Shown one piece after another: positions 1 to 64,000 of a DNA stretch of 64,000 nucleotides. Position 1 is the first letter of the stretch; every line of letters begins with the position of its first letter. The stretch is taken from positions 58,290-122,289 of the forward strand of contig CAXTYC010000015.1 in the NCBI GenBank assembly GCA_964248365.1. The letters are read 5' to 3'. Under the pieces are notes generated by a model. The model was not told where the DNA came from and did no database searches. It saw only the letters and a program-made list of their open reading frames with translations. Source of the DNA: an uncultured Chroococcidiopsis sp. Lineage in GTDB: Bacteria > Cyanobacteriota > Cyanobacteriia > Cyanobacteriales > Chroococcidiopsidaceae. Both the position numbers and the translations under genes were made by a program.

Positions 1-700
1 GCAAAATGAAAACTGCTTGCAAAGAGCCATTACGCTGGAAAAATTCAATAAAAGGTAATGTGACAGCATCATATAAACTAGCAGGAGGGCGATCGCGTCC
101 TATTGGCTCAGGAGCGAATATACTACTTACCAAGCCCACAAGCATCAATAACGACATCAACAAGTAAACAGCTTGCCAGGGCATAAAACCTGCCAAAAAC
201 AGAGTTAAAGAACTCGTAATCAAAACAGCAATACGATAGCCCAGAAGGAACATTGACGCTCCTGCACCTCGTTCTGGTTCCTCTAATACATCAGTGCGGT
301 AGGCATCAACCGAAATATCTTGACTTGCACTTAAAAAAGCAACTATTATAGCACTAATTCCCAACAATTGCAAACCCTGCTCTGGTTTTTGTAAAGCCAT
401 CGCAGCGATCGCCACGAGCAAAGCTCCTTGTGTCAAAACCAGCCAACCCCGCCGCCGCCCCAAAAACGGCGGTACATATCGATCCAGTAAAGGAGACCAC
501 AAGAATTTTAACGAATAGGGCAACGCCACCAGACTAAAAGCACCAATCGCAGTCAAACTAACCCCTTCTTTCGTCAACCAAGCCTGGATAGGTGTCTTAC
601 TAGTTAGATAAAACGGCAAACCTGACGAAAAACCCAAAAACAACAAAGCCGCCATTTTGCGACTTTGAAAAACGTGCAGCAGCGATTTAACTGTTCTCAC
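1..700 (-). CDS. ampG: AmpG-family muropeptide MFS transporter (3' part outside window)
   Basis: Not in ORF track. Read manually from GTG at 700: MRTVKSLLHVFQSRKMAALLFLGFSSGLP...LKFLWSPLLDRY...GRRRGW...SASQDISVDAYR, which are AmpG signature motifs. Confidence 0.88.
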   Translation of the reverse strand, partial: MRTVKSLLHVFQSRKMAALLFLGFSSGLPFYLTSKTPIQAWLTKEGVSLTAIGAFSLVALPYSLKFLWSPLLDRYVPPFLGRRRGWLVLTQGALLVAIAAMALQKPEQGLQLLGISAIIVAFLSASQDISVDAYRTDVLEEPERGAGASMFLLGYRIAVLITSSLTLFLAGFMPWQAVYLLMSLLMLVGLVSSIFAPEPIGRDRPPASLYDAVTLPFIEFFQRNGSLQAVFIL

Positions 701-801
701 CCTTCAAAAACTCCAACGTGCATCACTCCTGTTCTCACTCAAAAGCTGCTCCGAAAAACTCACCCCCAGCTTGGCAAATAATTTCGGGTATCTTTCTCGC
801 A

Positions 802-2337
802 CTAACTTGTTATACTCTCTTCGCAACTCTCCCCTTCCTCTCTCTGCGTCCTCTGCGCCTTTGCGGTTCGTTTTAAAGATATCACTCGCTCCCCCCTAAT
901 CTCCACCTGACGCTCTTCCAACCATTTTTGCCAACCATCACGAGTACCAATCGAACGAGAATTTTTCAGCAAGCCTAACTTCTCTTCGAGGCGAGTCAGA
1001 TTAGCAAATCGCTCATACAAAGGATAGCTAGGAGTAACAAAAGTTTCCTTGCGGTGCAAAATGGGCGGATTAGCTGTATTCTCGTAATTGCGATAAGTTA
1101 CCGTCAAATCGCGCAAGTTAACTTGCATACTAGTATGCAAAGCTGGATGGGGATCGGTATCGAATTCGGGGTAAAACAGATACGATATTTTAGGTTTATT
1201 GGTATAAAACTTAACTAAAGTAGCCAATTCTAATCGCCCAATTGCGCGGCTAGCACAGCCTTCGTATATTCGCAGGAGGGGATCGAGTGAGGCGATCGCG
1301 CTCACATGAACGTACAAAGCAGTAGGTAAGTGCTTACCAATCTTACTCTTGAGGCAGCTTTTAGCAACCACACCAGGCTTACCCAAACTAAAAAGCATTT
1401 TGTCAGCTACTTCACAAGCTTCTTGATAATCACCAAAAAAGGCTTTGATGTCGTGGCGAATTTCTGGTGCTAACTGCAACGGTGTAGGGCGTTGACCCAA
1501 AGAGCTAAGAGCTAGATATACTAATATATCAAGTGAGTGACGATAGGCGATCGCATCCCAATCAGCTTCATCTGTGGCTTGCAAAATCACTTTAAAGGCA
1601 CGGCGAAGGCTACCAAATTCGCTCACCAGTTGTGGTTCATCTGGCAACTCACCTTTGACAGGTAATCTTCCCCGTTCAGTCACAAAAGCCATCAGCGGTG
1701 CTAGCTGTTCTTGATAGTCCTCAAAGCGTTTACTGGGAATACGCACTCTAGGTGTTGTAGTTCCAGAGCGAAAGCGCAAAGCGCGAAAACTTTCTCGCTC
1801 TTGCTCAGAGCGAAAGACAAAATAGATGCCTAGTGCCACTGGCACTGCATCTACATTTAACACTTCATCAATGTAATTTTTCAGTTCTTCTTGGTCGTAA
1901 TATTTTTGGAACGTGTTACGGCGAGTAATGATGCCGTCTGCGTAAGCTATTTGATTGCTACTGCGGTCATTAATCAGTACTTGGGCAGAGACAATTAAAA
2001 CTTTGCGGGTAAGTTCCCAAGCATTTATTAAGGCTTGACGGCGCTCATCTAAATCTTCAATCACGTTGAGGACGTAGCCCAGATTAACTATGTCAGATGG
2101 TATGCGTGGGGCTTGGGGACGGTAATACGGGTCCCAACCAGCGCAGGTGTAGTTTAGCTTAGCTATTCGTTCAAGATCGCCACCATGACCACATCCATAA
2201 TCAAAAAATGTGGTATCGTTATTTAAGATTGCCGATTCTATTGCTAATCGCACAGGACGAGAAAGTTCAGGGCGAAACATAGCGGCTCGATGGCGTTCGA
2301 TCTCTAGTGGTTCTGATTGGTAGCTAGACTCGACCAT
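802..2337 (-). CDS. DNA phosphorothioation-associated putative SAM-dependent methyltransferase
   Basis: FFDYGCGHGGD SAM motif; VNLGYVLNVIE, TFQKYY and PPILHRKETF motifs; overlaps the dndE stop. Start set at ATG 2337 (track: 2352). Confidence 0.85.
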   Translation of the reverse strand: MVESSYQSEPLEIERHRAAMFRPELSRPVRLAIESAILNNDTTFFDYGCGHGGDLERIAKLNYTCAGWDPYYRPQAPRIPSDIVNLGYVLNVIEDLDERRQALINAWELTRKVLIVSAQVLINDRSSNQIAYADGIITRRNTFQKYYDQEELKNYIDEVLNVDAVPVALGIYFVFRSEQERESFRALRFRSGTTTPRVRIPSKRFEDYQEQLAPLMAFVTERGRLPVKGELPDEPQLVSEFGSLRRAFKVILQATDEADWDAIAYRHSLDILVYLALSSLGQRPTPLQLAPEIRHDIKAFFGDYQEACEVADKMLFSLGKPGVVAKSCLKSKIGKHLPTALYVHVSAIASLDPLLRIYEGCASRAIGRLELATLVKFYTNKPKISYLFYPEFDTDPHPALHTSMQVNLRDLTVTYRNYENTANPPILHRKETFVTPSYPLYERFANLTRLEEKLGLLKNSRSIGTRDGWQKWLEERQVEIRGERVISLKRTAKAQRTQREEGESCEESITS

Positions 2338-2722
2338 GAGAGTGTAAAGCAATTGCGATTAAGTCTTCGATTTTTTTGATGTTAGGATCGCCCGCCAAAT
2401 AGCCAATACCGCGATGCAGGTGCAGGCGAAATTGCATGGCGAGGGTTTCCTTGTCAGTGCCTAAGTTGTCATTGTAGCAGCGTTGTTTGAGGGCAAGTAG
2501 AAGGATATCTGACATTTCTCCCCCAAAGACACGCCAAGTCATCTCGACGTTGCTATCTGTTGGAATTGGCACGGGTGAGGGTATAGTTGGTTCTGCCAGG
2601 GAACGACAGAACGCCCAGCGACACAATATGTTCCATTGGTCGATTTTCGTGCTGCGTTTGAGTTTGGTAAGTTGATCTTTGGCTGTTTGGGAAAGGCGAA
2701 TTCTTTCAATAGGTGATTCCAT
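2324..2722 (-). CDS. dndE: DNA sulfur modification protein DndE
   Basis: IRLSQTAKDQLTKLKRSTKIDQWNILCRWAFCRSL...FRLHLHRGIGYL; follows dndD. Start at ATG 2722; the longer track start runs through a heptamer repeat. Confidence 0.92.
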   Translation of the reverse strand: MESPIERIRLSQTAKDQLTKLKRSTKIDQWNILCRWAFCRSLAEPTIPSPVPIPTDSNVEMTWRVFGGEMSDILLLALKQRCYNDNLGTDKETLAMQFRLHLHRGIGYLAGDPNIKKIEDLIAIALHSHGRV

Positions 2723-2774
2723 AATATTGGTAGTTGGTAGTTGGTAATTGGTATAACTCATTACCCATTACCCA

Positions 2775-4781
2775 TTACCAAAAATATCCAGGTTGTATGG
2801 TTGTTTGACGGTTGGATGAGTCGTATTTTAGAAGATATTCGCGGGCGATCGCTTCGTTTGAGCGTAGTTTTTTGACTTCGTTTTCTCCTATTTCGGTGTC
2901 CGTAGAAAGTAGGATTACTTGATGGCTGGCGGATGGGAAATATCTTTCAACTAGGTTTTGGCGGTGGGAGGAGTCAAGCCGACCTAGTGGAGTATCAATT
3001 GCTACTGGTAATCTTCTTCCTGAGACACGGGCTAATCCCCAGAGAAAGGCGATCGCCAGGAGTTGTTTTTCTCCTGCTGAGAGGCGATGTTTGGGTACTG
3101 GTTTCGAGTGCAAGTCGTAGAGGGAAAGGCTGAAGGTATGGGTGTCAATGGCGACACGATGCACTAAGTCAGATTTGTGCAGCAGGTAGCGGAAGCATTC
3201 GGTTACTTCCAACTCTAGTTTATTCAGTTTTCTGAGTGTTAATCGTTCTCGGAAAAGTTTGAGTGTTTCTTGAACTTTAGCAGAGGCGGTGATAATATGC
3301 TCGTTATTTTTGCGAGCAATGTTTTTTTCTGTATATTGTTCTAAGTCTTTTTTTGTTTTGTTAATATTAGCGGTTAATTCATCTAAACGGCGTTTTGCTG
3401 TTTCGTAGTTAGCCTTAGCTTCAACAACTTCGGTTTGTGCTTGTTCAAGCACGTCTACTAGCTTTTGATAAGCTTCTGGTGATGCAGCAGTAAGTACTTG
3501 TCTTTCAATTGTTATAATTTCTTCTTCCTTATTTTTGAGCAAGTTTATTTTTTCTTGGGCAGCATCTTTGACAGAGCGCAAGTAGTAATTTAGAATATTA
3601 GATAGTTGATTTAAAGTTTCAGTATCAGGTAATAACCAGAAATTTTCAGTTTCGGTTGTTTCTTGCTCAAGCACTTGATTTTCTTGATTGAGAAAATATT
3701 TGATTTTGTCAATCTGTTCATCTGATATAGCTAATTGACTAATCCAATTGATTAGGCGTTGATCTCGCTCAAGTAATATATCTCGTGCTATATGTGCTTG
3801 TTGACGGCGAAATTCTTGTTCTGCTTGAGATAGAGTTTTAGTAAGTAGTGGTTCAATTAACGCCAGAGGTAAAATATCAGCGGCTAATTCACACATAGCC
3901 ATCCGCGCTTGTTCTGCTTGGGCAGTTATTTCCCATTGCTGTTTTTCTAGGGTGGGGCGATCGCCTGCAATTTTACCACCTTCTGAAACGAATTTATCAA
4001 ATGCGAGTTGCTGCTGTTTTTCTGCTATTTCTAACTTCTTTTGTAAAGTCTCTAAATTTCGCGTTTCTACATTGTATTCTTCTTGTTGATGTTTCAGCTT
4101 TTGTTCGATTTCCTCTAAGTTCGCCAACTCTTGTGTATCAGCAAGCGCTTTTCGTTTACGGTTGACTAAAATTTCTAAATCAACTGCCAAACGTTCAGCC
4201 AGTTCTAGCCCTAACAGTCCGCGAATTGCATCTACTACAACTGGTGGCGGTACTTCTGCTTGAGCGAGTTCTTTAACTTGTTCACCATCAAAGAGAAACA
4301 AGTTAGAAATTCCTACTGGCAGTAAATTTTCAATATACTCATCCCAGATATTAGCTAAGGCTGATTCGATCCATTCCGTACTACCCAAAATGCCTAAGCT
4401 GTCTTTACCATCTTTAGGGTTTTTTTCCCAAGTTCGTACAATGCGGTATTGTACAGGCTTATCGTTTTCAATGTGTTCAAAAACCAATTCAATTCGAGTT
4501 TTACCTGCTGGTGGAGTATGGCTATTAACGCATTGGGTAAGAAAGTCACTATAACTCAAGTTGCCCCTCGTAGAACATTCGGCACGATGTCCATAAAGAG
4601 CAAGGCGAATAGCATCCAAAAGTGTTGTTTTTCCTCCACCATTCATCCCACCTAATAGGATGATTGGGCGAGAATTTTTATTATCGTTCTCAGGATCAGC
4701 CTGGGAATGGGGAGAGAGATTGATGACTTGTCGCCCACAGTAGGGACCAAAGTTTTGTAGTACAAGTTCGAGAAATATCAC
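2775..4781 (-). CDS. dndD: DNA sulfur modification protein DndD (SMC-like ABC ATPase)
   Basis: Walker A GMNGGGKTT, FLFDGEQ, long coiled coil, LSAGEKQ signature, IDTPLGRLDS; between dndC and dndE. Confidence 0.93.
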   Translation of the reverse strand: MIFLELVLQNFGPYCGRQVINLSPHSQADPENDNKNSRPIILLGGMNGGGKTTLLDAIRLALYGHRAECSTRGNLSYSDFLTQCVNSHTPPAGKTRIELVFEHIENDKPVQYRIVRTWEKNPKDGKDSLGILGSTEWIESALANIWDEYIENLLPVGISNLFLFDGEQVKELAQAEVPPPVVVDAIRGLLGLELAERLAVDLEILVNRKRKALADTQELANLEEIEQKLKHQQEEYNVETRNLETLQKKLEIAEKQQQLAFDKFVSEGGKIAGDRPTLEKQQWEITAQAEQARMAMCELAADILPLALIEPLLTKTLSQAEQEFRRQQAHIARDILLERDQRLINWISQLAISDEQIDKIKYFLNQENQVLEQETTETENFWLLPDTETLNQLSNILNYYLRSVKDAAQEKINLLKNKEEEIITIERQVLTAASPEAYQKLVDVLEQAQTEVVEAKANYETAKRRLDELTANINKTKKDLEQYTEKNIARKNNEHIITASAKVQETLKLFRERLTLRKLNKLELEVTECFRYLLHKSDLVHRVAIDTHTFSLSLYDLHSKPVPKHRLSAGEKQLLAIAFLWGLARVSGRRLPVAIDTPLGRLDSSHRQNLVERYFPSASHQVILLSTDTEIGENEVKKLRSNEAIAREYLLKYDSSNRQTTIQPGYFW

Positions 4782-4862
4782 AGTGAGTAGTGGGTAGAGA
4801 AGTAGAGAAGTAGAGACGTAGAGAAGTAAAGAAGTAGCAATGCTACGTCTCTACTTCTCTAC

Positions 4863-6467
4863 TCACTCTTTTACTTGAAACTTTATACTTGCCCAACTTT
4901 GAGGTTTTTCAGGTTCGACATTATTTTCAGTAACAACATCCCCCAAAGTTAGCTGCTTTACTTTTTCAATATCACCTTGGGTAACTGCTGCTTTCAAATC
5001 GCGTTTAAAATGAGCATTCTTAATTGCTTCTGCTTGAGAACGGGAACTGGTGGCAAAACATTTCTCTAAAGTGTCGTATATTCCCACGCGACGAGCCATC
5101 TTGCGATACTGACGTTCTGTGTCCAATAGCTTTGCCATGAGTTCTAAATGCATAGCATCACCCTCACAGATTTCTTCTAGCACAGCCCATTCATCGCTAC
5201 CTAATAGACTATAGCCAGCATCAGGACGCGGATCTATAAAAGGTACGCCCGTGACTTCTTGATAGATTCGAGGTAAACTATCATCAAATTCGTGTTTTTC
5301 TTCTAACCAAATACGCCGTATTTCGCTCATTTCTTCTAGGGTAATTAGGGTGATGTCGCACATATTTTCTGGTGCTGTGCGACGGATTTTTGTCTGTGCT
5401 TCTAAGACTCGTCTTAACCAATGTTCTCGCCAATATTTGGTATATGGACCAGGAATGGGTTCAACAGAAATGTCGCCATCTAAATTGCGTTCAAATAGTT
5501 GGACTTCACCCCAGATTCTTCGGAAGTCTCTCTTGTCGCGATCGTTTTCAATATCTAATTCATTGCGAATATCGAGTAGAGGTTGCATCCATTCTTTATC
5601 CTCGTCATTCTGGATCATTGCCTCCATTGATTTATCCTTACTCACCATTGTGCAAACCCAGCAGCCAAAGCGAGAATCACCACAACTGGGAGTAGAAGTA
5701 TCGACAACTAAGGGACATTCGTTATCTGCTGTTGCACCTCGGTACATAGTGAATAAGTCTTTGTTGCTGTGTCCCCAAGGGTTTTGCCACTGCATGAGGT
5801 AAAGCCAAACTTCATCTGTTAGCCAGTCTTCTATGGGAAGGTAAATCAGTGAGTTAGGTCGGTTGGGATTAGTATTGATGCGATCGCGTACTCGCCACTC
5901 CCGATGCTTAGCCATATTAGCAGCGCGATTGGCACTTTCAGCTTTGCGTGTACCTAGCACAAGAATTACTTCACCACTAGAGCGAATTACTGCACGGATG
6001 AAGCTGTCAGAAGGTTGAATCTTCAATCGTTCAGTACACCATCTAAATCTGTTACGAGGTGCTGGGTAGCCTTTGCCAATTAAGCTTACCCAAAAGGTGT
6101 CTTTAATTGCGGGATAAAGCAAATGGGGTTCAACTGGCATCCCTTGCTCTTGCGCCGCTAGTTTCATCTGTTTGAGTGAATTGCTTACCCAAGCCGAGAC
6201 GATTGGATTTTCTACCAGCGTATCTGTTGTAATGACATGAATAGTCTTGGTTCGCTTGGAAGGTGGGAGTGAAGCGATCGCGTTCCAGACTAGCTGTAGA
6301 GTAGCACTAGAATCTTTTCCACCGCTATAACCTAAACACCAGGGTATTTCGTCTAAGCAGTATAACTCTTGAATTTCCTGTGTGAGAGATTGGATATTTT
6401 CCACCAAATCTGCTACAGTACGCGCTTGCTGCTGATTTTGATTTTCTGGCTGTTGTGCTGTAGGCAT
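4863..6467 (-). CDS. dndC: DNA phosphorothioation sulfurtransferase DndC (PAPS-reductase-like)
   Basis: YSGGKDS PP-loop, RWCTERLKI, ECPLVVD..TPSCGDSRFGCWVCT Fe-S cysteines. Confidence 0.95.
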   Translation of the reverse strand: MPTAQQPENQNQQQARTVADLVENIQSLTQEIQELYCLDEIPWCLGYSGGKDSSATLQLVWNAIASLPPSKRTKTIHVITTDTLVENPIVSAWVSNSLKQMKLAAQEQGMPVEPHLLYPAIKDTFWVSLIGKGYPAPRNRFRWCTERLKIQPSDSFIRAVIRSSGEVILVLGTRKAESANRAANMAKHREWRVRDRINTNPNRPNSLIYLPIEDWLTDEVWLYLMQWQNPWGHSNKDLFTMYRGATADNECPLVVDTSTPSCGDSRFGCWVCTMVSKDKSMEAMIQNDEDKEWMQPLLDIRNELDIENDRDKRDFRRIWGEVQLFERNLDGDISVEPIPGPYTKYWREHWLRRVLEAQTKIRRTAPENMCDITLITLEEMSEIRRIWLEEKHEFDDSLPRIYQEVTGVPFIDPRPDAGYSLLGSDEWAVLEEICEGDAMHLELMAKLLDTERQYRKMARRVGIYDTLEKCFATSSRSQAEAIKNAHFKRDLKAAVTQGDIEKVKQLTLGDVVTENNVEPEKPQSWASIKFQVKE

Positions 6468-6783
6468 TTCTCTCTACCTTTGGAAATACAGGCGATCGTT
6501 GCTTGATATTTTGCAATAGCCTTGGCGATATTCGTAATCGCGTCTATACAAACTCTTTCCGCCTGCGCGGACTTCATAGAACTCGCCAATGCGGGTTTTA
6601 TCTGTGTAGCCGCAATTACTAATCATCGGGTTTTGAGGCAAGACCTAATTTACCCTTTCTAGATTTACTGCAAAGGCAACCCTAGTATTGTAAACTTTAA
6701 AGGTTTTTTAAAAACCTGAGTCATACAACTAAATTTTTCAGAGAATTAAGCTGTCTTACACCATTTAGTTTTTAAAACTCAAA

Positions 6784-8382
6784 ATGAATCACAGTGCAGC
6801 CGATCCAATCGCTGATATCGCTAGTGAGTACCTGGAACGGGAATTGAGAGATCAAAAGCTACTCACTTTACTGCTGGATAAGTACCTGCAAAAAAAGGAT
6901 CGAATTCTGGTTCAGAAAACAGAGATGGGTGGAACCCAGGCTTATGTAGGGTCAGTTAGTTTGGAATGGTTTGCAGGAAGAGTTCACTTTGCGTCTTGTT
7001 TACCTCTGCTTCAGCAAAAATATAATCCAATGACGGATAATATTGAAATTGACGCGGATAGTATTGATGAAATTCAGCAGCGTCCTCTTGATTGGTCGCG
7101 TCAAGTACCTTTAGCTCATTATCTGGTAGCGAGGACAAACCACAAGTTTCCGCCAGTGCTAGTAGTGATTAATCAACCTTGGGTGGATAATCCCAAAGCT
7201 ACCCAGTGGGATAGTGAAGGACGCGCGATTAAATCTACTACTGATTTCTCCCCACTGGATCAAGACGGTAAGGTCGGTCTACTCAATATTTCTGAGGAGG
7301 ATGTCACCATTTATGCACTGGATGGTCAACACCGACTGATGGGGGTGCAGGGGTTAATGGAGTTGCTCAAAACTCGCAAACTTCAGCGATATAAGAAAGA
7401 TAAATCACCTGATGATTCTTTCATTACAGTGAGTGATTTGATCGAGCAGTACCAAGTAGATCTAGCTTACCTACAAAGTTTACCGAAAGAAAAAATTGGA
7501 ATTGAGTTTATTGCAGCTGTTGCTGCTGGTGAAACCCGCATCGAGGCAAGGCGACGTGTGAGATCGATCTTTGTTCATGTCAATTTGATGGCTGCACCCT
7601 TAACTAAAGGTCAGTTGGCACAGTTGGATGAGGATGATGGTTTTTCGATTGTGGCGAGAAAAATTGCTGTGTCTCATCCGCTTTTGGAACAGCGAGGCGA
7701 TCGCAAACCTCGCGTCAATTGGAATAGTGCGACAGTTGCGGCAAAATCAACGGTTTTGACTACGCTGCAAGCTCTTAAAGATATGTCTGAGCGATATTTG
7801 CAGCATAAATTTCCTCATTGGAAACCCTTGGACAAAGGTATAGTCCCCATGCGACCAGAGGATGAGGAACTGGAGGAGGGGATTTCGGAATTTCTGAAAC
7901 TCTTTGATTATTTAGCAGATTTGCCTAGTTATAAGATTCTTGAAGACGAGGATACGCCGCCATTGCGACGGTTCAGCTTTGAGAAGGATGGAGGCGAAGG
8001 AAATATGCTTTTCCGTCCTGTTGGTCAAGTAGCACTAGCTCAAGCTTTGGGAATTCTGGTTTATAAAAAAGGATTTTCGCTGGCAGACATTTTTAAGAAG
8101 CTGCGGAAGTTTGACTTAGAGGGCGGATTTAGTAGTATGGAGTACCCGCAATCTCTTTGGTATGGTGTGTTGTATGACCCGAATAAAAAGCGAGTGCAGG
8201 TTGCCCGACGGGATTTAGCAACGAAGTTACTAATTTACATCCTGGGTGGAATTGAAGATCGGATGGAACGGGCAGAACTTCGCAAGGCTTTAGCTGATGC
8301 TAGAACAATTGAAGAACAATCGATTAGCTTTGATGGTAAGTTTGTTGAACCCAAGCAAGTGGGACTTCCACCAGTGCTGTAA
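6784..8382 (+). CDS. DGQHR-domain protein (DndB-related, long form)
   Basis: QQRPLD, ALDGQHRL and SIFVHVN motifs; divergent from dndC. Confidence 0.88.
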   Translation: MNHSAADPIADIASEYLERELRDQKLLTLLLDKYLQKKDRILVQKTEMGGTQAYVGSVSLEWFAGRVHFASCLPLLQQKYNPMTDNIEIDADSIDEIQQRPLDWSRQVPLAHYLVARTNHKFPPVLVVINQPWVDNPKATQWDSEGRAIKSTTDFSPLDQDGKVGLLNISEEDVTIYALDGQHRLMGVQGLMELLKTRKLQRYKKDKSPDDSFITVSDLIEQYQVDLAYLQSLPKEKIGIEFIAAVAAGETRIEARRRVRSIFVHVNLMAAPLTKGQLAQLDEDDGFSIVARKIAVSHPLLEQRGDRKPRVNWNSATVAAKSTVLTTLQALKDMSERYLQHKFPHWKPLDKGIVPMRPEDEELEEGISEFLKLFDYLADLPSYKILEDEDTPPLRRFSFEKDGGEGNMLFRPVGQVALAQALGILVYKKGFSLADIFKKLRKFDLEGGFSSMEYPQSLWYGVLYDPNKKRVQVARRDLATKLLIYILGGIEDRMERAELRKALADARTIEEQSISFDGKFVEPKQVGLPPVL

Positions 8383-8490
8383 TTGGCAGAGTTAGCGAAG
8401 CATTTTGCAGTGTGGTTTTCACCGATGCCACAGGATAACGGCATTGCATATTATGTTGGCTAACCTTTACCAATTTGTATAGATATTTTT

Positions 8491-9684
8491 ATGGTTAAAA
8501 CGAACGAGGATAGTACCAATAACCCCCAGTTAGAAATGAATCAAAGGCTTGATTCCATAATTGAGCCTTACTTCTCAAAGCATCATCGAGAACGGTGCTA
8601 TCCTGGACTTATTTTTCAGCAGGGTAAACGAAAAATGGTGCAAATTAATGTCCCTGCTGGAGACTTACCTGTTCTTCTCCAAGCTAAACCATCCACTGAC
8701 AATAATCCTGATTCTGGAAAAAATCGTCCAGAGGTCAAAGGTCATGCTGATGAAATCAAAAAATATGTTGTTAATCGTGTCCGAAATGGAAAACCTTGGA
8801 TTTTAGGAACACTGACTGCAAATGTATCTCCAGAAAAAATAACAATTATTGAATTAGGTAGAGGTATTTGCTTAATTGTTATTCCTCGTGGAGTTAAGTT
8901 AGATATTACTGATGGTCAGCATCGTAAAACTGCAATTCATGAATTGATTGAAGGTTCACAAAGCGAGTTAATTGGTGATGACGATTTTCCCATTACTCTG
9001 GTTTTAGAGGGTGACTTCCATCAGTGCCAAACTGACTTTAAAGATATGGCTCAAACTAGGCAACTAGATAAATCTTTGCTGCTGTCATTTGGTGAATTTT
9101 ACGGTCGAGTTGGCATTACAAAAAAGTTAATAGAACAAGTGCCAATGTTTCAGGGTAAGACAGAGAAGATTAAATCAACTCCTGCCACTAAACAAAAGTT
9201 AATCTACACAATTAATTACATAGCAAGATTTGTAAGTTGTGTTTTTGCTGATGACCCAATTAATGAACTTCAAAATTTTGAAGTCAACGAAACATCTGAA
9301 GCTTTAGTTAACTGCCTCAATCAGTTTTTCTCAGAATGTCAAAATACACGAGATATTTTTGAGAAAAATGTTGAAGAATTAACTATTGATGAAGTAAGTG
9401 CATTTAAGGAAGAATGCTTACTAGGTATAAGCGTTGGACTGGAAGTTTTGGGAAGATTGCTGTACTGTACTTATGCCCCAGATAGCAATCATTTTAATGA
9501 AGGAAAAGTTTTACAACTAGCGCAGCAGATTGATTGGTCACGAGAAGCCGACCTTTGGAGAGACAACATTGTTAGGCTAGATCCAAAACCTAAAAATCCA
9601 GATAAGCCTTATAAAATAGCTTTTGGCGCAAATGGTATAGCAACAGCAGCCAAAATTGTAAAAATGAAGCTGGGATGGATATAA
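8491..9684 (+). CDS. dndB: DndB-family DGQHR-domain protein
   Basis: NRPE...H, WILGTLTAN, ITDGQHRK and QTDFKDM motifs; within the dnd island. Confidence 0.78.
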   Translation: MVKTNEDSTNNPQLEMNQRLDSIIEPYFSKHHRERCYPGLIFQQGKRKMVQINVPAGDLPVLLQAKPSTDNNPDSGKNRPEVKGHADEIKKYVVNRVRNGKPWILGTLTANVSPEKITIIELGRGICLIVIPRGVKLDITDGQHRKTAIHELIEGSQSELIGDDDFPITLVLEGDFHQCQTDFKDMAQTRQLDKSLLLSFGEFYGRVGITKKLIEQVPMFQGKTEKIKSTPATKQKLIYTINYIARFVSCVFADDPINELQNFEVNETSEALVNCLNQFFSECQNTRDIFEKNVEELTIDEVSAFKEECLLGISVGLEVLGRLLYCTYAPDSNHFNEGKVLQLAQQIDWSREADLWRDNIVRLDPKPKNPDKPYKIAFGANGIATAAKIVKMKLGWI

Positions 9685-9714
9685 GCTATCAATTGTTATG
9701 TAATAAAATTTGAT

Positions 9715-10188
9715 TCAAGATAGGAATTTGCTTAGGTCAAATTCCTCCTCGTGTTCTTCTTGCTGTACTCGTTCAGAACTAAGAATTAATAGAAGACGTT
9801 CTGAATAGTCTACCGCACCCCGAAATTCTACTTGTAATATTTCAAGTCCACCATTTGCATATTCTTCAAAAATATAATTACGTTTTTCATAACTCTTTTC
9901 TTCTAGCAAAGATAGAATTTTTATATCTTTAGTTTCATTAATCGCTAGTAAATTTATTACGGTATCATATCCCCTAACAATAAATTGTTCTTGGGGAATT
10001 GGAGAAGGTTCTCTTTTGGAGATTTCCCCTAAAGGTACTCTCTTATTATGCTTTGCACCCAAAGCAGCAGCAAACACAATTACATCAGCATAAGTTTGAA
10101 AAGGACCTGTTGCACCATCTGCTGATGTTAAAGCCTTGACTAATTCAGCCTTATCTTTAGCTACTCTAATTCTGCCTGTTTCTACCAT
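9715..10188 (-). CDS. DNA phosphorothioation-associated protein 4 (PbeD-like)
   Basis: GPFQTYADVIVFAAALG...FEEYANGGLEIL motifs typical of this family; downstream of the SMC-like ATPase. Confidence 0.85.
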   Translation of the reverse strand: MVETGRIRVAKDKAELVKALTSADGATGPFQTYADVIVFAAALGAKHNKRVPLGEISKREPSPIPQEQFIVRGYDTVINLLAINETKDIKILSLLEEKSYEKRNYIFEEYANGGLEILQVEFRGAVDYSERLLLILSSERVQQEEHEEEFDLSKFLS

Positions 10189-10291
10189 AATTTCGAGATC
10201 TAGTTCCTAGCAATCTTAACTGAAAGAATAAAACGATCGCACTAGGTTCCCTTCTGTGTGTGGTTCGTTCAAAAACGCGATCGCACCGTAC

Positions 10292-10843
10292 CTAAACAAA
10301 AAGATCGTCCACCCCCATCACCCATCCTGGTACAGCAGGTTCAGCGTCAGCCACCTCACCACGACGATATACTTGCGGCTTTTGGGGGTTGCTAGAACGA
10401 TATACCCTGACAACTTCTTCTTTAAGTACATCTACATCCCATACAACCAAAGTACCAGCAGCAAAGTAATCTAGACGTTTTGCTGCTATAGCCTTTTCTG
10501 CTGCATCGCCGTAGTCATTCTCACTTTTTACCTCGGCTGCAAACACAGGTGCGCCTTCTAAAAACTTCCCCCCCGTAGGTTTACCCATGTAGAATGCTGC
10601 ATCAGGACTAAAAGAACGACGATTTGGTAGATTAACGATAAAACCAACATTATCAGGCAAAGCATAACCCTTATTGGTGCGGCGTTCATACTCGCGCAGA
10701 CTCACATATATTTCACCGCCAGCACGTCCTGGTAAAAAACCTGTAGCCGCCATAATTATTAATTGTCCATTCACAATTTCCGCTTTACCGTCTTCGGGTA
10801 CGCGATATAAATCTTCAATAGTTGCTTCAGTTCTTGTACTCAT
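10292..10843 (-). CDS. Uma2-family (PD-(D/E)XK) endonuclease
   Basis: KAEIVNG, FSPDAAF, AEVKSEND, KRLDYFAAG. Confidence 0.9.
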   Translation of the reverse strand: MSTRTEATIEDLYRVPEDGKAEIVNGQLIIMAATGFLPGRAGGEIYVSLREYERRTNKGYALPDNVGFIVNLPNRRSFSPDAAFYMGKPTGGKFLEGAPVFAAEVKSENDYGDAAEKAIAAKRLDYFAAGTLVVWDVDVLKEEVVRVYRSSNPQKPQVYRRGEVADAEPAVPGWVMGVDDLFV

Positions 10844-10963
10844 AAACACCTGACAATAAATCGGAATTACTTACCTTCAAACTTATGCGATCGCCCCTCT
10901 CTTCTCTTCCCTCTGCGTCCTTTGCGTCTTTGCGGTTCGTTTCTCTTCAAACCGCACTCGCAC

Positions 10964-11533
10964 TCAGCTTGAAAACTGCACATCTTCATACAACAGCGAC
11001 ATAGGAAAGCGAAAATCAACGCTAGTTAAATGCACTTCATCCCCCTCTTCATAGGGATGAAGTTCCCACAAACCTCTGTCATTTAGCCGGAAACACTCTA
11101 CACTAACTTTTTCCGCATCAATTAAAACGTATTCTCTTAAAGTCTGTATTCGACGGTAGTGAGTAAATTTACCGCCTCGGTCATAACCTTCTGTACTAGG
11201 GGATAGCACTTCGACAATTAAACAAGGATACTCAATGAATTTAATCGCTTGTCTATCTCTTTCATCGCAACTCACCATCACATCTGGATAGTGAAATAGT
11301 CCATCCTGGGATACACATACTTTCGCATCTGCCATATAGGTACGACAACCACCCCCTCGCAGGTGGCTTTTTAATGCCGAAGCTAGATTAAGGGCAATGG
11401 TAGTATGGGGAATAGTACCCCCAGTCATCGCAAAAACTTTGCCGTTGACGTACTCGTATTTAAACTCTTGGCGTTCTTCCCATTCCAGGTATTCCTGGGG
11501 AGTCATATAATTTCGGTCTGGACTGGCAATCAT
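10964..11533 (-). CDS. Uma2-family endonuclease
   Basis: [35 protein letters not shown]. Confidence 0.93.
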
Positions 11534-11591
11534 AATTTAATACCTTGTGGTCTATAAGAACAATATTTCTAGCAACTCGTCACGGCTTAGA

Positions 11592-11801
11592 CTAGCATGA
11601 GTGGCTACGTCGTTTAGAATAACGATTGCGGATCACTTTAGGACGAATCTGTTCATCAGGGAAATGACAACGTACCGCGTCGCGCAGCATATCTTTAAGA
11701 GTGTCGAGGTCCGAAGCTTGGGTGAAAATTGACTCTCCGAGTGCGCGTGCAATATAGCCACCATCAACATCATCCTCAATCAAAAACACAATTTCACTCA
11801 T
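11592..11801 (-). CDS. HicB-like small protein with atypical C-terminus
   Basis: EIVFLIEDDVDGGYIARALGESIFTQA..L..L..M.RDAV.CHF is a HicB-like N-terminal fold; no hicA seen adjacent. Confidence 0.72.
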   Translation of the reverse strand: MSEIVFLIEDDVDGGYIARALGESIFTQASDLDTLKDMLRDAVRCHFPDEQIRPKVIRNRYSKRRSHSC

Positions 11802-11840
11802 TATTTGTTTCCTTTTTTCTACCTAAGATCGCATTCACCC

Positions 11841-12488
11841 TTAACCGAATGTTTGTAACAACCAGCGATTAATCTCCCCATCGTCTTGTGTTTCACTGCG
11901 TTGTAAAGCGGATTCTACCAGTGCGATCGCTAATCCTGGTAATACCAATGATTCTTGAATTTCACCACTACGTCCTTCGGAAATTTCAAAGGCAATAACG
12001 TCACCAGCTTTAACATCAACTACCCAATATTCCTGCACTTCTGACTGTTCATAAAATAAACGCTTCATTCCCAAATCATCGTTTACAGATGTTGCGCCAA
12101 TTTCGACTACCAACTTTGGCGATTGAAACTCATTCAAATTAATTGGTGTATTTGTTCTTGGTGGCAATTGAAATTCTGAACCGATATAATAAGCTAAATC
12201 AGGTTGAAATTCACCAGCACCAGGTTTACGAAAACTAGCATTAATTAATTCAACAAGTCTGATATTCCTGAGAGTGGCAAATAGTTTAACCACACTAGAA
12301 ATAATTGAATTTTCCCTTGCATGAAGTGGACCAACTGCTGACATTTCAATCCTCATGTAGCCGCGATAGTAATAAAACTTACCTTTTTCGTAATCTGGGT
12401 TGTCTGCCAATGCTAGAAATTCTGACCAGCTTGCTTTCACCCAGGTATCAATTTCTAATGTCTGTGTAGTCAGAGATGAATTAACCAT
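11841..12488 (-). CDS. Uma2-family endonuclease
   Basis: FQPDLAYY, LVVEIGATS..DD...KR..Y, EYWVVD. Start ATG 12488 overlaps the upstream ATPase stop. Confidence 0.9.
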   Translation of the reverse strand: MVNSSLTTQTLEIDTWVKASWSEFLALADNPDYEKGKFYYYRGYMRIEMSAVGPLHARENSIISSVVKLFATLRNIRLVELINASFRKPGAGEFQPDLAYYIGSEFQLPPRTNTPINLNEFQSPKLVVEIGATSVNDDLGMKRLFYEQSEVQEYWVVDVKAGDVIAFEISEGRSGEIQESLVLPGLAIALVESALQRSETQDDGEINRWLLQTFG

Positions 12489-14550
12489 GACGTTCCACCT
12501 CGATAATTTCCGTATATTCAAACTCGTTCGGACTTTGCCTAACTAAAGGATAGCGTCTACCACCTATATCAATAGAATCTTCTTGACAATCTGGTTTAGA
12601 AGAATAGTAAGTAAGCACATATTCCCTACCAATTCTGTTTGCCATTTCTGCTTCTACTTCACCCCGCCACTGTGTCTTAGTGACTAAAACTACCAATTGA
12701 TTCGCTAATTTTGGAATTATATTTGCAATTTGCCGTCGATTAATTTGATCTAAACTACCAAAGGGTGAATCCATTACAATGGGGAATGTGCTACTATCTG
12801 GAACCATCAACATCTTCTTTTCACTCCATTCCCGCACTCTGTCAATGATGCTACCGATAAAAGACAAACTTAGGATTTGATTTTCTCCAGTAGAAGCTGC
12901 AACAGGCATTTCTAAACCCGCTGTATTTTCTACCAATGATAGTTCATATTTATCGGTGATTTTTGGTAGATATGGAGTAAATGAAATCTCCCTAAATATT
13001 TCTTGTACTCGCTTTTCTAACTGCAAGCGAAATTGTTTTTCTTGCCGATACCTTACTTCAGTTAAACGCTCAATAGCATCTCCAGTTGCTGCAATACGCC
13101 TTTGAGCAAGGGTTTGCTTCTCTTCATTCAGCTTTTGCTTGACAATTTGTTTATTCAAGCCTTCAATTTCAGCTTGTAAATTAGTAATCTGCTGCTGATT
13201 TGCTCCTTTGTCTATGTTTAAGTCGCGGATTTTTTCTTCAATTCCATCTAGCCGCTTTTGCAGGTTTCTAATTTCTTCACTGGGATCTTTTCGCAACCGT
13301 TCTTGAATGTTATCTAACTCGGATTCAATTTCAGAAATAGTTTGTCTTAATTGAGCAATTCTGGCTTGCTCTCTATCAACTTCTGACCAAAATACTGGTG
13401 CTTGTTTATCAATTTCATCTACCTGTGCGCTCATGCGAATAGCTGTTTCTTCTACGGCTGAAGAACCTGCTCTATCCAGCCAGTTTCTCACGCGATCGCA
13501 AGATGAGCTACCCTCATGTAAATCAGCACCACAAATACAGCGTTGTTGTGTTAATAACTCACTCACAAATTCTCGTGATATTCCAGCAGTTAACTCGCCT
13601 CGCTGCTTCAAATCATTGACTATTGCTCGAAACTGTGCTGTTGTCTCTGACAATAATACTGTGTAACCTCTAGTTGAAATTGCTCGTTTTAAAGCTTCCT
13701 TACTTTGTTTTAAGTTGTCTTGATTTGACTTTTTTAGCTTTTCTAACTCCTGTCGTCTTGACTGCAATTCCTTCGCAGCACTCAGTTCTCGTAAACGATT
13801 ACTCGTTTCTTTTTTGATTGTCTCTTGATATTCCAACTCTTGACTAATTTCACTTTGTCGGCTATTTATTCGTTCAATTTCTTTTGCGACTTTATCTTGC
13901 TGTTTGAGTAGCTGCTTAGTTTCAGAATCGCCAATTACTTTTAACTCGTTGTCTAAATTTCTCTTCGCTTCTCCCAAATGCTTAATAGCACGATTTAACA
14001 CCTCCACACCTAATAGCATTTTCGTAGCTTCAGCAATTTCAGCTTTTTTATCAGAACGAACGATTTGCTCAATTCGTTCTCCATCAAAGAAGAAATATTG
14101 ATGTAAACTACTTGGTAAAATTTGATTAATTATTTCGTCTGGGTGTTGTGGTGGTAAATACCAGCATCCATCATCCCCAGCTATCTGCATAAATAAGTCA
14201 CTTCTACCCGCCTCAAAGTCACTTTCATTCTTATACACACGACACATCCGCCTCGCACGGTAGCTTTTAGCGTCATGTTCCCAGCCAATCTCTACCCAAC
14301 ATTCTACAGCTTCTCCCGATTTTGCTTCGGCGATCGCGCGTTTATTTACTAGTTGTTCAACCGAAGCAAAAGCTGCACTAAATTTCTCGTACAATACCCA
14401 TGTAAAAGCATTCAACAAGCTCGTTTTTCCAGATCCATTGTTACCGTGAATTACGGTTGTGTTGCTATTGCTTCCCCATGCAAGTATTATCTCTGGTGTC
14501 TTGCCATAAAATGAGCGAAAGTTGCAAAGTTTGAGCGAAGTTAGCTTCAT
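12481..14550 (-). CDS. SMC/Rad50-like ABC ATPase with CxC hook (DndD paralog, PbeC-like)
   Basis: Walker A GNNGSGKTS, FFFDGER, coiled coils with central CICG, ASTGENQ signature, VMDSPFGSLD. Confidence 0.88.
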   Translation of the reverse strand: MKLTSLKLCNFRSFYGKTPEIILAWGSNSNTTVIHGNNGSGKTSLLNAFTWVLYEKFSAAFASVEQLVNKRAIAEAKSGEAVECWVEIGWEHDAKSYRARRMCRVYKNESDFEAGRSDLFMQIAGDDGCWYLPPQHPDEIINQILPSSLHQYFFFDGERIEQIVRSDKKAEIAEATKMLLGVEVLNRAIKHLGEAKRNLDNELKVIGDSETKQLLKQQDKVAKEIERINSRQSEISQELEYQETIKKETSNRLRELSAAKELQSRRQELEKLKKSNQDNLKQSKEALKRAISTRGYTVLLSETTAQFRAIVNDLKQRGELTAGISREFVSELLTQQRCICGADLHEGSSSCDRVRNWLDRAGSSAVEETAIRMSAQVDEIDKQAPVFWSEVDREQARIAQLRQTISEIESELDNIQERLRKDPSEEIRNLQKRLDGIEEKIRDLNIDKGANQQQITNLQAEIEGLNKQIVKQKLNEEKQTLAQRRIAATGDAIERLTEVRYRQEKQFRLQLEKRVQEIFREISFTPYLPKITDKYELSLVENTAGLEMPVAASTGENQILSLSFIGSIIDRVREWSEKKMLMVPDSSTFPIVMDSPFGSLDQINRRQIANIIPKLANQLVVLVTKTQWRGEVEAEMANRIGREYVLTYYSSKPDCQEDSIDIGGRRYPLVRQSPNEFEYTEIIEVERHG

Positions 14551-14720
14551 TGCACAGCTTCCTTGACTATGTTTAAAATATCATCGTTGATATGTCCTTG
14601 GCTTTTCTTATCTAGTCTGCTTTTTTCTATTTGACATACTCGCTCAATAATTTGCTTTACTTCCGGCGGTGCGCTGTTAATTGGCTCCTGCACGTCATGC
14701 ATGATCGATTCATTTGTCAT
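14547..14720 (-). CDS. 57-aa small protein coupled to the CxC ATPase (PbeB-like)
   Basis: Below the ORF-track cutoff: MTNESIMHDVQEPINSAPPEVKQIIERVCQIEKSRLDKKSQGHINDDILNIVKEAVQ*. Its TGA overlaps the ATPase ATG (ATGA). Confidence 0.82.
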   Translation of the reverse strand: MTNESIMHDVQEPINSAPPEVKQIIERVCQIEKSRLDKKSQGHINDDILNIVKEAVQ

Positions 14721-14787
14721 AGCAGTAAAATTAATTGCTATGCATTATTTTATACATTTAAATTACCGCATGACTAGGGTGCGTCTG

Positions 14788-14952
14788 TTGTGTTGCACAG
14801 GTTTATGATGATTGTGTCACGCCTCGACGCAAAGGCGCAAAGCGGAGCCTCTTCGTAGAGTAGGCGCTAAGATACTAAGGGAAACGGGCATAGTTTCTAG
14901 TATCTTTGAGTGAGAATAAGCTCAAAGTTATCTCGCTTATTGTGCAATGTCT
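14788..14952. mobile_element. MITE-like repeat, degenerate copy
   Basis: TTGTGTTGCACA...TGTGCAATGTCT imperfect termini; interior (GATGATTGTGTCACGC...GGCGCTAAG...GAATAA) resembles 17017-17144. Confidence 0.6.
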
Positions 14953-14956
14953 ATTT

Positions 14957-15458
14957 TGTGGCGTTCAAATTCTAATTGAGTGCAAAAAAAAATTTTGTTT
15001 TTTGTCTGCTTGGTGATATTATTAAATTAGCCTAGATGGTTTACTTAATAGTCGGAATATTGGCGTTTATCAAAAATAGATTATATCCCCATTGTTAAAT
15101 AGTACCACAAGAGGGAAAATAATAAAATTAGCAATTACAATTTTTTATTTCGCTGCCAATATCCATAAATTTACATTTAGGTTTCCCCACTACCTCTTGT
15201 TACTCAGAACAAAGGTTAAAAAATTATTTTAAGGTGGGCATGGGTGGCATACTGTACTGTGGTGTTTAAATTGAAAATATTTGCCCAAAAAAATTTTGTT
15301 TTTTAGTCGGCTTGGTGATATTATTAAATTAATCTAGATAGTTTAATTAATAATGGAAATAGCGAGATTTAAAAATTCGGGTCTATATCTCCATTATAAA
15401 ATAATATCATTAAATTCAAAAGTGATCGTGTCGCTCATTACAATTCTTGATTTCGCTG
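14957..15458. repeat. Two diverged ~200-bp non-coding direct repeats (14957-15155 and 15258-15458)
   Basis: Colinear shared blocks AAAAAAATTTTGTTTTTT, GCTTGGTGATATTATTAAATTA, CTAGAT, TATATC.CCATT and ATTACAATT.TT.ATTTCGCTG at ~301-303 bp offset. Confidence 0.85.
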
Positions 15459-15510
15459 AAAATTGAAGCTGTAGGTGGGCAATGCCCACCCTAGGATTAC
15501 TACGATTACT

Positions 15511-16965
15511 TTAAATATCTAACAAACCATATTTTTTCTGTAAATTTAGTAATTTGATTCGGGCTTCTCCGGCGTTGTCTGCCAAATCTGCAAACTCGAC
15601 AAATCGCTTTAACTCTTTACGCAGCAGATTGCGTTCAACTTCCCAAGTTTGTCGATCCAATTCGGGAGGTAAGACAATCATATCGAATAAAGTGGCGCGT
15701 TCTTTGCCTGGTGATGGGCGTAAAATTCTGCCTCGACGTTGCACAAATTGGCGGGGGTTGCTGCTACTTGCAAGAATTACAGCAGTTTGAATTGCTGGAA
15801 TATCTACACCTTCGTCTAAACACCGAATTGCTACTAAACCCTGCAAATCACCCGTTTCAAATTGTCGTCGTAGGTTTTCTCGTTGTGCTAGGGGTGTCTT
15901 TGCCGTATAGGTGTTAACTCGGTAGCCTAGTTCTACACCTAGCATTCTAGCTACAGCTGCAAGTTGGCGATCGCTTTCTTGACTGGTTGCACCCTCGACC
16001 GTACCATCACCACAATAAAATAAAGTGTGGCTAGTATCAAGACGGTTTATCATCAACTCTCGCAAAGCCTGCAATTTGTTTGCTGCTGCACCGATTAATC
16101 TAGCTCTTTGCATCAATAATGGTGTCACATCACCGTTTGCACCTTCTTCTTTTGAGCCAAGTACCCAGCCAATCCTAGTAGTTAATCGAGCATATGCCCC
16201 CGCTTCTGCCTGGGTCAAGTCTACCAGAATTGGGTAATAAAGGTAATGAACTAGCGCCCCTTGGCGGATAGCATCTCCCAAGGTGAGTTCTGGTTGTAAA
16301 ACAGAACCAAAGTAATCGAAGATAAAAGAGGTTCCTTCTTCATCAAAATACCTTTCTGGTGTGGCAGATAAGGCGAGGCGCAGCCCAATTGTACGTGGTA
16401 AACTTTCCTCCAGGCGAGTAGCACCTAAGTTATGTGCTTCATCTCCGATGATTAGGGTTTTGTCGGGGAAATATTTCAGCTGCGACTGAAAGCCTTCGCT
16501 GATCAAGGTAGAATTTGTTGTGATGACTGTGACAAAGGAATTGCTACGCACATTGTACAATGCGGTTGATAATTGACTTTGCCAGTTGCGGACATTTTCA
16601 AAAGCTAAGATTGGCTGTAAACCAAATTTCTCACATTCTCGCGCCCATTGGGTGACTAAGTGCCGATAAGGGCAAACTACCAGCAAGACTTGCAAGCCGA
16701 TTTGTTGGTATAGTTGAGATGCGATCGCCAATGCGGTAATTGTCTTGCCACTACCAGTCGCCATTTTCAGCGTACCTCTACCGTTATTGGCAAACCAGTT
16801 AGCAACTGCTTGTTGTTGGTATTGCCGCAATTGGATAGATGGGGGTATCCTAGGACATCCAGGTAGTGGCAGTCTGGGTACTGAATGGGGCTGATACTTG
16901 CCCTTATTTTCGCCTGCGACTACTAATTTTAAGCTTTGCCGCTTGGCTTGCTGCGTTAAATACAT
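15511..16965 (-). CDS. SF2 DEAD/DEAH helicase of the 'DNA phosphorothioation system restriction enzyme' type (PbeA-like)
   Basis: LRQYQ, MATGSGKT, DEAH, LSATPER, CLDEGVDIP, QFVQRRGRILR. Start set at ATG 16965 (track: 17007). Confidence 0.87.
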   Translation of the reverse strand: MYLTQQAKRQSLKLVVAGENKGKYQPHSVPRLPLPGCPRIPPSIQLRQYQQQAVANWFANNGRGTLKMATGSGKTITALAIASQLYQQIGLQVLLVVCPYRHLVTQWARECEKFGLQPILAFENVRNWQSQLSTALYNVRSNSFVTVITTNSTLISEGFQSQLKYFPDKTLIIGDEAHNLGATRLEESLPRTIGLRLALSATPERYFDEEGTSFIFDYFGSVLQPELTLGDAIRQGALVHYLYYPILVDLTQAEAGAYARLTTRIGWVLGSKEEGANGDVTPLLMQRARLIGAAANKLQALRELMINRLDTSHTLFYCGDGTVEGATSQESDRQLAAVARMLGVELGYRVNTYTAKTPLAQRENLRRQFETGDLQGLVAIRCLDEGVDIPAIQTAVILASSSNPRQFVQRRGRILRPSPGKERATLFDMIVLPPELDRQTWEVERNLLRKELKRFVEFADLADNAGEARIKLLNLQKKYGLLDI

Positions 16966-17016
16966 TATTCGAGACTCACTACAATCTAACTCAAGAACAC
17001 CAGACATCTATATTTT

Positions 17017-17144
17017 TGGCGTTGCACAGATTTAGGATGATAGTGTCACGCAATAGACGCTAAGGCGCTAAGAAAAATTAGTTAGCTTTTAGAATCTTTA
17101 AGCTTGAATAACTAGAAAATCATCACGTTTATTGTGCAACGCCA
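17017..17144. mobile_element. 128-bp MITE-like element with 12-bp terminal inverted repeats
   Basis: TGGCGTTGCACA ... TGTGCAACGCCA perfect inverted termini; related copies at 14788 and ~35541. Confidence 0.7.
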
Positions 17145-17149
17145 CATTT

Positions 17150-17761
17150 TTAGTTACAGTTGCGCCAGACACCGATGAGGGAACCTTGCACCTGCACTTG
17201 TCTAGCCGTAACTTCTATGGGTTTGTACTTGGCATTTGCTGGCTTGAGGGTGACGCGATCGCCTTTACGATAAAAGCGCTTTAAAGTTGTACCATGTCCA
17301 TCTACACGTGCAGCAACAATAGTGCCGTTTTTCACCTGTTCTGGATCTGATATTGGACACATGATCACTACATCACCTTCGGTAATATAGTCTTCGATCA
17401 TGCTGTCACCCATTACCCTTAAGGCAAAAGATTTGGGTGGTAAAAACAAGCTAGAAAAATCCAACTGTTCTACTGCATCTGTAAACGGTTCCACTAAACC
17501 GCCTGCTGCTATAGCACCTAAAACTGGGATACCATGTTGCCTTGCTGGTGGTTGTAAAATCCGAATTGTCCGCGCTTTGCCTTCTGTCCACTCAATATAT
17601 CCTTTAGCGCGTAAATGTTCCAACCGACTTTGAACAGGTGCTGGCGACTTGAGTTGCATCGCTTGCATCATCTGTCGAATTGATGGTGAATGCTGGTACA
17701 GCCGAACATATTCGGCTAGCCAGTCATAGAGTTCTTGTTGAGCTGTTGTCAGGGGTTCCAT
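17150..17761 (-). CDS. lexA: SOS repressor LexA
   Basis: N-terminal HTH (PSIRQM...SPAPVQSRL), IAAG cleavage site, GDSM Ser and TLKRF Lys; ATG 17761. Confidence 0.96.
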   Translation of the reverse strand: MEPLTTAQQELYDWLAEYVRLYQHSPSIRQMMQAMQLKSPAPVQSRLEHLRAKGYIEWTEGKARTIRILQPPARQHGIPVLGAIAAGGLVEPFTDAVEQLDFSSLFLPPKSFALRVMGDSMIEDYITEGDVVIMCPISDPEQVKNGTIVAARVDGHGTTLKRFYRKGDRVTLKPANAKYKPIEVTARQVQVQGSLIGVWRNCN

Positions 17762-17792
17762 AATTTGTAGTGATTTTCTCACTAACCTACAT

Positions 17793-17806
17793 AGAACATT
17801 CGTACT
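17793..17806. promoter_or_regulatory. LexA box upstream of lexA (autoregulation)
   Basis: Minus strand AGTACGAATGTTCT matches the cyanobacterial consensus RGTACNNNDGTWCB, ~30 bp before the start. Confidence 0.85.
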
Positions 17807-17951
17807 ACATAAATGCCCCTGATGGCAAAAAAATTATTAATCAAGCAGTCAGAATTCAGGAGTCAGGAGTCACAATTGTGAATATTTGTTTTCTTATTTC
17901 CCCTTGTCCCCTTGTTTCCTTGTCCCTAGCCCCGCGCTTCCTCTGGTTCCC

Positions 17952-18872
17952 CTAGCCCCCAGCCCCTAGTAAACTTGCCAATAAAGCTTTTTGGGCGTGC
18001 ATTCTATTTTCTGCCTGATCCCATACTCTTGATTGGGAGCCTTCGATCGCCTCATGGGTGATTTCTTCACCACGATGGGCTGGTAAACAGTGTAAAACAA
18101 TTGCCTCCCGATCTGCAATACTCAAAAGTTGTTCGTTTACTTGGTAGGGTTGAAAGATGGGAATACGGGAATTTGCTTCTGCTTCTTGTCCCATACTTGC
18201 CCAAACATCAGTATAAATTACATTAGCTCCTTTAGCAGCAACTTCGGGTTCTTCGGTTACAATTACCTCTGTTTGGGGAAGGGCGATCGCTTTTGCTTTC
18301 TCAACCATCGCTGCATCCGGTTTAAATTCGGCAGGTGTAGCAATTCTGACATTCATTCCTACCAATGCACAGCCTAATAGCAAAGAATGAGCGACGTTAT
18401 TACCATCACCCAAATATGTTAATGTCAAGCCTGCCAGACTGCCAAAACACTCTTGGATTGTGAGTAAATCTGCCAAAATCTGACAAGGATGCTCTAAATC
18501 AGTCAAAGCATTCACTACAGGAATTTTGGCATAGTGAGCAAAGGTTTCTAATTGCTGCTGCTCAAACGTGCGAATCGCTAAAATATCTAAATATCGATCT
18601 AAAACTCGCGCTGTGTCTTCGACTGGTTCGCCGCGACTCACTTGGGTGGTACTGGTATTAAGATCGATCACTTGTCCACCTAGCCCGTACATTGCTACGG
18701 AAAAACTCACTCTGGTACGAGTGGAAGCTTTGTAAAACAATAGCCCTAAAACTTTATTGCATCGTAGGTTCAATCCTGATTTCAAATCTGCTGCTAATTG
18801 CAGCAGTTCTTGAACTTCCTCTGCGCTCAGATCTGCCAGACTTAATAAATCTCTTCCCTTCAATGCTGCCAT
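17952..18872 (-). CDS. argF: Ornithine carbamoyltransferase
   Basis: STRTR, HPCQ, YTDVWASMG and HCLP motifs; ATG 18872. Confidence 0.96.
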   Translation of the reverse strand: MAALKGRDLLSLADLSAEEVQELLQLAADLKSGLNLRCNKVLGLLFYKASTRTRVSFSVAMYGLGGQVIDLNTSTTQVSRGEPVEDTARVLDRYLDILAIRTFEQQQLETFAHYAKIPVVNALTDLEHPCQILADLLTIQECFGSLAGLTLTYLGDGNNVAHSLLLGCALVGMNVRIATPAEFKPDAAMVEKAKAIALPQTEVIVTEEPEVAAKGANVIYTDVWASMGQEAEANSRIPIFQPYQVNEQLLSIADREAIVLHCLPAHRGEEITHEAIEGSQSRVWDQAENRMHAQKALLASLLGAGG

Positions 18873-19209
18873 GCTTGTCAGTAAACAGTGAAGAACAATG
18901 CACGAAATGAAAATTCTCACAGCAAGATTTTGCTGTGTTTAGCTAGCTGTGTCACAAAAATTCTGATTTTAAGACAGTAGCAGATTTTTTGAAGTTAGCA
19001 CAGTCGGAAAATGTGGATTTGCTGACTTTAGCGATCGCAAGATATGAACCGCAAAGACGCAAAGAGCGCAAAGGAAGAAATACAAAGAAATGTTAGCTTT
19101 TGCTAATGTCATAAATCAGTATTACTGAGTATGGCTTTTCTCTAGTCACTGGTTCCACCCGTTTAAAGCTTGCCAAAACATCTGTGTATGTGCTAATATA
19201 GTTAATTGT

Positions 19210-19281
19210 GCTGGTGTAGCTCAGTGGTAGAGCAGCTGATTTGTAATCAGCCGGTCGCAGGTTCAAATCCCGTCACCAGCT
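19210..19281 (+). tRNA. tRNA-Thr (anticodon TGT)
   Basis: Cloverleaf: GCTGGTG/CACCAGC acceptor stem, GCTC/GAGC D stem, GCTGA-TTTGTAA-TCAGC anticodon arm, GGTTCAAATCC T loop; TTGCCA...TAATAT promoter upstream. Confidence 0.95.
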
Positions 19282-20510
19282 TTGTATGCCTCATAGAGTT
19301 GATCCAAGCGTAGAAGTGTTTGCAGCAGCACATTAGCGCCCTGAGTACATTGCTCTGGAGAGGTGTATTCGTCTTGGGCATGACTTATTCCGGCAAGGCT
19401 GGGGACGAAGATCATACCCATGTCAGCAAAGCGACCAATTTCCTGGGCATCATGTCCGGCACGACTGGGTAGATGACAATAGCTTAACCCTAACTGCTGG
19501 CAAGAAGCGGCGATCGCATCTTGAATTTGCTCTGCTGCTAGGGTGGGTGATACCTGCAACGTTTGCGTCATAACAATTTCTGTTTGGGTAGCTGCCGCAA
19601 TCTCACTCAAGTGCTGTTCCAACTTTGTAACTAAGTGATCCAAATGAGTTTGGGATAGATCGCGCAGGTCGATACTTAGGTCAACTTTTCCTGGTACTAT
19701 ATTGGTAGCATTGGGCGAAACATTGAAAAAACCTACAGTTGCCACCGCATCCCCTGGAATTTGGGTTGCTAGATTATTCACAGCCAAGACTATTTGAGAT
19801 GCTGCAACTAAAGCATCTTTGCGTAGATGCATTGGTGTAGTTCCAGCATGGTTAGGACGACCTGTAACACTCACCTGGTAGCGATATTGTCCTACAACTC
19901 CCGTAACCACTCCAATCGAATCGCCTGTATTTTCCAATACGCCCCCTTGCTCAACGTGTAGCTCAACGAAGGCAGCAATTTCACCAGGTTGTCGTCTTGA
20001 CGTAGCGAGTTTTGACCAATCACCGCCAATTCGTTCTAGACAAGTTTGCATAGAAGTACCATCACGACGACGATAGTATTCTGGATCTTTTACTAAAGTA
20101 CCAGCCATTGCTTTGCAGCCAATCACGCTGCTTTCTTCGTCGGTAAATACTATTACCTCAACCGGATGATTCAGTCGGATAGCATTTTCTTGCAATACCC
20201 GCACTACCTCGATTCCTGCTAGTACCCCCAACACTCCATCGTAGCGACCAGCCACTGGTACTGTATCGATATGAGATCCTGTTGCTAACGCGCATCCACC
20301 TTCTCGCACTGGGGCATAAGTGCCGATGATGTTACCTGCGGCATCGATGCGAACTGTCATGCCAGCTTCTACCATCCAAGATTGTACTAGCTGTCGTGCC
20401 AGTAAGTCTTCAGGACTAAAAGCAATCCGACTGACACCACCTGCTGGTAATTTCCCGATTTGGGCTAGTTGGGCAATGCTACGATTGAGGCGATCGCTAT
20501 TTACATTCAT
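19263..20510 (-). CDS. M20-family Zn hydrolase, probable allantoate amidohydrolase
   Basis: GSHIDTVP..GRYDG, DEE, ELHVEQG, NHAGTTPM, GHDAQ, GISH; in a purine-catabolism cluster. Confidence 0.85.
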   Translation of the reverse strand: MNVNSDRLNRSIAQLAQIGKLPAGGVSRIAFSPEDLLARQLVQSWMVEAGMTVRIDAAGNIIGTYAPVREGGCALATGSHIDTVPVAGRYDGVLGVLAGIEVVRVLQENAIRLNHPVEVIVFTDEESSVIGCKAMAGTLVKDPEYYRRRDGTSMQTCLERIGGDWSKLATSRRQPGEIAAFVELHVEQGGVLENTGDSIGVVTGVVGQYRYQVSVTGRPNHAGTTPMHLRKDALVAASQIVLAVNNLATQIPGDAVATVGFFNVSPNATNIVPGKVDLSIDLRDLSQTHLDHLVTKLEQHLSEIAAATQTEIVMTQTLQVSPTLAAEQIQDAIAASCQQLGLSYCHLPSRAGHDAQEIGRFADMGMIFVPSLAGISHAQDEYTSPEQCTQGANVLLQTLLRLDQLYEAYKAGDGI

Positions 20511-20852
20511 AATTCAGAATTCATAATGAATAATTCTCCCCTTTGCTCCGCTTTGCTCTCTTAAACGCCCCTACCTAGATTGACGGCAAAAGAAAAATTG
20601 ACCTGCCGCTAGAGCTAGAGCTTGTTGGGTATCTAAGCTAGCATTGGGTAAGCTATTTTTTATTCCAGTTGTCATGGCTCGTTTCGTTTAAATGAAGATA
20701 GTTGTGAAAGGAAATTACATTTGTCCCAGATCTAGTAACATCACAAGTAAAGGTATGGTTATTTCAACAAATTATTAACGCTGTTATTTGTAACGTTAGA
20801 GCTTTGCATCATTCACAAGTATGAACTTATATCTCTGCTCAACTTGTATACT

Positions 20853-20866
20853 GTATACAGTAATAC
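20853..20866. promoter_or_regulatory. NtcA-type site overlapping a GTATAC repeat
   Basis: GTA-TACAGTAA-TAC; TAAGTT lies 23 nt away on the minus strand toward the hydrolase. Confidence 0.6.
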
Positions 20867-20941
20867 TTGAAAAATTAATGTACTGACTTATACCTTTTAG
20901 AAATTAAAATAGTAAACACCTTATTCACTTAGCTTATAACC

Positions 20942-21667
20942 GTGAGGAGTGTGATTTTGCCCCTCTCGCCTAGCTCACTACAGCGAAATAAATCTTTACA
21001 AGAGCAAACTTATCAGGCGCTTAAAACTGCCATTCTCTCAGGAGAACTGGCTCCGGGACAGCGGCTAGTGGAAACCCAGCTAGCTAAGAAACTACAGGTT
21101 AGCAGAACGCCGATTCGAGAAGCGATTGGGCTACTCCAGCATGAGAATCTGGCAACCATCGACTCAAATGGTGTAGTGCGCGTTGCCACAATTTCGATTG
21201 AGGATGCTGTACAACTGTATGACTGCCGGATTGCCTTAGAGCAGCTGTCGGTGATTGGAGCTTGCCAGAATGCGACTGATTCACAGCTAAAGGAACTCGA
21301 ACTGATGGTCGAGCAAGCAGAAAAGCTGGTGAACAGTAAACCGTCTTCATTAACTAGCTTTCGCCTACTTGACCTCGACTATCGTTTTCATCGTCTGCTG
21401 GTTCAGAGTTCTGGGAACGCGTGGCTAGTGGATCTTCTAGATCAGGTATTTGATAAAATGCAACTGCTAAGGATTCAGACGACAAAGAATAACCCAAATG
21501 TACTGGAAATTCGTACAGAGCATCGGCAAATTTATAAACCAGTGCAACAGCGCAACCCAGAAGCAGCTGTTCAGGCAATCAAAGAACACCTAATAGCTAG
21601 TAAGGAGAGAGTAATCCGAGAAGTGCAGCAGCTGCAACACCGATCAAGCAGCACAGTAGAGACGTAG
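20942..21667 (+). CDS. GntR (FadR/FCD) transcriptional regulator
   Basis: LAPGQRLVETQLAKKLQVSRTPIREA HTH; FCD motifs DYRFH and EHRQI. Confidence 0.93.
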   Translation: MRSVILPLSPSSLQRNKSLQEQTYQALKTAILSGELAPGQRLVETQLAKKLQVSRTPIREAIGLLQHENLATIDSNGVVRVATISIEDAVQLYDCRIALEQLSVIGACQNATDSQLKELELMVEQAEKLVNSKPSSLTSFRLLDLDYRFHRLLVQSSGNAWLVDLLDQVFDKMQLLRIQTTKNNPNVLEIRTEHRQIYKPVQQRNPEAAVQAIKEHLIASKERVIREVQQLQHRSSSTVET

Positions 21668-21736
21668 CATTGCAACGTCTGTACAAAGCATTGCTACGTC
21701 TGTACAAAGTAGAGACGTAGTATACTACATCTGTAC
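21656..21736. repeat. Cluster of short palindromic dispersed repeats (GTAGAGACGTAGCA.TGCTACGTCT family)
   Basis: Three variants in tandem; related copies at ~4811-4853 and ~59059-59085. Confidence 0.7.
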
Positions 21737-21750
21737 AAAAGATAAAACAA

Positions 21751-22158
21751 ATGACAGAAACTCAACTAGGTGTGAAGCGGGTTTTCATTTGTGGTTCTGC
21801 TCTACGTGGACAACCAGATCACAAAAATCTCAGGGATGCAATGTTTATCAAACAAGCAGCAACTCTTCCTCGCTACCGACTCCATGCGGCTGTTGATGGT
21901 TGGCATCCGGCAATTTACGAAGTTGAAACTGGAGGAATTTCAATTCCTGGTGAAGTGTACGAGCTAACTTTAGAGCAGTACGAACACTTATCGGCAACCG
22001 AGCCGCCTAATATGTATCCTGGTGATGTAGTTCTGGAGGATGGAGAAGTATTGACAGCCTTTCTCTACCCGCGCGAACTAGTCGAGAAATACAACTGGAT
22101 AGATATTTCTGATTATGGCGGTTGGGCTGCTTATAAAGCTAGTTCTGAGGTAAGCTAA
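21751..22158 (+). CDS. Gamma-glutamylcyclotransferase-fold protein resembling the allophanate hydrolase C-terminal domain
   Basis: VFICGSALRGQP, RYRL, IPGEVYEL, V.LEDG, DISDYGGWAAY. Confidence 0.78.
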   Translation: MTETQLGVKRVFICGSALRGQPDHKNLRDAMFIKQAATLPRYRLHAAVDGWHPAIYEVETGGISIPGEVYELTLEQYEHLSATEPPNMYPGDVVLEDGEVLTAFLYPRELVEKYNWIDISDYGGWAAYKASSEVS

Positions 22159-22170
22159 TGTCCAGATACT

Positions 22171-23958
22171 TTAGAAACTAAACACAGTTCGCAAATTACC
22201 TACGTAGATTGTAGGGTTGTCGCTAAAGTTGTTGGGATTTTCAATCATATAAAAAGCAGGGGCGATCGCAATATTATCTGTCAGTGGGAAGTAGTATGTA
22301 GCTTCAAATTCGTATTGAATGCCACCATCACCGCCCCCTGATACGAGAAAGTTACGACCATCCAAAATTGAAAATGGAATGACATAGGAAAATGTTAATA
22401 ATGCCCCCTCTTTACCCAAGTCGGGAAAACCAAGCCCAGCTTGAACTGATTGGGCATTCACCTCACCGTTTGGTCTACCTGGAGTTAAGGGAAATATATT
22501 CGTACTACCGTAGGTATAGCGTCCAAACACACCCAAGCCGCTGGAGATCAGCCAATCAAAGTTAAACTCATAGGTATCAGCCGTAGCATTATCAATTCGA
22601 CCGCCAAAACCATCATCGGCAAATCCATAAATCGGTTCTCCAATTGCACCGCCAACTTGTCCAGCCACAGCCCGAATATTAGAACGATTGTAAAGGAATC
22701 TCAAATTTAAGTTCTTGCTAGGGGAAAAAGTTAATTCGCTTGTCAGTGTGTTGGTAGGACTAAATAAACCTTGCCTGGGGTTACTCGATGAGTTGAATAA
22801 GCCACTCTCAAGAAATTCTGTGTTCTCACCCAAATAGGCTACATTCAACTTCAATTGGTCGTTTATCTCCCACAAAATAGCCGCTCCCGAACCGCGATCA
22901 ATTGCGTTTAACAAAGTACTACCGCTAGAGTTAAAGCTACTTGCACCCTTCAAGAAGAAAGTAAAACGATTATTATCAAAGTAGCGATACCAGTTAACTC
23001 TTGGACCAAACACTACCTGAATGTTATTAGTCACAGGGAAGCTATAGAAAAGTTCTCGAACGACTACGTTATTATCTGCGCCTGTTACACCCTTTTGGTC
23101 AGTATAAGGAACGCCAAAGGTATTATATAAACCTGCTGAGACAAACTGATTAGCTGGAGAATTACCATTACCTGCTACTAATTGTGTAACTAGGCTATCT
23201 TTGCCTGTAAATGATGTGTTGAAATTGAGAAATATATAATCACTGAAAGTAATATTGGGATCGTTATCAATTCGCCGCAACGCATTTGGAGTAGCCCTAG
23301 GCTGAGTCCTAAAAGCGGTTAGCCCTTCTGCTAACACCTCTCCATTTGCAAAAGCTCCTGTAACATTGAGGAATATATCAGCAGTTAGTTTCGTCGTTGT
23401 AGAAAAAGAATTTGCTTCTAGTTCGGCTGTCTGCGCTTCTAAAGCATCTACCCTGACACGTAAAGTAGCTAGTTCTGTTGCAAATTCCGTTTGCAACTTT
23501 TGCACTGTAGCTAAATCATCTTTACTTACCGAATCGGTAGTAGCAGTTGCTATCAGTTCATTTATTCGATCTAAACAAGCATTCAAACCTGCTGCAAATT
23601 CATAACGAGTTAAAGCACGATTTCCTCTAAAGGTACTATCTGGATATCCGGCAATGCAACCATATCTTTCTACTAAAGATTGTAATGCCCCAAAAGCCCA
23701 ATCTGTTGGCTGCACGTCTGAAAGTTGAGATACAGATGTGACCTGCGCCATTGTATTATTGGTAGCAGCATTCTTTTTAAACTCATCTACCGTCAAAATT
23801 GGCAGGAATTGATTTTGGTTTTTATTAGCAGTTGCTGCCTCAACTTCATTACTTATTGCTTTGGATATATTCAGAGAAATCACAGTTAAAAAAAACAACA
23901 AAGCTAGCGAAATTTTTGGAGGGAGCGCCCCAATTATATTATTCGCAACCTGAATCAT
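22171..23958 (-). CDS. Cyanobacterial outer-membrane porin (SLH domain + OprB-like barrel)
   Basis: QVTSVSQLSDVQPTDWAF.ALQSLVERYGCIAGYPD SLH motif, FSTTTKL, C-terminal RTVFSF. Confidence 0.93.
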   Translation of the reverse strand: MIQVANNIIGALPPKISLALLFFLTVISLNISKAISNEVEAATANKNQNQFLPILTVDEFKKNAATNNTMAQVTSVSQLSDVQPTDWAFGALQSLVERYGCIAGYPDSTFRGNRALTRYEFAAGLNACLDRINELIATATTDSVSKDDLATVQKLQTEFATELATLRVRVDALEAQTAELEANSFSTTTKLTADIFLNVTGAFANGEVLAEGLTAFRTQPRATPNALRRIDNDPNITFSDYIFLNFNTSFTGKDSLVTQLVAGNGNSPANQFVSAGLYNTFGVPYTDQKGVTGADNNVVVRELFYSFPVTNNIQVVFGPRVNWYRYFDNNRFTFFLKGASSFNSSGSTLLNAIDRGSGAAILWEINDQLKLNVAYLGENTEFLESGLFNSSSNPRQGLFSPTNTLTSELTFSPSKNLNLRFLYNRSNIRAVAGQVGGAIGEPIYGFADDGFGGRIDNATADTYEFNFDWLISSGLGVFGRYTYGSTNIFPLTPGRPNGEVNAQSVQAGLGFPDLGKEGALLTFSYVIPFSILDGRNFLVSGGGDGGIQYEFEATYYFPLTDNIAIAPAFYMIENPNNFSDNPTIYVGNLRTVFSF

Positions 23959-23993
23959 TAATCCTCACACCAACTTTAGAATCAAGCATTCAA

Positions 23994-24036
23994 AATTTAT
24001 CAATTTCAAATTGATTTTATTGTATTTTTCCCTACA
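23994..24036 (-). promoter_or_regulatory. Class II NtcA-activated promoter of the porin
   Basis: TGTA-N8-TACA at 24021-24036; TAAATT (-10, minus strand 23999-23994) is 22 nt from the GTA-N8-TAC core. Confidence 0.72.
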
Positions 24037-24409
24037 TTATGTTTATTGCTTGAATCTAATTTTATCGATTGTCAGGTGGGGGCAATCTTTATTAAATGTT
24101 TTTATTTATAACTAAAAATATCTGGTCGAAATCGCCTCGACGAAACATTCATCTAAAAGATATAATAATTTAAGGTTATAACAATACTACAAAGATTATT
24201 TGTCAATTTTTTATACAACTTTTGACTATTAACTAATGACATGACTATCCCGATTGCTGTTTTGAGGCATAGTTCGTGTTTTTCAATTGCATTTGTTCTG
24301 AACCAGAATTAATCCATTAAGCAACTAGCGACTACGGAACCTCAAACAATGCAGCTAATATCATAGTTGGGTGCTTATTAGTCTAAGGTTAGGTTCCAAT
24401 GGTTTTTCT

Positions 24410-24451
24410 GTGTTAAACAATACAAAATATCCAGAAGTTTTGGGATACGGT
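24410..24451 (+). promoter_or_regulatory. NtcA-type promoter of the NCS2 permease
   Basis: GTG-TTAAACAA-TAC, 22 nt, then TACGGT. Confidence 0.58.
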
Positions 24452-24543
24452 ATACAAAACCTAATATTTAAGCCATCCTTGTATACCGTCAGAAAAATTC
24501 TAGAAGCATAACGCAGATGGTTGCCGAACTTTGAGGATTAGTA

Positions 24544-26019
24544 ATGGCACACGTTGAAATTCATGGGGCAAGCTCGTCACATACTGCACCGCGCTCCAAC
24601 CTGCTGTATGGATTGAATGATAAACCGCCAATTAAAGAAGCGTTGTTTGTGGCAATGCAGCACGTTTGTGCAATTTTTATTCCCGTTGTCACACCAGGGT
24701 TGTTGATTACAGGAGCGTTAGGACTCGATCCAGCTCCTGCAAGCTACATTCTGGGGATGTCTTTGTTTGTTTCTGGGGTGGGTACGTTCATTCAGGTGAA
24801 CCGATTAGGACCGATTGGTTCTGGTTTGCTCGCCGTTCAGGGAACTAGTTTTGCATTTGTCACGCCGATTCTTGCGGTTGTGACAAACTCTTTGGCAGCA
24901 GGCAAAACGCCTGAAGCAACGCTGTCATTAATTCTCGGAATGTGCTTTTTCGGATCGTTTATTCCCATCATCCTCAGTCGCTTTTTGCATCTCACCCGCA
25001 AGATCTTTACTCCCCTGGTGACAGGTACTGCCGTAACGTTGATTGGATTGTGTTTGATCAAGGTGGGAATGTTCTACATGGCAGGAGGTGGCAAGGCGCA
25101 GGCGATCGCCGCAAAGAATCCTGAAAGTCCTCAAGCATTTGGCAGTTTGCACAATTGGGGGTTGGCAGTTTTGGTGTTTGCGATCGTCGGAGTTTGCAGC
25201 GCCAATTCTAACAGGTTTTTACGGATGAGTTCGGTAATTATCGGCTTGTTCGTTGGCTTTGTCATCTCTATCTTTTTAGGGATTGCAGATTTCAGCAAGC
25301 TGGGTACTTTGCCGCTAGTCAATCTTCCGATTCCATTCCGATTTGGTTTAGGTTTCGATTTAGTGACTTTTATTTCCTTTGCCGTAATTTACATCGCTTT
25401 GACGCTGGAAGTATTGGGAGACATTACAGCAACATCAATGGTGTCAGGAGAACCAATCGAAGGCAGTACATACATTCGCAGACTCAAAGGCGGTATCTTG
25501 GGTGATGGTGTAAATTCACTAATTGCTTCTATCTGCGGTTCCTTCCCCATCGTCACTCCAGCACAAAACAACGGCATCATTCAACTAACGGGAGTTGGTA
25601 GCCGCTATGTCGGCTATTACATTGCCGCAATCCTAGCATTCCTGGGGCTATTTCCCCTTGTCGGTGGCGTGTTGCTAGCAATCCCCACACCTGTGTTTGG
25701 TGGTGCGGTGATGCTGATGTTTGGCACGGTTGCTGTGGCGGGATTTAACATCTTACGCGAAGTCCAAATGGATAATCGCTCGTTTGTTATTCTGGCAGTT
25801 TCCCTAGCTGCTGGTTTGGGCGTTACTTTTTTGCCTGAAGCACTCGAACACTTCCCTAGTGGAGTTAAAAGCGTACTTGAGTCTGGAATTGCCACAGGCT
25901 CTATTTGTGCCTTAGTCTTAAACATGATAATGCCCAAACCCAAGCAGTCAGAGGTAGCGCCGACATCTGCCGAAGAAACAGTTGTTGTAAGACCTACTGC
26001 ACCTGTGGAATCAGAATAG
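24544..26019 (+). CDS. NCS2 xanthine/uric-acid permease
   Basis: QH in TM1, QGTSFAF, NAT signature AQNNGIIQLTGVGSR. Confidence 0.92.
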   Translation: MAHVEIHGASSSHTAPRSNLLYGLNDKPPIKEALFVAMQHVCAIFIPVVTPGLLITGALGLDPAPASYILGMSLFVSGVGTFIQVNRLGPIGSGLLAVQGTSFAFVTPILAVVTNSLAAGKTPEATLSLILGMCFFGSFIPIILSRFLHLTRKIFTPLVTGTAVTLIGLCLIKVGMFYMAGGGKAQAIAAKNPESPQAFGSLHNWGLAVLVFAIVGVCSANSNRFLRMSSVIIGLFVGFVISIFLGIADFSKLGTLPLVNLPIPFRFGLGFDLVTFISFAVIYIALTLEVLGDITATSMVSGEPIEGSTYIRRLKGGILGDGVNSLIASICGSFPIVTPAQNNGIIQLTGVGSRYVGYYIAAILAFLGLFPLVGGVLLAIPTPVFGGAVMLMFGTVAVAGFNILREVQMDNRSFVILAVSLAAGLGVTFLPEALEHFPSGVKSVLESGIATGSICALVLNMIMPKPKQSEVAPTSAEETVVVRPTAPVESE

Positions 26020-26061
26020 TAATGGTAACTGGTAACTGGTACTACCAACTACCAAAAACAA

Positions 26062-26334
26062 TTAATTCATCAGTGTCCAGAGTTGTTGCCAAGTATCATT
26101 GTCATTCTCAGGAACCAAACAATCGCGTTCCCAACACCGTTGTATATATTCAACTTGTTGCTCGTACACTAGCTCTTGTGTAAGCGCGACAATTAATACT
26201 CGCCAGACTCGATCTATTCCAAGTGAAAACGTTTTACGAGCAGATGGTTCTGATATTGAATTGGGAATCAATTCTAATTCTCTGTAGTTCTCCCACAAAG
26301 ATTTTTCGTTTATATTGCGATGTAAAGATTTCAT
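26062..26334 (-). CDS. Hypothetical protein (90 aa)
   Basis: ATG with upstream GAGG; fills the gap between permease and hpxO; no recognised motif. Confidence 0.6.
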   Translation of the reverse strand: MKSLHRNINEKSLWENYRELELIPNSISEPSARKTFSLGIDRVWRVLIVALTQELVYEQQVEYIQRCWERDCLVPENDNDTWQQLWTLMN

Positions 26335-26464
26335 GGGAATTGCCTCTTATTATTTGTCTAGTGATGAGGCGCGTTCCTTCGGGCATGAGCCTACTTCCGT
26401 CTCTTGCTGGCTGGCAAATTGATTACAACCGCTCCAGATAAGAGATGAACGATTGAATTTTTTC

Positions 26465-26480
26465 TGTAATCTCATATACA
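26465..26480. promoter_or_regulatory. NtcA box upstream of hpxO
   Basis: TGTA-ATCTCATA-TACA perfect consensus; no canonical -10 found at 22 nt. Confidence 0.6.
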
Positions 26481-26562
26481 TTATAGCATAAATTTTAGAA
26501 ATTGTCAGGCGATCCCACCACTTAAAAACATGAAAAACACTGAATAACAAAAGGAAAAGGAT

Positions 26563-27723
26563 ATGTACGATTTGAAAATAGTAATTATTGGTGCTGGCAT
26601 TGGTGGTTTAACAGCAGGCATTGCTTTGCAGATGGCTGGGTACGAAGTAGAGATTTACGACAGAGTGAGGGAATTGCGCCCAGCTGGGGCTGGTATTTCT
26701 CTGTGGTCGAACGGGGTAAAAGTGCTGAATCGGTTGGGATTGGGCGAAAAGATGGCGAACATTGGGGGGCTGATGGATCGAATGCAATACCGCAGCCTCG
26801 CAGGTGAGCTACTCAACGATATCGATTTATATCCATTGATAGAGGAAGTGGGGCAACGCCCTTACCCAGTTGCTCGGACTGACTTGCAACAAATGCTACA
26901 AGATGCATTTCCAGGCGAGGTGAAGCTTAACCATAAGTGCATTGCAGTTGAGCAAGATGAAAAGAGTGTTACGGCAATATTTGAGAACGGACATATTGCG
27001 AGGGGAGATTTGTTAATTGCGGCAGATGGAGTGCGATCGCGTGGGCGACAATATGTATTGGGAAGGGAATTATTACCCAATTACGGCGGTTACGTCAACT
27101 GGAATGGATTAGTACCAGCTAGCGTTGATTTAGCACCAAAGAATACATGGGTAATTTATGTTGGCAAACATCAACGTGCTTCGATGATGCCTGTAGCAGG
27201 CGATCGCTTCTATTTCTTTTTCGATGTACCATTACCCAAAGGCACACCATCCCAGCCCGAAGACTACCGCGCAGACTTGAGCGAACACTTTCAAGGTTGG
27301 GCAAAACCCGTGCAGACACTAATTGAGCGACTCGATCCTTACCTTACTAACCGCGTAGAAATTCACGACGTTGGACCAATCGATCGCATGGTGCGCGGTA
27401 GAGTTGCTTTGTTAGGAGATTCTGCCCATGCAACTTGTCCAGATTTGGGACAAGGCGGCTGTCAAGCAATGGAAGATGGACTCGTACTCACCCAATATCT
27501 TCAGACTACAAACCTGGGTGTTGAATACGCCCTTCAACGCTACGAAGCAGAACGCAAAGAACGAACAAGCGCAATCGTTCAAAAAGCTCGCAAACGCGCA
27601 GAGATGATTCACGGTAAAGATCCCCAAATCACTCAAAAGTGGTATCAGCAACTCGCCCAAGAAGATCCATCCGACGTAACAAGTGCTATTTCTAAGATTA
27701 TCCTCGCAGGACCGTTACACTAA
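26563..27723 (+). CDS. hpxO: FAD-dependent urate hydroxylase
   Basis: GAGIGG, AGAGISLWSNG, DG motif, GDSAHATCPDLGQGGCQAMED; next to HIU hydrolase. Confidence 0.9.
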   Translation: MYDLKIVIIGAGIGGLTAGIALQMAGYEVEIYDRVRELRPAGAGISLWSNGVKVLNRLGLGEKMANIGGLMDRMQYRSLAGELLNDIDLYPLIEEVGQRPYPVARTDLQQMLQDAFPGEVKLNHKCIAVEQDEKSVTAIFENGHIARGDLLIAADGVRSRGRQYVLGRELLPNYGGYVNWNGLVPASVDLAPKNTWVIYVGKHQRASMMPVAGDRFYFFFDVPLPKGTPSQPEDYRADLSEHFQGWAKPVQTLIERLDPYLTNRVEIHDVGPIDRMVRGRVALLGDSAHATCPDLGQGGCQAMEDGLVLTQYLQTTNLGVEYALQRYEAERKERTSAIVQKARKRAEMIHGKDPQITQKWYQQLAQEDPSDVTSAISKIILAGPLH

Positions 27724-27732
27724 GGCATAGTG

Positions 27733-28095
27733 ATGGCAGGAAAACTTACTACTCATGTCCTCGATACTGCTGGGGGGTGTCCAGCCGCTAATATGACTAT
27801 AGAACTGTGGGCAGTGGATTCTCTTGCGCGAGAGAAAACACTACTGAAAACAGTCACGACAAACAGCGATGGGCGCACGGATACCCCCTTACTGGCAGAT
27901 GATGAGATCGAGGTTGGTGTATACGAATTGGTATTTGCTGTTGGTGACTATTTTGCGAAATCAGCAGTAAGTACCACAAAACCACCTTTTCTTGATCGCG
28001 TACCGATTCAGTTTGGCATTGCCCATCCCAATTCCCATTATCATGTACCGTTGCTAGCTTCACCTTGGGCTTACAGCACTTATCGGGGAAGCTAA
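27733..28095 (+). CDS. uraH: 5-hydroxyisourate hydrolase
   Basis: LTTHVLD, TNSDGR, HYHVPLL, C-terminal YRGS. Confidence 0.95.
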   Translation: MAGKLTTHVLDTAGGCPAANMTIELWAVDSLAREKTLLKTVTTNSDGRTDTPLLADDEIEVGVYELVFAVGDYFAKSAVSTTKPPFLDRVPIQFGIAHPNSHYHVPLLASPWAYSTYRGS

Positions 28096-28232
28096 CTATC
28101 GTCATTAGTTATTTGTCCTTAGTCCATAGTAACTACAAATGACTAATGACGTGGGACAAAGGACAGCCACACTGAAAGATTTTACAAATCCAAGTGGGTT
28201 GCTATAAATGTTGATATTTTTAAGTTTGCAGG

Positions 28233-29306
28233 TTAATGCAAGGCTTCTAAGTGGATACTATTTGTTTGAGGATCTTGCAACAAAGTCGCAGCAATATTGC
28301 TTTTGGTTTGCTCGACTTCGCCATGTGCTTTTAACAAAGCTGCGATTTTTTTACGCATGACTATTCCTGGTTTGTCTGTGAATATATGCTGCTCCCTGCT
28401 CAAGCTCAGCGGTACATCATAATCTGTCGTTTCTAGAATATGTTTGTCTTCTAATGTTACGGCGCGATCGAAGGCAATTACATCACTACTTTTTGTCTGT
28501 GCCTCTGTATCGTTGCGAATACAAAACTGCAGCATTTGCGAAGTTGAGTCATCGATTGGAGTCATTGTATTTACAATGATGTGAGTTAATCCGTTCGGGT
28601 AGCCAATTCGCAGTTTCACGGTAAAGGGCATAAACCAAGTCATGTCCAAAGTGCGGACGGTTTGTTTTTCCTTTATCTTCAAGTTCTGCTGTTGTAGTTC
28701 TGGATTGACGACACCCAAAACACCATGTGCGTGCAATCCCCATTCAGTTTCGCTCACTTCCAGCACATCGGGGATGGAATGTTCTTCGCTACCAAATGTC
28801 TTAGTATGCACGAAGGTGGGATGAGCTAGATCGAATTCATTTTCCATCACCCTTAACCCCGCACATTTCCAGGGTTCATAAAATTCATGGATCAGGCGAT
28901 ACTCAGGATCTGCCGCCTCAGCAATCCGGGGTATGTCAGTTAGCGGTTCTTCTAGGCAAACCCAGACATATCCATAGCGCTCGGTACAATGATATGCCTG
29001 TACCTGATAGCTGGCAGAAATTGCACCGTTTTTCAGTTGAGGTACATGAACACAGGTTCCATCGCCATTGAATTGCCAACCGTGATAGGCACAACAGATG
29101 TTGCCATTAACTACTTTTCCAATTGAAAGTTGAGCAGAACGATGACAACATCGATCTCGAACAGCTGCTGGCTTGCCTGTCGAATCTAACCAAACAACAA
29201 TTTTTTCACCTAATAATTCAAAAGGCTTTGGTCTATCGAGCAGTTCTGTAAATTGGATGACGGGATACCAGAACCGACGAAACACAGGTTGTTTTGTGAC
29301 TAACAT
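28233..29306 (-). CDS. Rieske non-heme iron oxygenase, HpxD-like (hypo)xanthine hydroxylase candidate
   Basis: Rieske CCHR...CAYHGW, mononuclear Fe motif ENEFDLAHPTFVH and a distal ED; purine cluster context. ATG 29306 (track GTG 29327). Confidence 0.8.
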   Translation of the reverse strand: MLVTKQPVFRRFWYPVIQFTELLDRPKPFELLGEKIVVWLDSTGKPAAVRDRCCHRSAQLSIGKVVNGNICCAYHGWQFNGDGTCVHVPQLKNGAISASYQVQAYHCTERYGYVWVCLEEPLTDIPRIAEAADPEYRLIHEFYEPWKCAGLRVMENEFDLAHPTFVHTKTFGSEEHSIPDVLEVSETEWGLHAHGVLGVVNPELQQQNLKIKEKQTVRTLDMTWFMPFTVKLRIGYPNGLTHIIVNTMTPIDDSTSQMLQFCIRNDTEAQTKSSDVIAFDRAVTLEDKHILETTDYDVPLSLSREQHIFTDKPGIVMRKKIAALLKAHGEVEQTKSNIAATLLQDPQTNSIHLEALH

Positions 29307-29422
29307 AACCTTAATTGAAGAGGACACAGGAAAAAAGTGGGAAAGTAAGCTGTCCTATTCTATTTGCCGTAATTATTGCATACTTTATACATCATAAATA
29401 GCAAAATTTTAACTAAGTATTC

Positions 29423-29465
29423 TGTATATGTATTAACAGATATTTAATGAGATTGCTTTTACAGT
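29423..29465 (+). promoter_or_regulatory. NtcA-type promoter of uraD-puuE
   Basis: TGTA-TATGTATT-AACA; TACAGT (29460-29465) is 22 nt after the core. Confidence 0.62.
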
Positions 29466-29490
29466 TTAGAACTTTGAACAATTAGCTACT

Positions 29491-30012
<522 letters not shown>

Positions 30013-30136
30013 GGGAAAGGGGAAAGGATAAAGGATAAAGGATAAAGGCTAAAGGTTAAAATTTCACACTTCATCCTTCACACTTCATCCTTCACACTTC
30101 CCTACTGGGTCTTTGAAACTAGAGAGACAATAAAAA

Positions 30137-31042
30137 ATGCCAAAGCCTTATCCCAGGGACATAGTTGGTTACGGGCGCAACCCGCCTCTTCCTAAGTGGC
30201 ACAATCAAGCGCGGATTGCCGTGCAGTTTGTAATCAATTACGAAGAAGGGGGAGAAACCTGTATCCTGCATGGCGACCAGGCTTCGGAGACATTTTTATC
30301 AGAGATTGTTGGCGCGGAACCTCTAAGGGGGTTGCGACACATGAACATGGAATCTGTCTACGAATACGGTAGTCGGGCGGGCTTCTGGCGATTGCATCGG
30401 TTATTTACCTCGCGGGGTATTCCTGTGACAGTCTATGGTATAGCGATGGCGTTAGAGCGCAATCCAGAAGCAGTATCCGCTATGGTTGAGGCAGATTGGG
30501 AAATTGCCAGTCATGGCTGGCGTTGGATTGACTATAAGTATTTTGGTGAGGATGAAGAGCGAGAGCATCTACACAAAGCGATCGCTATCCACACCCAGGT
30601 AACAGGTAGTCGTCCTCTCGGTTGGTATACTGGACGCACTAGCCCTCATAGCCGTCGGCTAGTAGTAGAAGCAGGAGGCTTTCTCTACGATGCCGATAGC
30701 TACGCCGATGATTTGCCCTACTGGGTGCATGACTACGGCAAACCCCATCTGGTGATTCCCTACACTCTTGACAATAATGATATGCGCTTCGCCACCACCC
30801 AAGGGTTTAATTCTGGCGATCAGTTTTTTACTTACCTGCGAGATGCCTTTGATGTCCTCTATGCCGAGGGTGAAATCACACCCAAGATGATGAGTGTGGG
30901 GCTACACTGTCGCTTAGCAGGTAGACCAGGACGAGCCGCTTCCCTAGCGCGTTTTCTAGACTACGTACAGCAACATGAGCGAGTTTGGCTATGTCGTCGA
31001 ATTGACATTGCTCGTCATTGGCATAAGCATCATCAGCCGTGA
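30137..31042 (+). CDS. puuE: Allantoinase PuuE (polysaccharide-deacetylase fold)
   Basis: YPRDIVGYG, NYEEGGE, YEYGSRAGFWRL, HGWRWI, GWYTGR, GLHCRL.GRPGR. Confidence 0.93.
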   Translation: MPKPYPRDIVGYGRNPPLPKWHNQARIAVQFVINYEEGGETCILHGDQASETFLSEIVGAEPLRGLRHMNMESVYEYGSRAGFWRLHRLFTSRGIPVTVYGIAMALERNPEAVSAMVEADWEIASHGWRWIDYKYFGEDEEREHLHKAIAIHTQVTGSRPLGWYTGRTSPHSRRLVVEAGGFLYDADSYADDLPYWVHDYGKPHLVIPYTLDNNDMRFATTQGFNSGDQFFTYLRDAFDVLYAEGEITPKMMSVGLHCRLAGRPGRAASLARFLDYVQQHERVWLCRRIDIARHWHKHHQP

Positions 31043-31198
31043 TCTCGTTGTGTGTTTAGATAGTACTCGTTATGGCAGCAGGGGGGCAGAGGGGCAAAGG
31101 GGCAGAGGAGCCACTTGCGTGCGGGGGTTCCCCCCGCAGGGGCAAAGTGGCGTGGGCAGAGGGGCAGACTAGCCTAAGCGCCTCTAGCTATAGCGCCC

Positions 31199-32542
31199 CT
31201 AGCCTCTATACTGAATGCGGTAAATCCTATTATTAGCTTCCTCTGTAAATAATAAACTGCCGTCGGGCAATACAAGTAAACCAACTGGTCTACCCCAGGT
31301 AGTGGGAACAGATGGATCTAGGAGAAATCCTGTGAGAAAATCTTCGTAGTAGCCTTGAGGTCGCCCGTTTGAGTTGAAGGGAACAAAAACAATTTTATAA
31401 CCAGTGCCGCGATCGCGGTTCCAAGAACCACGAAAAGCCACAAATGCCCCGTTTCGATATTTTTCAGGAAAGGTTTTACCGTCGTAAAATTGAAGCCCCA
31501 GCGCAGCTGAATGCGCTTGGAACAAAACATCTGGTGTTTTGGTTTTGGCTACCAAATCAGGGCGTTTACTCTTGCCGTTTTGTGTCTGGCGCGGATCTAA
31601 TTTATTTGGTGTTAAGTAAGCATAGGGCCAGCCGTAGAATTCTCCCTGTTGTAGGCGAGTTAGATAGTCTGGCACTAAATCATCACCAATTTGATCTCGT
31701 TCGTTCACCGTTGCATACAATTGTTTCGTGGTAGGGTGAAAATCTAAACCAACTGGATTACGCAAACCAAAGGCAAAGGTTTGTTGGTTTGAACCGTCCA
31801 GATTCATTACCTGAACTGAAGCACGGGGAAGCGGTTCTTCATCAACATTTGATTTGGAACCAACCGACACATATAACTTCTGCCCATCAGGTGAAGCAAC
31901 AACATTGCGCGTCCAATGTTGGTTGTAGCCACCACCAGGAAGAGCGGCAATTTTTTTACCCGTACCTGTGAGTTGCTGTTGACCTTTAGTATAGGGAAAC
32001 CGCAATACAGCATCTGTGTTGCCAAGGAAAAAAGAATTCCCACTAAAAGCCATACCAAAGGGAATATTCAGCCCATTTTTAGCACTAGCAAAGGTTTGAC
32101 TCACATCTGCCACACCATCGCCATTGGTGTCGCGCAGTAAGCGAATTCGATTTTGTCTGGTTTGTGTTACCAGTACATCACCACTGGGAGTAAGAGCAAG
32201 CCAACGCGGGGCATCTAAATCTTCAGCATAGACGTTGACTGTGAAGCCTTTCGGTACACGCAAAGTTGGGTTTTGTGGAATGGGGATGGCATCGGGAGGT
32301 TTAGACGCGCTTTCGCTAGCAAAGGGTGCTGGTAAATCAGTTGCTTTAATGCGGATAGGTGTCGGTGATAGCGCCTCTGTTGGCACTATATTTTTGGGTT
32401 GTGCGGGGGCGGATTGGGGCGAATTGCTTGCATAGAGTTGCGTTACAGTAGTTTTCGTTTGCTCATCGAGTGCGGCGCGAGTCGAGTCACAGCCAGATGA
32501 AAAAAGCAGCAGTAGCAGCAGCAACAAACGGAGTGAATTCAT
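31199..32542 (-). CDS. Sorbosone/glucose dehydrogenase-family lipoprotein
   Basis: Lipobox SSGC, HWTRN, GLRNPVG, ERD.IGDDLVPDY, FRGSWNR, GRPVG. Confidence 0.88.
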   Translation of the reverse strand: MNSLRLLLLLLLLFSSGCDSTRAALDEQTKTTVTQLYASNSPQSAPAQPKNIVPTEALSPTPIRIKATDLPAPFASESASKPPDAIPIPQNPTLRVPKGFTVNVYAEDLDAPRWLALTPSGDVLVTQTRQNRIRLLRDTNGDGVADVSQTFASAKNGLNIPFGMAFSGNSFFLGNTDAVLRFPYTKGQQQLTGTGKKIAALPGGGYNQHWTRNVVASPDGQKLYVSVGSKSNVDEEPLPRASVQVMNLDGSNQQTFAFGLRNPVGLDFHPTTKQLYATVNERDQIGDDLVPDYLTRLQQGEFYGWPYAYLTPNKLDPRQTQNGKSKRPDLVAKTKTPDVLFQAHSAALGLQFYDGKTFPEKYRNGAFVAFRGSWNRDRGTGYKIVFVPFNSNGRPQGYYEDFLTGFLLDPSVPTTWGRPVGLLVLPDGSLLFTEEANNRIYRIQYRG

Positions 32543-32685
32543 GGTTTTTGGAGGGGCTAGGGGCTAGAGGTGAGTGGGAGAGGGGGAACTCGATATTCCC
32601 CTCTGGGGATAAGGGGGCAAGGGGGAGAGGGGGAGAAAATACCTTTACCCTTTACCCTTTCCCCTTTACCCTTTCTTCTTACTTT

Positions 32686-33030
32686 CTATTTAACCGGGCG
32701 AAATTGATAAGGCTCGTCTTTCGCCCCCCATATCTGTTCACCAGCAGCATCAAAGCCGCGATCTTGGGTGTCCATCCCTGCTTGATGCAATACAATATGA
32801 TTTGTGATTCTCGTTGCACCTTTCCAATCACTTGGACAACCACCTGCTTTTGTCTCACCTACATATTTATCAACTTGACGTTGCAAGAACACACTACAGG
32901 TGGATTTACCAACTTCACTAATTCTCACGACACGCTCTGCTTCTGGCTTAGCACATAAGCCAATCCAAGCTTTTGGAGTTGGGGGTTTAAATACAGCTGA
33001 TTCTACACTGCGTCCATCTGCACTAGTTGG
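32686..33030 (-). pseudogene. C-terminal fragment of a CpcT/CpeT-type chromophore lyase
   Basis: FKP..PKAWIGLC, GGCPS..GA, MDT.DRGFDA.GEQIWGA..EPYQF resemble the CpcT/CpeT C-terminal half; the N-terminal position is occupied by the GH5 gene. Confidence 0.65.
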
Positions 33031-33043
33031 CTTGCAAAAAACA

Positions 33044-34408
33044 TTATTTGTTGATTGCATTTACTTTTTTAGCATGAGTAATAATTACATTTACTGTCGT
33101 ATCTTTGTCATAAACACTATACCAACCTTGTTGCTCATGGGGAGGATCGCCTATAAAAGTATCTCCTACTTTCCAATTTGAACCATAAGGCTTTTTCGGT
33201 CTGCCTTCTCCTGCCCAAGCCCAGAAATTTACTCCCACAACAGGGTTTTTATCTTTAATTGATTGCTCAACTTTATCAAAGACCGCTCGGTAATAAATAT
33301 CTCTGTATTTTGTAGATTTAGCAGGATCAAAGCTACCCGAATCTCTGGCAATCCCAAACTCTTCTAATACAAGTGGCTTATTAAGCTGTTTCGCTTTCTT
33401 CACATGGTCATCAAAATATTCTATCATTTTTTTCTGGGCAGATTCATAAGTGCTGTCTTGTTTTGATGGGTCGTACCAGCCCCAATTTTGTATCCAAATG
33501 TGCATGGTAGTATAGTCGATATTTTTCCCATCATGATTTTTAATAAAGTCCATACCAGCATCTTTATACGGCGTTTCACCTTCAGAACCCGTAGTTACAA
33601 GATGATTTCTATCTAATGATTTAATATAATCCGCAGTCTCATCTATCCATTGATTAAACGCCTCAACATTATTAACTCCCCTGGGCTCATTGGCAAGCTC
33701 CCAAGCCATGATTGTCGGATCATCTTTATAAGCAATATTGCTATATTTATTCGTTCTACTAATAATGAATTTCAACAAATTATTAAAATCTTCTTTAGCT
33801 GCCCCCTTCGAGTAAAATTTCGCAGTATACTTTTGATAAGTATCCCAGCTACCACCAGGTTGAGGAGGAGGATAGGGGATAGATTCTTGAGAATGCCATT
33901 GAATATATTGTGCCATTCCTCCAGACCAGTGCCAAAAATTATTTAGGCATACAACGGCATACATATTTCTTTTACCCATTTCATAAAGTAGGAAATCTAA
34001 AGCATCTAAGACTTCTTGGTTATATACACCTGGAGACTTTTGTAAAGCAGGTTTCATGCGCCAAGGCTCGGTATCTGGACCTTCACTGGCAGCCATAATC
34101 CTGAGATTTGTGATTCCCATTGATTTCAATTTGTCTAATTCTCGAAGCAATCTTTTTCTATCACCTCCGGTTCCTTTTGAGCCAAGGTTTAAGCCGTACC
34201 AAAAATTAGTACCAACGAAATAATAAGGTTTTCCATTTACTTCAAATCTTGTGCCGTTTACTCTTACAAAGTTATCTTGCCTTTGATTTGTATTACCTAA
34301 ACTAACAGTAATCGCCAGAAATAAAAAAATAAATCCTGCTGATGGGAATAAAAATTTTTTGTAACTGTTAGCAAATAAAGCTTTGATCTGATTGAGATGG
34401 AAAACCAT
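33044..34408 (-). CDS. GH5 endo-1,4-beta-mannanase, secreted
   Basis: N-terminal hydrophobic segment, GTNFWY, WSGGMAQY, AWELANEPR (acid/base Glu), LEEFG (nucleophile), GDPPHEQQGWYSV. Confidence 0.88.
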   Translation of the reverse strand: MVFHLNQIKALFANSYKKFLFPSAGFIFLFLAITVSLGNTNQRQDNFVRVNGTRFEVNGKPYYFVGTNFWYGLNLGSKGTGGDRKRLLRELDKLKSMGITNLRIMAASEGPDTEPWRMKPALQKSPGVYNQEVLDALDFLLYEMGKRNMYAVVCLNNFWHWSGGMAQYIQWHSQESIPYPPPQPGGSWDTYQKYTAKFYSKGAAKEDFNNLLKFIISRTNKYSNIAYKDDPTIMAWELANEPRGVNNVEAFNQWIDETADYIKSLDRNHLVTTGSEGETPYKDAGMDFIKNHDGKNIDYTTMHIWIQNWGWYDPSKQDSTYESAQKKMIEYFDDHVKKAKQLNKPLVLEEFGIARDSGSFDPAKSTKYRDIYYRAVFDKVEQSIKDKNPVVGVNFWAWAGEGRPKKPYGSNWKVGDTFIGDPPHEQQGWYSVYDKDTTVNVIITHAKKVNAINK

Positions 34409-34551
34409 AGGGTCTGATTGCAATCCTTACTTTTGAGTTGCCCATTACTAGGCAAAGTCTAGTTTATCTCGTTACTAGGCTCAGCCTGATAACGAGAATA
34501 ATAGCAATTATTTAAGAATCCAAAATCTAAAATTTAAAATCTAAAATCAGA

Positions 34552-35532
34552 TCAGCGATGTCGGGAGCGGGTGCGGAGTTTATCAATGATTACTGCGATA
34601 ATGATAACTAGACCTTTAACTACTAACTGCCAGAAAAATGACATATTTAGCAAGGTAAGACCATTGTTGAGTGTGGCAATAATCAAAGCTCCTAGCAGTG
34701 TACCGAAAATAGTTCCAACTCCACCAGAGAAACTAGTTCCCCCTAGGATAACAGCAGCGATCGCATCAAGTTCATAACCAGTTCCCAATATACCAGTTGC
34801 ACTGTAAAGACGGCTGGCACTCATAATTCCTGCCAAGCCTGAAAGCAAGCCACTCACACCATAGACAAATAACAACACATAACTTACTTTAATTCCTGTA
34901 AGCCTTGCTGCTCGTGAGTTGCCACCTACTGCATAAATCTGCACTCCAAGTACAGTGCGTCTCAAGATAAACCAGCTTACCAGAACGGTTAACAGGGCAA
35001 TTACAACCAGCCAAGGAATTGCACCGAGATAGCTATTACCCACCCAGGCAAAATTCAAGTTAGGATTAATTACCGTCGTGCCATTAGCCAAGAGATAGGC
35101 GACACCCCGTAATCCTGTAAGCCCACCAAGGGTTACTATGAACGGTGGCAAATCTAGATAGGCTATTAGTATACCGTTAATCAAACCGATAAGTAGTCCT
35201 GCTGCCAGGGCAACTGGTACAGCAAGCCAACTGATTGGAAGTAACGAAATGACAACTGCAATGACTGCGGTTACGGCTAAAATTGACCCAACTGACAGAT
35301 CAATTCCTCCGGTTAAAATCACAAATGTCATGCCGCAAGCCAGCACAATATTGATTGATGCTTGTCGGACAACATTAATTAGGTTCCCTACCGAGAGGAA
35401 GTTGGGTGTAAGGATAGAAAATAGGATACAAATTAAGATTAGAATCGGTAGGATGCCTGCAACTTGAAATAGATTACTCCACGATCGCACGAGGGAAGCA
35501 TGGCGATCGCTTGTTACCTTGGCAAATTTCAT
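34552..35532 (-). CDS. Sugar (ribose-type) ABC transporter permease
   Basis: GGIDLSVGS, PPFIVTLG, AVGGN..AARL.G, YELDAIAAVILGG. Confidence 0.92.
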   Translation of the reverse strand: MKFAKVTSDRHASLVRSWSNLFQVAGILPILILICILFSILTPNFLSVGNLINVVRQASINIVLACGMTFVILTGGIDLSVGSILAVTAVIAVVISLLPISWLAVPVALAAGLLIGLINGILIAYLDLPPFIVTLGGLTGLRGVAYLLANGTTVINPNLNFAWVGNSYLGAIPWLVVIALLTVLVSWFILRRTVLGVQIYAVGGNSRAARLTGIKVSYVLLFVYGVSGLLSGLAGIMSASRLYSATGILGTGYELDAIAAVILGGTSFSGGVGTIFGTLLGALIIATLNNGLTLLNMSFFWQLVVKGLVIIIAVIIDKLRTRSRHR

Positions 35533-35643
35533 AATTTTTCTGGTGTTGCAGAGATTATGAAGAATGATGTCACGCAAAGACGCACTCGTCGCTAAGGTGC
35601 TAAGGAGAGAAGAGGCAAAGGTGCTAAGGAGAGAAGAGGATTT

Positions 35644-37155
35644 TTATACCTGTGCTGCTCCTGTTGCCAATGCCATTATGTTCTGGGGGGTAATTTCTTT
35701 TCGTGATGATCCTCCTAGTTCACCAACTAGTCTACCCTCGCGCATGACTAAGACGCGATCGCTCATGCCTACAATTTCGGGCAATTCACTGGAAATCATT
35801 AAGATTGCTACACCTTGCCTTGCCAAATTACCAATAATATGATATATTTCTTGTTTAGCTCCAATATCAACTCCCCGCGTTGGCTCATCTAGCAACAGTA
35901 TTTTAGGATTAATTTCTAGCCAGCGCGATAGCAGTAACTTTTGTTGATTGCCTCCTGAAAGATCCATTGCTCTTGTAGATAGGCTTGCCCCACGAATGCT
36001 AAACTTTTTCACTGCCCCAGCTGCAATCTTACCAATCTGCTGCCAGTTGACAATTCCAGCTTTTGATTCGCGTGGGAACACATTCATAGTAATATTATTA
36101 CAAGCACTCATCTCCAGAAACAATCCTTGCTGTTTGCGGTCTTCTGGGACATAAGCAATTCCAGATGCGATGGCATCAGCAGGACTGAAATTTTTCAGTT
36201 TTTGACCTGCTAGTTTAACTTCACCACTTACGCTTGAGTCTGCACCAAATATCAGACGAGCAAGTTCTGTTCTACCAGCACCAACTAAACCCGCTAGACC
36301 AACAATTTCCCCAGCATGAAGTTGGAAAGATGTAGGTTTAATCTTGCGTCCATCACTCAAATCGGTGACTTCCAGCATGACTGCACCAAGAGTCTTTTGG
36401 GCTTTATGTTCATAAAAATCTTGTAATGACCGCCCCACCATCATTTGAATCAGTTTGTGTGGGGATTCACCTTGCTCAAGAGTGCCAACGTATTCACCAT
36501 CGCGCAGCACACTAATCCGGTTAGCAAGTAGCAACACTTCTTCCATTCGGTGGCTGATGTAAATTATCGCTATTCCATCATTTTGTAATTTGCGAATTAC
36601 CTGGAATAATCTTTCTGTTTCACGTTCACTCAGGGCTGCTGTTGGCTCATCCATAACTAGGATGCGGCTACGATCTTTTAAAGCTCTGGCAATCTCGACT
36701 TGCTGCTGTGAGGCAATCGAGAGAGTTGAAACGAGATCGTCGGGTGCAAAACTAGCTCCCAGGTTTTCGAGAACAACCGCAGCTTGCGATCGCATTCGCT
36801 CTCGAGCCAAAATTATACCAGCCTGGGCAAGTTCACTACCCATAAATATATTTTCAGCGACGCTGAGATTAGGAGCAAGATTAAGCTCTTGATAAATCAG
36901 TGTAATGCCTGCGCCTCTTGCCTGACTTGGGTTAGTAATATCAACTGCCATCCCATTGATGCAGATTTTACCCTCGTCAGCTGCGATCGCCCCTGCTAGA
37001 ATTTTCATCAATGTACTCTTTCCCGCCCCATTCTCACCCATCAAGGCATGAATTTCACCTGGAAAAATTGTCAAGTTTACATTCTGCAAAGCAGGTACAC
37101 CATGAAACCTTTTTGTAATACCCTGCATTTCCAGTATCGGTGTACCTTCTTTCAT
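35644..37155 (-). CDS. Sugar ABC transporter ATP-binding protein (tandem NBD)
   Basis: [36 protein letters not shown]. Confidence 0.93.
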
Positions 37156-37295
37156 CCTTTGTCCTTTATCATTAGGCTTATAAGTCTTTTTTTGTTTCGC
37201 GCAAAGGCGCAAAGCCGCGATCGTTCGGACGCAAAAGGTTCCGCGCTGCGCTCTTTATGCAAGAAGTCTATTCATCCTTTATCCTTCATCCTTTA

Positions 37296-38279
37296 TCATT
37301 TACTAGTCCAACCTTGATATTCTTTAACATTCTCACGAGTAACAAGTTTTACCGGAATCAAAATTGTAGAAGAGGCAGGTTTGTTGCCTTGCAGGATATC
37401 GTTACCAATTTCAACTGCTCTCACAGCCATTTGAAAGGGGTCTTGAGCGGCTGTAGCAACAAATAAGCTATCTTTAGTTTCAATTGCACTTTTAGCTTCG
37501 GGTGCGCCGTCTACACCAACAATAAAAAATTCGTTACGTTTAGCTTGTTTAGCTGCTAATTCTGCACCGATTCCAGTAGGATCGTTAATAGCAAAAACAG
37601 CATCAATTTTGGGAAATGATGTGAGTAAATCGCTCATTACTCTTAATCCACCGTCACGATTTCCTTCAGCATTTTGATCTCTGGAAAGAACTTTTATCCC
37701 TTGATATTTTGCTAATATTTGCTCACAACCTTTGACGCGATCGCTTACGGCAGATACAGGAGGACCATTAATAATAACGACGTTTCCTTTACCTTTTAAG
37801 CGGTCTGCAATATACTGGCAACTAATTTCACCTGCTTGCACGTTGTTTGAGGTAATTGTCGCATCAACTCCACCCTCAGCCGCTACATCGACGGCAATTA
37901 CTGGAATACCAGCTTGCTTGGCATTAATTACAGCGGGGGCAATTCCCTTACTGTCGGCAGCGTTGAGTACAATCAGGTTAGTTTGCGATGCAACGAAGTT
38001 TTGCATCTGGTTGAATTGTTGATTTAAGTCGTATCCACTCGAAACGACTGTTGTCTTGACGTTCTCGCCGCCTAGTTTTTTTGCACCAGACGAGGCACCC
38101 TTACCAATCTGCACAAAAAAGGGGTTGCCAAGATCGCCAACTGTGACACCAATTGATTTAAGTGCCTTTGTTTGATTGGTTTGGGAATTTGAACTTTGAT
38201 TACGAGATTCTGATGTGCAAGCCACAAGCATACTGCTGAGGAGGCTCAATATACTAAAAGCGATCGCTACTCTTTTCAC
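37296..38279 (-). CDS. Sugar ABC transporter substrate-binding lipoprotein
   Basis: Lipobox LVAC, NPFF, IPVIAVD, FAIND, VGVDG. Confidence 0.92.
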   Translation of the reverse strand: MKRVAIAFSILSLLSSMLVACTSESRNQSSNSQTNQTKALKSIGVTVGDLGNPFFVQIGKGASSGAKKLGGENVKTTVVSSGYDLNQQFNQMQNFVASQTNLIVLNAADSKGIAPAVINAKQAGIPVIAVDVAAEGGVDATITSNNVQAGEISCQYIADRLKGKGNVVIINGPPVSAVSDRVKGCEQILAKYQGIKVLSRDQNAEGNRDGGLRVMSDLLTSFPKIDAVFAINDPTGIGAELAAKQAKRNEFFIVGVDGAPEAKSAIETKDSLFVATAAQDPFQMAVRAVEIGNDILQGNKPASSTILIPVKLVTRENVKEYQGWTSK

Positions 38280-38313
38280 ATTGAATCAATTGTCAATTAT
38301 CAATTATCAATTA

Positions 38314-39621
38314 TTACGGTTCCAAATCTTTGTGATTAAAAGATTTAGCATTTGTACCTGTGTAGGTAGCGGCAATATGTCCATCGCCAACCAGTTGATA
38401 TTTATATGTTACTAGTCCTTCTAAACCAACTGGACCACGAGGCGGCATTTTTTGCGTACTAATTCCGACTTCTGCGCCAAAACCGTAGCGGAAGCCATCA
38501 GCAAAGCGAGTTGAGCAGTTATGGTAAACTCCAGCTGCGTCTACTTGTGCTAGGAATGTCGAGGCTGCACAAAAATCTTCTGTAGCGATCGCTTCTGTAT
38601 GTCTCGAACCGTATGTATTAATATGGGCGATCGCTTCTTCTAGGGAATCTACAATCTTGATCGCCAAAATTAAATCGCTGTATTCTGTCTCCCAGTCTGT
38701 CTGTGTAGCAGCAGCAATATCTAAAATCTTACAAGTACGCTCATCTCCTCTTAACTCTACGCCGCACGAGTGCAAGGCACGAGCAACCAAAGGTAAAAAT
38801 CTAGAAGCGATCGCTTGATGAACCAGTAGAGTTTCAATTGCATTACAAGCTGCTGGATATTGCGTTTTGGAGTCGAGGGTAATTTCTACTGCCTTGGCAA
38901 TATCAGCTGAAGAATCTACATAAAGATGACAAATTCCGTCTGCGTGTCCTAATACAGGAATACGAGTATTTTCCTGCACAAATCTGACAAATGAATTAGA
39001 ACCTCTGGGAATGATTAGATCTACATATTGGTCTAACTTTAACAGTGCCAAAGTTTCTTCTCTTGTTGTCAGTAATTGTACCACATTAGGATTAACTTCT
39101 GTCTGGGCTAATCCCGTGTGAATTGCTTTGACTATTGCCTCACACGAACGAATTGCTTCTTTTCCACCTTTGAGAATGACACCATTACCAGACTTGATTG
39201 CTAGTGAAGAAATCTGAATTGCTGCATCTGGTCTTGCTTCAAAAATTACACCCAATACACCTAAAGGGCAAGTAATTCGCTTGAGGATTAACCCTTGATC
39301 TAATTGTCGATGAATTTGTACTGCACCGACTGGATCGCTTAGCCTGCCTACATCTCGCACTCCTGCGATCCCACTGTTTAGCTTTGCTTCATCCAACTTC
39401 AATCGATTATAAAGCGGTTTGGCAATTCCATCTAAGGCGGCTTGACAATCTGCCGCATTTGCTGCCAAAATCTCTTCTTTTGCAGATTCTAAAGCAGCGG
39501 CGATCGCTTCAATCGCTTGATTTTTTACCTCAGTTGACAGACAGGCTAGCTGACGTGCAGCGAGGCGGGTTTGTTGGGCGATTTGAATCAGGGGTGGAGT
39601 TGCAACAGAGGAAGCAGTCAT
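38314..39621 (-). CDS. proA: Gamma-glutamyl phosphate reductase
   Basis: [44 protein letters not shown]. Confidence 0.95.
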
Positions 39622-39719
39622 CGTAGGATCAAACAGTAGGATATAGAAGCCGAATAGCAAAATCCTGGCTTCTGCTTAAATTCTAATGGTTAGGATGCCT
39701 CGTTTATACTAACTGATAA

Positions 39720-40424
39720 ATGAAACCATATCAGCAAGTACCAATTGTTGAGTGCGGGGAACCGCTTGTACCAATTCCTTCGGATTTTGCCATAGAGTCG
39801 CCCCATCCTTATCAACAACTGGGTGCTACCTATGAAAAGCGATCCCCCTATTATTTACGTCAAAGTGTACTTGACAATTTGCGGAATGCTCAAACTAAAC
39901 TCCAGCAAAGTCATCCTCGCTGGCGAATCAAGATTTTTGACGCATATCGCCCGATTGCCATCCAGCAATTTATGGTCGATTATACATTTGCTCAAGTGGT
40001 GCAAAGTCAAGGACTGATAGCGGATAATTTATCACAAAGCTCGCGCGATCGCATTTGGCAACAGGTGTATCAAATTTGGGCTGTACCAAGTTTAGATCCT
40101 CGCACTCCTCCACCCCATAGTACAGGTGCGGCGATTGATATTACCTTGCTAGACGATACGGGTGAAACGGTAAATATGGGTTCACCGATTGATGAATTGT
40201 CAGCGCGATCGCATCCCGATTACTTTGCCCATAGTACCGATTCCTTAGAACAACAATATCATGCCCACCGCCAGCTATTGCACGATGTAATGTATTGGGC
40301 TGGGTTTATGCGTCATCCAGGCGAGTGGTGGCATTTTTCTCTAGGCGATCAAATGTGGACTTGGTTGAAGAATCAAGAGAATCCAGATCATGTTGCTGTA
40401 GCGCGATATGGTTGTGTGGAATGA
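39720..40424 (+). CDS. D-Ala-D-Ala dipeptidase (M15/VanX-like)
   Basis: FDAYRP, HSTGAAID, EWWHF. Confidence 0.9.
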   Translation: MKPYQQVPIVECGEPLVPIPSDFAIESPHPYQQLGATYEKRSPYYLRQSVLDNLRNAQTKLQQSHPRWRIKIFDAYRPIAIQQFMVDYTFAQVVQSQGLIADNLSQSSRDRIWQQVYQIWAVPSLDPRTPPPHSTGAAIDITLLDDTGETVNMGSPIDELSARSHPDYFAHSTDSLEQQYHAHRQLLHDVMYWAGFMRHPGEWWHFSLGDQMWTWLKNQENPDHVAVARYGCVE

Positions 40425-40649
40425 GAGACTAGGGGCGCTATAGCTAGGGGCTAGGGGTGAGGGAAATATTAAGTGTGAAGGATGAAGGATGAAGGATGTA
40501 GGCGAAGCCTTCCCCAATGGTAGGATGAAGTGTAAAATTTTAACCTTTATACTTTACCCTTTAACCTTTAACATTTACCCTTTCCCCTTTTCCCTTTCAC
40601 GCTCTACCAATTACCAATTAACCTCATTCGCTCAAGGCAACATAATAAC

Positions 40650-41402
40650 TTAAGGCAACTGTTGACCGACAGAATGTTTTTGTGTCAAACGGTAAACCAG
40701 CGCTTTAGCAGCAAACTTGGGTAAAGCTAGCATTCGTCGCCAGCGCCAGGGTTCCTGATAAAGGCGGTACAGCCATTCGAGATGATTATTAGCTAACCAT
40801 GCTGGCGCTCTAGATTTTACCCCAGCCCAAACATCAAAGCTACCACCAACACCAACCCAGGTAGCCTGGGGACACAAGAAACGGTGTTGAGCAATCCATA
40901 ATTCTTGGCGTGGCACTCCTAAGCCAACTAAAATTAATTGGGGTTGAAGTTGTGCCAAAGTTTGTTTTAATTCTTCTGCTTGTGCTGGGGAAACGTAGCC
41001 GTGTTGAGTTCCTAAGATGTTTAATTTTGGTATTCGTTTTTGCCAACTAGCGGCGGCTGTTTGGGCTACTCCTGGTGCGCCACCATAAAAGAATACGTGG
41101 GCATGGGTGTCTCTCAACAGTGACTCTGCAAGTTCAATTCCCGGACAACGCTTTGTTTTTTGTCCCAGCAAAAGACGTAAGTAGAGTACTACCCCTGCGC
41201 CGTCTGGAATGACTAACTCTGCTTGCCGAATTATCCTAGCTAAGGTAGCATTATGCTCTGCTTGCATGGACATTTCGGCATTGAGCGTTACTACATGAGT
41301 TCCTATACCCTGTTTGATGCGCGATCGCAACCAGCTAGCATAGTCATCCAATAAATGAACTGGTAGCCCCAGTATGGAAAAAGGCTTAAGTGCCTCTAGC
41401 AT
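40650..41402 (-). CDS. WecB/TagA/CpsF glycosyltransferase
   Basis: VTLNAE, PDG, GLGVPRQE.W, GVGGSFD, RAP, LEWLYRL..EP.R. Confidence 0.92.
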   Translation of the reverse strand: MLEALKPFSILGLPVHLLDDYASWLRSRIKQGIGTHVVTLNAEMSMQAEHNATLARIIRQAELVIPDGAGVVLYLRLLLGQKTKRCPGIELAESLLRDTHAHVFFYGGAPGVAQTAAASWQKRIPKLNILGTQHGYVSPAQAEELKQTLAQLQPQLILVGLGVPRQELWIAQHRFLCPQATWVGVGGSFDVWAGVKSRAPAWLANNHLEWLYRLYQEPWRWRRMLALPKFAAKALVYRLTQKHSVGQQLP

Positions 41403-41601
41403 AATTTATCCCTAGCTAACCTCACCAAACACTTTAGCAAGGCTACCTTATTTAGGGGCGAGAGGCGAGAGGCTAGGGGCTAGGGAAAGAGTTGAAGGTT
41501 GTAGCTTGCGGTAGCCAAGGGGTTGGTTGAAGGATAAAGGTTGAAGATTGAAATTTCATACTTCATACTTCATACTTCATACTTCTCTAGCCCCTCGCCC
41601 T

Positions 41602-41733
41602 TCATCGACTGGGCTTTAAAGAACCATCTGCATACAACTCCATCGGTACTAGCTCGATTTTGCCTTTAACTATGACTTTGGAGTAAACAATTTTTACCAA
41701 AGGTGATTGATTGTGGTTATAGTGACGTGCCAT
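41602..41733 (-). CDS. 43-aa small protein (not in ORF track)
   Basis: AGGAGA SD then ATG: MARHYNHNQSPLVKIVYSKVIVKGKIELVPMELYADGSLKPSR*. Confidence 0.6.
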   Translation of the reverse strand: MARHYNHNQSPLVKIVYSKVIVKGKIELVPMELYADGSLKPSR

Positions 41734-42013
41734 ATTAGTCTCCTTTTTCCTGATAGATTTTCTCAGTATTAATACTATATTTTTTACAGCTACCTCAGTA
41801 ACTTTGCTGAATTAATTACTGTTTTACCAAAGTTTGTTAAAGATTTAAAAAAGCTATGGGAAAGAAAAATGTAGTGTTGATGAATAATTTATTAAATCTA
41901 TAGTTAGTAGTAATTTTTACTGTGTCTTAGGTAAGATCGTTTTAAAGTAAAATAATTAACCAAAGTAGGCATCACTCTAATTAATTTAGGGTTATCTGCC
42001 TGCCCAGTATTAA

Positions 42014-42027
42014 AGTACATTTGTTCT
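42014..42027. promoter_or_regulatory. LexA box upstream of the GH15-like gene
   Basis: AGTACATTTGTTCT is a full match to RGTACNNNDGTWCB. Confidence 0.68.
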
Positions 42028-42108
42028 TGTTATAAACAACTTCACCACGCGAACCTCCTTTGGAGGCGCTTCGCTAACGCCTCATTCCACAAGATAATTA
42101 GACAAAAG

Positions 42109-45100
42109 ATGTATAAAACTGCTGCCTCTTTGCCAGTCCGCCTCGATTATTACTACCAACAGATCAAAACAATTATTCTTGCCCGTCAAAATCCCATCAC
42201 AGGTTTACTACCCGCCAGTACTGCCATTACCGCTCACGGGGATTATACTGATGCCTGGGTACGAGACAATGTTTACAGCATTTTAGCTGTCTGGGGTTTA
42301 GCACTAGCGTACCGCAAAATCGACGGGGACAAAGGACGCACCTATGAGCTAGAACACAGCGTCGTCAAGCTAATGCGTGGCTTGTTGTTTGCCATGATGC
42401 GCCAAGCTAACAAAGTAGAGAAATTCAAACATACTCAATCCCATCTAGATGCATTACACGCCAAGTACAACACCCAAACTGGTGACATTGTAGTAGGCGA
42501 TGGCGAATGGGGACATTTGCAACTAGACGCTACCTCAATTTGGCTATTGATGCTAGCTCAAATGACTACTTCTGGGTTGCAAATTATTTATACACTGGAC
42601 GAAGTTAACTTCGTCCAAAATCTGGTCTACTACATTGGACGCACCTATCGTACTCCCGATTATGGCATTTGGGAGCGGGGTAACAAAATCAATCATGGTA
42701 ATGCCGAACTAAACGCTAGTTCTGTAGGAATAGCCAAAGCAGCACTAGAAGCCCTGAATGGACTTGATTTGTTTGGCATTCGGGGTAGTCAAGCATCAGT
42801 AATTCACGTCTTACCAGATGAAATTGCCCGCGCCCGAATTACACTCGAAAATCTTTTACCCAGAGAATCAAGCTCTAAAGAAGTTGATGCCGCCCTGTTG
42901 AGCATTATCAGTTTTCCTGCCTTCGCTGTGGAAGATGTGCGATTAATTGAGCGCACCAGAAACGATATTATCAACAAGCTACAAGGTAATTACGGTTGCA
43001 AAAGATTTTTGCGCGATGGGCATCAAACAGTTTTGGAAGATTCCCACCGCCTGCACTACGAACCTTGGGAACTAAAACAGTTTGAGCATATTGAATGCGA
43101 GTGGCCCTTATTTTTCACCTACCTACTTTTAGATAGCATTTTTCGCTCAGATAAAGAGCAAACCCAATACTACCAAGAGCGGTTAGAATCTTTACTTATT
43201 GAACGTGATGGCTTACAATTATTGCCAGAATTGTATTATGTTCCCGCCGAAAACATACAGGCAGAAAAGTCAAATCCTCATAGCCAAAAGCGTCTACCCA
43301 ACGAGAATGTTCCTCTAGTTTGGGCGCAGAGTTTATATTTTTTGGGACAGATGCTTAGTGAAGGGTTGTTGTCAGTTGGAGATATCGATCCTCTAGGGCG
43401 GCATTTAGGCATTGGTAGACACAGAGAAGCACTAGTACAAATCGCCCTGCTAGCAGAAGATGAGGATTTACAAACAAAACTGGGAATTTACGGCATTGAG
43501 ACGCAAACACGACCACAAGTAGAACCAATTCAAGTGCGTCACGCTGGGGAATTGTCAGTTGCTTTTACCCAAATTGGACGCAACGATAAACTAGGACTAA
43601 CTGGTCGTCCAGTGCGGCGGTTGCGGAGTTTGACGACAGCGAGAATTTTTCACATTTGCAACGAAACAATTGTTTTTCTGCCATCGTTTTTAGACCCACA
43701 ACAGTTTTACCTAACGCTTGACTACCATTTTTTGGTAGCTCAGCTTAAAAGTGAATTGGCTTACATCAAAAACCACTGGAGTGAATTGGGTCGTCCAACA
43801 GTGACGCTAATGTTAACTCATACCATGCTGGAAACGGGTAGTGATGCCTTACTCGAATTGATGCAAGAATTCAAAAGTGGTATTTGTAACGATGTCCACG
43901 TCAAACTAGGGCGCTTGCAACAACTAATGTTGACAGCTAAAACCCAGAGAATTGATTTTCTGCATAATTTTGAATTTTCTCAATCGTCGGTGAAAAATAC
44001 CGCACCAAAGCGAAACTACCTAGCTTTTCACCCAGATAAAAACTGGGCTTTAGGTTCTACACAGGAATGGAAGCTAGAGTATGAAACTAACTTGGGGCTG
44101 TTGCTGGCTGATTTGCGCGAGTCGGAGAATCTGTATGAGCAGATTGAGTTGTTGCAAACGTTGCATCGCTTGCAGGGGCTAGATTTTGACACTGGTTTTG
44201 GTGCTGGACTTGATGTGAGTGTAGGGGATTTACTCGATGAAGTCTACACCAAAGCAGGTAAACTTGGTCTTTGGGCGGTGGTACGTCGGGCGGCGGGATT
44301 GCGACAAATGGTTGATGTCGGTTTGTCGGACGAAGTAACAGCAATTTTAGCACGACAAAAACAAATTGCCGTAGGTAAGTCATACAGTGAAGCATCTTTG
44401 ATTACCCGCCCCAAGTCTAACTCTGAACTGATGGAAATAATTGCCCAGTTCTGTGGAGAGGATATGCGCGATCGCGTCTTAACTCAAGAAATTCTCATTT
44501 ATCTTGGTATCCTAATTAGAGCAGAACCTCATTTATTTAAAGGACTACTAACACTCAGAGTCGGCTATCTTATCCTGTTAATGACGAGCGAACTGGGACG
44601 AGAATTGAGTGTAACTCAAGATGAGGCTTATGAACACTTGATGCAGCTTTCGCCGTTTGAAGTGAAAACACGGCTACGCCAGGTATTAATTGGCTATGAA
44701 GGAATGAATCAAGTGTTGCGCCAACGTGAGTCATTGCACGTTAAACAACAAGAAAGTGAAATTGAATGGGTAGTGCTACCATACGCACAAGATGAAACCT
44801 TCTTACCCGCAGGGGGATGGCAACAGCAACGCCATTGGGATGGATCAATGAATCGAGTCCCACCAGACTTTTTCAAATGTGTGTGGCGATTGCTGAAACA
44901 CTGCAAGGGCGTAGTAATTGGCGATAAACTAGAACGCCGCAACCGCTTGGATAGTGAAGTAATTTTAGCAGAAATGACACCAGGAGAGAAAAATTTTGCC
45001 CTGCGGGTCGAACACTTATTGAACAAAATTGAAGCACCTGAATATCGACAAGTCAACGTAGAGACATTAATGGAATTAGCCGCAATTGGCGATCGCAACC

Positions 45101-45318
45101 CCAACCTACAAATAGAAGAATATATAGTACTAGATGTACTCATCGGTCATGCTGTACGACTTGCATGGCTAGAACGCTTCCCCGAAAAAGCAGACCTCTA
45201 TGACCAATCCAAAGCCGCTGCTTGGCGCTCATTTTACAACACCTCTCCCACAGAATGCGCCCTTTATATTGTCAAAGCCTTCCGCTTCTTGACATTTGGG
45301 CAAACAGCTAGGGGCTAG
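42109..45318 (+). CDS. GH15-like / phosphorylase kinase alpha-beta subunit homolog
   Basis: QNPITGLLPAS, AWVRDN, WGHLQLDA, DYGIWERG, YGCKRFLRDG, ECEWPLF, EMTPGEKNFA. Confidence 0.88.
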   Translation: MYKTAASLPVRLDYYYQQIKTIILARQNPITGLLPASTAITAHGDYTDAWVRDNVYSILAVWGLALAYRKIDGDKGRTYELEHSVVKLMRGLLFAMMRQANKVEKFKHTQSHLDALHAKYNTQTGDIVVGDGEWGHLQLDATSIWLLMLAQMTTSGLQIIYTLDEVNFVQNLVYYIGRTYRTPDYGIWERGNKINHGNAELNASSVGIAKAALEALNGLDLFGIRGSQASVIHVLPDEIARARITLENLLPRESSSKEVDAALLSIISFPAFAVEDVRLIERTRNDIINKLQGNYGCKRFLRDGHQTVLEDSHRLHYEPWELKQFEHIECEWPLFFTYLLLDSIFRSDKEQTQYYQERLESLLIERDGLQLLPELYYVPAENIQAEKSNPHSQKRLPNENVPLVWAQSLYFLGQMLSEGLLSVGDIDPLGRHLGIGRHREALVQIALLAEDEDLQTKLGIYGIETQTRPQVEPIQVRHAGELSVAFTQIGRNDKLGLTGRPVRRLRSLTTARIFHICNETIVFLPSFLDPQQFYLTLDYHFLVAQLKSELAYIKNHWSELGRPTVTLMLTHTMLETGSDALLELMQEFKSGICNDVHVKLGRLQQLMLTAKTQRIDFLHNFEFSQSSVKNTAPKRNYLAFHPDKNWALGSTQEWKLEYETNLGLLLADLRESENLYEQIELLQTLHRLQGLDFDTGFGAGLDVSVGDLLDEVYTKAGKLGLWAVVRRAAGLRQMVDVGLSDEVTAILARQKQIAVGKSYSEASLITRPKSNSELMEIIAQFCGEDMRDRVLTQEILIYLGILIRAEPHLFKGLLTLRVGYLILLMTSELGRELSVTQDEAYEHLMQLSPFEVKTRLRQVLIGYEGMNQVLRQRESLHVKQQESEIEWVVLPYAQDETFLPAGGWQQQRHWDGSMNRVPPDFFKCVWRLLKHCKGVVIGDKLERRNRLDSEVILAEMTPGEKNFALRVEHLLNKIEAPEYRQVNVETLMELAAIGDRNPNLQIEEYIVLDVLIGHAVRLAWLERFPEKADLYDQSKAAAWRSFYNTSPTECALYIVKAFRFLTFGQTARG

Positions 45319-45574
45319 GGGCTAGGGGCTGGGGGCTGGGGAATAGTTAAAGGGGAAAGGTTAAAGGATGTACGCGTTCACGAAGTGTAGCGTAGCGTAA
45401 GCGCGTTCCCCAAGGGTAGGATGAAGGCTGAAAGCTGAAGGCTAAAAGATAATTCCTCTTTCGATCTTCGATCTTCGTAGGTTTGGTAAGTTCACACTTG
45501 CTGACTTCATACTTTCCTTACCAACTACCAACTACCAATCCAATCCAAAATCCAAAATCCAAAATCTAAAATTC

Positions 45575-48031
45575 CTACATTATAGATTCGGGAAATTGCC
45601 GCTTGAGGGCAGAAAAAACAGGACAGGGAACCCTAGTATCCAAATTTTCTGGTTTACTCCAGGTAAAAGGAGCTTTTTGTGCCGCAGATATCCATAGCAA
45701 ACGCTTAGCGCGGGTCATAGCGACATAGAGTAATCGAAACTCTTCCGCAGTTTTTAGCTGTTTTGCCTGTTCCCAGGCTGTTGTCACGTCGGGTAAAGGT
45801 TGCTCGTGCAAAGCAGCGCGAATTTGAGCGCGGGCAACTTCGGATAAAGTAAAATCACCCAGAAACTGAGCTTGGGGTAATACCCGCAGATTGCCAGGAA
45901 TGACGTTTTCGTGCAAAAATGGGATAAAAACACAATCCCAATCTAGCCCCTTGGATTTGTGCATGGTAATGATCGTCAGTTGCCCAGCCTTGGTGTAACG
46001 CTCCTCTAAATTGTCAGTTTCCACAGGCTCAAACCTTTCTGAGCTAATGATTTCACTTAGTACTGACAAAATTGCCGTCATCGAACTATTGCCAGCTATT
46101 TGCCTACTTACTCGTTCTGCTAGTTTATCAGCGGTGGCAAGTTCTGCCTGGTCATAATTTAAAGTCAAGGCGAGGAAGGAAATTAGCTGATAATGCGGTA
46201 ACTCTAACCGAGCGCGCAGTAGACTGCGACATAGGTAGCTTGCTTTGTGGATTGGCTCTGGCTGGGGTGGGTCTAAAGGACCTGGGTAGAGGAATTGTTC
46301 TGGTATAGTGGCAAGGGCATTTAGGTCTTGGGGTTCAATTAGCTGACGCTTCACTAAGACTGCTAGGGCAGCTTTCAAGTAATCAGGGGAATGGGGGCGG
46401 TCAAGGAATTGCAGGAGAGCGAGAATTTCGGCAGGAACGTGGGAGTGGCGATCGCTTTGGGATACTTCATAAATCGTAATCTTATGTTCGCGGCAAATCG
46501 GTGTAAGTGCTTCTGCTAGCCATCTACCTTGCTTATTCTCCCGCACTAAAATTGCCGCACGGGTATTGCTGGGATCTTCAGCAAATAACGAAATTACTCG
46601 CTTTGCTATTAACTGGGCAGTATGATGAATATCACGGGGAGTATATAGTTCGAGTCCCAAACCAATTGGATTAGGGTTAGCATCCGGTTGGGGGTCATCT
46701 GCTGCAACTGGATGAATTTTTTGAGGACGAAAGGGAAGTTCAGAATAATGAATGTTGAATGATGTAGGGCTTTGCCCTTCCCGAAGGGTATATTGAATTT
46801 GATCTTCTAACCTCTTGCCTCTTACTTCCTGCCTCTCGCCTTTCGCCTCTTGCCTCTTGCCTCCATAAGACCGATTCACCCATTCCAAGGTAAAGTTAGC
46901 GGCTTCTATAATCTTTCTAGTGCTACGACCAGCCTGATCCATTGTTGCCAAAAGTTTTTGACTGTTGCACTCTTCGCAGAAGCGGCGAAAATAAATTGGG
47001 TCGGCGGGGGTAAAGGTGGAGTTGATTGCTTGATTGGGATCGCCTACACGGATCAGATTAGGAGGCGCTTGCGGATTGTCTGGATCGCTGGCAAGAATTT
47101 CTAATAATTTAGTTTGGAGTGGGGAAGAGTCTTGAGCTTCATCTTCAAATACGGCAAAGACTTGTTTTTGTTCGTAGGCACGGGCGCTGGGGTTTTCCAG
47201 CACACGCAAGGCAGCTAAAATCATGTCGTCGTAGTCGATCAAGTCATGCGATCGCATCAGATTTTGATATTGCTCATACAAACCAGCGGCGATCGCTAAT
47301 ATTCCATATTCATCTGTGCTTTGATCACTTAATTTCTGTAAATCTTGCGGCAGATAGCCAGAACTTTTTGCCTCATGGATTACGAGCGTTGCTAAGGCTG
47401 GCAATACTTCTGTTCGCAACACTGACTGGCGGCGTAACCGCTCTGTTTCTTCCCCGTCAAATTGCCGTCCTTCCAGTAACCTTGAATATAGCTTGGGATG
47501 AGTAGCGATCCATTGCTCTACACAAGTACGGACGAGGCGGTGACTCTGATTTGGCGTGATTAATGTGGCATTATCGAGCGGCAACCCCGATAAATCTGGA
47601 TAACGAACCGCAATGTTCAGCGCTAGACCGTGAAGGGTATTGACAACAAAGCCTCTTAATGGTAAAGATAATTCTTTATATAAATAGTTGCGAATTTTAG
47701 CTTTGATATTGGCAGCAGCTGAGCGAGTGAAAGTAACGACAACGATCGCGCGTCTGGCATGGAGTTGATGGCGAGCGATCGCTAGTGCCGTTGCTGCTGC
47801 CATCCCTGTAGATTTTCCAGCCCCAGGCACAGCACTAACAGCCAATGCCCCCCCCTGCCAGTCTGCCATCTGCTGCTGCCCAGATCTTAGAGTAGTGCGA
47901 ATTTGCTCCCAAGCTGATAAAGCTGGGGGAGCAGGGGGAGCGAGGGAAGAGGAGAAATTAAATATTCTGCCTTCTGAATTCTGACGTGGGTATTCTGACG
48001 TGGGTATTCTGTCTCCTATCTTTTCACTCAT
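45575..48031 (-). CDS. UvrD/REP-family helicase
   Basis: AVPGAGKS, VTFTRSAA, DEAQD, VGDPNQAI, TMHKSKGL, RLLYVAMTRA. Confidence 0.9.
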   Translation of the reverse strand: MSEKIGDRIPTSEYPRQNSEGRIFNFSSSLAPPAPPALSAWEQIRTTLRSGQQQMADWQGGALAVSAVPGAGKSTGMAAATALAIARHQLHARRAIVVVTFTRSAAANIKAKIRNYLYKELSLPLRGFVVNTLHGLALNIAVRYPDLSGLPLDNATLITPNQSHRLVRTCVEQWIATHPKLYSRLLEGRQFDGEETERLRRQSVLRTEVLPALATLVIHEAKSSGYLPQDLQKLSDQSTDEYGILAIAAGLYEQYQNLMRSHDLIDYDDMILAALRVLENPSARAYEQKQVFAVFEDEAQDSSPLQTKLLEILASDPDNPQAPPNLIRVGDPNQAINSTFTPADPIYFRRFCEECNSQKLLATMDQAGRSTRKIIEAANFTLEWVNRSYGGKRQEAKGERQEVRGKRLEDQIQYTLREGQSPTSFNIHYSELPFRPQKIHPVAADDPQPDANPNPIGLGLELYTPRDIHHTAQLIAKRVISLFAEDPSNTRAAILVRENKQGRWLAEALTPICREHKITIYEVSQSDRHSHVPAEILALLQFLDRPHSPDYLKAALAVLVKRQLIEPQDLNALATIPEQFLYPGPLDPPQPEPIHKASYLCRSLLRARLELPHYQLISFLALTLNYDQAELATADKLAERVSRQIAGNSSMTAILSVLSEIISSERFEPVETDNLEERYTKAGQLTIITMHKSKGLDWDCVFIPFLHENVIPGNLRVLPQAQFLGDFTLSEVARAQIRAALHEQPLPDVTTAWEQAKQLKTAEEFRLLYVAMTRAKRLLWISAAQKAPFTWSKPENLDTRVPCPVFSALKRQFPESIM

Positions 48032-49112
48032 CTATTTGCCAAGAATCTTTTGTTACTTCTTCATCCAGAATTCGTTTTGGACGTAAAACAACAATAATTC
48101 TGCCCAGCAGCTTGACATCAGGTTGAGACTCAAACCACTGAAATTCTACTTGCCCAGAAGAGTCAACCACGAAGTAGCTGTTAGCATCCCATTCGCGCTG
48201 CGATCTGTCTACAACCACCAATACAGATTCGGGTTTGTTATTGAGTTGGTTAGGTAGGCGATCGCTAGAACTCAAAATCACTACTGGATCTTCAGCACTC
48301 AAGATCGTTTGCCATCCTGGTATGGGAACCCAAGCTTGCTCACCCGCAAACTTCACCAGGCGAAACGGTTCAACTTGCTCGATTATGGGAACCGCCTGCA
48401 TATCATCTGGTGTCAGCGGCATTTCCCCCACCACTGGTACAATTCGGGGTAACTCCTCCTCAGATTCCAGCCGATAGAAGGGTAATTGGGGAGCCGGACG
48501 TTTAGGAACAACAGTAAAATCAGTCAGCAGTTGTTCAATTTGTTTCCTTGCCGTATCAGTGTGAGCAAATTTCAATCCTTTGGCAATCAAACGAGAACGT
48601 TCTTGCAAGTCTGTTTTTTGTCGAGCAAGTCTCCAACACTGATAAGCAACTGCATCGCCTGCATGATCGGAAAATCCTTCAGGCAAGGTGCGAAAGCGAG
48701 AAAATTCTTTGATGTCTTTAGCTACTTCCTTGGCGGAATCTGCATCGAGCCGATGTAACGTAACTAACTCGGCAGCAGCAGCCCGTTCCGTATTAGTGAG
48801 CGATCGCAATTCATATAAAATATCGCTGCCTTTTTGGGCAAAGTGCGATCGCACCGACTCGGATGCCCCAGCCTTTTCTATAGAAGCGTAAACTTGCGCG
48901 CCTACAGTTACCTGATTCTGTTGAATAGGCTCAAATCCTGTAGCTTCAAAAATCGTCTGAGGATCGTAACCAGCTTTTTGTAAGGAGGCGATCGCATTGC
49001 CCCATTCTACCCAGTTACCTTGCTTTTGCCGCAGCGATCGCAGCATAGCATCAATTGTCTCTTGTGTTGGGGTATCGCCAGAATTAAGGGGGTTGATTGG
49101 TACTTCAGTCAT
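48024..49112 (-). CDS. raf1: RuBisCO accumulation factor 1
   Basis: LRQKQGNWVEWG, IFEATGFEPIQQNQ, WVPIPGW, VLRPKRILDE..W. Confidence 0.92.
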   Translation of the reverse strand: MTEVPINPLNSGDTPTQETIDAMLRSLRQKQGNWVEWGNAIASLQKAGYDPQTIFEATGFEPIQQNQVTVGAQVYASIEKAGASESVRSHFAQKGSDILYELRSLTNTERAAAAELVTLHRLDADSAKEVAKDIKEFSRFRTLPEGFSDHAGDAVAYQCWRLARQKTDLQERSRLIAKGLKFAHTDTARKQIEQLLTDFTVVPKRPAPQLPFYRLESEEELPRIVPVVGEMPLTPDDMQAVPIIEQVEPFRLVKFAGEQAWVPIPGWQTILSAEDPVVILSSSDRLPNQLNNKPESVLVVVDRSQREWDANSYFVVDSSGQVEFQWFESQPDVKLLGRIIVVLRPKRILDEEVTKDSWQIDE

Positions 49113-49618
49113 AACTAGGGGCTAGGGGCTAGGGGCTAGAGGCTAGAGGAAGAGGCGGTGAATTGTTAATTCAAACTTCATCCTACCCTTCACAGAAGGC
49201 GAAGCCTACATCCTTTATCCTTCACTAATTTATCGTGAGTCAAAGTTTTGAGTGATAGATAATTAGTTTTATCCTGATTTAGATGATAGTGATCGTTAGT
49301 AATTTGTGAAGCGCAAAATTTCCCCTTGTCCTCTCTCTACTGTCTCTTGTGTTGGGGTATCGCCAGAATTAAAGGAGTTGATTGGTACTTCAGTCATAAC
49401 TAGGGGCTAGGGGCTAGAGGCTAGAGGAAGAGGCGGTGAATTGTTAATTCAAACTTCATCCTACCCTTCACAGAAGGCGAAGCCTACATCCTTTATCCTT
49501 CACTAATTTATCGTGAGTCAAAGTTTTGAGTGATAGATAATTAGTTTTATCCTGATTTAGATGATAGTGATCGTTAGTAATTTGTGAAGCGCAAAATTTC
49601 CCCTTGTCCTCTCTCTAC
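49056..49618. repeat. Tandem duplication (285 + 278 bp) of the raf1 5' end and raf1/menG intergenic region
   Basis: 49056-49340 versus 49341-49618: identical apart from 2 substitutions and one GGGGCTA unit. Confidence 0.93.
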
Positions 49619-49653
49619 CCTAGCCCCTAGCCCCTAGCCCCTAGTCCCTGATT

Positions 49654-50343
49654 ATGTCCGAAGTCCAGAAAATTTTTAACCGCATTGCTCCAGTGTATGA
49701 CCAGCTTAATGATTGGCTGAGTTTGGGTCAACATAGAGTTTGGAAGCAAATGGCAGTCCGATGGAGTCAAGCAAAACCTGGAGACATTTGTATAGATTTG
49801 TGTTGTGGTAGCGGCGACTTGGCATTGCGGCTAGCTCGTCAGGTAGGAAGTGAGGGTCATGTATACGGAGTAGATTTTTCCCCTGCACTACTGGCGATCG
49901 CACTAGAACGTAGTCAATACCAGTACCCCCAACCACCGATTTCTTGGATAGAAGCCGATGTCCTAAATTTGCCCTTTGCTGACAATTATTTTGATGCCGC
50001 TACTATGGGCTACGGTTTACGCAATGTAACTGATATTCCCCGCAGTCTCAAGGAATTACACCGCGTTCTCAAAAGCCCTTCTAAAGCCGCCATTTTAGAT
50101 TTTCATCGCCCTAGTAATTCACAAATGAGAGCCTTTCAGCAATGGTATCTAGATAATATCGTCGTACCAATTGCGAACCATCTAGGTTTGACCGAGGAAT
50201 ACGCCTACATCAGTCCGAGCTTAGATCGATTTCCCACAGGAGCTGAGCAAGTCGAGTTAGCCCGTGAAGCAGGCTTTGCCAGAGCTACACACTACGCGAT
50301 CGCCAACGGTATGATGGGAATATTGGTGGTAACGAAGTTGTAG
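49654..50343 (+). CDS. menG: MenG/UbiE-family demethylphylloquinol methyltransferase
   Basis: F..IAPVYD.LN..LSLG.H..WK, DLCCGSGD, YGLRNV. Confidence 0.88.
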   Translation: MSEVQKIFNRIAPVYDQLNDWLSLGQHRVWKQMAVRWSQAKPGDICIDLCCGSGDLALRLARQVGSEGHVYGVDFSPALLAIALERSQYQYPQPPISWIEADVLNLPFADNYFDAATMGYGLRNVTDIPRSLKELHRVLKSPSKAAILDFHRPSNSQMRAFQQWYLDNIVVPIANHLGLTEEYAYISPSLDRFPTGAEQVELAREAGFARATHYAIANGMMGILVVTKL

Positions 50344-50421
50344 GTAATGGATTGTTATTGTTGAGTATTAACCTTCAACCAATTCCCAATCCAAAATCTA
50401 AAATCCAAAATCTAAAATCCT

Positions 50422-51651
50422 GTGGATGCGTCTCATCTGTGGCTTTATCTAAGTCCCCCCCTCGTAGGTGCGGTTATTGGCTATTTCACTAACGATATAG
50501 CCATAAAAATGTTATTTCGCCCCTATCGGGCGATTTATTTTGCTGGACGACAGCTACCCTTCACTCCTGGTGTAATTCCTCGTAACCAAGAGCGTCTGGC
50601 TAGACGTGTCTCTGATACAATTATGGGTTCTCTACTAACCCCTGGGGAATTACAGAATCTGGCACGGCGGCTGTTGCAACCAGAGCGTGTTCAGGGGGGA
50701 ATTCTCTGGCTACTGCAACTTGCTCTCGATCAAGTACGAATAGATCAAGACCAGAAAACTGCCAAAATTCTTGCCGGAATTCTCCGAGATTTGCTAGGAG
50801 AGTCTTTACCACGTCTTTTGAAAGTTCTATCTCGACGTGAAGATTTTTTGGCAGATCAGATCAATCAAATTTTTGACCAGATATTGCTCGATTTCCAGCT
50901 TAGTGAGGAGCAAGCTACTAAACTTGCTGATTGGCTGCTGCAAGTAGTGCTACCACCAGATGTAATTCGGCAGCTAATCGTTGACTTTCTGACCGATCGC
51001 ACGATTCAAATCATCGATGAAGGTTTTCGGGAAAGAGCAAGTGGTACTTACTGGGTGGTTGCTAATCTATTTGGTTTACGCAATACTCTAACTCGACTGC
51101 GGACTTTTTGTTTAGATGAAAAAGAAGAAGCTAATACTCGCATCACCGAACTGATCCGATCTTTGCAAGTGCGCGATCGCTTGAAAAGATGGCTGCAAAC
51201 TCTCTCGTTACAAAATTTACCTGTATCGACCGTGCGACAATTACGCAAGACAATCCGCGATACTATTCGGGGTTATCTACAAACACGCGGTCCAGAATTC
51301 CTGCAAGGATTTAGCGACTCAATCAATTGGGAAAATACTGCCAGTTTGCTGCTCAATCGTCTGCGTTCTTCAGCTGCTGTCAATGCTTCCTTAACAGTTG
51401 TTAGTAAAGAACTAGCGTTGATTTTAGAGCGCTATCTAGAGCGAGACTTGGAAGCAATTGTAGCTGAAGTAATCCCTATTCTGGCGATCGACCAGGTGAT
51501 TATTGACCGCGTTAAATCAACCTCAGCTGCTGATTTAGAAGGGGCGATAGAGGGAATTGTGAAAAATGAATTACAGGCGATCGTTAATTTAGGTGGTCTT
51601 TTAGGTTTTATCGTGGGACTGACGCAAACATTGCTGCTACTGCTGCGGTGA
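50422..51651 (+). CDS. DUF445-family membrane protein
   Basis: [20 protein letters not shown]...TPG.IP; C-terminal [14 protein letters not shown]. Confidence 0.88.
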
Positions 51652-51884
51652 ATTGAGTACCGTATCTCTATATTACGTTACCAACACATACCACTTACAG
51701 CGTTTTAATTTATAGTTGCAAAAGTTAAAGGGCTGAGCTTGTTTACTGACAAGGGTTTCCAATCTTTAAATCTAAAATCTAAAATCTAAAATGGTATTAC
51801 TCTAGTGGATTTCCAAAAGAAAAGAGAGATATAATTTTACGAATCATTTAGGATTGCTATGGAATAATGACTACTTGAGCCTAG

Positions 51885-52682
51885 CTAGCGCTTACCTGAT
51901 AATAACTGAATATCACTATATTCAAATTCTGCTGTATTAGTCAGTTGACCTTTTTCAAAATCGCGGATTTCCTCACGTGTTAGTAGGTAGTAATTACCAA
52001 TTTTTTTGTAAATATCTTCTGATTCCTCTACTCCCACAACTTCTTTAGTCTGGGGTTGGTGAAAAGTTGTTCGATAGCGAGTAGGCAAATAACCTTCCGG
52101 TGTTTTTTCAGAATCTAGTACGTCTACGGTAACAGCAGTATCTCCCAGCAGGCGATTGACTTGTATTAGCTGACCTTGTAATACTTTGTAATCAGCTTGT
52201 GTCTTGTCTCCCTGCTCAAAAATTTCTACAGCTCCATTCCTATCAGTAGCTCCAAGTCGGAAAGTACTATTCTTGTGTTCTTGCTCGAATGGCACTTGCC
52301 GACGGTGGACGGATATCATACGCAGTGAATTCTCGACAGCTTGACGTGCTTCTTCTTTATCAATACCACTTACTTCCACACTCATATCTGAATTCACTCG
52401 GACGCGACCTTTATAGTTTTCCTTACCTTGCTTAATTTATACAGCTGCTGTATAACCTGGGAACTGTGAACCCCAAGTATAGCGATTTTCATAAACCTGA
52501 CGAAAAAGTTCACGAGCTGAGATATTCGGAGTCAAAGAATTGTCAGTTTTTTCTGACAAAATCACACTATGAGTATGATTTAGTTTTTGAGCCTCTGTCT
52601 TTGCTTCAAAATTCAAACTGGCTAAAGCTACAACTACAAAAAGAACCCACCGCCTAATATGGCACTTTGTTTGTTGTTTCAT
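51885..52682 (-). pseudogene. DUF3386-like gene interrupted by an in-frame TAA
   Basis: ORFs 52437-52682 and 51885-52397 share one frame: ...YENRYTWGSQFPGYTAAV*IKQGKENYKGRVRVNSDM...; single stop at 52437-52439. Confidence 0.8.
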
Positions 52683-53003
52683 GAAAAATGACTAATTGCA
52701 CTAGAGAAATCAATAGTTTTTGTACGTTACCAAAATTGAGGGTTAATAAAGTTAGCACATAGACATTTTAATCTTTACTTGTGAAGGCTTACGCAGGTGA
52801 GGCAGGACACAGTGTTGCTTCTATTATTGCCGCCGGACAAATGGACTTCATAAGCGTAATGCAATAGTCGCCCCCTCCATCTGCGTTGGCTGATTACTCA
52901 AGAGCGGATGACAATCTGATATAATTGTGATTCCTTGCTGCTTGCGCGTGTAAGTCCTACACAAATCGCAGCCATTTTGTCCAAAAGGAGAATCTAACTA
53001 GCC

Positions 53004-53333
53004 ATGCAGACAGTTTACGAAACAATGTATATTTTGCGCTCCGATCTTGGAGACGAACAGATAGAGCAGGCGATCGCCAAGTATCAAAACCTAATCCAAG
53101 AACAGGGAGCCGAAAACATCGAAATTCAGCATCGCGGTAAGCGTCGTCTCGCCTATGAAATTAGTCGGCAGCGAGAAGGCGTTTATATTCAAATGAACTA
53201 TCAAGGACCTGGAAAAATGGTAGCACCATTAGAAAGAGCAATGCGATTGAGTGAAGAAGTGATTCGCTACTTGACAATTAAGCAAGAAGTTGCTGAAGAA
53301 TCTGGCGAGGCTGAGGACTCAGATCAGGAATAA
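53004..53333 (+). CDS. rpsF: 30S ribosomal protein S6
   Basis: [32 protein letters not shown]. Confidence 0.97.
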
Positions 53334-53428
53334 AAACATTGTATGCCACCCATGCCCACCTATGACTGATATTCTGGAAAAATACTTTACGGCAAACTAA
53401 TCACACCAAAGAACATGGTATGTAAAGA

Positions 53429-53463
53429 TTTTACCCAGAGAATGAAAAATTCTCTGGGTAAAA
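53429..53463. terminator. 15-bp perfect hairpin, likely bidirectional terminator
   Basis: TTTTACCCAGAGAAT-GAAAA-ATTCTCTGGGTAAAA between convergent rpsF and STAS genes. Confidence 0.65.
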
Positions 53464-53777
53464 CTATTATCAACCGTTTCATGTTTGAGATTTAACTCGT
53501 TGTGCAACTATATCAACTAGGGATTGGTTTGCTCGGCGTTGCAGCCAGGACGGTTAGCTACCTACCTAGTATAGTGTGGGATTGAAGGAGCGAACATTTG
53601 TTTTGACTGATTCCCCTTAAGGGCGGTTCGGGCGATGCCGAAGGCAAGAGCCTCGCTCTACGCGCTTTTTGGGTGAACAACAGCCATATTATACACTCTT
53701 GATTGGTATTGTATCAACATACCCATTTTTGACCTGCTGATTATCCCACCCAAAACAAACTTGGCGACACCATTGCC

Positions 53778-54125
53778 CTAACCTACTAATACGGGAGCAT
53801 TAACTGTTGTTAGCACAGCATCATAACTTTCAAAAATTTCAAAAACTGAATCAAGTTGAGTCAGTTCAAAGATTAACCTTACAGCATCCTGCACATTGCA
53901 CAGTACCAAACGACAAGCACTCTTACGCGCTGCTTTCAATCCTGTCACCAAGCTAACTAAACCAGCACTATCCATGAAATCGACTTTAGCTAAGTCAATT
54001 ACCCAAAGATCCTGACGCTGCGGTACTATGCCAGCTAGCTGTTTTTCCAAAGTTTTACCCCCTTCCAAATCTAGCCGTCCTTGGGGTTGAAGTACGATTA
54101 GTTGACATTCTTGTGTATTCTTCAT
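53778..54125 (-). CDS. STAS-domain anti-sigma-factor antagonist
   Basis: GRLD, DLAKVDFMDSAGL, LIFELTQLD.VF; ATG 54125. Confidence 0.9.
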   Translation of the reverse strand: MKNTQECQLIVLQPQGRLDLEGGKTLEKQLAGIVPQRQDLWVIDLAKVDFMDSAGLVSLVTGLKAARKSACRLVLCNVQDAVRLIFELTQLDSVFEIFESYDAVLTTVNAPVLVG

Positions 54126-54806
54126 AGTTTTTCCCTCTGTGGTTGCAATATTGAACAAGGATGAAGGCAAGCTAGTTTCTATAGATATTTCGCTCTTAGA
54201 CTGCGACGAGTAAACTTAGCCCCTGAAGCTAAGTATTTCTAGTCATGCTAATGAGATAGTCAAAAAAAAGAGTTCATAAACTGCTTTCATAATAAACGCT
54301 AATTAAACATACAAGCTTCTAAACATACTACTTCTCTACCTAGCTACGGATTTTTCTCATAAATGAACCTTTTCTTTGGCATAAGCAAATCAAATCTCAA
54401 ATTTAAGCCTTTATGTTCGATCTATAACCAACAGTAGTTTCACGATAGTTTTGGTTGATTCTAGGAACTTTTACCTGGCTAAAATAGTAGCTAGAAAATT
54501 GTATTTTTAGATACAGATTTTTCTAGTTTTGTATGCTTCTTTTTCTCAGTAAAAACCCCTAAATTTTTGCTTTAACTGACTCAATCTAAACACGGGGATC
54601 TGAAAATTTTCAGTAGTTTCTGGGGTTTTTACTGAATCTTTATTACTATTCCAGCTTTTTATAAAGTTTTTGTGAAGTACAAGCTGCCCCTTTTAGGAAA
54701 AAGACAGATTAACCTTTGAAAACTGCCATAGTTTTTTGCATTGACACATTTTCCTGGCTCACGTCAAGATGGAAGAAAAGTAAAATTTTGTAAAGGCTAA
54801 GGCTGG

Positions 54807-55433
54807 ATGTCTCTTGAGTTTTTATCCTTAGACAAGATTCTAGAAATTGCCCATCAATACGGTTACTGGGCGGTTTTTCTGGGAATTTTGCTAGAAAATC
54901 TGGGCATTCCCCTCCCAGGTGAAACCGTCACCATAGTAGGAGGGTTTCTGGCTGGCAGTAAGGAATTAAATTACTGGCTTGTACTTGGTGATGCCATTGC
55001 TGGCGCTGTTCTAGGTGGTACGTGTGGCTATTGGATTGGTAGATATATAGGTTGGTCTTTTATGCTAAAGATCGGTCGCATCTTCCGAATTTCAGAAGAG
55101 CGATTGGTAGAAATGAGAGAGCAATTTAGTCAAAACGCTACCAAAGCAGTATTTTTTGGTAGATTTATTGCTTTATTGCGAATTTTTGCAGGTCCTCTGG
55201 CAGGAATTGCCCAAATGCCCTTCGGAAAGTTCTTTTTGTACAACCTAGCTGGGGCTGCTGTTTGGGCATCAGTAATGGTGACTTTGGCTTTCTTTGTGGG
55301 GCAGATTGTATCCCTAGAACAATTGGTGGCTTGGCTCGGTCAATTTGCCATTTTAGCCTTAATTGTGGTAATAGCTTTGATTTTCATCCCCCCCTGGTTA
55401 GAGTCTCGTAAACAGGGGCTAAGGACTAAATGA
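54807..55433 (+). CDS. DedA-family membrane protein
   Basis: LENLGIPLPGE, GYWIGR, FFGRFIALLR...AG..M. Confidence 0.92.
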   Translation: MSLEFLSLDKILEIAHQYGYWAVFLGILLENLGIPLPGETVTIVGGFLAGSKELNYWLVLGDAIAGAVLGGTCGYWIGRYIGWSFMLKIGRIFRISEERLVEMREQFSQNATKAVFFGRFIALLRIFAGPLAGIAQMPFGKFFLYNLAGAAVWASVMVTLAFFVGQIVSLEQLVAWLGQFAILALIVVIALIFIPPWLESRKQGLRTK

Positions 55434-55548
55434 GGGACTGGAGGGCTGGGGAGATGGGGAGATGGGGAGATGGGGAGATGGGGAGAAATCCCCCCATCCC
55501 CTCATCCTCTTCTAGCCTCTAGCCTCTGGTTCCTCTAGCCCCTAGCCC

Positions 55549-56751
55549 CTAACCTCTAGCTTGCTGCGACCAAATGCGGGTAGGTAGTCCCCAAACATAG
55601 ATAAAGCCTTCAGCTGCCTTATGGTCAAAAGAATCGTCTGCCCCGTAGGTGGCTAGATCTGGCGTGTAAAGCGATTTATCTGACTTACGTCCTACAATTG
55701 TGGCATTGCCTTTGAACAGTTTGACTCGCACGGTTCCAGAAACTCGCTGCTGAGTTTGCCCAATAAAAGCATCTAATGCCGCTTTTAGTGGACTGTACCA
55801 CAGCCCGTTGTAGACTAACTGGCTATAAGTTTCTTCGACACCACGTTTATAGTGGGTAACATCCGCTGTCAAAGTTAGACTCTCTAAGTCTCGGTGAGCT
55901 TGGATTAAAACTAGGAGTGCTGGGACTTCATAGATTTCCCGTGATTTAATTCCCACTAGGCGGTTTTCCAGCATATCAATGCGTCCAACGCCGTGATTTC
56001 CGACAAGTTGATTGAGTTTTTCTATCAGCTCGACTGGGTGAAGTGCTGCACCGTTCAGGCTGGTAGGAATGCCTTTCTCAAAGCCTATTTCTACATATTC
56101 TGGCTCGTCGGGAGTGTCGGCGATCGCCTTTGTCATTAAATAAATTTCTTCCAAGGGTTCCGTCCAAGGATCTTCGAGTGGTCCTGCCTCAATACTGCGA
56201 CCGAGCAAGTTACGATCAATACTGTAAGGCGATTTCTTTTTCACTGGCGAAGAAATACCAAAGCGTTCACCGTAGGCGATCGTTTCCTCACGGCTCATTC
56301 CCCACTCTCTGGCTGGAGCCAATACTTTTAAATTAGGATTGAGGGCGGCAATAGAGACATCAAAGCGCACTTGGTCATTGCCTTTACCTGTACAGCCATG
56401 AGCTACAGCATCAGCACCGTATTCCCCAGCTGCTTCTACCAACAGTTTGGCAATTAGCGGACGCGCTAGAGCAGTCGAAAGAGGATAACGGTTTTCGTAC
56501 ATAGTATTCGCTTGAATTGCACAGAAAGCATAATCTTTCACAAAGCTTTCTTTCGCATCCGCTACTAGGGATTGACTTGCACCAGATTGCAGCGCTTTTT
56601 GCCGAATTGGTTCTAGTTCATCTCCCTGACCTAAATCTGCTGCTAGCGTAATTACCTCTTGAACGCCCCACTCCTGTTTTAAGTAGGGAATGCAAACGGA
56701 GGTATCAACTCCTCCCGAATATGCCAGTATGACTTTGTTGGCGCGACCCAT
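55549..56751 (-). CDS. argG: Argininosuccinate synthase
   Basis: [39 protein letters not shown] 56751. Confidence 0.97.
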
Positions 56752-57033
56752 CGATTTAATTTGGCAACAATAACGAGTCAATATTATCTAACGAATTTAT
56801 CTCTATTCTTGTGATTACTTACACAGAATTATTTATCAGGGGCTAGGGACTAGGGGCTAGGGGCTAGAAAAAAGGGGAAAGGGAAAAGGGAAAAGGGAAA
56901 AGGAGACTCCAAGACTCCAAGACAGGAGAGAGAATATTTAATTCTTTCATCTCCCACTCTCCCACTCTCCCCTGATTCCCCCTCTCCTTGCTCCGAATAG
57001 GAGATACTAAAGAAGTGGTGCAGGGGAAAGGTA

Positions 57034-57972
57034 GTGTTTTTTAGTGTAGTCATTCCCACTTATAATCGTCTCCCGATTTTGGAAAAGTGTCTCAGAGCGC
57101 TGGAAAATCAGCATTTGGCTGACCAGAGCATGATTGAGGGTTACGAAGTTGTCTTGGTGGATGACGGTTCCTCTGATGGAACTTTGGCATGGCTAGAGGA
57201 AAATGCAGGCGAGTTTCCCCATGTGCGATCGCTCTCTCAAAATCACGCGGGACCTGCCGCTGCTCGTAATTTAGGGGTAGAAAAGGCAACTGGTGATTAT
57301 ATCATATTTATTGATAGCGATCTAGTTGTGACTGAGAACTTCTTGCAGGCACACGCTGATAGTTTGAGGCAAGGACAAGTAACATACGGTTGCGATCGCA
57401 TCTTTACCTATGGGCGAGTGATCAATACTTGCAATTTTGACAACCCAACAGCAGAACCACTAAAACTCACAGATTTTTCTGCTGCTTATTTTGCTACAGG
57501 CAATGTTGCGATCGCTCGTCACTGGCTAATTATAGCTGGGCTATTTGACACTCGCTTTCAACTATATGGCTGGGAAGATTTGGAATTGGGTGTACGCCTA
57601 AAACAGCTAGGCTTGAGACTGATTAAATGCCCTGCTGCTGTCGGCTATCACTGGCATCCACCTTTTGCTTTAGAACAAATTCCCCATCTAATTGACAAAG
57701 AAATTCAACGCGGTCGTATGGGTGTACTCTTCTACCAAAAGCATCCGATTTGGGAAGTGCGGATGATGATTCAAATGACGTGGCTACACCGCCTGCTCTG
57801 GGGTATCCTCTCTTTGGGCGGCGGGGCAAATGAGCGTACCCTAGCACCACTTATACAATGGCTGATAGACGGGGGTAAACCACAACTAGCAGAGCAAGTT
57901 GCTCGCATCTTCCTCAATTGGTACAACGTTCAGGGTGTTTATCAGGCTTATGCCCAAATGAAAGAGGGGTGA
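57034..57972 (+). CDS. GT2-family glycosyltransferase
   Basis: SVVIPTYNR, VDDGSSDGT, ARN.G, FIDSD, GWEDLELG. Confidence 0.9.
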   Translation: MFFSVVIPTYNRLPILEKCLRALENQHLADQSMIEGYEVVLVDDGSSDGTLAWLEENAGEFPHVRSLSQNHAGPAAARNLGVEKATGDYIIFIDSDLVVTENFLQAHADSLRQGQVTYGCDRIFTYGRVINTCNFDNPTAEPLKLTDFSAAYFATGNVAIARHWLIIAGLFDTRFQLYGWEDLELGVRLKQLGLRLIKCPAAVGYHWHPPFALEQIPHLIDKEIQRGRMGVLFYQKHPIWEVRMMIQMTWLHRLLWGILSLGGGANERTLAPLIQWLIDGGKPQLAEQVARIFLNWYNVQGVYQAYAQMKEG

Positions 57973-58087
57973 GGCAAAAGGGGAGAGGGGGAGAGTGGGA
58001 GAATCATTAATTTGTGAATTCTGAATTCTGTCTTCTGTCTCCTGTCTTCTGAAAAATTGTGCTATACTAGTAGAGTTGTCTAAATTC

Positions 58088-58220
58088 GCACATCCAGTAT
58101 TTTCGGGTGTTTCAGGGTAATAGCTAAGCTTATTGGCTTGAGCAATCAATTGTGTGTAGCGCGCCAGCTAATGGCTAACAGCTTCCTAGAAATACACCTG
58201 GATGGAGGATTAACCCGAAT
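58088..58220 (+). promoter_or_regulatory. rpsB leader (S2 autoregulatory RNA-like)
   Basis: TGCTATACT extended -10 at ~58060; CATCCAG...CTGGATG and CGGGT...ACCCG pairings; GCACA...GGGTG...GGAGG.TTAACCC layout like S2 leaders. Confidence 0.6.
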
Positions 58221-58237
58221 CAGGAGTTAGAAAATAT

Positions 58238-59032
58238 ATGCCAGTTGTTTCATTGGCTCAAATGATGGAGTCAGGCGTTCACTTTGGGCATCAAACCCGC
58301 AGGTGGAATCCTAAAATGGCTCCCTACATCTACACCGCTCGTAACGGAGTTCACATCATCGACTTGGTGCAGACAGCCCAGTTGATGGACAATGCCTACA
58401 ATTATGTCCGGCAAGCAGCAGAACAAGGAAAAAAATTCCTCTTTGTTGGTACTAAGCGGCAAGCAGCTGGGATTGTGGCACAGGAAGCGTCGCGTTGTGG
58501 CTCTCACTACGTTAACCAGCGCTGGCTGGGTGGGATGCTCACCAACTGGGCGACAATTAAGACGCGCGTAGAGCGCCTGAAGGAACTAGAACGCCGTGAA
58601 GAAAGCGGCGCACTTGATTTGTTGCCGAAAAAAGAAGCCTCAGTTCTACGCCGTGAGATGGCAAAACTCCAGAAGTACCTAGGCGGCATTAAATCACTGC
58701 GAAAAGTTCCCGATGTCGTGATAATTGTAGACCAGCGACGGGAGTATAACGCTGTTCAAGAATGCCAGAAACTGGGAGTTGAAATCGTATCAATGTTGGA
58801 TACGAATTGCGATCCAGATTTGGTTGATATTCCCATCCCAGCTAATGACGATGCTATCCGCTCAATCAAGCTTATTGTGGGTAAATTGGCTGATGCGATT
58901 TATGAAGGTCGTCACGGGCAGTTGGATGCAGAGGAAGATTACGAAGATTACGAGGGTGCTGAGGAAGACCTCGATTACGACGAAAGCGAATTCACAGATG
59001 TGGTAATTCCTGACGAAGAAGAGGAAGAATAA
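58238..59032 (+). CDS. rpsB: 30S ribosomal protein S2
   Basis: [33 protein letters not shown]. Confidence 0.98.
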
Positions 59033-59117
59033 TTCGTAATTCGTAATTCGTATTACCAGTACAGACGTAGCAGTGCTACGTCTCTTGTACCAATGACCAA
59101 ATAGGAATTAAGACAAG

Positions 59118-59744
59118 ATGGCGGAAATACCTGCAAAAGATGTCAAAGAGCTACGCGAAAGAACTGGCGCTGGCATGATGGATTGCAAAAAAGCACTCCA
59201 AGAAAACAGCGGTGATAAAGAAAAAGCGATTGAATGGCTACGGCAAAAAGGTCTTGCCTCTGCTGGAAAGAAAGCGGGACGTGTAGCAGCAGAAGGACTA
59301 GTAGACAGTTACATTCATACTGGCGGTCGCATCGGCGTACTGGTAGAAGTAAACTGTGAAACAGACTTTGTTGCTCGCAACGAAGCATTTGTACAACTAG
59401 TACGAAACGTAGCGATGCAAATTGCCGCTTGTCCTAACGTTGAGTACGTGAAGGTAAGCGATATTCCTGCCGAAATTGCCGAAAAGGAAAAGGCAATCGA
59501 GATGGGCAAAGACGACTTAGCAGGTAAGCCGGAGAACATCAAAGAAAAGATCGTCTCTGGGCGGATTGAAAAACGTCTCAAAGAGATGTCTTTGATGGAT
59601 CAGCCTTACATTAAAGATCAAAGTATGACGGTAGAGGAACTGGTGAAGCAGAGCGTAGCCCAATTGGGTGAGAATATCCAAATCCGTCGCTTTGTCCGCT
59701 ATGTGTTGGGTGAAGGCATAGAAAAACAACAAGAAGAAAGCTAA
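59118..59744 (+). CDS. tsf: Elongation factor Ts
   Basis: [29 protein letters not shown]. Confidence 0.97.
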
Positions 59745-59776
59745 GCGTTAATAGCATTGAATTAATGCTAGATTTC

Positions 59777-59821
59777 AAAGACAGGTCATGGGGCGCGATC
59801 GCCTCCCCTGTCTTTTTTTTT
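59777..59821 (+). terminator. Intrinsic terminator after tsf
   Basis: AAAGACAGG...CCTGTCTTT followed by a T-run; HIP1 inside the stem-loop. Confidence 0.7.
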
Positions 59822-60057
59822 CAGCCGCTATCTTATACTATAGTAGTACATATATACTGATAAAACTCAGGATTTTAGGGAGATTGAATACCATTTGGTA
59901 GAATAGCTGCTAAAAACGGAATTGTGGAAAATTTCGCTCTTGAGGGGCGGGTTTTTGTAACTTATGTGTTTTGCCACAAATTTTTTTGTAAAGATCGCCC
60001 CTACCTATTGCAAAATCTGGGTATCTATAATCCACGCATCCAAAATGGTATGAGCCT

Positions 60058-60867
60058 ATGGCGAGAGCAATTGAACAAATTGAGCGGGATATTGCTGCAC
60101 TATCAGAAGCAGTAAAGGCGATCGCGGCAGAAGTTGCCAGCGTCTACACGGATTATCTAATAGCATTGGGGCAAGCCATACGAGCGCAGCTGATACTAGC
60201 AAGTTATCAAATATGTACTCAGGGATATCCCAAACAATTTTTGAGTTTGTCTGTCAGTCAAAGGCAACAATTGCAGCAAACTATCAACAAGTTGGGTAAA
60301 AGAGCAGCTGAACAATTAATTAGCCAACTCAAATTTAAAGCTGAGGGAGCTGAGGACGCTGAAGAAGCTGAGGAGGACAAGGCAAGGGGGACAATTTCAA
60401 ATTTCAATTTGGCTTGCTTTTCTAACCCGATAGAACTGGTGCAATGGCAACGCAACCTGGAAGAAGCGATCGCTCATACACTAAAAACTCTCTCCTTGGA
60501 AACTAATCGTTTGTTGCAGCAAGCCGGAATTTTACCTCAGAAATTACCTTCCCCGCTGTTAGAAGCTGCTACGACTGCACCAGAAACTGCACAGATCACA
60601 GCTTCTGCGCCAAACCTAATGAACTTGCTAATTGAAACTGAAAATTCTTCCGACTCGGAACAATCTAGTATGACGCAACTGATCGCCATCCAATTGCGGC
60701 TATCAGAAATTGAGTTTACTGATGCAAATGTGAGAGCTGCACGTAACCAAATTCGGCAAATGGAAACTAGGATAAATCAACTGGGGCAAGAGTATCAAAA
60801 AAAACAGCGAGAGCGAGTAATTGCAGAGGCAGAAGCCGCATGGCGCTCTAGTTGGTTTGAGGATTAG
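60058..60867 (+). CDS. Cyanobacterial hypothetical coiled-coil protein upstream of recG
   Basis: 269-aa ORF; LILASYQICTQGYP, LRLSEIEF.D, AEAEAAWRSSW. Confidence 0.8.
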   Translation: MARAIEQIERDIAALSEAVKAIAAEVASVYTDYLIALGQAIRAQLILASYQICTQGYPKQFLSLSVSQRQQLQQTINKLGKRAAEQLISQLKFKAEGAEDAEEAEEDKARGTISNFNLACFSNPIELVQWQRNLEEAIAHTLKTLSLETNRLLQQAGILPQKLPSPLLEAATTAPETAQITASAPNLMNLLIETENSSDSEQSSMTQLIAIQLRLSEIEFTDANVRAARNQIRQMETRINQLGQEYQKKQRERVIAEAEAAWRSSWFED

Positions 60868-60936
60868 CTATTTGTCCTTTGTCCTTTGTCCTTTGTCCAT
60901 TGCTAATAATCACCAGTAACGAATGACCAATGACCA

Positions 60937-63465
60937 ATGACTAATGACCAATTAGATTGGGTACGATTGCAAAAAGCCTTGGCAGTGGAGGCAGAACGGG
61001 GCTTTACAGACCTTGTAGGGAAACAATATCGGTTCAGTGAGTTTCTCTGCTTAAGTTTTGGCAAACCTCCAGTTACCCTATCAGCAGATGAACGTCATCG
61101 CTGGCAGGAAATGGCAGCGAGGTTTGCTAGCTATCCTCAGTTGTTATTGGAAGAAAGGCAACACCTAGTAGCAGAAGCTCGTCGTTATCTGCATATCTGC
61201 CAAAAAGGGGAGCTGGGAGAGAATAGAGCTGGAGGAGCTGGGGGAGCTGGGGAATCTGGGGGAGAAATCCCCATCGAAAATCCAAAATCTAAAATTGTTT
61301 TGCCTAAAACAACTCCTCTAATTGGGTCTGATTGTGTTGCAGTAAAAGAGCGAATTGCACCCAGCCTTGACCAATCATTAAGTAGTTTGGTAGAGGTTGG
61401 AGTTAGAAGGGGAGGATATTTAGCAGAACGGCTGGGATTGTACACGGTGCGAGATATCCTGTTTTACTACCCCCGCGACCATATTGACTATGCTCGTCAG
61501 GTAAATATCAGCAAGTTGGAGGCTGGCGAAACAGTGACGCTGGTGGCAACGATAAAGCGCTGTCAGTGCTTCAGTAGTCCTCGCAATTCCAAGCTGACAA
61601 TTCTAGATTTGCTGCTGCAAGATAAGACTGGACAAATTCGCATCAACCGCTTTTTTGCAGGTTCTCGTTTCTCTCATCGCGGTTGGCAAGAACAGCAAAA
61701 GCGCAAGTATCCAGTTGGTTCCCTAGTGGCTGCGTCGGGATTGGTGAAAGAAAGTAAATACGGTCTAACCCTAGAAGACCCAGAAGTAGAAATTTTGGCA
61801 CATCCAGGGGATACAATTGATTCTCTCACTATTGGTCGAGTAGTGCCAGTTTATGCCCTAACCGAGGGCGTGGGTGCAGACATGGTGCGAAAGGCGGTAA
61901 TTGCTGCTCTGCCAGCAGCTGCTCTACTTAAAGATCCAATACCTGCTGCTTTGCGGAAGCATTATGGATTGATGGAACTCAAGGACGCGATCGCCAATAT
62001 CCATTTTCCCTCAGACAGCGCCGCTTTGGAAGTTGCCCGTCGCCGTTTGGTCTTTGATGAATTTTTCTACTTACAACTCGGTTTACTCCAACGCCAGTAC
62101 AAAGCACGGCAAATTGAAACGAGCGCAGTCTTATCTCCCAAAGGTCAGTTAATTGATTCTTTCTATCAACAGCTACCCTTTGAGCTTACTGGCGCACAAA
62201 AACGAGTCATCAACGATATCCTCACCGACTTACAAAAACCTGTACCGATGAATCGCTTGGTGCAAGGTGATGTCGGTTCTGGTAAAACTGTCGTAGCAGT
62301 AGTTGCCATCCTTGCCGCAATTCAATCTGGCTATCAAGCTGCACTCATGGCTCCCACTGAGGTACTAGCAGAACAACACTACCGCAAGTTAGTCAGTTGG
62401 TTCAACCTTCTGCATTTGCCAGTGGAACTCTTGACAGGTTCAACCCCTGCTGCTAAAAGAAGGCAAATTCATGCTCAACTTGAGACAGGTGAACTGCCGC
62501 TGTTGGTAGGTACTCATGCATTAATTCAAGAAAAAGTCAACTTCTTCCGGTTGGGTTTAGCTGTAATTGACGAACAACATAGGTTTGGCGTGGGACAACG
62601 CGCCCGTCTACAGCAAAAAGGTGAATCCCCTCATGTATTGACCATGACAGCTACACCAATTCCCCGCACCTTAGCATTGACAGTACATGGGGATTTGGAT
62701 GTCAGTCAAATTGATGAATTACCACCAGGACGGCAAAAGATTCATACAACGGCGCTTTCTGGGAAAGAACGCTCTCACGCCTACGACTTAATCCGCCGCG
62801 AAGTCGCTCAAGGTCGTCAAGCTTATATTGTATTACCCTTGGTGGAAGAATCAGAAAAGCTGGATGTCCGCGCAGCTGTGGAGGAACATCAACGGTTGCA
62901 GGAAAGCATTTTTCCCGACTTCCAGGTAGGGTTGTTACATGGTCGCATGAACTCAGCCCAAAAGGATGAAGCGATTAATTTCTTTCGTGACAACAAAACT
63001 CAAATTCTTGTTTCTACCACTGTGATTGAAGTGGGTGTAGATGTACCAAATGCTACAGTAATGCTAATTGAAAATTCTGAGCGTTTTGGCTTATCCCAGC
63101 TACATCAATTGCGGGGACGTGTGGGAAGAGGTGCAGCAAAATCTTACTGTTTACTGATGAGTAGTGGCAAAACTGAAACCTCTCGTCAACGCCTGAAGGT
63201 GTTGGAACAATCCCAGGATGGCTTTTTTATCTCTGAAATGGACATGAGGTTTCGTGGTCCTGGGGAAGTTTTGGGTACTCGTCAATCAGGTTTAGCTGAC
63301 TTTACATTAGCAAGTTTAATAGAAGATCAAGAGGTGTTGGAATTAGCAAGAGAAGCAGCTGAGAAAGTGATAGCCATAGATGCAACGCTGAAACGTTGGT
63401 CATTGTTGCAGGCTGAATTGGAGTATCGGTATCAAAAGCTGATGGGTGGGGCGATTTTGACTTGA
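60937..63465 (+). CDS. recG: ATP-dependent DNA helicase RecG
   Basis: RLVQGDVGSGKT, APTEVLAEQH, DEQHRFGV.QR, MTATPIPRTL, QLRGRVGRG, RGPGE..G..QSG. Confidence 0.97.
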   Translation: MTNDQLDWVRLQKALAVEAERGFTDLVGKQYRFSEFLCLSFGKPPVTLSADERHRWQEMAARFASYPQLLLEERQHLVAEARRYLHICQKGELGENRAGGAGGAGESGGEIPIENPKSKIVLPKTTPLIGSDCVAVKERIAPSLDQSLSSLVEVGVRRGGYLAERLGLYTVRDILFYYPRDHIDYARQVNISKLEAGETVTLVATIKRCQCFSSPRNSKLTILDLLLQDKTGQIRINRFFAGSRFSHRGWQEQQKRKYPVGSLVAASGLVKESKYGLTLEDPEVEILAHPGDTIDSLTIGRVVPVYALTEGVGADMVRKAVIAALPAAALLKDPIPAALRKHYGLMELKDAIANIHFPSDSAALEVARRRLVFDEFFYLQLGLLQRQYKARQIETSAVLSPKGQLIDSFYQQLPFELTGAQKRVINDILTDLQKPVPMNRLVQGDVGSGKTVVAVVAILAAIQSGYQAALMAPTEVLAEQHYRKLVSWFNLLHLPVELLTGSTPAAKRRQIHAQLETGELPLLVGTHALIQEKVNFFRLGLAVIDEQHRFGVGQRARLQQKGESPHVLTMTATPIPRTLALTVHGDLDVSQIDELPPGRQKIHTTALSGKERSHAYDLIRREVAQGRQAYIVLPLVEESEKLDVRAAVEEHQRLQESIFPDFQVGLLHGRMNSAQKDEAINFFRDNKTQILVSTTVIEVGVDVPNATVMLIENSERFGLSQLHQLRGRVGRGAAKSYCLLMSSGKTETSRQRLKVLEQSQDGFFISEMDMRFRGPGEVLGTRQSGLADFTLASLIEDQEVLELAREAAEKVIAIDATLKRWSLLQAELEYRYQKLMGGAILT

Positions 63466-64000
63466 TGAAAGTGCGATCGCCCTGCTAAAACCCTATAACT
63501 ACTAATGGTTCCTTCCCCTTCTCTCCCACCTGAATGTTGCATTCGATCTGCTGATTTTAAGGATGTATGGCAACTTCTAAAACTACCATTTGCATTCCAT
63601 ACCAGGAATAACAGTTTCCCGTTATAAATTATTTCAAAAAATAATTTTTTTTGCATTATAAATATCATTAGCTTATTATTTACTAGCTCAATCAGCTATT
63701 TTCTAAGTAATCAAATCAGCGACTTTTTGCTTAATAATGTAATGAATAGGTCGCCACTACCAGATAACTTGCTAACAAAATTAACGCTACTATTGTACGG
63801 GCAACCGACAGGTTATGGTTACAATGTCGGTGAAAATCCAAATTTCTTAGGAAATATCCTGTCAGTTATTTTGACTCTTATTCTGTTGCTACCCTTGTTT
63901 ATATTTTTATTCGTCACATCTATTTAAATACGTGGGTAGTTGAGTGCCAATACCTCTCGGTTAAGGCTAGAATCAGATAATGATATTGTTGCCTGAGATA

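Follow-up and report, generated by a model that had tools for sequence, protein, structure and literature searches.

The closest described relative of the locus studied here is the PbeABCD system of Haloterrigena jeotgali A29, for which the available text of Xiong et al. (2019, PMC6459918) reports a phosphorothioate (PT)-dependent protection with viral DNA left uncleaved, and a residual resistance that persists without pbeA. Cyanobacterial dndCD-PbeAC loci were already present in the supplementary tables of that study. Rakesh, Aravind and Krishnan (2024, PMC10853773), whose main text contains neither 'Uma2' nor 'cyanobacteria', inferred cleavage from the HKD domain and argued that it belongs to how the system acts; the two accounts, as far as the accessible portion of the former goes, thus disagree on whether PbeABCD cuts DNA. 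The accessible part of a Microcoleus genome paper (PMC8546630) regards a TIGR04095-type gene as a type III enzyme that destroys DNA, and two reviews (PMC12707154, PMC8569181), in the sections available to us, describe cyanobacterial PT systems mostly as solo modifiers.

The window, meaning the whole analysed stretch of 64,000 nucleotides from an uncultured Chroococcidiopsis sp., carries the following features.

802..6467, minus strand: dndC, dndD and dndE with a putative methyltransferase (TIGR03183, TIGR03185, TIGR03184 and TIGR04096, over cut-off)
6784..9684, plus strand: pair of DGQHR/DndB-like genes that separates dndC from the module (TIGR03187, PF14072)
9715..10188, minus strand: Dnd-associated protein 4 in the PbeD position, a predicted DndE-like tandem ribbon-helix-helix (RHH) protein (TIGR04062, predicted fold)
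10292..10843, minus strand: Uma2 gene U3, a narrow slot-resident lineage (PF05685)
10964..11533, minus strand: Uma2 gene U2, a slot-resident lineage common to Nostocaceae loci (PF05685)
11552..11801, minus strand: toxin-antitoxin pair hicB-hicA in decayed form (body of hicB 11592-11801, tail of hicA 11552-11620)
11841..12488, minus strand: Uma2 gene U1, an ATPase-linked lineage (PF05685)
12481..14550, minus strand: CxC-clade ABC ATPase (PbeC) with the CxC zinc-hook motif (PADLOC PDLC02753)
14547..14720, minus strand: 57-aa small protein in the PbeB/SP position (position, size, conservation)
14721..15510, no strand: 790-nt intergenic gap between the helicase and the 57-aa gene, with repeats
15511..16965, minus strand: SF2 helicase of the PbeA family, lacking the N-terminal PLD/HKD nuclease (TIGR04095, PADLOC PbeA, motif check)
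17150..18920, minus strand: argF-lexA, which usually lie next to the helicase, upstream of it, in Nostoc-like and Chroococcidiopsis-like genomes

A sequence-only reading of this DNA had proposed a PbeABCD-like module adjoining dndCDE in a window devoid of dndFGH. The gene set and order that it gave were recovered as eight open reading frames, all on the minus strand, with families assigned by profile, and the profile searches that it called for supported the identity (PADLOC PbeA and PbeC; TIGR04095 and TIGR04062). The ATPase matched the PADLOC PbeC profile PDLC02753 with 1175 bits, and its orthologs retained the hook (CICG/CLCG) and Walker B in 67/67 and Walker A in 66/67. The 57-aa gene and the ATPase start share 4 nt, and in most loci this gene is the immediate upstream neighbour of the ATPase; the same small protein, conserved in an alignment of 34 rows, is found in loci with an intact PLD domain. 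It matched nothing in Pfam, NCBIfam or PADLOC, nor did the copy of the PLD-intact genome G141; position, size and conservation identify it as the small protein (PbeB/SP) encoded between the helicase and the ATPase. Protein 4 scored 202.8 bits against TIGR04062, above the curated cut-off. Its predicted model (pLDDT 82) resembled DndE most closely (7X4E, Z 8.8, rmsd 3.4, 111 aligned; second 5WTU, Z 8.6), followed by other RHH proteins, and Foldseek placed DndE on top with a weak E of 0.42. The protein is thus predicted to have the DndE fold.

The end of dndC lies 3.2 kb from protein 4, and dndC, dndD and dndE adjoin the module beyond the two DGQHR genes. The PADLOC DndFGH profiles matched none of the 43 window frames (17 and 26), in agreement with the proposal; TIGR03237 and TIGR03238 were not found in the 99.97% complete genome, in a search run without a positive control. 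Of the operon that had been proposed, shared strand and order were recovered. Within the gap, a unit of approximately 150 nt occurs twice at a spacing of 302 nt, together with a repeat that is dispersed genome-wide; with this gap lying between the helicase and the 57-aa gene, a single operon is not established. Insertions further interrupt the module here, and in many relatives the genes are dispersed. The repeats were rejected as a part of the system, being dispersed elements found genome-wide. Scans for sigma-70 promoters and terminators gave results at chance level.

The helicase, 484 aa when counted from the ATG that aligns with the starts of its homologs, scored 665.5 bits against TIGR04095 (cut-off 600) and matched PADLOC PbeA with an E value of 1e-160 over positions 241-681 of 682. 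Matches across the PADLOC PbeA profiles started only at position 241-261 and left positions 1-240 uncovered, whereas a PLD-bearing ortholog matched these profiles end to end. The motif check placed the Q-motif at residue 46 and detected no HxK motif anywhere in the protein, as had been read from the letters (Q-motif after approximately 45 residues), while the motifs Q, I, II (DEAH), III, V and VI were all intact and dN/dS was 0.085. A mis-called start hiding a PLD domain was rejected, since the gene directly upstream is lexA and the lengths of the 120 best homologs are 419-527 aa. A split PLD gene acting in trans was sought in the genome and not found, and a query with the PLD domain of a close ortholog detected no PbeA-type PLD domain in the source genome. 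The E-K-x-x-Y motif of the leader also occurs in the linkers of the long, PLD-bearing forms, suggesting that the 45-residue leader is likely a remnant of the PLD-helicase linker.

The absence of the domain is real and lineage-wide. Among 78 sampled genomes of Cyanobacteriales, 66 were ATPase-positive, or module-bearing, and 12 ATPase-negative. All 66 contained protein 4 and a helicase ortholog; the helicase gene was interrupted in one genome and open over 451-550 aa in the other 65, and every intact sampled helicase of the order was the short form without PLD. Since the sampled genomes are kin, the 66/66 counts as one evolutionary event plus retention. In the tree, 24 short helicases formed one clade (support 100/99) nested among PLD-intact cyanobacterial orthologs, and the PLD domain was probably lost in a single, order-wide event. 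A second short-helicase lineage (G292, G315) occurs outside the order and has no dndC match. A single origin of all short helicases including these two was considered; they stood apart on the tree, but the AU test did not reject one clade (p 0.09).

Against the view of cyanobacterial PT systems as solo modifiers, 65/66 module genomes carried dndC (two partial at contig ends), and 65/66 dndC-positive genomes of the order carried the module; the 12 ATPase-negative genomes had neither helicase nor protein 4, and dndC in one. The module is single-copy across the sampled order, with a dN/dS range of 0.06-0.15 indicating purifying selection. In complete genomes (e.g. G008, G077, G133, G161, G183, G211 and G213) its genes are scattered over megabases, and module and dndC are retained jointly in gene content even where dispersed round the chromosome. 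Such single-copy, near-universal and dispersed inheritance resembles housekeeping more than defence. The lineage of G292 and G315, and G097 inside the order, which likewise has no dndC match, do not fit a PT-coupled reading. Outside the order, 7/8 module genomes gave no dndC match over the cut-off of the dndC family model, and PT coupling is therefore not obligatory for the family.

With a little less than even confidence, we favour the explanation that the four core genes form a PbeABCD-type module working as a nuclease-free, ATP-driven DNA motor coupled to PT marks, which would stall unmodified invaders uncut. DndDE and the model of Rakesh et al. suggest, by analogy, that a dimer of the ATPase and protein 4 would be loaded on DNA to read sites, with the helicase and the small protein joining this complex. 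The assembly would scan and translocate DNA, coupled to the phosphorothioate marks of the cell, and unmodified invading DNA would be stalled rather than cleaved, its replication being blocked as may be supposed from the archaeal system. The Uma2 genes would be optional, long-resident accessories at the ATPase-protein 4 junction. The PT-dependent protection with uncleaved viral DNA and the residual resistance without pbeA described by Xiong et al. (2019, PMC6459918) speak for a non-cutting reading; the argument of Rakesh et al. (2024, PMC10853773) that cleavage belongs to the action of the system runs against it.

The same pattern of inheritance bears on a possible but doubtful alternative, in which the module, having lost its nuclease, was domesticated for PT-tied upkeep of the chromosome, for instance by setting or maintaining the marks or by removing oxidised PT sites and stalled forks, and no longer acts against invaders. 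The single copy in 66/78 genomes and the joint retention despite scatter speak for it, as does the helicase, which often stays behind lexA even when parted from the ATPase (e.g. locus L185); the available part of Jian et al. (2021, PMC8569181) also reports vertical inheritance of dnd in Cyanobacteriales and proposes an antioxidant origin. However, a LexA box was detected upstream of the helicase in only 2/98 loci, compared to 78/78 upstream of lexA, and none upstream of the 57-aa gene, so that regulation of the module by LexA was rejected. The module is also wholly absent from 12/78 genomes, its slot and flanks keep gaining defence-type genes (HNH, GIY-YIG, AIPR, AbiE, ParE and HicAB), and the sole tested relative is antiviral. 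It seems unlikely that a Cyanobacteriales ancestor disarmed a Pbe defence module by nuclease loss and kept it as a single-copy, PT-reading motor for chromosome maintenance.

The sequence-only reading had suggested instead that exchangeable Uma2 proteins supply the lost nuclease. All three inserted genes scored above the PF05685 cut-off (Uma2/DUF820 PD-(D/E)xK family) and are under purifying selection (dN/dS 0.14 for U1). The 8-nt overlap of U1 with the ATPase stop (ATGGTTAA, 12488-12481) was confirmed; U1 overlaps or abuts this stop in four families within the order and directly follows the ATPase in 19 of its top 20 genome matches. Uma2 genes occupied the ATPase-protein 4 slot in 48/69 loci of a Nostoc-heavy set, compared to 0/61 in a neighbouring slot of similar total length, and in 25/40 and 5/14 loci of two further contiguous-locus sets, the three sets partly overlapping. 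Unrelated Uma2 lineages lay beside dndC-dndD in 17/50 and adjoined the helicase in a few lineages. The 56 members of the U2 cluster were all in the slot, as was the U3 cluster of 27, with U3 present in 1/80 sampled genomes. U1 resembles slot genes from other genomes more closely (up to 65%) than it does its best own paralog (47%), and U2 and U3 share 80-84% with slot genes elsewhere, their best own paralogs reaching 56% and 28%. Random drifting from the 69 Uma2 copies of the source genome was rejected because the slot genes are nearer to foreign slot genes than to any own paralog. An exclusive clade of slot U1 genes was not obtained, non-slot relatives being interspersed in the tree.

A replacement of the lost nuclease by Uma2 was not supported. 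Orthologs of U1, U2 and U3 were all absent from 32/66 PLD-less module genomes, and in several loci without PLD (G011, G071, G375, G357, G292 and G315) protein 4 stands immediately next to the ATPase. A U1 ortholog was found at the same place in 4/10 PLD-intact loci (G254, G337, G344 and G223), with the 8-nt overlap identical in two of them, so the association likely predates the loss. Dispersed genomes had a Uma2 gene beside the helicase in 1/8 loci and beside protein 4 in 0/8. The PD and E of the active site are conserved and nuclease activity is predicted; the canonical ExK lysine is not conserved in U1 or U2, U1 having an invariant lysine downstream, and the U3 lineage has K or R at this position. 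Moreover, Uma2 context is generally conserved in cyanobacteria according to the accessible part of PMC3424549. We consider it improbable that a slot-encoded Uma2 docks on the helicase or ATPase to supply the cutting lost with PLD. U1 is likely an old ATPase-linked lineage and may be a co-translated backup effector, yet not a replacement of the PLD domain. The label 'exchangeable' also failed, because U1-U3 are fixed slot-resident lineages with differential loss; the slot genes are likely long-resident, conserved and dispensable, that is, optional extras. Likewise, the gene read as HicB-like proved to be of hicB origin, but not intact. In the 69-aa frame at 11592-11801, an internal deletion joined the 3' end of hicB out of frame to the last approximately 22 codons of hicA, and intact overlapping pairs occur in relatives L208, L209, L212 and L213, in which the partner is HicA_toxin (PF07927).

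Each of five genomes checked retained 7-32 unrelated Uma2 matches, leaving room for an unlinked nuclease partner. We give little credence to completion of the module by some other unlinked or variable nuclease, for which an HNH_2 protein (~313 aa) and a PLD-helicase paralog are example candidates. The former comes after protein 4 in 37 loci, and likewise in 4 PLD-intact ones; some PbeA-type PLD domain occurs in 24/66 module genomes, being absent in 42/66, and in G355 a truncated PLD-bearing PbeA paralog stands directly after protein 4. Nevertheless, the source genome had neither an ortholog of the HNH protein nor a PbeA-type PLD domain, and no candidate tracks the module one to one.

The order Cyanobacteriales offers a natural nuclease-null version of Pbe, the domain lost once and the rest under purifying selection. 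With PLD-intact orthologs of up to 76% helicase identity as controls, the question of cutting becomes directly testable. If the module is a maintenance motor, the supposedly 'solo' PT systems of cyanobacteria would have a dedicated non-restricting reader. The order-wide single loss of PLD and the co-retention with dndC appear unreported in the literature consulted, in which no paper on PLD loss or on a role of Uma2 was found; the supplement of Rakesh et al. and an older ABC-ATPase classification, which may list PLD-less architectures, lay outside this coverage.

Compared with known systems, dndF, dndG and dndH of the DndFGH restriction module were found neither among the window frames nor, in the search without a positive control, in the genome. 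The family name of TIGR04095, 'DNA phosphorothioation system restriction enzyme', implies a nuclease, whereas the window helicase has no nuclease domain, and the name misleads in Cyanobacteriales. The PLD-intact cyanobacterial orthologs (Pseudanabaena, Leptolyngbya and Trichocoleus) share the gene order and 62-76% identical helicase domains, and some of their loci carry U1; they differ in an N-terminal domain of approximately 240 residues that retains HEK..D and GSxN, and are patchy in their own groups, often without intact dndC. The CxC ABC-ATPase/clade-2 DndE systems (PMC10853773) likewise combine a CxC hook ATPase, a DndE-like partner, a small protein and an SF2 helicase, with standalone nucleases nearby that were read there as backup effectors, while the sampled cyanobacterial order lacks the HKD/PLD domain of the helicase. 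Differences from PbeABCD of H. jeotgali A29 are the helicase without PLD, the 790-nt gap after A, and the Uma2 genes and toxin-antitoxin remnant between C and D; the cyanobacterial module is moreover vertically kept, single-copy and often dispersed. As in that system, a helicase, a small protein, a coiled-coil ATPase and a protein of approximately 150 aa stand in the same order beside dndCDE, and both the PbeA and PbeC profiles are matched. The locus thus has the helicase module, the CxC PbeC and the dndCDE linkage of the PbeABCD/CxC-DndE group without the N-terminal PLD/HKD domain, together with a PbeD that is DndE-like in its predicted model.

The open reading frames proposed in the sequence-only reading were confirmed in position and in common orientation, all lying on the minus strand, with the helicase gene at the head of the module (9715..16965):

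16965 (ATG), minus strand: helicase (PbeA-like), 484 aa, above the TIGR04095 cut-off

The motor of this helicase is intact, with the Q-motif starting at residue 46, Walker A, DEAH and motifs III, V and VI, and the N-terminal nuclease is missing: the reported lack of the HxK motif of the PLD domain was verified, and the PADLOC PbeA models were matched only from position 241-261 to the model end. The leader of the helicase retains a motif present in the PLD-helicase linker of long (PLD-intact) forms. The ATPase corresponded to PbeC (1175 bits), and its CxC hook was kept in 67 of 67 orthologs. Protein 4, in the PbeD position, exceeded the TIGR04062 cut-off; the best structural matches of its AlphaFold model (pLDDT 82) were DndE (Z 8.8, rmsd 3.4, 111 aligned; second Z 8.6), also ranked first by Foldseek with a weak E-value, in agreement with the accessible text of Rakesh et al., which equates PbeD with clade-2 DndE (PMC10853773).

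The helicase and small protein genes are 790 nt apart. Intergenic stretches at 14721-15510, 16966-17149 and 10844-10963 contained short repeats with dozens of genome copies (34-59 BLAST hits each), and a unit of ~150 nt was duplicated there with 302-nt spacing. The three Uma2 genes between the ATPase and protein 4 (U1, U2 and U3) all exceeded the PF05685 cut-off, and the 8-nt overlap of U1 with the ATPase gene is real in the sequence. The gene described as HicB-like is of hicB origin but not intact; its 69-aa ORF is a shortened hicB joined to a hicA tail, as judged from relatives that have intact hicB-hicA pairs. Every core gene and every Uma2 gene had a pairwise dN/dS of 0.06-0.15 against close relatives (dS 0.7-1.9, partly saturated). 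Beyond the module, the window contains dndCDE, two DGQHR genes and one TIGR04096 gene. As had been noted, dndFGH were not seen in the window (no profile match among 43 ORFs), and a genome-wide search with the DndFGH profiles, run without a positive control, also gave no match. At 45575-48031 and 60937-63465 the window also encodes a UvrD-like and another SF2 helicase, which are probably ordinary repair genes.

The nearest named loci were Chroococcidiopsis and Nostoc-like, and the order common to these genomes is what we take to be GTDB Cyanobacteriales, a name also used by Jian et al. When 221 genomes spread evenly over the phylum were searched, the ATPase was found, in one copy each, in 66 of the 78 other genomes of the order and in two genomes outside it, one match being partial. 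Co-occurrence was analyzed in 80 genomes, the 68 positives together with the order's 12 negatives, and the module proved to be co-retained. All 66 ATPase-positive genomes of the order had protein 4 and a helicase ortholog (65 open frames of 451-550 aa; interrupted in G074), and 65 had dndC (two partial, at contig ends), while the 12 negatives had no helicase, no protein 4 and one dndC. The gene cluster is broken up in several families; G077, one example among complete genomes, has its helicase at 3.02 Mb, its ATPase at 0.86 Mb, its protein 4 at 1.89 Mb and its dndC at 0.29 Mb. Occasional decay was seen at L186 (G074), L219 (G348) and L039, as an insertion-interrupted helicase or stop-split ATPase and protein 4.

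The absence of the PLD is lineage-wide in the order. Other cyanobacterial groups have PLD-intact orthologs, of which that of G141 matches the PbeA models end to end, and PLD-intact proteins with the source names Pseudanabaena, Leptolyngbya and Trichocoleus have helicase domains 62-76% identical to the window's. In a 63-row tree confined to the helicase domain (near-duplicates omitted, 12 then 21 more), the order's 24 short (PLD-less) helicases formed one clade among long forms (support 100/99). The short helicases of G292 and G315, from another family, were placed apart from this clade, which suggests a second PLD loss, although a single origin was not rejected (AU p 0.09). Their loci (L175, L176) are compact clusters of short helicase, small protein, ATPase and protein 4, with no Uma2 in the cluster and no dndC found, possibly representing an independent loss. 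The PLD domain was not relocated elsewhere, since a domain search found no match in the window's genome; likewise none was found in 42 of the 66 module genomes, G292 or G315. In the 24 genomes with a match, the domain lay mostly in other, longer proteins or in a second, distant PLD-intact Pbe-like set (L152, L153, L154, L155, L236; helicase ~36-40% identical, ATPase 640 aa), which in G173 adjoins HNH and dndC. G355, whose ATPase is closest to the window's, carries directly after protein 4 a truncated, 579-aa second PbeA that bears a PLD and belongs to the distant paralogs (L215:8542-10281).

Uma2, a predicted endonuclease whose genomic context is reported as conserved in cyanobacteria in the text available (PMC3424549), had been proposed as a possible, exchangeable replacement for the lost nuclease. 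The window's genome has 69 Uma2 matches. Uma2 in the slot between ATPase and protein 4 exceeds chance. In a set of 80 fetched loci, most of them from Nostoc, it occupied this slot in 48 of the 69 that have both genes, and the adjoining slot in 0 of 61. A broader sample (67 fetched) gave 25 of 40 contiguous loci, and the family to which the window belongs (18 fetched) gave 5 of 14; the three sets overlap partly and the genomes are kin. Exchangeability was not borne out. Each of U1, U2 and U3 represents a different subfamily, distant from the other two, and has its nearest relatives among slot genes of other genomes; 19 of the 20 top matches of U1 directly follow the ATPase, often overlapping its stop. 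The three are thus old, differentially lost residents of the slot rather than cassettes that are exchanged. In other genomes this slot also held ParE and HicA toxin, PIN, AbiE, S-layer and beta-propeller genes; an SLH and DUF3370 protein of ~632 aa recurred there in several genera (L035:12179-14077 and 14 other loci).

Nor did Uma2 behave as a replacement nuclease, because U1 occurs in PLD-intact loci, orthologs are missing from many PLD-less genomes, and linkage is mostly lost upon dispersal. In four genomes whose helicases retain HEK..D and GSxN (G254, G337, G344 and G223), a U1 ortholog (54-59%) stands after the ATPase, with the same 8-nt overlap in G344 and G223. Of the 10 PLD-intact loci, 4 thus have it, and another has a different Uma2 in that position. 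Orthologs of U1, U2 and U3 (thresholds E 1e-65, 1e-72 and 1e-45) were all lacking in 32 of 66 PLD-less genomes, one with a frameshifted U2. In eight dispersed genomes, Uma2 neighbored one helicase gene and no protein 4 gene. It is therefore improbable that Uma2 supplies the nuclease in trans. Against this conclusion, unrelated Uma2 lineages recur around the locus: a fourth lineage separates dndC from dndD in Nostoc-like genomes (17 of 50 loci; L018:18281-18901 and 16 others), and in one genus a Uma2 gene precedes the helicase. In addition, each of five genomes checked has 7-32 other Uma2 matches, and U1 may have stayed linked for so long because it has a real accessory function, for instance as a backup effector of the kind that Rakesh et al. 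propose. That another nuclease acts in trans is equally doubtful.

Around the locus, an HNH_2 protein of ~313 aa follows protein 4 in L018 (13837-14778) and 36 other loci, and the window's genome lacks it. This protein could be the wHTH-SAD-HNH enzyme that the accessible text of Rakesh et al. reports (PMC10853773). Relatives without it often have a second DGQHR gene in place, as in the window. Two-gene cassettes (DGQHR-like and GIY-YIG proteins, or DGQHR/DpdB-like and HNH) recur between protein 4 and a 532-aa DGQHR gene (L012:13586-16267, L053:13226-15453), and in L132 and L133, both from one genus, the place of protein 4 just 3' of the ATPase is taken by a TIGR04096-like methyltransferase homolog of 670 aa.

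By analogy, we tentatively favor a module that blocks unmarked invading DNA without cutting it, because the only relative tested, as described in the accessible part of its report, showed phosphorothioate (PT)-dependent protection with no visible cleavage and some activity even without pbeA (PMC6459918). The ATPase and protein 4 would form a DndDE-like DNA-scanning core, the helicase would translocate along DNA, and the complex would respond to PT status. Outside the order, the module is less tightly tied to PT, as no dndC exceeded the cut-off in G141, G254, G269, G247, G281, G292 and G315, and it was broken in two more genomes and intact in three. Domestication of the module for housekeeping, ranked close behind though rather unlikely in itself, is consistent with the pattern of inheritance and the lexA neighborhood, but a LexA box was found upstream of the helicase in only 2 of 98 cases versus 78 of 78 for lexA.

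The system and its loci are already catalogued: the supplementary tables of Xiong et al., in the part available, include cyanobacterial dndCD-PbeAC loci, among which the PbeA of some spans ~1.3 kb and that of others 2.1 kb (PMC6459918). The accessible text of Jian et al. describes dnd as vertically inherited in cyanobacteria without dndFGH, and 'pbe' does not occur in its accessible main text (PMC8569181). A 2025 review, as far as its text was accessible, describes the restriction event as obscure and PT in cyanobacteria as mostly solo (PMC12707154). The main text of Rakesh et al. mentions neither cyanobacteria nor Uma2, and its accessible part assigns the HKD domain to the vast majority (PMC10853773). 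No statement on PLD loss was found in the literature searched. An open dispute becomes testable here, because the natural nuclease-null form is order-wide and has close PLD-intact controls. Compared with PbeABCD, the module descends from that system and putatively works like it, but lacks one of its defining features.
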